A stretch of 64,000 nucleotides of DNA from Kudoa neothunni (taxonomy: Eukaryota; Animalia; Cnidaria): assembly GCA_964304625.1 (NCBI GenBank), contig OZ199838.1, positions 15,552,929-15,616,928 of the forward strand, read 5' to 3'. Below, piece by piece: positions 1 to 64,000 of the stretch. Each line of letters begins with the position of its first letter. Within the stretch, counting starts at the first letter, position 1. The notes beneath the pieces are model-generated. The model saw only the letters and a program-made list of their open reading frames with translations. It was not told where the DNA came from and made no database searches. A program made the translations under genes and the position numbers.

Positions 1-985
1 TCAAATTAAATTATCTACAGTAGAAGTTTAGAATAGGTAAGTTACAACAATACATTTAATAATCAATTCTTAAAGCCCCCATATCAAACTTGAGACAATA
101 AAGTTGCCAAAATTTTATGAAAATAAATATATTTTAAATGTTATGCTCGAGTTGAGATCAACATTTTGGATCATTTTTCATCCTTTTTAGCGATAAGACA
201 GTTTATAATGACCATGGACCATTTTGGAATTATCACGATGAGTGTTATGTACGTTGGAATTCTGAATGCTTGAATTTTAAAAAACGGCTCTCATGTTGGG
301 TATATCCAATGCTAAGCTATGATTAAGAATGTATGTTATCAATTTTTAAACAATTTTTTAATAAATATTATCTACTTGATTATTTCAGTTAATTTGAATG
401 AATGAAAAGTCGTTCATAAAAATAAAACCTCATTTAAGTATAGTTATTATATTTTATTCAGAAATCGAACGGAAGACAGGAAAGAATTGTTTGTAATTAC
501 AGGCATGGGAAAAGCTCAAAAAAAGTTTATTCAACCTTCCCAGGCGCCTGAAGATCGACTTTACACATTCATTCTTTTGGAATCCAATGGACTCCAAAGA
601 CGCTCGGGAGATTAATAAATTATCAATAATCGCTTCTTTGAGGATTGTTTATAGGCAAAGTAATTTTAATTCCATCCGAAAATATGGCACATCTTTACTA
701 TAACTAATTATGATTAACGCTTTTCCAAAAAAGAGCATTTCTTTCCTGGAAATATCGAAAACATCAGAAGAAATAGAATGTTGTGCTCTACGTTAGATGA
801 TCTTGGTTCGAATGAGGAAATTTTTCAACACATCGATCAAATGATGTCATAAATTTGAATTTTCTGAGTTAATTATAAATTAACATAATATTTTTACATA
901 AAAAAATTAAATATTAGTTCTGTTTTTACAAACAATTCTGATATGTCCGATTTTGCGGGATATCCGATTTGGGTTGGAAAGGCTG
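1..985 (+). mobile_element. Degenerate hAT transposon, 3' part (hAT C-terminal dimerization region plus right end)
   Basis: Broken translation around 640-850 (SNFNSIRKY...IRRNRMLCSTLDD/VRMRKFFNTS) parallels the hAT ORF at 42452 (SDFNSIEKY...IRRNKMLCSTLDSLVRMREFFNTS). The end ATTTGGGTTGGAAAGGCTG (985) resembles ATTAGGGTTGGCAGCGCTG (42857). Confidence 0.7.
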
Positions 986-1913
986 ATCTTGGCATATTCT
1001 ATGTTACTCATAAAAAAAAAAATATTGTAACTTAAATCAATATAATATTTTTGTTATATCAATATATCTTGTGTCAAAAAGTTAAATAATATTCTCCATC
1101 TAAAGTATCCTACACGGCATGGGTCCGCGTTTTCGATCTCCGTTCAAATTAGTCCGAAAATTTTTCATGACCTCAGGTTGGAAAACGCTAGTATAATGTA
1201 TCGATTAGGTTATGTTAATTTAATCTAGAATCATTTTCATAAAACATTCTAAAAATTCAAAACAACTCGATTTACTCGGAAGATTAAGTAGACTTGGTGA
1301 CAAATGGGCACGAACGATTTTATGAGACTTACACCCAAATTATTTTTGTAACGTAAAGATTGTATAAAATTAAATATGTCAACGTATTATCTTTTCTTAT
1401 AATAACAACAAATAATGAGGTAAAAGTAATGTCAATTTGAATAGTTCTATGTAATAATATGTAACTAATATGTTGTTAATAATAAATAAATATAGATGTA
1501 ATGTGCGAATTGTTTTATATCGATTAGAAATAAAAATTTGCAGTAGGAAAAAGTACTCAATCTAATTAAAACACTCTTTTGAAACTCCCCATTCCAAGCC
1601 CAAAATTAACTTAATATTTACTTATTACCTATACAATGAAAAAAAGATTGATTTTAAGTAACAGGATACCCTTTTTAATTAATACCTCATAAGTTTTAAA
1701 CTAGAATTATCGTTTATATTAAATAATTTAAGCTTTGACTATATTGTAATATTGTAAACCAAACAAGTTTTTTGAGAAAAATATCAGCCTAAAATAAAAA
1801 ATGGAAATAAAAATGGTTTTAAAACATAACATGAATTATATTCAAACTACATAATTCAAAATAGCAAGAAAAATCACTTACAAAAATAAACAAAATCTAA
1901 CAAAATTAAAAAA

Positions 1914-2818
1914 TTATTCTAAAAGATGGTATAATTCCGAGACGAAGCGTAATATTTTGGGTCTTATTGAGATAGCACTATTCGAGTTGAGAGGAAAGTT
2001 GGGTGGGTAGACATTATAAAACACCCGTGAGGACTTTCTCATGAAAGGGACCAACTCATTGGAATTACGATATGATATAGAATGATGTAGAGATGGATTC
2101 GAATACAATTTTTGAATTCTTCTTCAAGAAGGGAGTTTGATTTTCGATCGTATATCGATTACCACCATTTTCAATGAGGTTTAAATTTTTCGAATGATTG
2201 ATCACAGATTTTGATTCCTTTTTCAAAATATCTTCAATATTCGTCATTTGATGGTCTATTTTTCTGGAGTAATGATTAAACGATCTTTTGGGTGAATTGT
2301 GAAATTTTAGGGGGTATTGGATTTTTCGAATGTTCCCGCCATAATCATCACTATTTGATCTTTCATCCGAGTCCGAATAATGAGGATTCATTTCGGTGGA
2401 AATAAGACGATTAACTTCAACTAGTATAAGATTATAAATTCTTCATCAATACACATAGAAAGTACTTTGTTTTCTGTTTAGTTTGTATTGGGAGGAACGT
2501 CGTTCGGATTTATTTTGTTGTTTCAATTGTAAAGAGCTTTCAAAGCCTATTCGTCACTATATGAACAAATACGAATAAACTATCCCCTACTACTAAGCAA
2601 TTTGCAATGTTCTTCAAGTGTAAGATCCTTTTGAAGTGAATATGAGAATTTTGCTGATTGATTTGGACTGTTCAAAGCGATCATTGTGATCTTCATCAAA
2701 TTCATAATTAGAATACTAAAAATCAGGATCTATTAAACGAAATTAATTTGAATTCAAGATTAACTTTTGTTCAAGTTTATTGATCATATTAAAAAAATCG
2801 TTCGCTGAAAAAATCCAT
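1914..2818 (-). pseudogene. Unknown spliced gene, divergent from the CCCH gene, with apparent homopolymer frameshifts
   Basis: Coding-like segments (MDF..NDFFNMINKLEQK; YEFDEDHNDRFEQSK; ORFs 2065-2391 and 1914-2108). No family recognised and frames are broken. Confidence 0.3.
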
Positions 2819-2848
2819 TGCGCTAGTCCTTTCACGCACGCGCATAGT

Positions 2849-3830
2849 ATGAGTCGTGAAGATGAAGACATGAAATATTCCTCATTATCTTACGAATATA
2901 TCCTTAAAACGGCCAGCAAAAAACAAGCACAATAAATTATTCCAACATTTTGTTGATTTAGGATTCGTAAAGTGAAACAATATAGATTGTGGTTGAAGTT
3001 AGAATTATAATTGGATTTTTAGTGATGACGAAATTGGAATCATTGAAGCTATTATTGATAAGCAATGTCACTGCTCCGGAGAACATAAAAAACAGATTGT
3101 ATTAACGACTGCATTGAATCGGTTGAAAATAAAAGTGTATTATAGTATGATTTCAATTGTTTAATATTTTTCGTCTAGGATTAGTAGTTACTTCTAATGA
3201 TTTCTGTACAAAAAAGGCGATAAGAAGGAAAATAAATAGAAAATCTAAGGAGAAAAAAACGTAATACTATTATTTTTTTTAATATTGTGGCATTCTTTGA
3301 AAATTAGCCAAAGAGGTTACTGATAATAGAAGAGTTTGCAAATTTTTTTCTGGAATCACGTTGTAATAAGGTAGTTAATAGTGGAATTGTGGTGATTCCA
3401 ATAATAATTGTGTTTGGGCTTAGGGTGACCAATTGTGAATTTAAACATGAAGGAAAATTGAAAAGAAAAATGCAACCATGCAAATTCTATATTCGAGAAG
3501 CACAATGCTTAAAAAAATGAGCGTTGTATTTATATGCATAAAGAATTCCCGTGCAATTTTTTTTATAATTCCAAATGCAACTTGGGAGATGCGTGTAGAT
3601 TTTCTCATTCGCTACCAAAATATGAGGCTTTGCAATACCTTAACGAGGTTTTAATTGATGAACTAATATAATATGATTAGTCTTTACTTTGTGCGATTTT
3701 TATTAGTTTGAGAATATTTTGTCAACAAAAAGAAGCAAGTCGAATGACTCCACAAATAATTCTGTCAATACATCCGTCCAAACGAACAACGATTCAGACC
3801 AATTTCATTTCTATGAATCGTAGAAATAAT
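2849..3830 (+). pseudogene. Triple CCCH zinc-finger protein (ZC3H4/6/8-like); frameshifted in this sequence
   Basis: Allowing single-base indels in homopolymers and one GT-AG intron (~3371-3423), 3330-3620 reads RVCKFFLESRCNK-GDxCEFKHE...MQPCKFYIREAQCLKNERCIYMHKEFPCNFFYNSKCNLGDACRFSHSLP. Gene ends are approximate. Confidence 0.65.
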
Positions 3831-6539
3831 AATTATGTTTTCTTGAGGGTTTTTTTATTTTGAGAAAGTTATTTTCTATTTATATTTCGCTTTTGAGAAC
3901 TTTATGTATTTCTTCTCCGAATTTTTTTAATATTTTGATAAATTAAATACTGGACTATATATTTATATTCAATAAATATTCTTCCTGTATGTTTGTTTAA
4001 GTTATATTTGTATTACACATATATTAGCTAGGAATATTTTGGATGTACTTTTTTATAACTATATCTATTCACCTAATCCACTGGGTTAATAATAAACTTA
4101 TATTAATTTTGCACTTGATAAGATTGTATTTTAAACATTATTTATCATTTTTGGTAATTTTAGTTATGTGTAATTTAAAAAATATTACTCAAAAAATTAT
4201 GTTTATTAATGCTCAGTGCTAAAATTACTTTTGCTCTCTCTTAATAAATAATTGTATTATTTTTTATTTATATATAACATAACTCCAATTTTTGTATTTA
4301 TCGAGTGAAAATAAATTTAAATAAAAGAAACTTAGAAATATTAATGATGTGTTGAGAAGAGTTCCGAGTGACATTATCACTTGGTTTATTTGGGAAAGGG
4401 TACTATTTTTAAATTATTAATATATTTATCTACAATGTAATTTCTCATGATTTTTAATTGCCTTAAAGCCTAAAAGGCATTAACATCTGGAATTACAGTA
4501 TTGGATTCCACGTGAAAACACACACTATTTGATTTATGTTTTTTTAATGTGTCTAAAAACAAATTACAAATTATGGAATGGTTTACTTTTATAATCGGAA
4601 TAATATTTTATTTTGAATGATTCAGAAGGCTAATCTCACGTTGTTTTATTCTTTGAATTAATTTTTATTCCACATTTTTAATTTTCAGATACCGTTTTGA
4701 TTAAATAAATATTCTATAAATTTCTGTTTAAGGTAAACATATTCAAATTCCATAATATATCTTTGTAAATGTTCCTATTCAGTATCGAGCTGAAGAAAAT
4801 CCAGATAGATCTGAATTTACCTTTTATTTAGTTTTATATGTTTAATCCTTTTTTAAGCATTATAAAATTTCTCGATTTATTGATAATGTTTTTGAAAATT
4901 TAATCGATTTATTACAATTATCTGGATTCAGGAATAAATGGTAAATATACTATTTAGAGATCGGATGTATATCAAACAAAAAATATAGATTTTATTGAAT
5001 ATTAATTGTTTTATTATTATGAGATACTGCCGAATAATTTAATAAAGAATTTTATTTTGAATTATGGGTAGTATGCTTTAATAATCAACTCCTGTATTAA
5101 ATTAATTGTTTATATCTGATATGTATTATTTTCTTAAAGTCTAATTAATTTGAATACTTCTTTCTCTAGAAGTCATTGAAAAAACTACAAATTATGAACA
5201 CCTTTTAAACAAAAAGTGGAGTGAGTTTTTGCAAATTATCCTTTATTTAATCACTGGCTGAGCGCAAAAATTATAACCCATAGTACGTAAATTGACTAAA
5301 AAATATTACAATCACATCCCTTCAAGATAATATTTAGGATATTGTAATCCAATTATAATATATTTAGTAAATTTATAACGTATATTAATATTATAGATCC
5401 CTTCTTGAATTGTGATGCAAATAAGAGTAATAGTTTCGTCTCTAAATAAAATCTATTCATATTTATGGGAATATATAATAATTAATAAAGTCGAAAAAAT
5501 TCATTTTCAATTATCATCAAAATATATTAGTATATTATTATAAAAATTAATCGATAAATTATTTGCGAAAGAATTAATCATTTAATATTCCACATACGAT
5601 CAATTTTTAATGGTCATAATTAGTATAAATATTATATTTTCAGATTCTCTTGATTAATGTTACATTATTAGTAATATTTCTTTTTCGGCGCCTGTATAAG
5701 TATAATTTAATTGATTTTAAAATTTCGGTGACAAAAATTTAGTTTAAAATCGTTTATCTAATTAAAACCTAAAATTTATCAATTTACCGACTTAAAGTAA
5801 TTCTACAAAATGGTAAAGTATTGTATTTTAAAATAAATAAATAATCGAAATATAATCTTTTAGGTTGTAAACATTATTTTTGTTAAATTATATTAAAAAT
5901 TAAATAAAATAATCGTTTCATGTAATAATGAAACTAAAGCAAAACCAAGAATATTAACATTAAAAAAATATATTTGAAATCGAGAAATTATAGTTAATTA
6001 TATATTTTAGATTAATCTCCGTTTTTCCTCTTCAAAACAATTTAAATTATAATCTTAGAGCTAGATTTTTATATCACTCAATGCCACTTTACTATAATTA
6101 GAGGTCGTAATTTTGAACGACTATTCTTAAAAAATTTGACGACTAAAATTGACGTTTATTTAAAAAACTAGCGCACACGCGACCTAAAATTTCATTATCA
6201 ATCTAAATATCAATGAAATAAATATAAAGATAATTTTTATAAAATTTTCCCTTTGATTATACTATTTAAGCATTCTCATTGTTATAGATGTAGCTTAATA
6301 TCAACCCCTAGTGACTAATAGAGGAAACAAATCATATAAAAATTTAAGCCATTTACTATCGACATGGAAGTCGATTTCTCCAAATATAGTCAATACTTTG
6401 GAAAAATATTTTAAAAACATTCTATTTTGAATTTTGTTACTACATAATTTATAATAAGAAAAGTTTTAAATATATCAATATTTTGAGGAATAATTTTCCT
6501 AATACTTAAGCAATACCAAAATTTATTAAAATAAAAGTT

Positions 6540-7900
6540 ATAATCATGTCCAACGTCATTTGTTTTGTTTAACACTCTGCATTGGTCCATGAATTACGCG
6601 AATTAAGCTGAACTAAAATTAGCGACTCAAATCAAATGTGAGGTATTTTCAGGATCTGATGAAATTTTAACCGTTAGAAGCGTATTGGTCGTTTACAAAA
6701 TATTATGGAAACATGAGTAGGTAAATCACATTATTCGTGACTCAAGAAGGATCGAATCAGTAAAGATCCACATCAGCAAGTTTGTTAAAGACACTGTTAC
6801 ATTATGAGGATACCTATATGTATCATTTGGTGTTCATTACCGAAATAGAAATAAACTAGGAAGAGTAAGAAATTCACTAAAGAAGGATTTCTCTTAAAAA
6901 TTACATTTAGGGTTAAGTTTTGACGCTAATTTCCTTGAAGTCAGATCACGCAACTGTGCCCTGAACCATTGCCAAGATCCACGAATTTGCAACAACTTTT
7001 CCAGTTGAAGGAAAATTAATTTTCATGAGGAATATTTCTGAGTATATTACTTTAAGATTCAATAAAAACTTATTCTAGCCAACATCAATAATGACATTTG
7101 AAAAAAATATTCCTTTAAAATCACTTTTAATTTAAAAACTCTCAAAAATTGTATCTGGTGACATCAACATGCTTGCTGAAATTTTGAAGAAAGAATATAA
7201 CTATACGGTGAATGTTTTATATGACGACAATAAAGCGTGTGTGGGGGTTTTTTGCATTGATCAACAAATGATTAACACACTGGACTTCTTTTCAGAATTA
7301 TTAATGGTTAATGTGACATATAAACTGCTGGATTCAAGGGAATCTTAATGAGTTTAGTTTTATCCATTTATCACTACACATTTTTTTATCTCTGTTGTTG
7401 AAGATTCCGTTGGGCAAACTCATATAGCAAGTGCACATATTTTATATGGTGAACCACAGGAATGTTTAAAGTGATATGTTTACCAAATATAACTCCAAGT
7501 ATCCGAACTATTATTAGTGACAAGCATTATATTTTACGTAAGTGTTTGAAAGCATTGTTTCCAAATTCTAAATTAATAATGTGTGTATTTCACGTCCCGT
7601 GAAATTTAAGAAGTTGAGTAACTATTTCAGAATATAATATCACGAAAACTTAGTGGGTTCAATTACTACAAATTCTCAATAATATTATGTATTCAAAAAT
7701 GGCGCAAATAACGATAATCTACGCGGGAATCATTAAAAATATAGCAACCGAAGATTTATTGACTACTTAAAATAAGACTTGGAGACATCGCTAATGAATG
7801 GATTTTATACTAAAAATCTTTTAGTTCAGTGTTGATATCTAAATCTGAAAATCTACATCATTAGTTGCTAGACAAAACTGAATTACATCGATTTATCAAT
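6540..7900 (+). mobile_element. Degenerate MULE/SWIM-type transposase remnant
   Basis: Fragments FSELLMVNVTYKL, TIISDK and LKALFPNSKLIMCVFH match MULE DDE and CxxH motifs; many stops and frameshifts. Confidence 0.55.
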
Positions 7901-10549
7901 TTTTCCGGGTAATTTTACATTAAAAAAAACATGATACAATTTATAAAGGCCTACAAAATTTGGAAGGGAATCCACATCTCATCGGATGGAATCCCAAGTA
8001 GGCGCAATTCTGATGTAATGTTGTAGCTATGCAGGCACCGATAATTCCTTAAATATACATAAAAGGAATAACATAAACTGACAGAAACTAATTAAAATTT
8101 TGTTTCGAAAACCAATATAATAGCCTTCAATTGAAATATTGAAATTATAGGTATATGGTATCAGTACATTTGCATGAAAATATAATATAATCGTTCACCA
8201 CAAGTTTTTGTTTGTACTAGTTTGTAGGGGAAAAATCGAACATTAGATTTGCGAAATCAGTTCTTTAAAAAATTTGTTAATAATGGAGTAATTGACTTCC
8301 GTGTCAATAGCAAGTGCCGAAGGTGGGGATTACACCAGGGTGGCACAACCTTCAAAAAAAATTTGTCGATGTCCGACCCTAGATAGTTCGTATAGAAACA
8401 GCCCATCATGCGTAGTTTCTTTAAAAACTTCGGAGCATTTAATTTGGTACAATATCTATCATAATGATTTGGAAGAGTTATAATCTTTTAAAAAAATTAA
8501 CTTCTCAAAGTGACATAGCTCGAAACGATTACGGACTTTTATAACGTTAATCCAGTCCTTGAGGTATGTCTTTTACATTACGTAGAACTCACTGGGATAG
8601 AATAAATTGACCTTACAAGATGTTTGAGGTTAGAGTAGCTATAATGAGCCCAATAAATTAGAGAATCATCATATATTTTTGAAAAAGATACGTTTAAATA
8701 ATTTCGTATTTCTTCTCTATACGTGTAATGTTCGACGATGCAAAGAATTTATCTACGATATCGATGAGTCCTATTTTTTGGCAAGGATTACGTTGAATTA
8801 GAATGGAATCAGAGAAGACATTATTAACTAGTGCTTTTGAATGTTTAATTTTGAAAAAAATCTAAAGTTGTGGAATATAGACCTATAACTTCATTTTTAA
8901 CTTCATCATTACATGTAATCCACTTTAAGCACACAAACACTTTATAATTAGGATGAAAGACAGGTGCAATCGCATGTGCCGTTATTAATTTTGAAACGAA
9001 TTTGCGCTATAAACGCTCTAAAAATTTTAATGAAAATTAGTTTACATCGATCGGTCAAGAATATGCCAAATAAATCATTTCAATACACCTTGACATAGCC
9101 ATCCTTCCACTCCATACTTAACAAACATCATTATTTTGATAAAGCGATCCATATTACGCCACCAGATAAAATATTTCTTTTAATTCAAGCTGATCTGCAG
9201 TTCACGAAGAATGGTAACTATTGACCATAAAACCTAAAGTCGTCATTTTCAATTGGTTCTTATAATCAGTGCTGTTTTTAAATTTATGCTTCGTAATCTG
9301 TTCAACGCTCATCAGTTTGTTTAAAATTAGACATATATTAAATTTTAAATTATTTATAAAAATTTAGAATTTTTCAGAGTCTCGAAGGGTGAATCTTTGA
9401 TAGCATATTTAAATATAGTGCGAGATTTTTAAAAATAGTCTTTCTATTTAATGAGTGAGAAGTTTTCCCAGAGATGGAGATCGGCAGCATTTATGTTCTC
9501 AACTAAACTAACATTCTTTTCAGAAAGAAACTTTTGTAATTTTTTTAAAATGCATCATTTTTAATTTTAATCTGAATAATCGGAACACTTAGGGCTGACA
9601 TTATTTCCACGTGTCCTAACGTCCGCTCGGACACATTATTAAAGTTGGTGCGATTAGCCTTTGTTCTACTCCAAGTTAATGTTGTCCGTTCGCGGAATAA
9701 ATTTGTCCAACATCGGGAAGTGCGCCACCTTGGATTACACGGATCCGCGTCAATAGTCAGTGTAGAATTTAACTGCCTTATCATTACATCTGCGCCTAAA
9801 ATACAACGCGCTCGCTAAGAATAATGTAAAAAAAGCATGTGCCAGTTATTGAATGGTTGTGTAGCTCGTTTTACGCCACCGTTCGTGTATATCTGTATTT
9901 ATATGCTTATATATGGAGTCAAAAGGTATTTTTAGTGGTAGTCAAGTTTCAACGGGTAAAGTTTTGGTATACGATGAAGGTAATGCTTTTCGTAACCGAA
10001 TTTCGTATTTACCTGTGATTTATACAGGATGCATTTTCACTTTTTAAAAGTCATTGAATTAAAGAATTAATACAGAAAAGTATACTGTGGATTATTGTAA
10101 CATTTTTAATAATGTTTAGATTTTCAAAAATAGATGATAAACCTGGAGAAAAGGGGTCATTCTATATATTCTGGTAATTTAACACCTGCTGTGTATTTCT
10201 CATGATTCGCTTTTAGTAATACCAAGCTTGGATTGTATTCTCAGAAAATTTATACAAGTATTTTATTAATATTGGAAGGGCTTCATGTGACGGCTTTTTA
10301 AGCAGAAGCAAAAGTTTGTTTAGAATTTCGAGCAAAAATATGTACACTCTTTATTCGGTTTTATTATAAAAAAATTTAATATTTTGATGGGTCCCATAAA
10401 ATTGTTCTGTGAGATTGATTATAATGTTAGAATATATTTATAGGTATTTCCATTTTAAGCTTAATTTTCGCTTTAAATTTTGAGTAAGACTGCCTAAAGA
10501 ATAATTTAATGTTGGTGAACAAGAACTGTTTATGCTTATTCCTTCATTA

Positions 10550-11950
10550 TCGTCGATGCCTTTGTCAAAGACGAAAAATAAACCATTATTTATACCTCTC
10601 GAATAAAATTACAAGAGTTAATTTTATTGTCAATTATAAGTTTTCGTAATAGATTCCACAAAAAATTTGAAATATACCCATAATAATTTTCACAAATATT
10701 TCAAATTTTTTCCATTTTGCATAAATATTTGGATTACATAACACTTAGTTAATATCATATTCCATCAAGCTTTGAGTTTATCAACAAATGGGTCTAAACC
10801 AAACTAAAATTGTTCGAATCTATTTTGAAAGTGTATGTGGAACAGTACCGCGATATTAATGGTCATATCGATGTTGTATTTCATTGCTTCGTATGCGCTC
10901 CAATATTGAATGGGATATTTGGACGAAAGAATAAAATTCTCGTCGAAATAATCAACGAATTCATTGAGTTTCGCGTTTTGATAGGTTAACGTTTTCGCAT
11001 TAAATTTTTTAAATTCTTCGATGACCTTCGCAACAGGGATAAATGATAAGGGCGAAAAACATTTAAATAATAAGCTAATTTTTGGATTGTTAGTATATAT
11101 ATATACAAGCCCAATTTTTGCAACTTTCATCGCGGACATTGTCCTAAATAAAGTAAACATAAGTATATATTTGATAATTTTGATGTTATTTAAATTTATT
11201 TATTGCCATTTCTTTTCCAAATAAATACTGATGTTTTCAGGAAATTTGACATTCATGTTTTCAATCAGAATACAAAGGATTTTGTTATAATCAATCGGGA
11301 TTTTATTTAATATAAAAATTAAAATTAGTGGGAATACTTTACCATAAATTTTCCCGTGTATTATATAAAGTTATATAAAGTTGGTAAAATTGTTTGGATA
11401 TTACTTTAAATGTCTCGTATGCAATCGAAATCAAGGAATTATTTAGATGCATAATGCAATTTTTAGTCGTAAATATAATCATCCTAGACTTATATTGCGA
11501 ACCAGGGTCATATAAGCAGAACTCTGCATCCGGATGAGTTCTAATTCCTGATTTAGAGAGATTAATGTGTATTAATTGAAATATTTTTTTCTTTGATGTT
11601 GAATGCTTTTATAAATCGTTTTCTTGGGAATAAGGGGTAAATAATGAATATTCGTTGTGGTAATTACAACAGACAAATATTTACCTGTGAAATATTGTGT
11701 AGATTGAGATAATGATTTTATTCCGTCAAAAAATACAGCCCTTTTAATGTAATCTTCGTGTACAATATAATTTTGGTTATCCTGTTAATCATGTGGAGAA
11801 GTTTAAAAACCTTCCTTTTTTTAATCGTTGCTTAGAATTCGTCCAATTACATTAGGTTTTCTTTGTCTTTAATCTTTTATTCTTTCTTATTAAAGAAATG
11901 ATCAACTATGAAAAGTTTATACTGCTGCATGTGAGCTCCAAAATGCACGT
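10550..11950 (-). mobile_element. Degenerate MULE (Mutator) transposase
   Basis: ETFKVISKQFYQLYI..HGKIYGKVFPLI near 11300-11420; ORF 10804-11160 contains EFVDYFDENFI...PIQYWSAYE, typical of the MULE C-terminal part. Confidence 0.7.
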
Positions 11951-13451
11951 CTAACAAAATATCTGATTTAATTGACTGACGATAGTGATCATAACAGATT
12001 TTTTTAAAATATCATATGGATCATTGTGGGGTTATTTTGCGGAAAATTGCTATGGAAATGGGAATCGGAATTTTTTGTGGGAAATTATGATGTTTTATGT
12101 TAAATCACTTTCGCAATTCGAGAAGAGGAGGATTGTCAAAGTTTTATGAGAAAATGAATATTACAATTATGTTTAATTCATTTCATAAAATCATGATTAC
12201 AGTTGGTGATTCCGATCTTAAGAGATGTAAATAACAGTTTGTGTGACAAATCAACTGGAATTTCTTAGGTGTACTTTATTTTAGACTTTCCAGTTATTTG
12301 TTTACATGATTTTTTTTATTTTTTGATCATATTACGTAATATTAGTGAGTTATTTATGTTTTCTCTACGAAAGAAATAAGAAATACCGGTTATTCACTTT
12401 CATCATTGTTATGGGAGATCCAATGCCATTTAGGCCATCATTCAACGTTATTCTTGCCTATTTCAAACAACGATTACCCTTTTTGAACAATATAATTTAA
12501 CGTCTCACTGAGTGTTTTTAAGGATATATACCTTAAATGTTTATAACAATAAAATAAGATATATCGATGTCATTGTTTGTACCTTGCTTATGATTTTTTC
12601 TCTTAGAAGAAGCTAAGCCCGTTTCATAAGATAAAACTATATCTTTTTTCTTCCTCAAGATGCTATCAATAGTAGAAATGGAGGGAAGCCTAAATTTACG
12701 AATAGTAGTTGTTTTTGAACCTCTTTTAGGTAAATTTTAATAGTAGTTAATAATCTCATATTTTTCATTGATGGTTTTTCTATTTTTAAATTTACCAGGC
12801 ATTACAAAAGTACAAAACAACACGATGACAAATTCATTTATAGTCGAAAAGTTCCGGAAAATCGGTTACCTATTGTGTATATATATATATATATATATAT
12901 TATTAAATAAAAAATTTGTTTAAAAATCTACTTATCCAGGCGAAAAGTATTAGAACATTTTAGATGTAGCTTAGGCGAACACCCCTCACAATAAGGGATG
13001 TTTGATTGTGACACACAAGGCTAACAAGTGGTCTCTTGTTTACATAGAAAACATGGACTACTCCAAAACACATTTTCATGGAAATAATTCAGTTGTAATT
13101 GAGACCGTTTTCTCATATTTATATCATTTGTGGAGTTGTTTGAATGGGAACAATATTGGGCTATCCTACACCATCTGGTTCATCATCGGGGGACAAAAAC
13201 AAGATCGATAGGTCATAAAATATATTAAAATGCATATAAGTACATTATATATTGACACAAAACGCTCATTCCTCTTGTATGATATCGTCTACTGAATAGA
13301 ATATCAGACACGTAATGACTAAAGTTTACTTTAGCACTAGTACGCGCGTCGCTATACGCGAAAAAACGAGTTTTAATAAAAACAAATTTTTGATTATTGA
13401 AGCTATAGATTAGTTTTATTTGATTAATGGTTTCTCTAAACACTCTGTTTT

Positions 13452-13969
13452 TTAGTTTTTTTTGAAAATGTATTCTGACAAATATGATTTTATCAGATTG
13501 GGTTTCTTGTTTCGACTGTTACTAAAACTTCGTTTACAAGTCAGACTTTCATCTATTTGAACAACGATATAAGGTCCACCAATTTTACTGGAATGTTCAA
13601 TGGTATGGTTTGAATAAATGTCTCTGATGAAATTCTTCCAATCAACGATTGTTCTAGATGAGACATTTATTTCTTCCATTAAAAATTCTTACAAAACTCA
13701 AATGACTTTGTTCAAAAAATGACCCCCTTTCTAACAGAATGGTTCGTTAAACACTGGTTGCAGTAGGAGTTATAGCCATCTATCGAATATGCTTTTCTCG
13801 AAAGTGACGCACTTTTCCCACAACATTTAATGTTTCAATTAAGTAGCCAAATATGCATTAGAAAATCGATACAGTATTTTTGGTTGAAAGATAATAAATC
13901 AATAAAAGAAATATTGACTTCATCTAGATCTATTGATCCTACTTCGGGGAGAGTTATCGTTAAATCCAT
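13452..13969 (-). pseudogene. Merlin transposase copy 2 (internally deleted)
   Basis: MDLTITLP...KCCG...DGY..YCNQC..SVRKG, then TIVDWKNFIRD...IGGPYIVVQIDES and a C-terminal YLSEYIFKK. Confidence 0.75.
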
Positions 13970-13979
13970 GCTACCACCA

Positions 13980-14891
13980 AAAACCCGCTCTCAATAATGT
14001 CCCGAAATTAACCGACATTGGTATCGCCGCGCGCACTACTGCTAAAATAAACTTTAGCCGTACATAATATATAATCTGAAGGGTTTCAGGATTTTTGTTT
14101 GTTATTTTCCTGTACGTGCGCTTGAAAGCACTCCAAGCCGCCTCAATTATATTAGTATGAACTCCTTGGGGTGAAAGGAAGTGCCTCTTATGAATGACGG
14201 TACCATGAACAAATTCCAAGTCAGCCAAACGATTATAGCCACCCCAACCGTCAGTCCAAATAGTTGTGCTATCTTCAACATTGTCTACGATGATTTTTTC
14301 TAGCACTCTCCAAGTTCTCACTTTGGAAATCCTTAAAAAACAATTTCCTCCTTCACCGACCCCTCCGATCACCCAGTATTGCTGGTTTTTCAGGAATCGG
14401 CCGACTCCATATTTTCTCTTACATATGGCGGTTGCGTCGATTTAAACTATTTTTCCGGGACCACCATTCATAGAAAAGTCATCATTTAAGTTTGATGCCA
14501 TCAAGTCCCATATAATAATTTTCAATTCATTATTGTCGTGAAGGAACCAATTCCTATTTGAACGTGTAGGTCATCGTATGTGTAAGCGGGTTGCTGAATT
14601 ACAATCACAGTTAACAGAGATATTTTGTATAAAGGGAGGTTTGACATTTCAGAAATATTCCCCTTTCTTAAAGAATGTTTTTGATTACATACATAACGTT
14701 TAAACTGGGAGCCATCACCAGTATCTATCCTGTTGCATAAATACATTCTCTCACTACATGAACATTTTGTGTATTCTTGCAGGAGACCAATGCTTTGTAC
14801 TGTCTTAATGGTATAATGTAGGTCTTCCCTAAAATACGCATAATCCGTAATCGTTATGCTATTTATGTTTTTCGAGGTTAAACGTTTTCAT
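13980..14891 (-). pseudogene. Merlin transposase copy 1 (near full length, with stops and frameshifts)
   Basis: ORFs 14522-14746 (Zn-ribbon, SLRKG) and 13971-14372 (DDE core) are joined by a GGPGKIV*IDAT..KRKYGVGR segment. Confidence 0.85.
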
Positions 14892-15229
14892 AAATTTATA
14901 GGTGGCGCTAATCTGCTCCCAAGATATACGACATCGCCACCCGATGATTAACTAGATAGTGTAGGATAGCCCAATATTACGTGTATGTTGAATTAATGTT
15001 ATTGTAAGGATTTTAAAGTTTCCTACTATTTCCGTGAATAGTTGACACGCATTGGAATTAGGTTAGTGAATAATGGCCAATACCATTTTTTTCTTTTTTT
15101 GAGTCTGTTGTATGAAATCGAGTTATCAGCGAGATCGACATCATTCATTTGAGTTGTAATCAATGGCAATATATGGCATAGTTATATTAATGTATGTTTT
15201 AGAATCTTTTGGGAATCCATTTGGAGAAT

Positions 15230-15364
15230 TTCTCCACACAAGAACCTAAATTCTTTTTTCCAGTCTACAAGTGTGTTTATGGAGGAAATCCTTGACTCGT
15301 ATATTATAAATTTATTCCTACATTCGTGAATCCAGTAATAAATAAGTTATAAGATCGTCTAAAA

Positions 15365-15398
<34 letters not shown>

Positions 15399-15693
15399 GT
15401 AGAGTAAATCAAAATACGTTAATTTTTAACTTTGAAAATTCGAAAATAGAATTCTTACACAGAGAAAGAAATTTCCGACATTTTTTATTGTTACATCTCC
15501 GAGCAACTTTACCTATAATCATTTTTGTTTCTTTCACCAGTTTCACGGTACTGGTTTTACATTTGGTACATACATCGATTCTATTTTTTAAAAACTCTAT
15601 AAGTTTGTCTTTGTTCGAGCACAACTTGTAAATTTTGTTTGTGTTGAAAATTTTTACCATTTCAAGCTTCAAACCACGTGAGTTACCAATCAC
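15230..15693 (-). mobile_element. Third Merlin-like transposase fragment (N-terminal Zn ribbon), interrupted by (TA)n
   Basis: CTKC...RCNNKKCRKFLSLCKNSIFEFSKL; after the microsatellite, YYWIHE...TLVDWKK. Confidence 0.6.
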
Positions 15694-16279
15694 GTTACAG
15701 TTTGGGTGATTTCTTGTTTCTGAATAGAAACTTTTACATACATATATTATTCCACAATATAATAAATTTGGTTAAATAATTTGATTTATTTCTCTTTTTG
15801 TACTCATTTACTTTTTTCAAATCAATTAGCGAAGACGTTGAAATGTTTTAGACTTTAAATTTGTTCCATATGTTGATATAAAAATAAGTTTAAATGCTCG
15901 TAATCAATTATTAACTATATTATTATAATGAAGTAGCTTTAACTTTGAAATATAAATAATATTATTTCTGTCGTGCCGTTATCAAATCATATTAATAATC
16001 ACCTCGAATGTAATTTTCGTAAAATTATGAGATCGGGCTAATATAGCATAAATGTGACGAAATGTATATTATAATTAGTTATCTGTGATTTTGTGATATA
16101 AATTCTAATAATATACGCATATAAATCTTATATTATTATTGTTGACATGTAACCCTGAAAAAATTATAAAAACTAAAGTAGCCGTGCAATTATTGTTTGA
16201 TGCATAAAAGAATGCGCTAGCTACAGAATATCTGCCAATTTCTCACATTAGAGCGAAATTGTTTGACGCATACGCAGCG

Positions 16280-17260
16280 GGGCACCACCAATTCTGATAT
16301 GGAGGGTATGATTCTGAATGATTGCTGTAGTTTAAGCAGTGTTGGGGCATAATTTCATCTGTCCCTTTCATAATGGCTTCAAATAGTTCTTGGTTCGAAG
16401 TATTTTTATTACGTACAATTGACTTTAACTGATGAAAATATTCCCCAATTGTGTTCAAGAAGGGACTGTAGCGTGGTAGGAAGAAGAGTCTGTGACCGTT
16501 AGTTTCAATTTGTCGCGTAAGTTGGTCAGTTATGTGGAACCTCACGTTGACCATTACCGAGAGAGCATTGTCAACTTCGTTTATGTAAGGATCATGAAAT
16601 AATTTCTCGCGAAATCAAGAGAATATTTCCTGATTTACCGAACCTTTTGCTAGGTGAAATGTCCTTATCTTTCCTGATAATATTGCGTTCATTAGTGTAA
16701 CATTTTTTGAACGGATAAATTTCACTTAAAAGTTTGCTCTAGCTCCTAGTGGTGACCTGCCAAAAGACCTTCACATGGATAGAGAAATCCCAGATTTGTC
16801 AATGTAAACTATGATTGGGTGATTAGGTCTACATTGTGGATATTCCATCACATAACGATATAGCTTTAATTTATTTATTAGAATTAAGGTTACTTTTTCT
16901 TTTTAATATAACATGTTAATTTCTAGTGATTGTAACAAATGATGTTATTTTAAAATAATAATGGAAGTGAATTAGGAAGTTTTTAACTATTTGCTTAGTA
17001 ACTTGAATATTATGTATTTCTTTGAGTTTTTGTGCAATCATCATATACAAAATTTATAATGAATACTGTATGCACATCGGATAATTTTGATGGTCGATTA
17101 CCACCTTCTTATTGATTGAGAAAACACCTTCCTGATGTCGTCTTAAAATTCGTCTAGTCGTTGATTTGTGAACACCCATGAACTCAGTTATGTACTCGTT
17201 TGTACATTTGTAGGACATTTCACAAGAAATCAAACGAAAATTAATTACTTTTTCTAAATT
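16280..17260 (-). mobile_element. Degenerate Tc1/mariner (IS630-like, DDE_3) transposase
   Basis: HRLFFLPRYSPFLNTIGEYFHQLK (YSPxLNPIE motif) and VYIDKSG near 16800; multiple stops. Confidence 0.8.
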
Positions 17261-17564
17261 AACAACTTTAATTCACATGTCCGTAGGTAATATCACATAT
17301 TTCCGTTTATTTGTGTTATTTTGATTATGATTGGATAAGGGTGTATTTTGATACAACAATAATGTATTTTTAATTAAAAAAATTCATAAAACAATTGATT
17401 ACATTTTGATATGCACAAGTCATCGATTATGTGCCCAGGATGCATTTTGATTTTGGAATACAGTAAGTACATTCTTTTATGTATTTATGTTATGATTATG
17501 TCATTCAATTCAATTAAAATTGACTATTTTTACATATTTCGGAAATTACGAACACGTCATCGAC

Positions 17565-18124
17565 CTTATATAGCCCCTATGTATCGTATCTGTCTATCAA
17601 ATAACTTTTATAGATTATTCTGCACGTATGAATATGACCTTCCACATGAGCTCTAATGTTTTGCGACTATTTATATTTAGTCCAATTTTTATGTATTATT
17701 CTCTCCCAAATTAGGTTATAAGAGGATATAAAGTCCGCTCATCATTCATAAATAATGAAACAGTAGAATCAAGCAAAGCCTTGTTATCATTGGTCGAGAT
17801 GACATTTTAAGAGTTACTGGTATATCTGAGGCAAGTAGACAAATTTCCGAACAATAATATCAACAGACTTATCGATTGAATAAATTGTGTCGATGCATTT
17901 TTATGTTCTAAATACATTTCATAAAGGTGGAAAACAACGTCGGACAAATCCGTGTCGTAACATCTCAGCGTAGAGAGCTCGCACGTCATTGAGGGACGTA
18001 TCGGTAGATTCACCAAAGTGTAGGGAATCATTTGCGATTAAAATTTCCAAAATATAAACTGACAAAAAAAACAAAAAAGCAAAGGCACAGACAGACGGGA
18101 TTTGAACCCGTGATCTTCGGTTTA
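17565..18124 (-). mobile_element. 5' relic of an older related non-LTR element, starting with a 3'-half tRNA-Thr
   Basis: 17892-18124 is near-identical to 23768-23997. Beyond that it is diverged and frameshifted but homologous to the large ORF (IDKSVDIIVRKFVYLPQIYQ*, NVISTNDNKALLDSTVSLFMNDE, LELMWKVI, DRQIRYIGAI). Confidence 0.9.
18083..18124 (-). pseudogene. 3' half of tRNA-Thr (anticodon loop 3' side to acceptor stem) with a 4-bp duplication
   Basis: Minus strand TAAACCGAAGATCACGGGTTCAAATCCCGTCTGTCTGTGCCT; the 5' half is absent. Confidence 0.9.
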
Positions 18125-18324
18125 AAATACAACATATCGATCTGTAGATCAAGAAAAATAATTGTTATTATATGACTAAAACTGATATTATGTTTTGCAA
18201 ATTTTGGTGGATTTTGGTAGTTGGATTTTTCTTGCGTTATTGGGGATGAAAATTGCATGGAGTTTGATGGATATTAGGATGGAAAATATGGAAATTAATG
18301 CACTCAATGATGGACAACAGCAGA

Positions 18325-21300
18325 CTATACGTGATTATTCCAAACAAGTCTGGAATCCTCAAGCACAGAATGCGTGATGTCCTTCATGAGGCGTCTTCGG
18401 ACTTTGGTGTTTTTCAATAGGCAAAACTTGTGAAGGTTCTCCATTGTAGACGGGTGATGACTACCGAGGGCGCCAAAAATTAGAGAGGAGCGGAGTACAC
18501 CCCATCCTCTTTCTTCCAGAGCACGTCCCTCGGGAGCATACTTCTCCATTTTGTGGCGAGAAACTTCATTCAGTCGATCCATTCCATTCTCATAAGTGAT
18601 ACTTACCTCAATTACATGGATCGACAAGGTTTTGTAGTTGATTAATAAGATATCAGGGCGGCGCTTTGAGATGTGTTCAGGGAGGGGGAAGGAATGTCCT
18701 TTCTCCAGAACCCAGTATTGTTTGGCCTGATTCTTCTTTCCATCGAGTGCCTTTTGGATTTGTTCCGCCACAAGTTGGACGACGTGGTTATGTCGAAGAG
18801 TGCGTAACTTTTCGCCACGTTTGCATCCGCCTATCACATGCCCCAAGGTTTCAACGCCACAGGGACAGTGACGGCAGATTGCGTCCGGAGCCATTTTTGC
18901 GCGGAACATTTGCGATTTCGTCGATAAGATATTCAGCCGAGCCATAATTGCGAAACGATAGGTGCTCAACTTGACATCGCACTTACGGAGCCAATTGTTT
19001 GAAGGAGAGAACCAACTAAAACAGTCAATACACTTACCTTGTTCGATTTGGTTTTGCCAGCTTTCAAGGTGGGATTGTTGGATGTGCCAGCGCAAATGGC
19101 GAATTCGGGTTGGTTTAATTGATCGTTGTTGGTTGACATTTTGGGGTTTTTTCAAAAATTCATCATCGAGGTCGAGTAGGATGGAATTGGAGTTGTTCTC
19201 ATCAATGTGCTCAATGAGTGGGATTTTCATGAATTTACGATGGATTCGAATAGAGGACAATAATGAGCGAACGTCGTGAATTTTCCCGAGTTCGGTCTCA
19301 AGATTGACATAATCGAGGACAGATTTTGAATTTTTGGTTCTGAAATCGACGATCTTCTGGATGGATTGGGCAGCAATATGGCGGACTTTATCATCGTTGG
19401 AGTTGAGAATATTCAGACCCATTGCGAGACGAAGAGCAGTGTAGTCTTGACGAATACTTCTTAACCCAAGACCTCCCAAGAGTATAGGCACATAAAAGAA
19501 GTGAAGGGAACTAGTGTGTGGAATGTTAAGCCATTTCCTAACGCATCGAAGAATTAGTTGATCAGTTTTGATGATTTGCTTTATTTTTAAACTGTGGTTT
19601 CGCAGACTAAACTCTAACGTTGGGTACAAGTAAGTTTTTAAGAGTTCAGTCTTTTGGAATGGCAAAAGTGGGGAATTGGTTAATTTGATCAATTTAGTTT
19701 GGAATTCTTCGAATGGTTTGGGGAGATTTTTGAAGGATTCAAGATTACTCATAACACCCAAGTATTTGTAGTAATCTGTCAGTGGTAAAATTGGTTTATT
19801 ATCGACTTTTAATGGGTTTATTCGATCAAGAGAGGGATCATTGATAGTTCGCTTCTTGTTTTTGAATGTGATGGTAAATTTTGAGCATTTGGTGTGATTA
19901 AGTTCCATTTGTAAATTGGATAGGTAGTTCTTTACTATGTATAGCAAACGGCACATTTCTGATTGGGAATTTGCAATTAGAACCAAATCATCAGCAAACG
20001 CTTGAATACTTATCTTTCCATCGTGTAATTTGTAACCAAATTGTGAGTTATTGATTTTATCCAGTAGTTCATCGATGCACATATTGAATAACATGGGAGA
20101 CAATGGGCAACCTTGTCTAACACCACGTTCATTCATGGGAATTTTAACAGATTGGCCAAGACTATCCGAAATGATGTTGTAGCTTTTGGAATAAAGATTG
20201 GAGATGAATTGTTGTAGATTTTGTGGAAAGGAGAATTTATTCATAACGTCTTTGATTGCATAGTGAGGCACAGAGTCGAATGCTTTGGTTAAATCAAGCC
20301 AAACTATACATGCATCGTCGCCGTTTCTACGAGATGAGTCCAGGATTTCCTGAAGTACAAATGAATGCTCAGCACATCCATCGCTTGATGTAAATCCTTT
20401 TTGAGAGGGTGAAAGTTCAATGGAGCTTCTGATTTTGTAATTGACCACCGACATAAACAGACGATAAATTGTTTGAGTTATTGATATTGGTCGGTAAGAT
20501 AGGGGATCACTGTGTGTTGGATTATCAGATTTGGGTAACAGTACTAGTCTACTTTCCAGCCATTCATTAGGTGGAGTGTTTGATTGAAGTATTTTGTTGT
20601 AGATCGCTGTGAGAATGTAATCAGATTTAGGTAGTACTTTCCAGAAACGCACTGAAATTCCATCAGTTCCGGCGGTTGTATCGGTTTTTGCTCTATTAAG
20701 AGCAACACTGACTTCTTCAGTATTTATAGAAAACACTTCATCATAATCATCCGGGTTATAGTATGGAGTATTTGCGTTCTTATGTTTTTTGGATAAAGAT
20801 ATAGATTGTTGGGAATTTTGTGAGTCTTGTGATTTTGGTTGGGAGGGTACATTTGGAATATTTGGCCGTCTCTTCTTTATCTTTTCATTTTGTTTAGGAA
20901 TTTGAAAGTCAGAATCGACAGATTGTGATGATTGGGTAGGAACCAGGCCCACATTTGGTTTATTGGAGTTTCTCATAGACGCAGGAGGAGGCAGATTAAA
21001 CGCATCATAGATTTCCTTTGCTGTAGCAGTACACCACTCGGGCTTTTTCTCAGTTACTTCTCTGAAGCAACGCTTTGGGTTCAATCGGTATAAAGCTCTC
21101 AATCGTTTAATCGCCTTTTTATCAAGTGTATGATTTGATTGTGAAATAGAGGATTGTTTCGGTGTATTCTTCAGTGGTTGAGAGGCGGCTTTTTCATTAT
21201 CAGGTTGACCAATATAAATTGATTCTGGAGTTGGCTGTGAATTTGAATGGGCTGGAAATCTTTGATTAATATTTGGAATGTTTTCATTTGAGACATTGGA

Positions 21301-23907
21301 TTTTGGTTTGTAGATAGGTACATAGTAGTAACCTAGTTTCTTGGCATGGATTTTTGCAAGAGCAATAAATTTCTCGTATAATGAATTAATATCCAAAGAG
21401 TTATTCTCATTAATCAATTTTATCAGCTGGTCTGACGCTATCTTGAGTTTTTCCATTCTCTCCGCTTTTTGGCGTTTTTGTTTGGCAGGGTAAGTTTCAT
21501 CTTCTTGGATTTCATTAACTGCTTCTTCGATAGGATCAGTTAAATGAGGAACATTAGCGATTTTGGGGATTCCCTGTTTCTTGGGTATTTTATTAGTTGC
21601 ATCATTGTTGGATGTGATAATATTCGGGTTTTTAGGGACTTGCTTATTAGAGGAATCTTCAATAGTGATTTTTGTGACTCCTGTTGCTTTGATTGAGTTT
21701 GATTTAGCTTGCAACAAAAAGTCAGCAATTTCTTGAGAATTGATTGATTGGGAATCGATAATTTTATCGTTATTGATATTTTTAGGTAGATTTTTAGTGG
21801 TAGTTGAATTTGAATTATTATCATAGGATGCCTTAGGATTCAGTTTGGAAATGGGCATTGGAAAGTCAAGCGTGGAAAAACCTTGGGAAGTTAATACATT
21901 TAATTGTTTTGGAGGATTGTCTTCAACGGGATCTTCGAGCGTGGAGAAATAGGCTGTCTCATCCAGTATTTTAACGTCTTGCAATTTCGGTGGAGATAAT
22001 GGCGGTGGATTTTCAAACAGAAATTGTATATCTGTAGATTGGTATTTGTTTTGATCATCAGTATGTTCTAGATTTTCAACATTAGCCTCATCCAGCAAGA
22101 TAATTGATTCCTCTTCTAATATGGCTTCATTTAATGAGATTTCATTACAGCTAATATCTCCCTCGGAGTCTTTTGGAAGTAGAATTGTCATATCACAATC
22201 CTCAATGTTCCTGTTCATAGCTTCGTTAAGAAATTGAATAAATTTAGCGTGATCAGCATCAAATATTTCTTGAGAGTTGTTAAAGAAATTATTTAGCTCC
22301 TGATTCTGATTAATGCCAATCCAATTTTCATTTTCATCTTCATTAATATTGATCTCATATGGGTCCTGGTTAGTAGATTGTGCATTAGAGTTTTCATTAA
22401 TGTTTGGTGTCTCAATATTTTTAATCTCATTTATTGTTGCTTCTAACTCAAGTTTATTACGCTCGAAATCAGCCCACCACTTATTCTCAGCGTTACGCTT
22501 ATCATTTGCATCTGCATTACTATTTGCGCTAGTATCAGTTAAAATTTGATTTAGCTTGGGTTGGTTCTTATAGTTTGAATTAACTGTATCAATTGCATTG
22601 TTATTTATTGGAGAAGTAGATGTTATATTAACAGTAGGTGGTACGACGCTGTTGTCATTTTTATTTGTTGCGTCATCATCATCAATTATGATATTATTTG
22701 TAGAGTTTCCTATTGATAATGTCGGATTATACGGTTGTATGATAGTTTTCGATAGATTAGTTGATGCAACAAAGTTCTTTAAACAATCGCTTGGCAAAAT
22801 GTTAGAAGCATACTGGTGCAACAATGCAATAAATGTAGGTTCGGGGTTGTCATCATCAAAGGTGGATTTATATTCACTCGGAATATTTGTAGTAGGTTGG
22901 TTAGATTGATGAGGAGATTTGTTAGTTAATTTTCCCACGAGTTGCGCTGATAAAGGATTACCTGCTTTGTGAGTATTGTGGAGGAGAGTAGTTGTTTCAA
23001 TTGGTTGATCCTCTTTTAATGTAGGATTGTCAACAACTGTGTTAGTTTCGGTAGGAGATATTGCCAAGTCCAATGAGTTGTGTAGAATAACTTGTGTATC
23101 ACATGAAAAATTATCGAGATTATCATCAATATTTTTATTATCAGTTGAATTAATTGATGTATCATGAGTTGAAGTGGCAATAACAGGTAATCCGTTTTCA
23201 TTAGAGATATCCGCCATGGTTGTTTTCGGTGACTCGTCAGTGTTAGTTGGTTGGATTTGATGTCGGTTTGTTGTTGGAAGGATCGAAGAAACTGAGGGTT
23301 CATGGAGGGTGTAATTTCCAGAGTCATATTCGTTAGAATAGATGGAGATAACTTGAGTTATTTTAATACTCAGGTTGGCACGGATTAAGGAAATTGGAAA
23401 TTTTCGTTTGTTTAAATCATCAATAATGTTCTTTTTCAAGTCATCAATAGCCTCCTTGTAACGTTCCCGTCTGTCTAGTACCACTTTTGTTGGCTTTTTC
23501 GAGCTTCGAGAAATGACCATCCACATGAGCTTCAAAGAAACGACAATTTCTATTGGTTCCTGTTCAGATTTTTCATGGAAATTTGGATCAAACATAGAGT
23601 ATGTGGTGTTCTCATCGTTCATATAAAGGGCAATGGTATTGTCAACCAACTTTTGATTATTTTCAGTTGATAAAATATTTAGAAAGAGTTGCTGGTAACT
23701 CTGGAACAAGTACAGAAACTTCCTCACAAAGTTGGCGATAGACTTATCGACAAGAGAAAGTTGTACAGATGCATGTTTATGTTCTAAATACATTTCATAA
23801 AGGTGGAAAACAACGTCGGACAAATCCGTGTCGTAACATCTCAGCGTAGAGAGCTCGCACGTCATTGAGGGACGTATCGGTAGATTCACCAAAGTGTAGG
23901 GAATCAT
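18325..23907 (-). CDS. Retrotransposon polyprotein: long N-terminal region, reverse transcriptase, CCHC knuckle and PD-(D/E)xK restriction-like endonuclease (1860 aa)
   Basis: RT motifs AGTDGI, YRPISIT, QKGF, WLDLTKAFDSVPH, GVRQGCPLSPMLF, AFADDLV and YKYLGV; CRHC..ETLGHVIGGC; RHNHVV; RRPDILL..IEVSI..KMEKY. LYRLNPKRCFREV and SPLLPFQK resemble NeSL/Utopia elements. Confidence 0.97.
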   Translation of the reverse strand: MIPYTLVNLPIRPSMTCELSTLRCYDTDLSDVVFHLYEMYLEHKHASVQLSLVDKSIANFVRKFLYLFQSYQQLFLNILSTENNQKLVDNTIALYMNDENTTYSMFDPNFHEKSEQEPIEIVVSLKLMWMVISRSSKKPTKVVLDRRERYKEAIDDLKKNIIDDLNKRKFPISLIRANLSIKITQVISIYSNEYDSGNYTLHEPSVSSILPTTNRHQIQPTNTDESPKTTMADISNENGLPVIATSTHDTSINSTDNKNIDDNLDNFSCDTQVILHNSLDLAISPTETNTVVDNPTLKEDQPIETTTLLHNTHKAGNPLSAQLVGKLTNKSPHQSNQPTTNIPSEYKSTFDDDNPEPTFIALLHQYASNILPSDCLKNFVASTNLSKTIIQPYNPTLSIGNSTNNIIIDDDDATNKNDNSVVPPTVNITSTSPINNNAIDTVNSNYKNQPKLNQILTDTSANSNADANDKRNAENKWWADFERNKLELEATINEIKNIETPNINENSNAQSTNQDPYEININEDENENWIGINQNQELNNFFNNSQEIFDADHAKFIQFLNEAMNRNIEDCDMTILLPKDSEGDISCNEISLNEAILEEESIILLDEANVENLEHTDDQNKYQSTDIQFLFENPPPLSPPKLQDVKILDETAYFSTLEDPVEDNPPKQLNVLTSQGFSTLDFPMPISKLNPKASYDNNSNSTTTKNLPKNINNDKIIDSQSINSQEIADFLLQAKSNSIKATGVTKITIEDSSNKQVPKNPNIITSNNDATNKIPKKQGIPKIANVPHLTDPIEEAVNEIQEDETYPAKQKRQKAERMEKLKIASDQLIKLINENNSLDINSLYEKFIALAKIHAKKLGYYYVPIYKPKSNVSNENIPNINQRFPAHSNSQPTPESIYIGQPDNEKAASQPLKNTPKQSSISQSNHTLDKKAIKRLRALYRLNPKRCFREVTEKKPEWCTATAKEIYDAFNLPPPASMRNSNKPNVGLVPTQSSQSVDSDFQIPKQNEKIKKRRPNIPNVPSQPKSQDSQNSQQSISLSKKHKNANTPYYNPDDYDEVFSINTEEVSVALNRAKTDTTAGTDGISVRFWKVLPKSDYILTAIYNKILQSNTPPNEWLESRLVLLPKSDNPTHSDPLSYRPISITQTIYRLFMSVVNYKIRSSIELSPSQKGFTSSDGCAEHSFVLQEILDSSRRNGDDACIVWLDLTKAFDSVPHYAIKDVMNKFSFPQNLQQFISNLYSKSYNIISDSLGQSVKIPMNERGVRQGCPLSPMLFNMCIDELLDKINNSQFGYKLHDGKISIQAFADDLVLIANSQSEMCRLLYIVKNYLSNLQMELNHTKCSKFTITFKNKKRTINDPSLDRINPLKVDNKPILPLTDYYKYLGVMSNLESFKNLPKPFEEFQTKLIKLTNSPLLPFQKTELLKTYLYPTLEFSLRNHSLKIKQIIKTDQLILRCVRKWLNIPHTSSLHFFYVPILLGGLGLRSIRQDYTALRLAMGLNILNSNDDKVRHIAAQSIQKIVDFRTKNSKSVLDYVNLETELGKIHDVRSLLSSIRIHRKFMKIPLIEHIDENNSNSILLDLDDEFLKKPQNVNQQRSIKPTRIRHLRWHIQQSHLESWQNQIEQGKCIDCFSWFSPSNNWLRKCDVKLSTYRFAIMARLNILSTKSQMFRAKMAPDAICRHCPCGVETLGHVIGGCKRGEKLRTLRHNHVVQLVAEQIQKALDGKKNQAKQYWVLEKGHSFPLPEHISKRRPDILLINYKTLSIHVIEVSITYENGMDRLNEVSRHKMEKYAPEGRALEERGWGVLRSSLIFGALGSHHPSTMENLHKFCLLKNTKVRRRLMKDITHSVLEDSRLVWNNHV

Positions 23908-23939
23908 TTGCGATTAAAATTTCCAAAATATAAACTGAC

Positions 23940-23955
23940 AAAAAAAAACAAAAAA
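23940..23955 (-). terminator. Pol III terminator T-tracts downstream of tRNA-Thr
   Basis: T6 and T9 runs just 3' of the tRNA on the minus strand; duplicated near 18064-18078. Confidence 0.8.
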
Positions 23956-23959
23956 GCAA

Positions 23960-24032
23960 AGGCACAGACGGGATTTGAACCCGTGATCTTCGGTTTACAA
24001 GACCGACGCCGTAACCACTTGGCCACTGCGCC
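23960..24032 (-). tRNA. tRNA-Thr (anticodon TGT)
   Basis: GGCGCAG TG GCC AAGTGGTTAC GGC G TCGGT CTTGTAA ACCGA AGATC ACGGG TTCAAAT CCCGT CTGTGCC T forms a full cloverleaf with intact A and B boxes. Confidence 0.97.
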
Positions 24033-27000
24033 ATTAATCACGTAAAATGTGTTTGTTAGACATATACAAATATTTGTATTTGATAAATTATCAACAAACA
24101 ACACCACATCACTTTGTTCAATTTATGAATAAAAGGAAATAAAAAAACAAGAATAATTTATTTTCTTCATTTTACTTGATTTTACTTGATTTTATCCAAT
24201 TTTTCTTCTTTTTTGTTTTCTATATTGATTCATTCAAGGAAAACTAATAAAATCCAATGTTTAATGATCAGAACTATTTATGATCTTTTTACATATATTA
24301 TCATCTCTCGATGAAATATTTAAAAAAACGAATGAAATTATCTCATCATATGAATCCGATCGGGCAATTTGATAAGAAAGAATTTCGCAAAGGGTAAAGA
24401 TTTTGATACAGATGTCTAAGTTTATGATTGGATGAATTTGATGAGTTCAAATAATGTTGGATTAACGACCAGCGATATTATTTGATTCTCTAATTTCATT
24501 ACGTTCTCGAATAATAGAAAAACAATTAAAATATATGATTAGTTTAAGGGTTTCATGGCGAATCGACACTGTCAATAATGCAACAATTGACGAGTGGAAA
24601 ACTACGTTATGCAATATTATAAAATGTTATTCCCCCCAATATACATTTAATTTGGACGAAGCATTCTACTTTCAGTAGCAACTTGGTATTATTGTTAAAA
24701 TTTAGAACATAGTTACATGCACTAACTCTGTTTTTTCGTATTTATTTCTTTATTATCAATAAAAGTAAGCAAGAAAAATAAACATATGACAGCGAATTTT
24801 GGGTGCCTCTCATTACCCCTATAACTCGTTATTTTACAAAGTAACAAAAGCCTGAAATTTATATTTGGAAGAAATTGGTTTAATGACTAGAAAAATATAT
24901 TTTGTAAAAATTAATATTACTTCCATCGTATCTTTCGGAATTAAAATGGTTTTTGCGGTTTTCATAACAATTTTTTATCCATCATCTAATAGCTTCTATA
25001 GCTCTGTGGTGAAGCAAATGTTCCTTCTATTCATACACGGACTTTTGTTGAACATTTATAAAAGATTCCTGACATATACTAAACACCGAGTCCAAAAACA
25101 CGTGAAAATTAATCGAAAAGCCCGCGAAATTATCCGAAATATCTGGAGGTTCATAACTTAGACCGGTGTTTCCCTACACGGGATGCCCCCACCACCTAGG
25201 GGTGTGATGGCCACAATTAGGGATATAGGAGTGATTCCATATGTTAGAGTAAATTTATAAATATATCATAATCTCTTGCGTATTTTTTGTTAGTCCTCGT
25301 TCAAATCATGTATGGAGGTAATGTGCGTAATAATATTTTTGGGTATTTTGTTATCAGTATATTTCAATTCGAAAAATTCGATATGAAACTTATTTAATTT
25401 TAATAGTTTATTTTATATGATTTTGTGAATTATCGCAATAGAGGAATAGTTTGTATTAACCTATTCAGTATATATAATTTCAGATGGTATATTTTCTTGC
25501 AAAGTTGTAACTTTTTTATCTTATAATATCATAACATATTTATACATTTATGCTCTGAATAGGTTGTCAACATATTTCATTATTAGGAAATAGTCTATAA
25601 TTTTAGAAATAAAACGATGAAGGCGCGATTTTGATTTTATCCACTTTTAAAATTGTACATCCATCATTTAATTATATCGTACTTGTTGGTTTATATTTAA
25701 AGTTTTGAGGTCGACCTTGTAGCTTATCTTTGACATGAATGTTAGCTAATTTATCCCGATAAAAATTCTCTTTTAATTTTGGTACAATGAAGAACGAACC
25801 ATTCATTTATACACTTAAATAAGTTATTGCTAGGTTCACAGTTTATATATTAGTTTGTTTATTCAAATACGTTTAAAAACATATTTTGGGATTTGTTAAA
25901 TTTTTATTAATTTATTTCATTAAAATTAAATTTATAATCTAATTCAACGTAGAATAAGAATGTCGATACGTCTATTTAGCATAAGATAACAAATGAAATG
26001 CAGTTCTAGTCTTTATTATATACAATACAAAAACAGCATCTGAATTCATTGAACCCCTCACAACGATTTTCGTATATCACTGAGCAACAATGAGCCACAC
26101 TTTGAATTGCTTACCAAAAACCAACGGGAGCAAAAATTTCATCAGATAAAATAAATATTAATATATATTATCTGTGTAATTTATGAATAATTTGTTTTCC
26201 CTATAATTAAAGACGATAATTAAGATATTATAATATATATTTTTATGATTTCGTATCACTTTTTAAAGAAATTATTTCGACTAATGTTCTTGAGATGTTT
26301 TAAAAACATTTTTGAGTTCACATAAAAATAATGTTTATAGACAAGGTTAAGTAATAGCTGTAATCGTGGAGTTATGAGACAGGTAAAGATAATATTTTAT
26401 CTTCCTAAATGGTGCGTAATAAATTGGATTGATTAAATAAGTTTTTATTTAAATTTATACATTTTTTAAATAATTATAAAAGTTCATAATTTAGAATACT
26501 AAATAAAATCATAAATGGTATAATATAGAGTCTTTTTTCATTGAGATTATCTTTACGCATATATAGAAAAAATATACTTCGGGTGAAAAGTCAAACCTTG
26601 ACTTTCAACTGAAAAAGGGGTGCAAAATGAGCGTTAAGGTTAGCTAGGGGATACGTATGTAAAATATGTAGGGAAGCACTAGTCTATTTGAACCAAATAA
26701 AATGTTGCTTACAATATTCTAAAAATCTAATTGTTAACCCCTGGGGATTTTTGACCAACTACGAGTTCTACTGTAATGTATAAAAAATTTGTTAATTTAA
26801 GGAAATTATGGCATTCGTGCAATTTTTTATTGATTTCCTGCGTACATATAAATTTTGATAAAATCTAAATCTTAGATCCACTGCAGGATTATAATAAAAA
26901 AGTTAGTAGATTCTTACATCTCAAAGAAGCATGATCTCGTTTCGTAACGTTAAATAAATTTTTTAATTTAATTATATCAGCTTTCTGTAGTGTATTGCAT

Positions 27001-27447
27001 GTTCATAATTATTTCATAATTTTTATTATTAATGTTTTTTATATATTTTTAATAACTAAGGTATTTAAAAACTAAACATCTCTCTATATATTGAAGTATT
27101 GTAGTTAATAATCGACGTTAAATAGCACATCATAGCGTAAAAATTGTTTTCTACATAATTTTAAAAATACTCTAAGTTTTAAGAAAGACTTATTCAATTA
27201 AGAATAACATTTACTACCGATAGAAAGGTATAAATTAACATTAATAAACTTTTTGTGCCTAATTATTAAATTTAAAAGAAATTACAACAAGAAACCAAAA
27301 TATATATAAAAATATTGTACTTTATCTTTAACACAAAATATATACTATGTATCTAATATATACACACAACATGAATTATTTATAAATTAATACATTAGTC
27401 TAATTTGTTCTTCTACACGCTCAAAATGCAATTTTTAATTGAGTTAA

Positions 27448-28689
27448 CCTTCCGAGCGTCTCTGGGGTCAATATGATCACAAGCGACATTCAGTAGTATT
27501 TGAAACCAAATTATAAGTCAAATTTATACTTAAAACTTTGGTTATTTTCCTAAAATCTCTCGTTCTTCCTAAATTACAAGTTCTGAATGTTATGTAGAAA
27601 TAAATAAGCTTTACACAAAAATACTTACACTCTCCCTCTTTTGGGGTCAATATGACCCCAGTCCTTTTTTTCAAAAAAGCTATTTTATACATTTCTATAC
27701 TGTAGATTAAATATTTTTAAACAATTGCAATAATTGGAAACAAAATTTCGTTAAATGAACACAGAAGAAAACGCCAAATTAAATACACGATTTATTGTGA
27801 GATGATATTACTGAGGTCAGTGAAATTTATGACGAAATTCAAACATTTAATTCTACATCTGGATCGGATTTTTATGACGATGAAATTGCTGAAATTTGCT
27901 ACGTTGATAAATATGGAGATAAACCATCGATTGAAAAGTCTAGAATAGCGGAAACCAAAAGTTATACTTCATTATAATCAATACAAGGGTGGTATTGACA
28001 CAGACGGTCGGATTTTATCTATAACTAATTTCAAAAATACACTAATCGATGACCAATAGCTATTCTCTAAAATATCATTGACATTAGCTTAACACATTTC
28101 AAGTTTACAAGAATATTTTCTCAGATTCAAATTTTTAGAACAGTTAGCTGATAGTCTAGTTAAAAATTATATTCGCATTTACATAAAATAAGTTGAACAA
28201 AACGTTGCGACTACTGTGCCTCGTTCTAGTAAAAAAAGATGTTATCTGTTTGACTATGCTCTAGAAAAAAAAATAAAACCATCCAAAACTTACCTGCTCA
28301 AAATTCTCCAAATAAATCAATTATTAAGTTTCAAAAAATAGATTAAACTCTTTGTTTTTCATTCTAGATGATTGATTTTTTAACTCTTAAAAATATATCA
28401 TGTTATAATTTTATCAAGTATTTTAAACTTCATAAGTAGGGATGGTGGTACGACTTAAAATAGGCGAATAATTATATATATTCACAATCTATTGATTTCG
28501 GCATTATTCGTACAATCTCGCCGACACTATTTTTAGACATTACTCCAAAATTAATGATTAGATTTAAGTTTAATCCCCATAAAACGCCATAAAATAATTT
28601 ATTATATCATTATAGGAAAAAAAATATCTGGGTTCATATTGACCTCAAAAGAAGGTGAGTGTATTCTCGATTTTGTGGCGCTTGGAAGG
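27448..28689 (+). mobile_element. Internally deleted piggyBac element
   Basis: TTAA|CCTTCCGAGCG ... CGCTTGGAAGG|TTAA. A subterminal inverted repeat at 27626-27660 pairs with 28629-28663. Remnant KPKVILHYNQYKGGIDT near 27955-28000. Confidence 0.85.
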
Positions 28690-29054
28690 TTAATTCAATG
28701 CGATTATTTTTTCGATAAATTCAATTTATAATTTGAAAATTTAATTATTTGGAATTATAATAATTGTGAAAAGTGAAAATAATTCTATTTCTTCAGACTG
28801 AAACAAAAAAATTTTCATAAATTGTTTAAACAGATTAATTTTGTATTTTCCCCATAATCTGACAAAAACCACGAAAATGATGTAATTTTTTCAACTTTTT
28901 TCAATAAATAAAATACAATATATCTTCATTAATTGAATTATGAAACTCTCTCTTTTATTGTTATTTGAAGTGACGAATGTTCGTTATAAAGAATAAATAG
29001 TTTGCATAATCGTCATATCGATTATTAAAGTAATTTATTTTTTCTTTCGATATC

Positions 29055-29090
<36 letters not shown>

Positions 29091-29387
29091 TGATAAAATC
29101 GTAATAATATATTAGATGTCGATTAATTTAGATATATTGCAAAGAATAAATAAAAATTATCGAGCCACTCTCTACTCCTTACATAATAGCTGAAACTTAT
29201 TTATAACATGCAGAGTTCATCGACATTGACTTTTTAATAAATTTAGTCAATAAGAGATTATTTTATATTGTGAAAAATGTTTTTCCCCAAAAAAGAAACC
29301 AAGAATAACACTTTATATTTTATCGGGGTTTCTCGTCACTCCTCGTACAATTAGCCAACACTGCGCAAGTTAGCCATATTACCTACA

Positions 29388-30154
29388 ATGGACGATGAAA
29401 TGGATACATATCAGTTTGACGGTCCAGCCACTCAAGAATCTGACGTTATTTTCAAGCGAAAAACTTAATTTAAAATTAAATTTTAGAGTTTCTTAAGTTT
29501 TAGCAGCCGTCTCAACGAAATAGAAGCTGAGTCGGACAAATTAAAAACTCTGAAGGAATCATGCAAGGAGGCAGTAAATGAGACCAGCTCTTCAATGGAA
29601 TTTTCCGATGCTACGGCTCTTAAAGCATCTCAAACTGCGGACATTGATTGTCGTTCTATCTACGTAGGCAACGTAATTGGTGTCAAATTGATTGGTGGTT
29701 GTAATGTGTTATTTGTGAAATAGGTCGACTACTCATCCACAGCAAATGAGATAGAACAGCATTTTTCTATTTTTGGTAAAGTGAATCGAGTCACAATTCA
29801 ATGTGATAAATATACTCGGAAGCCTAAAGGGTTGTTTTTAATATATAATAATCACCTATAAATAATTTAAATTCTATTGATAGTTTCTGCTACGTTGAAT
29901 TTGCCCAAATGGAATCGGTTGAAAGTGCATTAAGTTTGGCGGACACATTGTTTAAGGGTCGTCTCCTAAAAGTGCTTCCTAAACGAACCAATATTCCTGG
30001 AATAAGTTCGACTGATCGTAGTTCGAGAGGTCGATACAGAGGTAGAGTACATCGTGGTAGAGGAAGATTCGTTAGGTGGGTTTTTCTCCCATAACTTTTC
30101 TATTAAAAATTCATTTTATTTAGATATCATCGACATCGTCGCGGTCCTTATTGA
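29388..30154 (+). CDS. PABPN1: Nuclear poly(A)-binding protein (spliced, 4 short introns)
   Basis: DIDCRSIYVGN/VDYSSTANEIEQHF...VNRVTIQCDKYTRKPKG/FCYVEF...LKVLPKRTNIPGISSTDR, with an RG-rich tail ending PY*. Confidence 0.95.
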
Positions 30155-30473
30155 GATATATATATTGTAAATTTTAAAACACTGCATGTGTTATTCTATT
30201 ACAAAAAAATAGAAATATTTGTCTATGAAAACCTCGTTTTTTGCCAATGCTAATAAATTTATCTAACTAATAAGTTAAAATAACAAATTCAACAAGTTTT
30301 TGATTACATCCCCGTATAAATAAACGATTTCACAATTGACTAGCCATCGTTGAAATCATTGTTATCTCATGTTCGTTGAATTTTCTAAGACAATCTGTCT
30401 CTAATTTGTTTGTCACGACTGAGAAATTAGAGAGAATTGGTGTGGTGATAAGCGATAACGCATTTTTGTTGGG

Positions 30474-33400
30474 ATGGCGTTGAGTTTGAGTTTGCTGGGC
30501 AAATCGATACGTCATATAAAACTGTTAATGAAAACGCACTCTTTTAACTTGGTGTGTGTAGTGAATTTTGTGTGTGTGTGTTATGGAACACCGTTGGAAT
30601 ATTTGAATATGAACACAAGAGAGTTCTACCTTGTGACAATAGGGGAAGGGCTTGTTTTTGTTTACATGCTATTTTATTTGACATTTATGCCTTCATTGAA
30701 GCGATCTTCGATTCTCTATTATTACAATTCTTTGGTTTTTATTAGTGTATTTGTGGGACTTCTCACTAAAGTACTAAATGTAGAGTTGTGTAGATTTTTA
30801 ATACAGTGTAATTAGATTTTAATTATCAACGATGTGATCCCCAGTCAAACATGGTATTATTCGATTTGGGCGTTACCTAGAGTTTTTGTTTGGATAAATA
30901 TAATTGATAACAAAAAATTTGTCTTTGATTCATATATATTAAACAGTTATTTGCTGAAACAGTTTGCATCGATATGCATGTTTATTGTTTGTGTTGGTGT
31001 GGTTTTGGTGTTGGTAGCATCGGTGAGTTTATTCAAATCGGACGGTGTGTGTTATCGAAAATCTTCTCCAATCAAATCGAACCTGGTTTCAAACACAACC
31101 AACATCTCCTCTGACATATTCCTGCCAAAAAATCCTCATATGTTTTCATCCAGCCTGGGAGTTGAACAACACTGCAACTGGAGACTAAATGAAGTACAGT
31201 GTCCTAAAGAGTTCTATTGTAGAATGTGTTCTATGGATGAAACCCCAACCGATGAATGTCTGTTGGATTCGAACATATTTCTACAGATGTACAGTATCTA
31301 CACTCAATCTTCGTTTAGGATTATTTGGGAAGTGTCTGTGAGTGTGAATGGAGTGTGGTTCACAACCATATATTGTTTAATTGTGACCTATCTGTACACC
31401 TGGATGGCAAGCAATATAGTGATAGGTACAATAATAGATCTTTTGCCGAATGTTATTGAGAAAAGAGAATTTCAACCAATTAACATCAAATTTATTATGA
31501 AACTTTATACAGGTAATAAATATATAATTTTACTATTAACTAAATCATTTATTGACGAAAGATCAAATAAAAACGACCAATAATAGTTTATACTCATCGT
31601 GGATGTTTTGGATAAGAAAATGGATTTCAAAAATATATATAAAATCAAAGTTGAGGAATTTTCTATGTGTAATATTCTATATTTTTGACTTTTACATCAT
31701 TATACAGGTAGATTTATGTGTATTAAAATTTAATTAATGTTTTTATTAAGATGAGGTGTCATGTTAAATTCTCTATTATACTTTCTGCAGTATTGATAAT
31801 TGACCATTTGGTAGAATTAATCGCGTCGGCTAAAAGGAATAAAAAATTTTGGCTTTGTTTTATCTCTAACATTTTACTCAATGTTGGATGTGTGAGTTGT
31901 GCTCTTCTAGTTCAAACAACATCGACAGATTGGTCGATTTTGTATGGAATTCGATTTTTTACCATTATCAACTATTTGCCGATATTGAGTCGCCATTTTT
32001 TCAACTGTGTTAAAGATATGGGCAGTTTTATCACATACTTGTCAATACAGTTATGCTTTACCATGGTTTTGGCGGCCTTTTCTATGATTATATTGAGTGG
32101 GAATTCTGTTAATAACTATCAAAAATTTCATTATTTGTTGAAAAAACTTGCGATATTTTTATTTGATGTGAGTTTTGCATTATTTATATTTGTTCTGTAT
32201 ACATTTTTAGGGTGAAATAAGCCATTTTTTCATTGGCAAAAGTGTTCATGATAATCCGCCATCTACTGCATTGATATCCTATTATATTGTGGTGCACTCT
32301 TTGATAACTTGTTATGTGCTAAATATTATTATATCTTTCATGTTGGCGAATCTTGAGAGTCGTGCTGAAGACTCTGAGTCTGGATCAGTGACTACTTTTT
32401 CAAAAATTTCTTTTTCTCAATTATTTCCTCAATATTACAACCTAGCTGATACCAAAATTAAAGCAGATCTTAGTAAAAGACCTAACCGATCGATAATTCC
32501 GCTAAGATTGAGAATTTATAGGTTCTTTTTAATATCTAAATTGAATTGATGTACTCTAATAAACTCGTTTCTTTTTTTGTAGTTTTTTTAATGATTTGGT
32601 TCGAAAGTTACATCGTCAAACAATAACAATAAACCAACTGTTTGTTCCTAAGATGTGTATGTATTTTAATGACATATTGTCCAAATCATCAAAAATCATA
32701 ATAAATAACGCCATTTTAATAAATTTTGATCAGAATTCGAATTTACAAGTAGATGTACTTTATCATTATTATTTATTATTCATATTAATTATTGTTTTTA
32801 TTTTTATTGAGTGAATTATCATTTAGAATTCAAGTTGCAATGTGAAAGCTAAAAGAGTGGATGCTTTGTTTGAATTTTCTAATTTTAAATCAATTAATAA
32901 ATCTTTAAAACCACAAAAAATAAGGGTAATGATTCTCAATGATTAATGTTTGTGTAATTTATATACATTATTAGAGTACTATGCACTCAAATTTGGTTTG
33001 CTACAAAAAATTAATGAGGGAATTTTTCCAAAAATACCCTTTTGTTAACAGAAGTTTATTTGTGTTTGACGGCTGCAACAGATTCCGATATTATTGTGAG
33101 AGAATACTCGAACTGCGGTTCTCCAAAATTCCCTTCTCGAAAAATAAGGTAGTTTTTTAAATTAGGTGTATAAATTGGTTAATAATTTTTATTAAGCAAT
33201 CTAAAATAGTTCCTTTCTTTACTGTTCAAAATATAATGTATCAACTTTCTATTGATCCCATAGTTAATTTGGTAATGTCTGTCATTACCTTGCTATCTTG
33301 TTGCTCAATTCTCACCGAAAAAACAGACTCTATAAGCATGGAAAATCCTCTGAGCTTTATTCTTGAGTTGATGTTTGTTAGTTTCGTTGGAATTGTTTTG

Positions 33401-35814
33401 ATCCTTAAAGTATATTTGTATTTTTATTATTTTTTATAATGAATAAGATTATTTAGTTTATTACTCATGGGATGATATTCACCATCGATGGATGTTTAAC
33501 TAAATTTTCCGACGTTTTTATTATTTTTCAATGGTTGATATCCTTACTGCATATTATGAACGTAAAAGTCCTTCAAGAAATTCAGTATTTCAAAAACGTT
33601 TTCATGAGTAATTAAAAATTGCATAGGTATATAGATTTGGAAATCTATCCCGGGAAGTTTCATCTTGTTATTATGAGGAGTAACTTTGGTTATCTGGTGG
33701 AGGTTTTGCGAAGTTTAAGACCTTTGGTTATGCTTGCCTCCTCCAAACCGCTGTCTAAAGTTATCAAACGTTTTTTGAAATCGTGGAAAGCTTATTTGGG
33801 GAGTTTTGCATTCACTCTGCTTATTATAATGTCGTTTTCTTATTACGGATTGTTGGCTTACGGTAACTTGATCATTTGTAACAACCCACAAACATCCAGA
33901 AACTCTCACTGTGAAGGAATTCAAAATATAACTGTCGACACAAACACATACTCTAGTGATTTAAAAGCTATGATAACTAATTGGATGACAAGTAATCAAA
34001 TTTATTTTAGATATAAAGGAATGGAATTTACCTTCATTTTACGTGCCAAAAGCGACCGTATCATTTAAATACCTAAATTTCGAAACGTACCTTGAATCAG
34101 TTATCACCTCCACTATTATACTTACTATGGAATCTTGGTCAAAATTGGAAACGCTGTTATCTTTACTAAAAGGAGAACAATCCATATTTTCTCCTTTGAT
34201 GCTATATTTGGTTGTATGTCAGTTTCTTGGATTGCCTTTGCTTGGAGCTGTCGTGGTAAGTGAATACAACAAAGCTTCGTATCATCGCTTGCAATCCAAC
34301 AACGCCCAACTATGGGACCAAATATCCAATCAAATCCGACTAGCCACCCCCAAGAAAAATATTGCCAGGTAAAATCACGTAAAACTATCTATTAGATTGA
34401 GACCTTTTTATTCATACAGACTTGAACAAACAAATCCCATAAGAATTTATTGTTATATTTTCTATAAATCTGTTTACTATCGAATATTCTTAACAATGAT
34501 GTACGGATTTAATATTTTATGCTATCTTCCTGGTTTTAACAAGCTGTATGATCAGAATAAACATGCCAAATCTGTACTCTACATAGTAATAAGAAATATA
34601 CATGGATTTTTGAGAAATTTTTATTTTTTAGATATTGCATGGTTTTATCGCTTGGAAATGGATTGATTGTATTGTGGCGATTGTTGTGGATGGCTACTAT
34701 GAATGTTTCAGGAAAGCCCTGAAAATTATTCAATTTATCGTGGCCTCAATTGGAGTGGTTGATGTTGTAATATATCGATACACAAAACAACCCGAATTTA
34801 TCAAAGGGATAATACTGGTATCTGCTTTTCATTTTGTGTGTGTTCTTCTGCAGTGGAAATCCATTCGTAGCATTAGCAAAACAATATTGGTGAGTGTTCT
34901 AGTTAGTTTTAAGGAGTTTGTCGTTTTGATGACCATCAACATGAGTTATTTGGCTGTCGGTGTGAAATTGTTCGGTACAACACGTTTCACACATATCACA
35001 AACAATTTGATCAATTTCCAAACTGCCTACAACGGAATTTCAGTGCTCTTTCTGACAATGGCCAATCAAGACTGGTCTGAACTTATGAGAGGGTTTATGG
35101 TTTCCTATCCACAATGCAGTGAGTTCACAATATCTGTCAATTCGGCATCCTTTCATTATTCTGAGTGTTCCAATAATACAATTGTTATGATCTATTTTGT
35201 TAGTTATTACGTATCCAACTATTAATATATTATTTCTTTAATTAATCCACTTTAAGATTGTAACAAATATTATTTTGGTCAACCTGTTAATTGGAATTAC
35301 CCTGTCCAAACTATCCTTGCCATTAATATTCAACAGAAACCAATCCAAACAGTTCAATTTCAGCTATTACGATATTCGGATACTCAAAAATATTTGGTCT
35401 AACTTACAGCCTAGGGGTTCTCATTATATTATGTTGAGTAAAGCCAACCTTATGGTCAACATTTACATGTTGTGGAAAACTAACAACAATTGGTCAAATA
35501 TTATCCATAGCAATGTAATTCTAATAACAATTTATAGAATTTAATTAATAGCTCAGATAATTAAATTAAAACTAAAGAAATTATCAATTTTGACGAGAGA
35601 CAGTCGTTTGGAAAATTCAAAAAGAATTGTGAGTTTCCACCACGTCCTGCACACCATAGCGAGTTATATGGTTGCGAACGTTGCAGATAACTCGTTTCAA
35701 AATGAAATATCTCGTCATTCGAAGAATGAATATTTCGATCTAAAAAGATTGGTTTGTTCTCAAGTGTTAACTGACTGGTTTAGAAAACTGAGATATTCTA
35801 CTAATGATTTATAA
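30474..35814 (+). CDS. NALCN: Highly divergent four-repeat NALCN-like cation leak channel (multi-exon)
   Basis: CVVNFVCVCYGTP, ANLESRAED, IPLRLRIY, LRSLRPL...LSKVIKRF, NFQTAYNGISVLFLTMANQDW...MVSYPQC, SYYDIRILKNIWS and VSFHHVL align in order with NALCN landmarks (VCMNTP, DNLELDED, LPLRLRIF, LRCLRPL, GEDW..MVQPPFC, SYNDLRHFQIIW, VTFHDVL). Confidence 0.8.
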
Positions 35815-36738
35815 TATTTTAATTTAGTTATATCATATATGTTTATTAATTTAATATTTAAATATGTTTCTATTTATAGTATTTTAGATAAAAAAATGTC
35901 TCCAAAAATTTTATGCACAGCTATTCTTGTAAATTAAATGGTGTATTTTTTAAGATTCATTGATTGCTATTTTCAAAGGTTTATTCAATATTTAATATGG
36001 AATATGCAATGTTATTTTTAAGTAATAGATGAAGGCATGCCATTTGATCGCGATTCTAGTTTTTTTTAAATATCGAATGATTACATAAGCAATATCAAGC
36101 TAATTTGACGTAAAATGCTTTAAAATTAGTTTATTACCGCATGTTTGAACTATATTTGAATTGATTCAACTCTAATATTATTACAAAGCTATTCTATCGG
36201 AAATTATTGTAACAATAATTAATAATTTAATTTATCGATTATAAATAAGTTATAATTTAATCTTAATTAATTAATTAATTAATTAATTAATGTTGAATTC
36301 TACTGTTAAGCATATATTTACTATCGGGGATTGTGCTACACGGCACGAGCCCGGGTTTTCCGAACCGTCTATAAAAATTAACAAAAGATTTTCCATCACT
36401 CAAAGGTCACAGGATGGAGAACGTTGGGTTAGCATTAAAAAAATCCTATCCCACAAATAATTTACTTTATACATTTAACTTTAACTCTTAGATACTTCTC
36501 ATCAAATATTAGGTTTTTTTAATACAAATTTACTGCTAAATTCTCATAAGCATGATATACGAATTTAATGAATAATTGTGTTATAATTTGGACGAATAAC
36601 AACTAAAAGATTCATCTAAATATTGAATATTTATTTTAAATTATTTAAGCGTATCATTAAAAACTACCAGTTTGATTCTAAGATAATTCTGTATTCGTCT
36701 TAAAGTTGGATCAATCGAGCCGTGCGCAGAGGTTATTG

Positions 36739-37734
36739 ATGTCAAAAACAAGTTTCGACTATCAGTACGGTTTATATGATGACCAAACTTTGGATAGTAT
36801 TGAAAACATCCAACAAAATTGTGTAAATCGTACGAAGAGAAAAAAAGTAGCATGCCCGACCTGTAGAGGAAAAGGGAACATATCTCAATGTACATATTAT
36901 GGAGTGTACATTTAAACGTTGTAATACTGTCTTACGAATAGTCCAATACGAATCCGGAATGGAATTTGTACCAATATCTGACCGAAGGTTATATTCACAA
37001 CAGATGTGATTTTTAATAAAATATTTAACTGAATTTCTCTCCGTGTATTATTATATATTATATAATGTTTCGTATTTAAGTGTTACAAAAATAATTGTTG
37101 CTTCCTTGTTCTTTCTACTTCTTTTTGTTCTGGTTATATATTTCTGTGTACCGAGAACATTAGATGTGGAAAATATTACTCTTGTAAATGTTTTGGCGGC
37201 TAAAAATGTAAAAAATGGCAAACATGTTTATTTCGACTTTGAGGTATTTTACCTAGATTTTACATTTTAGAGTTTTCTTATAATTTTAGTTGAGTTTGAA
37301 TGTTAGAAATAGAAACTTTTACGCCATCAAAGTAGAATGCATGAACATAACAATTATTTATAACGAATCATTTGATGCATTTAATCGAGTTTACAAAAGC
37401 AAATATATATCACCGAGAGGCGGTGATACCATCACTGAAAATAATCTTATTTTCCATCCCTCAAATAAATCAGTTGAACGTTTCGAGTAGCTCATTATTA
37501 TTGTTGTTGTTGTTGTTGTTGTTGTTGATTTGGATTTTTGATTGTATTTTAGAGAATATTGCCGCCATTCACCAAAAGCGTCTATTGTTTTTGATTATAA
37601 GTACTTCAATTTCTGTGATTATTTTACAAAAAAGGTGATTTAGGATTTCTCTTGTTTACAGCAACAAATTCCAAGAATTTTCAACTTTTAACGATGGATT
37701 TTCTTATGTCAACTGCTATTATGCTATCAGTTGA
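36739..37734 (+). CDS. TMEM106B: TMEM106-family type II membrane protein (spliced)
   Basis: CPTCRGKGNI, FVPISDRRL, a TM segment followed by PRTL, and LNVRNRNFYAIKV. Confidence 0.85.
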
Positions 37735-38799
37735 ACAACGCTTTTCAATTGATCTGATCTTTTTTATCATTTTTTACTACACATATGAAAAACCACGAAT
37801 CTAATATATTGGTGTTATTAGCGCGATAAATCTTTCCATAAAATTTGTCTCGTATAATCTCTATTTTATCAACGCTCTAAAAATAATACGATAAATAGAA
37901 TTTAAATTTTATGTCTTAATGGGCAAAATTTATATAAATGAAAGGTCGCAACCCGTATAAAGTAACAAATGTTCGTCTTATTTTGAATGTCATTCAAAGC
38001 TACAGTTTTGCGGGATTATTATGCACTGTTTGGGGATAATGACTTGAGTGTGCAACAAACCTGTACTACTCATAGGCCTTTTAAAAAAACGAGGGTGATT
38101 ATGTGTTAAAGTGAGCATTATTAAGGATTTCATGGTTCCAACGTTTTTTGGTTGTTACTAATTTTTACAAATATTTTGATAGATAATACATCTCAGTAAA
38201 TAGCAAATTGATTATATTAGTTTAAAACGCTTGAAACATTTAACCCCACAAAAATATTGTAGTAGATTATAAAATATGACGTGATATTTCATTGTATATT
38301 CAACAACCAAGTAATAACTGTTTATTGTTAGGTTTTACACCATTTTTATATTGTCGAGATAATTAAAAAAATGCTTTTGTCTAATTGAAATTTATATTTG
38401 ATTTTAATTAAATAATTTTCTCCAGATTTGTCTGAAATGTAAGTATTCATTGTTTCAAAGAGAAATATTTTGCTGTTCGAGTCTAAATTTAATGTGCATC
38501 TGCGGAAGTGGAAAATTTTTTCCTCACCATCAATAATTGGCTCTTCCGGTCATATCAGTTTCTGCCCCTGTTCTAGAAGAAGGTCCGCTCGATTAAATTG
38601 TGTGAACGTCATCGAAAGAGAAACTTTTATAATCTATCATATGACAACCAAAAAATATTTATCCTATATTTAATTTTTATTGTTATTATTATATTTTATA
38701 AACACAAATTGTCCATATTTTTTCATAAATATGACAAAAATATTTAATTTCATTATTTCGCATGAAAAAAAATTATTCCGAGTTCAAATGCATTCCTAG

Positions 38800-38834
38800 A
38801 ACGGGATATGGTCGAAGTCCGAGGTTCCACTGTA
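38800..38834. mobile_element. Solo pogo/Tigger-type terminal inverted repeat
   Basis: Reverse complement reads TA|CAGTGGAACCTCG; partner end not found. Confidence 0.4.
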
Positions 38835-39395
38835 TTGTTATATTTTTCCTACATAACGATATACGTCTGTACCTAATTTATTTTGAATTTCCAACATTAT
38901 TTTCAAAAATGCGCTCTAACCTTTGTTGAATCAATTTCGAGATCCCCCACTTAATACCACCATGTGCAATTAATACAGAATATTATAGTTTATAATTCAA
39001 ACAATTTTTTTCTTTATTAATTCTTATCAGTCAGTGTGTTAGCAAATTAATCGTGAAACACTGCATTTGCTTTAGTGGTAACTAGATGAAAACTTTTGAT
39101 TAATCTCGATGATTTCACGCATATTTCGTAATAAAAAATTCCCCAAACCTCTCAATAAGGGTCCTTTGTCCACTACATTCAAATTTGATACTTTCATGTA
39201 AACTAATACAGTCATTAAAAAATAATAAAACTAGGACATATACAAAATATACGAAATATTCGTTACCTTTTACAAATAATTTTAAACATGATTATTTATT
39301 ATTATTGAAATTACACAAATATTTTGTTTATTCATTATTTTAATATCCATTACATATGGAAACAAATTTTTTATTATTTAATATGCACCCCACCG

Positions 39396-39428
<33 letters not shown>

Positions 39429-39467
39429 CATCTATCCATCTATCCATCTATCCATCTATCTATCTAT
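39396..39467. repeat. (TCTA/TCCA)n microsatellite
   Basis: Directly visible tetranucleotide repeat. Confidence 0.95.
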
Positions 39468-39781
39468 GTAACTTATCGTGATATTAATGTTTTTCCAGTA
39501 AAAATACCTACAAGAAGAAAAAACTTATGAAATAATCTTTCAAAAATTAAATGGTTGGTAAATATTCAATTTATATTTAAAGGATTAATCGGTGCAATTG
39601 CATCCAATTTATTCGCCGAAAGTATTTGCCACGCTTTAAAATTACAAAAACTGTATAACATCTGTTTATACGCCGTAAAATCTTATTACACTGTTTATAA
39701 CAAAAACAATAAGGCGTAACACTTAAATTATTTTTTCGTATAAAGTTGTCACCCACTTCGTGAAAGTTCGCCGATCGAAGG

Positions 39782-40912
39782 ATGGACGAGCTGAGCTTCC
39801 CCCCTGTTGATCAAATTAAGTTTGACATTGAAACTCAGCTCGAGAATCAACTAATATTAAGACCGAATTTTGCCCCAGGATTAGACAGTATAAAGTTCGA
39901 CGTATTGGCTCTAAAATAACAAATTTCTCGCCAAATTAGAGGCTGGAAAACCTTATTGCAATTTGTTCGCTAAAAAAATGTGCCCAAGAGATGCACTTTG
40001 TCCTTTGAAACATTTTCGATTTGAGAAAACCTATGTATGTCGGCATTGGTTACGTGGTATGTGTCGAAAGGGTGATGATTGTGAATCCCTGCACGAATAT
40101 GACGAATCGAAAATGCCTCAATGTTATTTTTATCAAAAATATGGTATCCTATCCATATTACTTCTCACTGAATAATTTCGAACAATCTATTGCTCAATTT
40201 CTGTAGGACATTGTTCCAATGCTGAATGTCCTTTTATACACGCAGAAATGGAATCGTTACAACGTCCCTGCCCATACTATATGAGAGGATTTTGTAGTTC
40301 AGGTATTTTTAAATTTTATCCATTTTTTTCAACCAGCTCTCCTACATCAAGGTCCAAACTGCAAATTTAAACATGTCAAATTGACTATGTGTCCAAGATA
40401 TTTTCTTGGATTTTGTCCACAAGGTCCACATTGTGATTTGGGCCAGTATATTTTATAGTTTCGTTATATTTATTGTTTCAATTAAATCCACATTTAAACT
40501 CTAGTCCCAAATTCGAAACGATTCCATTCTCCGAAATCCAAACTCAACGACAAGCCTTATTGGTGTGTCACGCTTGTAATGAACCCGGCCACAAATCAAC
40601 TGCATGCCCGCTTGTACAAATGTACAAAGAGAAAGCCAAAGTAGACCCCCCCCCCCCCACTAATTTTATTGATATTGTTGAAAACCAACGTTAATCTTTT
40701 TGTGTAAGATGGAAGGAAATACTGAACTGGCTAATCTTCCCGCCGGTAAACGCCCTTTAGAGTTGGTTACGTGTTTCAAAGTAATTTTTTCCGTCATGAC
40801 TACAAACCTCCATTGAAAATTCTTTTAGTGTCGTGCTAGAGGTCATTACGCAAACAAATGTCCGTACAGTAGTTCCGAAGTTGCTAAGAGAGCCCAATCA
40901 ACAAATACATAA
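39782..40912 (+). CDS. CPSF4: CPSF30/Clipper: five CCCH fingers and two CCHC knuckles (spliced)
   Basis: IKFDIE, VCRHWLRGMCRKGDDCESLHEYDESKMPQCYFY, CHACNEPGHKSTAC and CFK/CRARGHYANKC. Confidence 0.95.
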
Positions 40913-40931
40913 ATTTTTATAAAAATATTTT

Positions 40932-41469
40932 TCATTGTAAACTGTGTTTTCCTCCGAGATTGTACATTCGAATACGTTCAATTAAGCCTTTTCTTATTCT
41001 AAAAGAGAAAATTTTAATATTAGTATTAATTGATGAATATTAAATCAATCATATTGATAATGAGAGGAGCATCATCAGCCCTAATGTACCTATATTGATA
41101 TACAGCTTTTGATGCGATTTTTGTTGTAACCATATAACCAGACAACACCATTGCTAACCAGAATAGAAGTGAATACATTAATTTCCATAGTAGTGACATT
41201 TGATCCGAACGGATGACATTTTTTATGTAGTATGTGAGGGCGAACAGCTTTATTATTAATATTACAAGAAATATGACTAACCGAATGGATTTAATTAAAC
41301 AAATACACATTCACAGTGTTACCGGTGTAAATTGAGGACGTATCCTTCATGTGATTTGACACTTGATCACATCGTTTAAGAAAGGTTTCGATATCCTTTT
41401 CTATTTGATAATAATTTTCTAATTGAAGTAATGTTGAAATATGAAATTACGTTCGTTCGTCTGACGCAT
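40932..41469 (-). CDS. Small two-TM protein, probable CNEP1R1/TMEM188 (Spo7-like) homolog (spliced)
   Basis: Splicing gives MRQTNEQKDIETFLKRC..., two hydrophobic segments and ...RIRKGLIERIRMYNL. This resembles CNEP1R1 (EQAEDLKAFERR...LAEYNM) in size and pattern. Confidence 0.5.
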
Positions 41470-41999
41470 TATGCTATGGGTAAAGGGTTGGTTGGTTGGT
41501 TGGTGTCAGCGCACATGAATTCGATTTGATCTATAATTTTGAAAATTCATCAATTTTCTAATATTGTTTTTAAATAAGTACTTTTTTATAAAAATATGTG
41601 AGGTTAAACAGTCTTTGGATATTTTATAACAAAAATGGAGTTTGCGTTGTCAACGATGTCCGATTGTTTTATGCTTAATATTAAAATGTCTAACACATCA
41701 AAAAACACTATAATAAAATCAGGCGTTTGTCGTGCATTTTAAGAAAAATGATAAACTAATAGATCTCGGCTTCATTGCGAGAAATCTTCAAATACATGCA
41801 CTTGTAGTTGGTGTAATACCTCATTTCAGTTTAAAATATCAACAGTTGAAGATCATTAAAGTTATAAATATTAATAATAATAACAACAATTATATTATTT
41901 TTGTTTTAAATTCTAAGATACATATCGATATTAAATCTAGAATGAACTTACCAAAAATATATAAAAATAAATATGCTTTCCAATCAAAAATATCAGAAA

Positions 42000-42857
42000 T
42001 ACGATTTTAGGCGTCAATCGCCATGCATACTCCTATTGTAACAGCGGACTATTTAGGAATTATTATGAAGCAAGTTATGTATACAAATAAAGACTGGTCA
42101 TATCTTGGAAAAGATTTAAATGTTCTGCTATCATCAACAATGTATATGAACTAATATGTACTTATTTTATTTTTATTCAAGGTAATATCAAAATTAATTA
42201 AGATAAAATCGATTATGGCTTTAAATTCATGGAATTAATTCCAAAATTGGATACTAAAATCCTAGCTAAGAGGTGTCTTGAACAAATATTAAGTGAATTA
42301 AACGCTAGGACTTTTAATTCATACGAACGAATAAAAAAGTTACTTCTTTTAAATCCAACCTACGTATTAAATCTCAATTTCATATGTTTCCAGATAATTC
42401 ATTTAAGAACGAATTCTCTGAGCAAGAATACAGGCTAATTAACGGAGTCAATTGGAATCAATTTTTAGGGGCGATGACGTCACAATGTTGAGTTCACTCG
42501 AATTTTGGAGTGAGGTTTCTGGACATAGTGATTTTAATTCAATTGAAAAATACTGCTTTTTACTTATTTTATTTACCCTAAGCAACGCTTCCATAGAGAG
42601 AATATTTTCATCTGCCAGAACTTTCAAGACTATCAGGAGAAATAAAATGTTGTGTTCGACATTGGATAGCCTGGTTCGAATGAGAGAATTTTTCAATACA
42701 TCAACTCGCTGTTTTTATAATTTTGATGTCATTGAAGCAATGTTAAATTTACATAACATCAATATGTATAATTATATTGTTTTGATAAATTGATCCATTT
42801 GTCCGATTTAGTCTGGAAAAAATTTTGCCCAATGTGCAATTAGGGTTGGCAGCGCTG
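42000..42857 (+). mobile_element. hAT transposon remnant (C-terminal dimerization domain and right terminus)
   Basis: FWSEV...LSNASIERIFSS...TIRRNKM...LDSLV; terminus TAGGGTTGGCAGCGCTG. Left end not located. Confidence 0.8.
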
Positions 42858-44162
42858 CAGACAGACAAAGGATTATATATAGATAATAAAAAAAATATAG
42901 ATTTTTTTTAATTTAATTATTTCTCATTTTTGATAATTTTATGAAGGATTTTCATCAGATTTTAGAAAATCATATGTGAGAGGAAATTATAATTGTTAAT
43001 TTTACACGATTTTTCAACGTTGAATAAATTTTTGCCTCCTTATTGATCACAAAAATTATCCGATTGGAAAGTAAAATAGAACGTATATTAAATAAGATGA
43101 TTTAATCGTTGAAATAAATGTTTTTTTGCTATAAAATATACATTAAACTTTCGATGTTAATAGGTTTTTATTTATCAACAGAATAAAGCTTAATGGGAAC
43201 GAATTGTTTATTTTCAATCGCCATCATGGATACAGATTCTAAAACAATCTATACCATGAGATATGTTGTATTTCAATAAAGTTTTATTATCACTTTGAAC
43301 TTAATTATTAACCTAAAAATTAAGAAAAATCCATTTTAATAATAACTTTTACTGTTGTAGTGAAAACTAATTAAGTCTATTGGAATTAAAATATTACTGC
43401 ATTATTTTTATAAAAAATAATATTAGAATCAAATATGAAAATTTATTAAAGTATTTTATAAATTTTGACGTGAATGGGTTCAGGTAAATAAAAAGAGTGA
43501 AAACAGTGTGGAAAAAGTAATTTACTTTTAATCTCATTCTATTAACAAGTCAAAAGGAAATCGATTCATTTCAGATATTTTAAAGAAATATTTGATATTG
43601 TCATTTAGCCATTTATAACATAAATTAAGGTTCTCAACAATCCTATGAACCTCCTAATTCGAAAATCAGAATGAGTAGCGTCTTTGGGAATTTCTTTTTG
43701 GCCACAATTAGTAATCACAAATTAAGTGTTTTCATTAATCTATTCGTAATTATTTGCGTTCAAAATATATTTATAGAGTTTGAAAAATGAAAATAATACA
43801 AAAAAGTGTCATATGCCACAAAATTTAAGGGAGTGAAAACTTTCTTGTAAATAGTCGTTAGTGGCCTCATCTACCGTAAAATTGGTTTTAAAAGAAAAAA
43901 TTAACGTTTATAAGAGATTCTATACTCGAACTAATGGATTCATTTTTTGCATTGACAGGATTAAATCTCGTTTTAACTTAAAATCACTCAAAAATGAATA
44001 AACATAAACAATAATCAGGTAATTATTCATCTGTTTTTTAGGTAGAACTTCAGAACATTTATAATTTATAATGGAAATACTAATTGCAAGAGTACTTTAA
44101 GTGAATAATCTGGTTTTTTAATGGTATAATCTTTTCTTATGTACATTAAAAACTGTTTTTAA

Positions 44163-47100
44163 TCTCCCGAGCGGTTGTGGGGTCCAATCGACCTCAATGG
44201 ATGTTTGAATCAATTTCAGAGAATTTTATAATACATCATTAAATTTAATGTCATATGAATTCTCTTGATAACATTATTTCTATTAAAATATTATAGAAAA
44301 TTGTAAATCGTGAATTAAATTCATAGCATAATCCTAATACTTGCATACACTTTCTTTTGAGGTCCAAAGGATTCCGCTTTTTTTGCCAGACAAGCCATCA
44401 AATAATCTGCAACAATTTTGAGGCTTAAATAAAGATTTACCGGGAGGAAGAAGGTATAAATTTAATAATAACACGAACGTTGAATACCGGTCATTACCTA
44501 CGAGGGAGTAATGTTTCTTAGAATGATTATGAATGTTAGTTTCGACTGATTTTCAGTCCGATTGTAATAAAGTTTATGTTAATCTTTGAGGGGTTGATTA
44601 GTCGTATTATTACGTTTTTAATGAAGATAATAATAGTGTTATTTGGTCTTCTGAGCAATCTCAAATATTTAAAAACCCTAAATAATATAATAAATATGAA
44701 AATATATAATAAATATGAAAATATATAATAAATATGAAAATATATAATAAATATGAAAATATATAATAAATATGAAAATATATAATAAATATGAAAATAT
44801 ATAATAAATATATAATAAATATGAAAATATATAATAAATATGAAAATATATAATAAATATAAAAATATATAATAAATATAAAAATATATAATAAATATGA
44901 AAATATATAATAAATATAAAAATATATAATAAATATGAAAATATATAATAAATATGAAAATATATAATAAATATGAAAATATATATGAAAATATATAATA
45001 AATATGAAAATATATAATAAATATAAAAATATATAATAAATATAAAATATATAATAAATATAAAAATATATAATAAATATAAAAATATATAATAAATATG
45101 AAAATATATAATAAATATGAAAATATATAATAAATATAAAAATATATAATAAATATGAAAATATATAATAAATATGAAAATATATAATAAATATGAAAAT
45201 ATATATGAAAATATATAATAAATATGAAAATATATAATAAATATGAAAATATATAATAAATATAAAAATATATAATAAATATGAAAATATATAATAAATA
45301 TAAAAATATATAATAAATATAAAAATATATAATAAATATGAAAATATATAATAAATATGAAAATATATAATAAATATAAAAATATATAATAAATATAAAA
45401 ATATATAATAAATATGAAAATATATATGAAAATATATAATAAATATGAAAATATATAATAAATATGAAAATATATAATAAATATAAAAATATATAATAAA
45501 TATGAAAATATATAATAAATATAAAAATATATAATAAATATAAAAATATATAATAAATATAAAAATATATAATAAATATATAATAAATATGAAAATATAT
45601 ATGAAAATATATAATAAATATGAAAATATATAATAAATATGAAAATATTCAGGTATAACTTCTTACGCTTCAAGCATAATCATTTCCTTAGTTAACACAT
45701 TCTTCATATTTTAATTTGAGACTTTTTTCTCAAATATTAACAACTTATTCAATTTTTAATCAACATAATTATTAAAAATATTTGACAAACAAAGAGTTAT
45801 TGGCTGATTTGGTAATCTTTTCCTATATGTCCTATTTTCAAATCAAAATCAGAATCTCTCAAATTGCTTTAAGTGTTGAAAACTGAAGGAATATTCTTCG
45901 AAAGATACTTTCATTAAAAAGATTTATTCAAAATTTGAGGGTTATTCATATTGATGATTTCGAAATGAGGGAAACTCGAAGAATCATGGATGAATTTTTC
46001 CAATTCGCCATATTTTTAAGAGTGGAAAATTGTTTTTCCAAACTTCTTATTTTGATGAGAATTTAAAAATTAAAGGGCAACTAGTTACTTTTGGAGAAAA
46101 ATGACCCCTTTAAGCAATATATGCGGTCAAAGCCAGCAGTGTGCAGAATTAACGTTTTTTCCCTCTACCGATCCCAAAACCAAGTCTATTCATATTTCGG
46201 TGTATATGAGTAAAATTTACAATGAACCGTCAGAAAATGTTAGGAAAGATATTTTTCTGGAGCGTTTGTGAGAATTAAAGGAAAGAGGGAGTAATACTAT
46301 TTGAAATAATTTCATCACGTCTGATCACCTTTCCCAAAAACTCTATTCGAGGAATGACAATGACTGTAACAATCCGAAATAATCAAAGAGATATTCCGGA
46401 ATATTCAAAAACGAATCCAAAACAGAAAGTTTTCGGCAACAAAAATTTTTTATAACAAAAACTAATAATCTCCTATGTTTATAAAAATAGTAACGCAGTT
46501 TTACTACCAACAACATCCTGTTTCAATACAAATGTTGAAGACACAGACCGAAAAATAACTGTGGTTATCCTGGGAATTCATCGTTATAAAACTGTTTTCT
46601 GTGATCAAAAATGTTTAATAATTAAGTTTCTAGAAGATCTTGCAAATAGGTTGACGAAGGATTATGCTCAGAGAAACACAAATCATGTTTATCAAAGTCA
46701 TATTCGCATCTACGAATTCCTTCGTTGTATGAGTAGATGCAGTTGCTGTTCAGGATCTTGAGACAAAAAATAGTTCTCTTTTTTGTTTTTGGACCAAACT
46801 GTCGTGAAAACTATTCAAAAGTTGTTTACATTATATATTCTAACAATAACTACTAAAATAATATAAATATATTCATATCTTGTTCTTTTTGAAACTTTGT
46901 GATTATGAGGTTTTTATGTGACATGATCACTAAGAAATTAATTAAAAAAGAAATGAAATTTAATGCTTTATTTAACTTTTGAATTGTTTCGACAATTATA
47001 GTAAACAGCCGGCAATATTATATTTTTGATATTTTTAAATATTTTATTGATATTTTTCTCTCATAATTTATTAAACTATTAATTAAATTTTTTCGTAATT

Positions 47101-47177
47101 CAGATTAAAAAAATTGTTGGATCTATTGAATCCCAAGAGAAGAAAGACGTAAAGTCGATTTTCAGATGTTTGGAAGA
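44163..47177 (+). mobile_element. Degenerate piggyBac element containing a minisatellite
   Basis: TTAA|TCTCCCGAGCG ... GTTTGGAAGA|TTAA. Remnants FKQYMRSKP (~46110) and NNFITSDHLSQKL...TIRNNQRDIP (~46300-46400). Confidence 0.7.
44680..45648. repeat. 19-bp AT-rich minisatellite (TAAATATRAAAATATATAA)n, about 50 units
   Basis: Directly visible period-19 tandem repeat with G/A variants and occasional shortened units. Confidence 0.97.
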
Positions 47178-47569
47178 TTAAAAAATATTCCCATATGTGA
47201 AAAGCGTATTATTTGGCACAGATAAACAGATTAGAGATTTTCTAGATATAAATTAAACATAGTTGTACTCTTTAAGGTCACTTTTAAATCCAAAAGAGGA
47301 TTTATAAAATAAAAATTACCTTCTGAGTGAATTAAAGTTAGAAAACTTTTTGGAATATTTATAAAAAAATCACGTCAATAATCTCTCGCAAACTACCTTT
47401 GAACGAAAAATTCCTGTCGTTGTAATTTAATCTCAAGCATTCCAACCACGTTATCATTTTAATTTTAATGCATAATATAAAACAATACACAAAAATATAC
47501 ATAAATATTAAAATTACATACAAATATTGTTATTCACGTATCTAAACAGAAAAATTACAAAAATGAATA

Positions 47570-48642
47570 TTAATCAACTTTAATACATTTGTGATTATAG
47601 AAAAATTCGTCAAATACAAGTTGATCATGTTTTCTTATTCCATGCATAAAAAAGAATGGTATTTTTTTCCTAACTAACTCAAAGCCTTTGGGTAAATTTG
47701 AATTGTAGATTGATTTAGAGCCGTAGTATTGATTATTTTTCATGGTTGTATTACAAAACTGTAACAGGTAACCAATGTTAGCATCACCGTTTTTTATATT
47801 TTCACGAGAACGAGAGGTTGAAACCAAACAATTCAATTTGGAAGATTTAATAAAGTATCCACCACCAGAACAATAAGGAGGGAAGAACCTGCTTGAAATA
47901 GCGTTTGATGGTTCGTAATTCTTGTGTCTTTTATCCCTTATGATCTTCATTCCTACATGTCTAAACACAAAATGTACAATTAATTATTTTTCTGTAATAC
48001 TCCACGTCAATATTACAGCAATCCTTCGTAATCCACGTTAGTATTTATCATACTTTTCAGATATTTTAGATATTTGGTTATTGAAACATAAATATCATCA
48101 TCTGTCTTTACAATATATTTCAAAGAAGTTTTATTTACCGAATTTATTTCCTTTAGAGATGCTATGAGTTTCGCCCCAACATTGGAATATTTTTCCTGTA
48201 TATTGTTATGTATAAGAAGATCATTATACAGTCGATTTTCGTGTTTAGTTCGATTTGATATTTTTTCGTTTTTGTATCCAACTTGAAAATATACCACATA
48301 AGACATAGTATCAGAAAATCTTTTCCATGAATAATGAGACCATACTGCACGAATGGCACATCTTGAATCGTAATCATCAACTTTTGAGTCTACCAGTATT
48401 ATAACTTCAGGATCGTATATCACTATTGGAGAGAGGTCATGAGAGATGAAATTTGGAATCATGTTCAAACATTCAGAATATTTCTCCTTAGCATTGAAAA
48501 AATACATTCGGCCATCGACTCTTTGAGTTAAGGATGTTTTCCAATAATCAATTTGGATCATTCTGGGATGTGTATACAGAATAATCAATACTGTCACTAT
48601 AAGCAATACAAAAAAAGCAAATTTCTTTTTTTCATTACGCAT
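47570..48642 (-). CDS. GT31 beta-1,3-galactosyltransferase-like glycosyltransferase (2 exons, intron ~47962-48016)
   Basis: N-terminal signal anchor, RCAIRAVW, KTDDDIYV and PPYCSGGGY. Confidence 0.9.
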
Positions 48643-51600
48643 CGTAATTTTAATCTTATTTCGTAAACAAGGGGGATAATATCCTATAATGGTTTAAATC
48701 GTCTTAAAGGATTAGCAAACAATCTTTTACCCAGTTTTTCTCCAACGTGGGTCGAAACAAAGTTTTCAAAATAAAAATGAATGTTGCTAGTGGGACTTGG
48801 ATAACCTTGAATGAAGGTGAGAGAATGATAGGTACAATTAACCATAAGCATGGTCCATCTCGTTTTTTTCGTGATGTTTATAATATAAAATAGAGTGCTG
48901 AGAGAGTTAACATCGTTTATCAAAATTTATTTTTTTAATTGTGTTTTATTCTTGATCTAAACCAGAATTTCCCTAATGGATGTACTGGCACACCAAAGGG
49001 CGCATAAAACGAGTTCATTAGAGCAATGGTTATTTTTTATATTATTATGATTAAATTTTAACCGATATTATTCTTCGAAACAAATGAAAAAATAGGCGAT
49101 ATGTGATTATTCTAGGTGTTTAATGTAGGAATGATAAATTTTAAATTATAGACAGCAAATGAAAATGTTTAGCTGTGAATAATATTTCTCAATATTGATA
49201 TAAGCTAAATTCGAAAAAATTGGAAAACGCGTAATATCCATTTTGTTTTCCTTAACGTCCTTAATCCATCTATTTCCCAATGGATAAGATATGACAAATA
49301 AAAATTTATCGTGGTTAATGAAACTTTTAACATAGTTTTGATAAACATGTTAATATAAATCACATTTTCTTAACATGCTTACCCTTACTATATATTCCAT
49401 TGAATATTTATAGAAATAAAGCATATATCACTTTAGTATTGTTATAAGTAGATTTTCAATGTTTAATACGTCGATAGTCGATACGCGTGTTTGATGCTTA
49501 AAATATGTTGACATTTTTGGAAAAAATGCATCTTGTTTACCACACATTGCATTGATACTGAACACTTATCATTGGATAAAATACATTTATTCAATAAAAT
49601 CACAATTTTAAAACTGAAAATAGAATTATTCACAAATTAATAATAACTATCGTGTGCATGCAGTGTAACGATGGAAGTCGCCAGCCTTAAACATGTCAGG
49701 GGATTAGTGGTTTGTAAAATCGTTTCAAACTAAATTAAAATTTATTGCACACCACTAATTGAACATTATTTTATTTTTGAAACATTAAAGAGTTCATTAA
49801 AAATGTTATATAGGAGTAATTGCGCGCGCTATATTAATGTTTTCGGGACGAAATTATTTATTTAATTTCATTGAAAATCGACAATTGTTAAAAACATACT
49901 ATTTCTTTTCCACCAATATATAAAAACTATGTTAAAATTGTTATAAAAAACCCAAGAGCTGGCAAATACTTAAAGAGTTAAAAACAAAATTAGAAAGGGA
50001 TTGTTTAGTAAACAAATTTGTTTTATCTAATTTAACATTCCCCCCAATAAGTTAAATGATTATATTAAGTAATAAATATATAATTTCAAGTTAAATTGAA
50101 TAATTAACTAATCTATCATGCTCTTTAAAACCTATAAAATTAGTTTGTAAACGATTTTGATATTATTTTTTAATTTAATGACACTAAGACAAAACAAAAT
50201 TGACTTAAAAAAATTCACGAACTACAAAATTGAAAACGAATTTCATTTAATTATTTTTGAATTTAATTAAATTTTTAATTCACAGGTAAAACAAAAAATG
50301 CCAATAATTATGTGTTATGCACGCGCATCAACAATCTTCTAACAATGAATATTGAATATTTGGTTTCAAATAAAGTATTTTAGTTTGATTGAATTAATGC
50401 TACATTTAAAATCAATTATTTATAGACGTCGAAATTTTGAATGTTTGCAGTAATGTGCATATTAGATTTTATTTTGTATGTGATAGTTATCAATAAAAAC
50501 GATCGTGTCCTTTTATTTTTTAATATAACGATATGTCAGTATATTAACCAATAACACATTGATTAGAGGATGAAGTTGACAAGGAAGAATATTTTTATTT
50601 ACGGATGTACGTTATGTGAGTTAAATCCCTTTTGTAATCACTGTAACCTGTAATGCAGTGTTTTCCATCTGTAAAGCGTGGGAAACTTTTGGTAGAGTAT
50701 GGGAATTTTTGGGCGCTTAATGAACGGTTCTTGTGAGACACTGGAAATCCTGAGCTTTAATGTGACCGAAATAGTGAGATAATTGGGTGATGTGACGCAT
50801 TCTGAAATCAATACCTCGATTCTCACTCTCGTTTATTTTTAAATGACTATTAATATTATAAAACAATATCAAAAGAAATGATTTATCGTATAAGAAGAAA
50901 TAATAACAATTAAAGTCGTCTTTACTTGAATAAAATCGGAATGGTTTTAATCCTAGCCTTATTTCATTTATAAACGTGATCTCCTTTTATTTTTGATTTA
51001 ATCTAATATAGTATTGAATAATTTTCTGTTTACATTATTTATTTTCGATTTATAAGCTCGATACATATAAAAGTCCTGCCTAATGAAGGTTGGATTATCA
51101 CGAGTTTCATTTATTTTACGGTGTTTTTGACTATGTGATGAATTAAAAATGTTGGTTTTTAAAGTTTTTCGATAAATCAAGTTATTTCAGATAAAATAAA
51201 TCATAATTTCAACTAGAAAATACATATATGTTAATCGTCTTAAAATTATATGTGATGTGTTATTAAACACATTAGAATCTCCACCCATTTATGCGTTTAT
51301 GCGTTTATGCGTATAAGTGAAAATGCACGCTATAATTAAAAATGATTCATAAGAATTAATTAAATACGATAATTCTTCCACACACAACTGTACGCTTAAT
51401 TTATTTTTTTACGTATTTTTTAGATAAAAGTAGTTCATTAACATCAGTTTGTTAGAATAACTTATTATTCTAAAAATATAATAATAATTAAATTATTATA
51501 TTTAAAGCTATTAAAATTAAAATTATTAATAAGGGATAATTGTCTGGTTAATTAATTCGAATTTAAAATTACATTCCAGGTAAAACTTATATATATATAT

Positions 51601-52449
51601 ATATATTTAAACGTATTTATAATTAGAGGCCATATTTTAACAAATAAATCATATGTATGGTTAAATTTGATGTTATATATAATATAAAAACGCGGATGGC
51701 ACATGGTAGTAACGTTATTTTAATCCATCCAAAAATGTAAATTAATTACTGTTATGTCTATAAAGCCTGGCGCGAGATACGATATAAAGAGACCAACACA
51801 ATAAATGACAATAATCGAATATAATAAGCACGCTATCCCTTAATATTATATAGTTGGGATATCACACTGATCGTGATATTATAAAGGGAATACTTCCAAT
51901 ATACACATAATAATTACCAAGTTCTTTAAATTTGATAAATGGGAAATTAACATAAAAAAATACTCGGTTCAGACGCTAGTTTAGGTATATTTAGTATCAT
52001 GTAATTATTCTAGCTAAATATAAAATTCCTGATGTTCCACTAATATTGGCATATATTGCTCATATTTTCCAATATCTAAACGAATTAAATTATTTTATTA
52101 AAGAAAAATAATAAATATCATAACTGACTGTAATTATCTCACGAATAGTTAACGTAATGGAGTGCGCAAATAAAAATAAAATATTTTTTAAACATTTATT
52201 CTGGTTTTCCAATAAAATCATAATAAACGTACCAAATATTATGAATTTTACCCACAAAAAATTCCAATAAATCGTTTTCCTATGTATTCATGTAATTATT
52301 ATTGACAATGAAAAACCATAGTACGAAGGGACGAAGGTACGAAGAAATTAATCTTTTTTCACAACCAAGAAAATATAATGCACATGCAAAAAATACAAAT
52401 TTTATTATCATTTACTGTGGCACAAAAAACATATCCTTAAAATAATATG

Positions 52450-52890
52450 TATCACATAGCAATCAACGAGGATATTTTTAGCCAAACAGACAAATCAGTG
52501 ACAAATGGCGGAGTTTCCGTTGAGTATCGCCAATCGAGGAACTCATTGGATATGGTTTTAATATTGATAACATTTTGTTTTGGTGAATTAACACACACAA
52601 CTAAATAATCAAAATACGTGTTACACCATCACTTATATAGCTTTAAAGAATCTGCCCAATTACTTGCATATTTTTCTGGCAAATCGTCCCCCAATTTATA
52701 CTTACGACCGAAAATAGGGCGTCCATGTAGTACCATTGATACAGAATCTAATTTTATTGAAAGAAATATAACAAATTTTTTAACAAAAATCATATCCACC
52801 TGTATTTTTATCATTTGTTTTAATTGTACTATTATCGAAAAAATTCTCATCTTGTGATCCATCAAATTCTTTTCCTACACTAAATGGCAT
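52450..52890 (-). CDS. Small spliced gene of unknown function, head-to-head with EBP2
   Basis: MPFSVGKEFDGSQDENFFDN, a GT-AG intron, then SVSMVLHGRPIFGRKYKLGDDLPEKYASNWADSLKLY. 3' end uncertain. Confidence 0.4.
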
Positions 52891-53131
52891 ATGATGAGGG
52901 ACGATATGTTTAGTGTAGGAGGTTGATTGGAAGCGACACGTTTTACACTCCATTTTAATGAGCGCGCAACTTCGCAGAAAATTATATATTAGCTGTTCTA
53001 ATTTTAAAAATCATAAAAAAGCTCTCATTTTATATTTTACATTTTAAATAAAGGTCAAAATAGTTCAATCACAACATACCGATTATGTCCGAAGAATACC
53101 GGCACACATTGAGACTGTTTAGTTGTGTAGA

Positions 53132-54105
53132 ATGGCGAAAATTATAAATAATCAGGCAAGAAAATTATTCTAGTAGGTTAAATAATTAATTTTTATCAGA
53201 AAGAAATAAATAAGATATCTTCTAATTGGGATATGGGCGATGAATGGCTCCAAAATATGGATATAACCTCAACCAACTCTAAACAATATTATGAGAGTTT
53301 GTTTGAAGAGATGAAACCTCAAAATTTGAAAATCAACAACATAAGCAATGATGATTTTAAAAGGGAGTTCATTTTGTAGGTTTAACTGTGTTTTTTTACC
53401 AAATTCTGTAATTGCATTTAGGTGTAAGGAAGCTGAAGACAATGTTAAGTTGGCATTGGAAAAACTAATTGATTTGAATGTGACTATAATGCGACCATCA
53501 GATTATTTCGCCGAAATGATCAAATCAGATGACCAAATGAACAAAGTTGCTAGCATTACTCCCACTCAGGGTTAGAATGCAATGTTATTAAATTTTCTAG
53601 ATCAAAGCAAATGTTATTCAACGCACAGAAGCACTAGAAAAAACACGGAAAGTGAGTGAAATAAGGAAAATGAAGAAATTTGGAAAGAAAGTTCAACAAG
53701 AAGTGTTGAAAAAACGCGAGCAAGAAAAAAGCGCATCCAAATTGAGAATAAAAAAGTTTTCCAAGAGATGTAATATTTTCTATTCGAATTAAACGCTAAT
53801 TTCTTATTTTCTGTATAAATTTAGTTAATCAACAAACTCAACTTGACGATGATGAAGCTGGTGAAAACAATGGTGGTTTTCGTGGTCGAAGAAAGCTACA
53901 ATCAACAAAAAATTCTGGAAAATCGTAATCCACTTCAATAATTTTGATTATTTAATGTAATTAAATGTTGTTTAGAATTTCGCGCCAACAAAAGGACAGC
54001 AAATTTGGTTATGGCAACGGTTTTCGTAAAAATGCCCAATCGGCCGGGAAAAAATCGAAACGACCGGGAAAAGTTACCCGAATGAAGAATAGAACTAAAA
54101 GATAA
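53132..54105 (+). CDS. EBNA1BP2: rRNA-processing protein EBP2 (spliced)
   Basis: NDDFKREFIL, RPSDYFAEMIKSDDQMNK, MKKFGKKVQQEV, KFGYG and KRPGK..R. Confidence 0.95.
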
Positions 54106-54289
54106 ATAGTTGCTATAGTGTATAGTTAGTGTGTATTTGTTCTATTCTCCTCTATTGAAGTTGTAGCGGATTTTATTTGTTAAATGTATCGAGAAATAGT
54201 AAACTGTCTGCAATTTATAAACAATAATGATTCATAATCAATAGTCGTAATACGTTTTTATTCTGATTATTATCATTTTGTTGGTTCTA

Positions 54290-57200
54290 ATGTTGACCCC
54301 TTCAATTTTAACACTGTATATTTTACTGAGTTGTCAATTACCCAAACCAACCCTCTCTCTTCTTATGGGTAAAGGTCGTATCGTGCAATGTGAGCAGAAG
54401 TCTATAAGAAATAAATCCTGTACCACTACTCTTCATATAACTGTTTCAATTACTTCTACAAAGGTAGATATTTTTTAAGCATACATTTAAATGACTAATT
54501 TTTTTAGAAAGTAATTGATACTTTTTGGGTAGAAATTCCCACATCTACTACTAATACTTCTAACAAATCTACGCCTACTAATAGCACTAGTAACAATACG
54601 CGTGTGTTTATAGTAACAGTTGAAAAAAAGAAAATGGGAATCTTGTATCCATATTCTTATACAGGGGTATGTATATAATGTAGACTAGGGGTTCTCAACC
54701 GGTTATTTAAGTGACAGTAGGTATATTAAATAACATCAAATCGAGATAGGGAGAATTTTCGCATTAGGAGTTTGTGATGTACTTCCGGATTTCTAAGGAA
54801 TTATATTATTCAGGGATATCAAACTCAAAAAGAATTAGGAAAAAATTCTTAAAATTTTTTTAGGAATATGTTTTTAACAATTATTTATAAAACTATTCTT
54901 AGTCTCTTTTTTTATGTCTCGTTTATCTTTTAACGGTGTAGCGTAATAATAATATTTAAAATGAATATTTTTATGATAATATTCAAATGCCATGTTTTGA
55001 CGATTTTTAATTATTTCAAGTCCATAAGAGCGAAGGATTCGGGAAGAAATGATTTTATTTGGAAAAATCTAAAAAATACAATCTGTGTATACAACTTTGA
55101 GAGTGAAAGTTGATGGGATTAAAAATTGTCATTATGAAAACATATCTACTTTTTAGGATCAGAATGTATCCCTCAAATAGCTTCTGTTTTAGCTAAACCA
55201 GTTTAAAGCTTGAAGGTAAATATGAATCTGGCTTCCAAATTCAGTAGGTAAATTTCGATTTTTCATCATGATAAGGGGTAATTTGAAAAAACCGTTGAAA
55301 ACCCCTGATTTAGGATTTAGACAGTTCGCTTTTACAGTTAGGTTGTTTAGTACAGTGTCAATGGAAATCCGTACGAAATCGTTCGTCATACTTATAATTG
55401 TAGCGATCGATGGAGGGATGAAAAAGCTACTTGTGGATATTATACTGTAGAATTTGAGCACGTCAGAAATACTCAATCACAACAACAATTGCTATTTGGA
55501 AGCCAAGGTATATGTTGCCGTTGCCCGAGTGTAAGAGGGAAATCAACATGTCGGAAACATCTATTGTATCGCTCGCAAACTGCTCATTGCTTGCGTATGT
55601 CAACATTGTGGTATAGAGTGTATAGTATTGAAAATTATTTGTATACCACGCAACTCGTTGTATCTCTCTATGAACAGCTCATCCCTCGGCCGAATTCAAC
55701 CTACCCCACCAAAATCCAAAAACTACTTAAAAAACAAGAAATCAAACTAAAATTCTCAGAAAAAGACAGCATATTTAATTTCACTTATGATTCCTTTGCT
55801 AGTGTCCATTTTGTCGGCAATATTGTAATCAACGCACCTTCAATCATACCTAGCAACAGTCATATCCTACTTATGCCGTATCTACGAATTCCACATCAAG
55901 ATTTCACTCTTAAATCTACGAAAAAGTATATACAAGCTCTTAATGTAATCAAATTAATTAATTTATTTGAATGACGTATTGAGTTTAGAATCCTTTAATA
56001 ATTCCTAATTATATGCTAGACCTCAGTGGAAACACTTGCAATAAAATTGGAGTACAATTCGCTGCTTTTCAATCACAAGGGCTTCAAAGTAAAGGATATG
56101 GTTGCAGCTTTAAAATTAACTCGTATGCAAATCTGTCTGATTTATTATTATTTTAAAAATTTAGTTGTACACAAAACCAACCTCTAAAATTGTTGAATGA
56201 ACAGCTTATTAATTTACATGATCATAGACCGACAAAATATCTTATTTACTCCTATGGTAAACTTATGAATAACACTACTAAAATTATAAAGAAATTAAAG
56301 GTATTATAATTAGTATTTTATGTATACAATATTGTGTAGTCAAGTCATATTCAGTTTTATACATCATCAAAATCCAAATTTTATTCTGATTTGGAGAGAG
56401 GTATTATATTTTATTATTAATTAAAATATTTGATTTATATTGATTAAATGTAGGATTTTACATAATAGATTTTTTCAAACAAAAGCCCCTTATTTTAGAA
56501 TATTTTCTTGATCTAACTGTAAACAGTGTGGTTAATTTTATTTTCAACTTATCAAACGTTACTTTTTTTAATCCAAAGTAAGTGTTGAATATGTCGTTAT
56601 TATTAATTTTAATTGAATTATTTTTTAGTGTTCATGCTTCTGTTTGGGTCGAATCAGTACAATGGTTTCCATTACTTAATAATAATTATTATGAGTTCGT
56701 AAATGTTTCATTGGTTTATGGCATTCATTTGCATGTTAATTTTGAAACAACATTGAATGTATGATACATTGTGATCTATTTTTATACTTTTCATTCTGAT
56801 AGGTGTTAATTAAATGTGCTGGAAGTATTGCTCTTATTAAAAAACCTGAATATATTTTTCATTCGAGAATTACTCCAAAGAAGGATAAAAAGAGTGTTTT
56901 TGGCATAAATTTTCTGGTCATCACGAATCAAACACATCATAATCAAATTTTCTGCTCGAGTTAGTTCTTATTTTACATAATTATCATAGAATTAATATAA
57001 ATTAGTTAAATGCTACGATGAATCAATGTTAATGCTGAATAGCACAAGCTTTAATATCAATAAATTGGTAGCTAACCCAGAATTATTTATACCCAAACTA
57101 ACACATCCGCCAATAAACACTTCAACACCTGCAAGTGATGACATCAAAAAAATAATACCAAAAATCTACAAATCAATAAAAGAAAAAAATAAACCAAATC

Positions 57201-57370
57201 ATTTTCTATCAACTATATTCAATAATGTTGGTGGTAAGTTGAAAATTTTCCTAAATAACTTGCCTTCCTTTACACTACCTGTTGGAGCTGCCACTTTTGC
57301 CATTATTGTCGTCGTTATTATTGTTTTATTTAAATTTCTTCCTTGTATTTTCTCAAACAAATCTAAATAA
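54290..57370 (+). CDS. HAP2: HAP2/GCS1 class II gamete fusogen (multi-exon)
   Basis: Signal peptide; VNGNPYE...CSD...ATCG; SQGICCRC..RG...C...TAHCLRMSTLWYRVYSI; DLSGNTCNKIGVQFAAFQSQ...C..NQP; C-terminal TM and short tail. Confidence 0.93.
54686..55307. mobile_element. Non-autonomous hAT (Charlie-type) element in HAP2 intron 2
   Basis: TAGGGGTTCTCAAC ... GTTGAAAACCCCTG inverted ends; degenerate 8-bp flanks ATGTAGAC / ATTTAGGA. Confidence 0.65.
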
Positions 57371-58034
57371 CTACTTGTTAAATATTATTTATATAATTTG
57401 TTTATTTTGTTATTTTCTTGCATTAAGCTTATTTTGTCGTTATGATGACGTAAATGAAAAATATAATAGGGTTTTGAATTATGATCTTTCAATATAATAT
57501 TTATTAATTGTTATACATACTTTTTGACATAAAAATGTTGTGTTGTAAGAAATGAAATAAAATTATTTATGAGCTTAAATAAATTTATTTAATCTGTAGT
57601 TACTTTTTTAACTTTAGTAATATTTTTTTGATGAACATTATATAAGCTATACATTTTTTTTAATTAACATATTTTGGAATATGTGATATTTTAATCATGC
57701 TGAATGTAAATTAAAGTTTTGTCTGAAGGAATGTATGAATGTATACATAATTCGATGTTTTGCTATGAGATTATATATCAATTATTTTCTACAATTTTTT
57801 AGGCATAATTAAATATTAATAGATTTACTGTGTGTAAATTGTTCGATAATATTTATCGAAAATCTAAGCGAAATATTCGAATTAAAAAAACCGTTAAAAA
57901 TAGCTCGTTTTATGATCAATGAATAATACTATTGATTTATTACTTGTACTTAGAAACATCGGCGTATTATTTATTTAGGATGTTCTCAATTAAATATTAG
58001 TATTTGCGAATCTCATTTATTATAGTTGACAAAA

Positions 58035-59469
58035 ATGTTATTTTTATTAACATTTGTTGTTTTAAGTGTTAACTATTTTCATATAAGATCAGGTACATTT
58101 CTTTTGTTTAATCTAAATAATGCCAATATAGAACCACCACTTCTTTCTTATGAAAAAGACGTGGGTGAATTCAAAGCAGGAGAAGATATAAACAATGAAC
58201 TAACAAGATGGTATATCAATACAAAAACAACTAAATGCGAAACGTTCCAATACAGAGGAACAAAAGGCAACTTTAACAATTTCAGAACAGAAATAGAATG
58301 CAAAAGACATCGTAAACTTTCTTTCAATGTCATAGACTAAATTTATATAGTTGAAAATCCTATTTCTGATAAAATTAATGGTTGCGAAGACGAAGCTAAA
58401 ATAAGGGGTTTTTGCAGTGATAATATTACAAAAAAATGGTCTTGGAATAAAGACGCTGCTGCTTGTCAAGAATTTCAATACTCCGGCTGCGGCGGGAATA
58501 AAAATAGATACGATTCAATGGAAGAATGCAAAAGTTTCTGTTATAGTATGTTTTATACAAAAATATCAATTATTAACGACATTTTTACTCGAAGATGAGG
58601 AATACGGTAAACCAACTAGCGGGAGTTTAGATAATGCGGATGATAAAAAAGAATACGCTCTTCCAAATTATCATGATTGTCATTTGAAACCAGATCTTCA
58701 AAAAAAAGTGGCTGATATCAAAGCTATCGCATTAATTAATGAGAAACAATGTGTGTATGCGGCAGCAGGATTGAAAGACAATAAAAAGATAAGAGGAGCA
58801 TTCGATACTATTAATCAATGCATTCAAAAATGCTTTCGTAATTAATACATCATCTAATTAAATAATGTTTCAATAGCATATGAATATGATGAGACAGATA
58901 CTGATGATGAGAAAGTGAAACAGAAAATACCTGCGTGTAGTAGAGTGCAGCCTGATCAATTTGAAAAGACAGGGGATGAAAACCAAAACCCAACAATAAG
59001 ATTCTATTACGACCATAGCAACAGGGGCTGTTCACGCTTCGAGAGTTGGCCTGGTGTTTTTGATCCCAGAAAAAATAATTTTCCTTCAGCCGAAATCTGC
59101 GAAAGTTATTGTGGATGGGATAAATTATTAAACCTACAATTTTATACTGAAAATTAAACAGAAAGGGCTGTAGAAGAGGGTGCTATAGAAAGAGAACCTG
59201 TTTGTTATATGCCAAAAGCTGGTGAATACAGTGCAACTGATAATATTAATGGAAATCTTAAAGTTAAAAGATGGTATTTCGATAGTTCCGAAAATCAATT
59301 TAAATGCCGTTCGTTCTTGTTTGGTGGACTCAACGGAAATGCTAATAATTTTAAATCTTTTGAGGCCTGCAAAGTTATTTGTTGGAAACAAATGGATCCC
59401 GATGAAACATCGTTTAGTAAAGATGGTGAAGAATACGCTGGAACTAGTGATGATGCACAACATAATTAA
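58035..59469 (+). CDS. Secreted five-Kunitz/BPTI-domain protein, copy 1 (last intron donor mutated)
   Basis: Signal peptide exon, then one Kunitz-like domain per exon (e.g. CQEFQYSGCGGNKNRYDSMEECKSFC; FLFGGLNGNANNFKSFEACKVIC). Confidence 0.88.
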
Positions 59470-59647
59470 CACTGAGATATGTTTTTTCTCAATATTTACT
59501 TTAATCCAGTATAATTGATTAAATTCATATTATATTTACTTTAAAATAATGACTTTTGTTTAGCCAATACTACAAAATTAATAATATAGGTTTTCCTGAT
59601 CAATGTGAAATTTTTTATGAAATAAATGGGAGGTTTATTAAATAAAA

Positions 59648-59967
59648 TTGAGTTTTATCATTAAGATATTTGCCACAAATAAATTTATACCTAAACTAAC
59701 ACTTACACTAATCAACACTTCGACTCCTGCAAATGATGACTTCAAACAAATAATACTAAAAATCAACAAATTAACAAAAGGAAAAAATAAAACAAATCAT
59801 TTTCTATCAACTGTATTCAATTATGTAGGCGGTAAGTCGGAAAGTACCCTTAATAACCTACCCCTTTTACATTCATTGTTGGAGCTGCCACTCTAGTCAT
59901 AATTGCTATCGGTATTATTTTTTACTTTAAATTTATTCCTTTTATTTTCTCAAACAAATATATATGA
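59648..59967 (+). pseudogene. Relic of the last HAP2 exon (frameshifted)
   Basis: FIPKLT..INTSTPANDD...NHFLSTVFNYVGGK..LNNLP matches HAP2 57026-57370. Confidence 0.9.
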
Positions 59968-60631
59968 GTATTTGTTAAATATTATTTATATAAATGTTTA
60001 TATTCCATTATTTTTTTGCGTTATGCGTACGTTGTCGTTATGATTATGAAAATTTAAAAAATGTAATGAAATTTAGAATTATCGCAGATGTTTCGTCCCA
60101 TTTTAATTTTAAATAAAAAATTTTATGTTATAAGGAATGAACTAAAATAATGTCTGACTTTAAATCAGTTTATTTTAATCTGTATTCAATTTAATAATTT
60201 TATTCAATTTTTAAATTTGGAAGGACATTACATAAGTTATAAATTGATTTAAAATTAACATATTTTGAGATAAGTGATATTATATTCATACTGATTGGGA
60301 ATTACAGTTTTGTCAGAAAGAATGTATGAATGTATACATAATTCGATGTTTAGCTATGGGATTATAATATTGCAAATATTTTCCACAATTTTTTAGGCAT
60401 AATTAAATTTTGATGGATTTATTAAAGGTAAATTGTTCGATTATATTTATCGAAAATCTAAGTGAAATATTGGAATTAAAAAAACTGTTAAAAAATAGCT
60501 CATTTTATGGCCAATGAATAATACTATTGATTTATTACTTGTATTTAGAAACATCGGCGTATTATTTCTTTATCGACTTTCCCAATTAAATATTATTATT
60601 TGTGAATCTCATTTATTATAGTTGACAAAAA

Positions 60632-62075
60632 ATGTTATTTTTATTAACATTTGTTGTTGTAAGTTTCAACTATTTTAATATAAGATCAGGTACACATTTT
60701 TCATTCAATCTAAATAATGCCAGTATAGAACCACCACTTCTTTCTTATGAAAAAGACGTGGGTGAATTTAAAGCAGGAGAAGATATAAACAATGAACTCA
60801 CAAGATGGTATATCAATACGGAAACAACGAAATGCGAAACTTTCCAATACAGAGGAACAAAAGGCAACTTTAACAATTTCAGAACAGAAATAGAATGCAA
60901 AAGACATCGTAAACTTTCTTTCAATGTCATAGACTAAATTTATATAGTTGAAAATCCTATTTCTGATAAAATTAATGGGTGCGAAGACACGGTTAAACAG
61001 ATAGGGCCTTGCAAACCTCAGAAAATAGACAAATGGTCTTGGAATAAAGAGTCTGCTGTTTGTGAAAAGTTTGAATACTCAGGTTGTGGTGGTAATAGAA
61101 ACAGATACGATTCAGAAGAAGAATGCAAAAGTTTCTGTTTTAGTATATTTAACACAAAAATACTTGATTAATAATCACATTTTTTCCACGAAGATAAGGA
61201 ATATGGGAAACTAACTGATTCTTTGGATCAAAGCAAACAGGGAGATAAAACAGAATATGCCCTTCCAAATTATCATGATTGTCACTTGAAACCAGACCTT
61301 CAAAATAGTAATGCTGAGATCAAAGCTATCGCATTAATTGATGAGAAACAATGTGTGTATGCGGCAGCAGGATTGAAAGACAATAAAAAGATAAGAGGAG
61401 CATTCGATACTATTAATGAATGCATTCAAAAATGTTTTCGTAATTATTATTATCATAATTTAAATAATGTTTCAATAGCATATGAGCATGATGAAAATAT
61501 TACTGATGATAATGATAAAATGAAACAAAAAATACCTGCATGTAGTAGAGTGCAGCCTGATCAGTTTGGAAAACCAGATTCACCTGCGGACGTCAAACCA
61601 ACAATAAGATTCTATTACGACCATAGCAACAGGGGCTGTTCACGCTTCGAGAGTTGGCCTGGTGTTTTTGATCCCAGAAAAAATAATTTTCCTTCAGCCG
61701 AGATCTGCGAAAGTTATTGTGGATGGGGTAAATTACTAAACCTCCGAATTTTTTATTTAAAATTAAACAGATAAACCTGAAGAAAAGGAAGCTATAGAGA
61801 GAGAACCTGTTTGTTATATGCCGAAAGCTGGAGAATACAGCGCAACTGATAATATTAATGGAAATTTAAATGTTAAAAGATGGTATTTCGACAGTTCCGA
61901 AAATCAATTTAAATGTCGTTCGTTCTTCTTTGGTGGACTCAATGGAAATGCTAATAATTTCAAAACATTTGAAGCTTGCAAAGTTATTTGCTGGAAACAA
62001 ATGGACCCTGATGCAACATCACATGATAAAACTGATGAAAACGAGACAACAGCAGACGATCAAGAAAGAAAATGA
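60632..62075 (+). CDS. Secreted five-Kunitz-domain protein, copy 2
   Basis: Same exon structure as copy 1, with all introns GT-AG. Confidence 0.92.
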
Positions 62076-62249
62076 TGACGCGAGACATTTTTTGTCAATA
62101 ATTACTTTAATTCGTATATTTAGTTATTCTCATATTACAATCACATAAAATCATTAATATTCTCTAGCCATACATCCAAATTTGCAATATTTAGATTACT
62201 CAGATCAATATGAGATTTTTTGTAATAAATTCCAGAATCGTTAAATTAA

Positions 62250-62600
62250 ATTGAGTTTTATCATTAAAATATTTATATCAAATAAATTTATACCAAAATT
62301 TGCCATACGCCAATAAACACCTCAAAACCTGAAAGGGATGACTATTAACAAATAACACTAAAAACTGCAATTCTGTAAAAATAACAAATAAAACTAACCA
62401 TTTCCTATCAAATGTGTTCAGTAATATTGGGGGTAAGTTGAAAACTATCCTAAATAACTTACCTTCCTTTATAGTCCTTGTTGGAGCCGTCACTTTTGTC
62501 ATAGTTGACATCGTTATTATTGTTGTTTTCTCTAAACTTCTTCCTTTTATTTTCTCAACAAAATCTAAGTTACTATTTTTTAAATATTATATGTACAAAT
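62250..62600 (+). pseudogene. Second relic of the last HAP2 exon
   Basis: NHFLSNVFSNIGGKLKTILNNLPSF...GAVTFVIV matches the HAP2 C-terminus; frameshifted upstream. Confidence 0.88.
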
Positions 62601-63260
62601 ACTTTATTATTATGTTATTTTCTTGCGTTACTCTTTTTTTGTTTCTACGATATGTGAATTATAAAAAATGTTATGGGGGTTAGAAGTATTGGCGTTATTG
62701 TATTCAATTTTAATTTTATATTAAAATATTTATCGAATGTTATACACACTTGTTTATATAAAAGGTTTGTTATAAGAAATTAAATAAAATAATGTCTGAC
62801 CTTAAATAAGTTTATTTTAATCTGCAGTCAATTTAATAACTTAATTAAATTTTTTAATTTGGATGAATATTACATAGGTTATAAATTATTTTTAAATCAA
62901 CATTTTTTGAGATTCGTGATATTACATTCATATTGATTGTGAATTAAATTTTTGTCAGAAAGAATACATGAATGTATACATAATTCGATGTTTAGCTAGG
63001 AGCTTTTATAAACGCATTTATTTTATTATATTTCTCAGAAATGATCAACTATTTACAGATTTATAGTATGTGAATTGTTCTATTCTATTTATCAAAAAAT
63101 CTAATCTTAAAGACCGTTCAAAAACAAAACTCGTTTTATGATCAATGAATAATGCAATTGATTGGTCACTTGTATTTAGAAACATCGGCGTATTATTTAT
63201 TTAGCGACTTTTTCAATTAAATATTGGTATTTGTGATTTCCATTTACTATAACTGAAAAC

Positions 63261-64000
63261 ATGTTATTTTTATTAACATTTGTTGTTGTAAGTGTCAACT
63301 ATTTTAATATAAGATCAGGTACACTTCTTTCATTCAATCTAAATAATGCCAGTATAGAACCACCACTTCTTTCTTATGAAAAAGACGTGGGTGAATTTAA
63401 AGCAGGAGAAGATATAAACAATGAACTCACAAGATGGTATATCAATATAAAAACAACTAAATGCGAAACTTTCCAATACAGAGGAACAAAAGGCAACTTT
63501 AACAACTTTAGAACGAAAATAGAATGTGATAGGCATCGTAAATTTTCTATCAATGTCATAGACTAAATTTATATAGTTGAAAATCCTGTTTCTGATAAAA
63601 TTAATGGTTGCCAAGATGATGTTAAGTTGGCGGGGCCTTGTAGCATGAAAACAGAAAAATGGTCATGGGACCCGTCTAAAGCTGTTTGTGAAAAGTTTGA
63701 ATACTCAGGTTGTGGTGGGAGTAAAAACAGATATGATTCAGAAGAAGAATGCAAAAATTTCTGTTTTAGTATATTTGACATAAAAACACTTGATTAATAA
63801 TAACATTTTTTACACGAAGATAAGGAATATGGGAATCCAACTAATCCGGACACGTTAAATAGCAAAGATGGCAAAAACGAATACGCCCTTCCAAATTATC
63901 ATGACTGTCACTTGAAACCAGACCTTCAAAAGAGTGATGCTGAGATCAAAGCTATCGCATTAATTAATGAGAAACAATGTGTGTACGCGGCAGCAGCATT
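63261..64000 (+). CDS. Secreted multi-Kunitz protein, copy 3 (truncated by window end)
   Basis: Domains 1-2 and the start of domain 3 are homologous to copies 1-2. Confidence 0.9.

What the first reader, a model, noticed from the sequence alone, without database searches (positions are those of the whole stretch)
17565..24032. Intact RLE retrotransposon inserted in the tRNA-Thr anticodon loop with a complete tRNA restored upstream (self-regenerating target)
Seen in sequence (minus strand): complete tRNA-Thr(TGT) at 24032-23960, then T-tract, then an intact 1860-aa RT-CCHC-RLE ORF, then a 3' UTR ending ...ATGTTGTATTT. This joins directly to TAAACCGAAGATC..., the same tRNA resuming at the last anticodon base, followed by the 5' end of an older related element. 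The break therefore lies in the anticodon loop, yet no tRNA gene is lost. Established: RLE-bearing non-LTR elements (R2, R4, NeSL, Utopia) are often site-specific for multicopy RNA genes and usually disrupt the target copy. Some tRNA-associated RLE families have been described, so novelty needs checking. Inference: this family targets tRNA-Thr and rebuilds the tRNA 3' half plus terminator at its 5' junction, like attP-mediated tRNA reconstitution by phages. That would allow harmless, repeated head-to-tail insertion. An intact site-specific TPRT enzyme with a non-rDNA target would also interest genome-insertion work.
Basis: partly seen in the sequence, partly recalled or inferred. Interest (0 to 1): 0.93.

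Follow-up and report, generated by a model that had tools for sequence, protein, structure and literature searches.

The report
Retrotransposon that rebuilds its tRNA-Thr target
An apparently intact R2-like jumping gene sits inside this small animal genome's only detectable tRNA-Thr(UGU) gene, yet a complete tRNA gene stands in front of it; it is one of a lineage occupying 16 of the 38 detected tRNA genes here, a way of colonising essential single-copy genes that I did not find described.

Summary
On the minus strand lie a complete tRNA-Thr(UGU) gene, a double T-tract, an uninterrupted 1860-aa ORF (RT, CCHC, restriction-like endonuclease) and a 200-nt 3' UTR. The tRNA then resumes at nt 36-39, followed by the 5' 0.5 kb of a second, diverged element.

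16 of 20 clusters of related reverse transcriptases in this 40-Mb genome have a complete same-strand tRNA gene at their head. 16 of the 38 detected tRNA genes are occupied, and nearly all isoacceptors are single-copy. Every 3' junction examined meets its tRNA at nt 36-40. Older, decayed units mostly lie further from the tRNA.

The lineage forms its own clade among RLE elements. It lacks detectable zinc-finger or Myb domains and has a lineage-restricted N-terminal domain. The same layout occurs in two other public assemblies.

It is still open whether the rebuilt 3' part travels in the element's RNA (favoured, about 0.6) or is a long target-site duplication (about 0.25). At the Thr locus itself a roughly 220-nt block without substitutions shows a sharp crossover.

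The scan had already noted this phenomenon at other tRNA genes of this genome. I found no published description.

The parts
23960..24032 (-). Complete tRNA-Thr(UGU) gene at the head of the stack. It is the only Thr(UGU) gene detected in the genome.
   Evidence: ARAGORN; Rfam RF00005 70.9 bits; genome-wide DNA and Rfam searches; all 38 detected tRNAs typed
23939..23959 (-). Double T-tract directly after the tRNA, presumably the Pol III terminator. A pattern of this type follows 15 of 16 occupied tRNA genes.
   Evidence: Sequence; comparison of occupied and unoccupied tRNA genes, (Fisher p = 0.0025)
23908..23938 (-). Short 5' UTR. There is no ATG between the tRNA break point and the ORF start.
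18325..23907 (-). Single uninterrupted ORF of 1860 aa encoding the retrotransposon protein.
23413..23868 (-). Conserved N-terminal helical domain (aa 14-165), shared by all sister families and restricted to this lineage. Function unknown; it is a candidate target- or RNA-binding module.
   Evidence: Thr against Ser 38% identity; alignment A1; AlphaFold2 pLDDT 80; no fold match; only 2 hits in 1.84 billion representatives
21493..23412 (-). Low-complexity, Asn/Ser/Thr-rich linker (aa 166-805), not conserved between families.
19756..20526 (-). Reverse transcriptase domain (Pfam RVT_1, aa 1128-1384, with the FADD motif).
   Evidence: best solved relatives are R2 proteins at E 1e-61
18400..19080 (-). 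C-terminal CCHC zinc knuckle and PD-(D/E)xK restriction-like endonuclease (aa about 1610-1836).
   Evidence: Residue-by-residue alignment to R2 proteins 9nl3 and 9dou, E about 1e-11
18125..18324 (-). 3' UTR. It holds a small hairpin at 18137-18152 and ends in the family's conserved terminal TTGTAT motif (18127-18132).
18083..18124 (-). Displaced, non-functional 3' part of tRNA-Thr (from nt 36-39 to 73) with a 4-nt duplication. This is the 3' junction, taken as the site of the first-strand nick.
   Evidence: (D20)
17900..18082 (-). T-tract, leader and first 44 codons of the remnant, without substitutions relative to 23776-23959 of the intact element.
   Evidence: Alignment A2; repeat D12
17600..17899 (-). 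Diverged remainder of the remnant (about 60% nt identity; aa 1-143 overall 52%). It is the 5' fragment of another, probably older, subfamily.
   Evidence: tblastn

Best explanation
This is a young, probably active member of a lineage of R2-like non-LTR retrotransposons (one ORF: lineage-specific N-terminal domain, RT, CCHC, restriction-like endonuclease). Each family of the lineage is tied to one tRNA gene.

Shown: the element's 3' end is joined to the tRNA at the 3' edge of the anticodon loop (nt 36-40, most simply 38/39). This is the expected footprint of a first-strand nick followed by target-primed reverse transcription. Also shown: a complete tRNA followed by a double T-tract lies directly upstream, and the old 3' part of the tRNA is left behind the element. 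The head tRNA therefore stays an intact target and can be hit again. In the Gln array the degenerate copies lie at the tail, and here the intact element lies next to the tRNA, consistent with new copies entering at the head.

Inferred: the element's RNA starts inside or upstream of the tRNA 3' part, so it carries that part and its own Pol III terminator. After reverse transcription the end of the cDNA pairs with the homologous target strand. Second-strand synthesis is primed there, with a crossover point that varies. This resembles the R2Bm 5' junction, which uses 27 nt of 28S sequence kept on its RNA. At the Thr locus the crossover lay about 220 nt in, within the 5' end of an older resident element, which gives the intact copy a chimeric 5' end.

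My odds: site-specific insertion with target regeneration, about 0.9. The 3' part being RNA-borne, about 0.6.
For: Anatomy.

Genome-wide rule:
- 16 of 20 RT clusters are headed by a complete same-strand tRNA 1.8-5.1 kb upstream of the first RT match.
- Heads were read directly for Thr, Ser, Gln, Lys, Trp and Asn and for ten more tRNAs.
- Junctions fall at nt 36-40 in every family examined.
- The tRNA set is minimal, with a single Thr(UGU) gene.

For an RNA-borne 3' part:
- In the Gln array the leaders of units 3 and 8 differ from their neighbours' leaders from tRNA nt about 69 onward, and they carry a different terminator. Their acceptor-stem variants still pair with the 5' strand. A plain duplication of the target cannot give this.
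- In the Lys(UUU) array the leader type goes with the RT family of the unit that follows it.
- In contig L039, from another data set, two successive leaders differ immediately after the discriminator base.
- The duplicated tRNA part is about 35 nt in most tRNAs but about 44 nt in tRNA-Ser, and always ends at the tRNA end.
- A double T-tract follows 15 of 16 occupied tRNAs against 4 of 11 unoccupied.
- The ORF start is the first ATG counted from the tRNA break in 8 leaders (87-206 nt). In both Lys families the ATG inside the tRNA T-arm is in frame and open into the ORF. In one of them the conserved N-terminal helices lie upstream of the next in-frame ATG.

For recent activity: the ORF is intact, the 220-nt block has no substitutions, and a second sample carries an allele with 11 synonymous against 6 non-synonymous differences plus loss of the stop codon.

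Precedents for the 5'-junction model: PMC6895275.
Against: - No RNA data: three RNA runs carrying the same species label held no reads of this stretch, so the 5' end of the transcript is unknown.
- No promoter that would start transcription inside a tRNA gene is known, and Rfam finds no ribozyme.
- A Pol II transcript that contains tRNA sequence should be exposed to RNase P and RNase Z.
- At the Thr locus itself the block without substitutions extends 44 codons into the ORF and ends sharply. Taken alone, this is what a long target-site duplication would look like.
- This family has one copy, so its specificity rests on sister families.
- Leaders in the arrays are mosaics. Unequal crossing-over and gene conversion could therefore have produced part of the leader-family linkage.
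- The order of parts in the window is not bridged by independent reads.
Confidence: 0.6

Rival explanations
1. Long target-site duplication. The RNA carries no tRNA sequence. The endonuclease nicks the bottom strand at nt 38/39 and the top strand well downstream, past the tRNA end and sometimes inside the resident element. Fill-in then duplicates the tRNA 3' part, the terminator and whatever follows, as in rotifer R9 with its 126-bp duplication.
For: - The Thr locus has a block of about 220 nt without substitutions. It starts exactly at the junction and ends sharply inside the older element's ORF.
- In the Gln array several successive leaders are identical over the first 75-95 nt and then diverge.
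- There is a precedent in the R2 clade (R9, cited in PMC6895275).
- No unusual transcription start is needed.
Against: - Gln units 2 and 3 have leaders that differ from the next unit's leader from inside the tRNA onward.
- In L039 two successive terminators differ right after the discriminator base.
- Leader type follows the RT family in the Lys array.
- The duplicated length would have to track the tRNA's own length (35 against 44 nt).
- The double T-tract is enriched at occupied genes.
- The Lys ORFs open from an ATG inside the tRNA part.
Confidence: 0.25
2. The tRNA piece belongs to the 3' end of each element as a tRNA-derived tail. The elements insert just after intact tRNA genes, between the discriminator base and the terminator, rather than inside them.
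For: In a head-to-tail array the phase of the repeat unit cannot be read from the array alone. Other retrotransposons (Dictyostelium TRE, yeast Ty3) target the flanks of Pol III genes; this is my own knowledge, and PMC5391098 appeared.
Against: - Variant tRNA pieces in the Gln array go with the terminator variant that follows them, not with the family of the element in front of them. Four units of one family are followed by two kinds of tRNA piece.
- The piece always begins at the anticodon loop-stem border, whatever the tRNA. That fits a nick site better than a tail.
- The displaced Thr piece carries a 4-nt duplication, as a discarded remnant might.
Confidence: 0.05
3. An assembly artefact, or purely recombinational tandem duplication of a single old insertion, with no continuing site-specific transposition.
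For: Short-read contigs of the second sample break at the repeat and do not bridge the arrangement. Several units in the Gln array are identical and could be unequal-crossover copies.
Against: - The two Thr copies differ (a 4-nt indel, then about 40% divergence), so they are not a duplicated assembly block.
- The remnant-specific junction and the 3' junction both exist in another sample's contigs.
- 16 different tRNA genes carry different families, and single arrays hold families with only 43-61% protein identity.
- The same layout occurs in two other public assemblies.
Confidence: 0.02

Closest known systems
R2 (28S rDNA-specific RLE non-LTR retrotransposon; R2Bm, R2Tg)
   Same: One ORF with RT, a C-terminal CCHC and a PD-(D/E)xK endonuclease. 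R2 proteins are the best solved relatives. Insertion is site-specific, in the same orientation as an RNA gene. The 5' junction probably uses target sequence carried on the RNA, as R2Bm keeps 27 nt of 28S (PMC6895275).
   Different: The target is a tRNA gene, not 28S. No N-terminal zinc finger or Myb domain was detected; there is a lineage-restricted helical domain instead. In my tree the lineage forms a separate clade. R2 disables the copy it enters and relies on target multiplicity. Here the target is single-copy and stays whole.
tRNA-specific NeSL-related families: NeSL-1_TV (tRNA-Pro), LIN15_SM (tRNA-Arg), LIN25_SM (tRNA-Glu), from Kojima and Jurka 2015, PMC4640811
   Same: RLE-bearing non-LTR retrotransposons reported as specific for particular tRNA genes.
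   Different: The main text I searched gives their targets but says nothing of a regenerated target or of single-copy targets. Their junction figure (S6) was not readable here. I had none of their sequences, so the relationship is untested. The Ulp1-bearing (NeSL-architecture) proteins in my sample fall outside this clade.
R9 of bdelloid rotifers (R2 clade, 126-bp target-site duplication)
   Same: A precedent for widely staggered cuts that duplicate a long stretch of the target. This is the mechanism of my main rival explanation.
   Different: R9 sits in multicopy 28S. Nothing I read says the duplication restores a working gene. Known to me only through PMC6895275 and my own memory.
Integrases of phages and integrative elements that insert into tRNA genes and restore the 3' end from attP
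   Same: The same outcome: the element brings a replacement for the part of the tRNA gene that it displaces, so the gene survives.
   Different: Those use DNA recombination by tyrosine or serine integrases in bacteria and archaea, with no reverse transcription, and usually a single integration rather than a growing stack. The comparison rests on established knowledge (for example PMC8371274, listed).
Dada DNA transposons (PMC8869645)
   Same: They insert inside tRNA genes, several families around the anticodon loop.
   Different: They are DDE DNA transposons, inserted in the opposite orientation. They rely on many gene copies and leave disrupted genes.

Membership tests
RLE-bearing non-LTR retrotransposons (R2 / NeSL / R4 / CRE / HERO group) | Single ORF with a reverse transcriptase followed by a CCHC motif and a PD-(D/E)xK restriction-like endonuclease, and no APE domain | tested here: met
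   Pfam RVT_1. The C-terminus aligns to the CCHC and RLE region of R2 proteins at E about 1e-11, with the Cys/His and PD...E...K positions matched. No APE hit.
RLE-bearing non-LTR retrotransposons (R2 / NeSL / R4 / CRE / HERO group) | Sequence-specific insertion into a repeated or RNA gene target, with a fixed 3' junction | tested here: met
   3' ends of 8 or more families abut their tRNA at nt 36-40. 16 of 20 RT clusters are headed by a tRNA.
R2 clade in the strict sense | Insertion at the conserved 28S rDNA site | tested here: not met
   The targets are tRNA genes.
R2 clade in the strict sense | N-terminal zinc finger(s) and a Myb domain for target binding | tested here: not met
   No Pfam zinc-finger or Myb hit in aa 1-1099, even at E up to 10. 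The conserved blocks upstream of the RT show no such motifs. The N-terminal domain has no known fold match. A very divergent Myb cannot be ruled out.
R2 clade in the strict sense | RT phylogeny placing it inside R2 | tested here: inconclusive
   The lineage is one clade (SH-aLRT 98) outside the sampled Myb-bearing, Ulp1-bearing and oomycete groups. However, this was a quick tree with no curated Repbase references (R2Bm, R4, NeSL-1, Utopia, CRE, HERO).
NeSL / Utopia clade | N-terminal zinc fingers, often with a Ulp1 protease; RT groups with NeSL-1 or Utopia | tested here: inconclusive
   No Ulp1 or zinc-finger domain. Ulp1-bearing proteins form a separate clade. No named NeSL or Utopia sequences were available.
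Target-regenerating integrative elements (functional class, not a homology class) | The element supplies a copy of the displaced part of the target gene, so that an intact gene remains | tested here: met
   A complete, high-scoring tRNA stands upstream and a truncated copy downstream at the Thr locus and at 15 further tRNA genes. Expression of the head tRNA was not tested.

The most novel reading that the evidence does not exclude
Target choice is set largely by the RNA rather than the protein. The enzyme recognises a generic feature of tRNA genes at the anticodon loop-stem border. The tRNA 3' part carried on the element's own RNA decides which tRNA gene can be entered and rebuilt. Swapping that roughly 35-nt leader would then retarget the element. 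This would explain why close relatives (61-62% RT identity) sit in Thr, Ser and Lys genes, while unrelated families share one tRNA. It would also give a naturally re-addressable TPRT system that leaves its landing site intact.
Probability: 0.2. Interest if true: 0.92.

Novelty: new variant of a known kind. Interest (0 to 1): 0.82.

Why it matters
Site-specific LINEs are thought to survive by hitting multicopy targets, so that losing one copy does no harm. Here the targets are essential, mostly single-copy tRNA genes in a genome with only about 38 detected tRNA genes, and the element avoids damage by rebuilding the gene. That is a different solution to the parasite-host conflict, so far associated with prokaryotic integrases.

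It also offers natural material for an open question in TPRT: how the 5' junction and second strand are made. The arrays record many junctions with visible crossover points.

For genome-insertion work it offers a set of intact enzymes with non-rDNA targets. They have no recognisable zinc-finger or Myb module, and their specificities have switched among at least 16 tRNA genes.

Tried and rejected
- RNA evidence: three RNA runs with the same species label held no reads on the stretch, so this was no test. The label may be that of a host.
- Ribozyme or other known RNA at the 5' end: an Rfam scan at E up to 1 of 17000-24600 found only the tRNA.
- N-terminal domain: no Pfam family, no usable ESM Atlas hit and no Foldseek PDB match at E 0.001 or better.
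- Organism: window ORFs give animal-type domains (ion channel, galactosyltransferase, HAP2, Kunitz). A protein search returned one unnamed hit. An earlier scan note names the myxozoan Kudoa neothunni; I could not verify this.
- Junction figure of the known tRNA-specific NeSL relatives: not held as text.
The gaps lie inside the ORFs' low-complexity regions.
I reran it from files.
- A MAFFT alignment of 3' ends was not in structural register, so no covariation count was made for the 3' hairpin; only single folds were run.
- Relatives at 26-29% identity (L040, L041) have no tRNA flanks and were set aside.
- Literature searches for a tRNA-regenerating retrotransposon found none. The library does not cover most subscription journals or Repbase Reports.
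Full report
**What is in the window.**
- On the minus strand ARAGORN finds a single tRNA, tRNA-Thr(tgt), at 23960-24032. Rfam scores it at 70.9 bits, the best tRNA score in the genome.
- It is followed by two T-runs (23939-23959) and a 31-nt 5' UTR.
- An ORF then runs from 23907 to 18325 and is open for 1860 codons.
- Pfam places RVT_1 at aa 1128-1384. The best solved relatives are R2 proteins (9nl3, 9dou, 8gh6; E 1e-61 to 1e-43).
- The C-terminal 230 residues align to the R2 CCHC knuckle and PD-(D/E)xK nuclease with the key positions matched.
- The 200-nt 3' UTR ends at 18125. From 18124 the sequence is the tRNA again, from T36 at the earliest.
- After this displaced tRNA part (18083-18124, with a 4-nt duplication) come the same T-runs and leader and a fragment matching aa 1-143 of the ORF (17600-18031, 52% identity).

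**A detail at the Thr locus.** Alignment A2 shows that the intact element and the remnant have no substitutions from the junction through the terminator, the 5' UTR and the first 44 codons. The only differences are a 4-nt and a 1-nt indel (head 23776-23997, remnant 17900-18124). At 23775/17899 identity falls abruptly to about 60%. The intact copy therefore has a 5' end that was recently copied from, or exchanged with, a resident element of another subfamily. The remnant is a 5' fragment, which is unusual for a LINE. I have no explanation for that beyond later deletion.

**The genome-wide rule.**
- The window lies in a 40-Mb assembly of four contigs. The RT-RLE part finds 68 matches there, which fall into 20 clusters.
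- 16 of these clusters have a complete tRNA gene on the same strand 1.8-5.1 kb upstream of the first RT match. One of the other four is probably the tail of a headed array.
- I read the heads directly: Thr(tgt), Ser(aga), Gln(ttg), Lys(ttt), Trp(cca) and Asn(gtt). Ten more followed: Cys, Phe, Val(cac), Val(aac), Lys(ctt), Ile(aat), Thr(agt), Gln(ctg), Gly(tcc) and Met.
- Rfam detects only 38 tRNA genes. Typing all of them shows one gene per isoacceptor almost throughout, and a single Thr(tgt). The count is a lower bound, because only the best candidates were scored.
- In every family whose 3' end I examined, the 3' UTR ends in a TTGTAT-containing tail and the tRNA resumes at nt 36-40. The border between the anticodon loop and the 3' stem strand (38/39) fits most cases.
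- In the Gln array the degenerate copies lie at the tail, and at the Thr locus the intact element lies next to the tRNA. This fits repeated entry at the head.

**Who they are.**
- In a quick maximum-likelihood tree of the RT-RLE region (43 rows, 743 columns), all families of this genome plus two proteins from an ENA assembly form one clade (SH-aLRT 98). It lies outside the sampled Myb-bearing R2-like, Ulp1-bearing NeSL-like and oomycete groups. No curated references were available, so the name of the clade stays open.
- Thr, Ser and one Lys(ttt) family are each other's closest relatives (61-62% identity). The second Lys(ttt) family groups elsewhere. The Gln families group with a protein from another data set.
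- Targets are therefore sometimes kept across species and sometimes switched between close relatives.
- The protein has two conserved parts, aa 14-165 and aa 806-1860, separated by a low-complexity linker.
- The N-terminal part is a helical domain present in all families. It has no Pfam, Atlas or PDB counterpart. A profile of it finds only two proteins among 1.84 billion representatives.
- No zinc finger or Myb was detected.

**Other data sets.**
- Contig L039 (ENA ERZ795007, GC 44%) begins with a tRNA 3' part, a terminator and a leader. It holds a 1596-aa ORF and ends with the 3' UTR, the same tRNA 3' part and a different leader.
- Scaffold L067 (ENA ERZ28624939) has a complete tRNA-Ser(cga) followed directly by a leader and an ORF with the N-terminal domain.
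- Contigs of run X1, a different sample from the assembly (20 substitutions and a 9-nt deletion in the last 1.9 kb, none in the other 3.7 kb), hold the Thr element and its junction k-mers.
- Of the coding differences, 11 are synonymous and 6 are not, and the stop codon becomes Gln. This suggests the copies diverged under selection for function.

**How the tRNA is rebuilt.** Two models give the same final structure.

*Model A:* the RNA carries the tRNA 3' part and a terminator at its 5' end. Evidence for A:
- In the Gln array the leaders of units 3 and 8 differ from their neighbours' leaders from tRNA nt about 69 onward and have another terminator. Their acceptor-stem variants (A instead of G at two positions) still pair with the T residues of the 5' strand. 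They were therefore compatible with a working tRNA when they stood at the head.
- In the Lys(ttt) array the leader type goes with the RT family of the unit behind it.
- In L039 two successive leaders differ right after the discriminator base.
- The duplicated tRNA part is about 35 nt in most tRNAs and about 44 nt in tRNA-Ser, and always ends at the tRNA end.
- A double T-tract within 28 nt follows 15 of 16 occupied tRNAs and 4 of 11 unoccupied ones (Fisher p = 0.0025).
- In eight leaders there is no ATG between the tRNA break and the ORF start (87-206 nt). In both Lys families the ATG inside the T-arm is in frame and open into the ORF.

*Model B:* the cuts are staggered and the stretch between them is duplicated, as in R9. 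Evidence for B:
- The 220-nt block at the Thr locus.
- The runs of identical leader starts in the Gln array.

The two models can be joined. With tRNA sequence on the RNA, the cDNA end can pair with the target strand downstream of the nick. The second strand is then primed wherever homology ends. That gives mosaic leaders and, when a related element already sits there, a crossover far inside it. This follows the four-way-junction model proposed for R2 and its extension to elements with duplications (PMC6895275).

I put A (with variable crossover) at about 0.6 and pure B at about 0.25. A third reading, in which the tRNA piece is a 3' tail of elements that insert after the tRNA, is disfavoured. 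Variant pieces go with the terminator behind them, not with the element in front.

**What is not known.**
- The 5' end of the RNA, its promoter, and how a transcript that contains tRNA sequence would escape tRNA processing.
- Whether the head tRNA is expressed.
- Which part of the protein or RNA reads the target.
- The organism. The domains found are animal-type. An earlier scan note says Kudoa neothunni, which I could not check.

**Comparison with the literature.**
- tRNA-specific RLE families are on record (NeSL-1_TV, LIN15_SM, LIN25_SM; PMC4640811).
- Dada DNA transposons enter tRNA genes near the anticodon loop but leave them broken (PMC8869645).
- R2 keeps upstream target sequence on its RNA, and R9 makes a 126-bp duplication (PMC6895275).
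- A 2026 survey of R2 diversity names no tRNA targets (its text holds no 'tRNA'; passages read).
- Seven full-text searches found no retrotransposon that regenerates a tRNA target or lives in single-copy tRNA genes.
- The same phenomenon was already noted by this scan at other tRNA genes of this genome. I re-tested the Gln, Lys(ttt), Trp and Asn heads and junctions, and the Cys and Lys(ctt) heads only.

**Verdict.** It is a new variant of a known kind (a site-specific RLE LINE), and the target-preserving strategy is, as far as I could find, undescribed.

Noticed in passing
window 18137-18152 and the equivalent places in L006, L007, L014, L021, L025: A 4-6 bp hairpin lies 13-18 nt before the element's 3' end in 6 of 8 families. 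The stem sequences differ between families, which looks compensatory, and the conserved TTGTAT tail follows. It may be the RT's 3' recognition signal. The single folds are not significant on their own.
   Followed up: partly
window 18100-24060, run X1: In another sample the k-mer depth of the element's contigs (8.4-8.8) is about 2.5 times that of the flank (3) and the remnant (3.7). This hints at two or three copies there, or a copy-number polymorphism. The 3' 1.9 kb carries 20 substitutions while the other 3.7 kb carries none, including 7 changes within 25 nt (19339-19363) that look like a conversion patch.
   Followed up: partly
about 25-45 nt upstream of the six head tRNA genes read (window about 24060-24075; L038, L042, L043, L045, L046): All six tRNA genes have an upstream motif resembling a TATA box. 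It is probably part of the native Pol III promoter in this organism.
   Followed up: no
L050 (tRNA-Arg tct), L054 (tRNA-His), L049 (tRNA-Gly gcc), L047 (tRNA-Val tac): Four tRNA genes with no element behind them still have an element-style double T-tract. They may be former targets from which the elements were lost by recombination between tRNA 3' parts.
   Followed up: no
L068 3540-3600 (ENA ERZ795007 NODE_36): A Gln-type unit whose stop codon runs almost directly into the end of the next unit's 5' UTR, without a 3' UTR or tRNA piece. It is a deleted or recombinant junction.
   Followed up: no
window 57000-64000: Three tandem units of about 2.6 kb (81-94% identity) include an ORF with a Kunitz/BPTI domain (61223-61774). 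This is a recently duplicated gene cluster.
   Followed up: no
window 44586-45700: An AT-rich satellite with a 19-nt period and more than 50 copies. The local GC content is 16%.
   Followed up: no
window 33619-35225, 48013-48642, 55489-55974: ORF fragments with Ion_trans, Galactosyl_T and HAP2-GCS1 domains. These are intron-split animal-type genes. The galactosyltransferase has a single unnamed relative at 70% identity in 5.8 billion proteins, so the genome is very divergent.
   Followed up: partly
window 17600-18031: The remnant behind the intact element is a 5' fragment (aa 1-143 only). LINE remnants are normally truncated at the 5' end, so this one is unexplained.
   Followed up: partly
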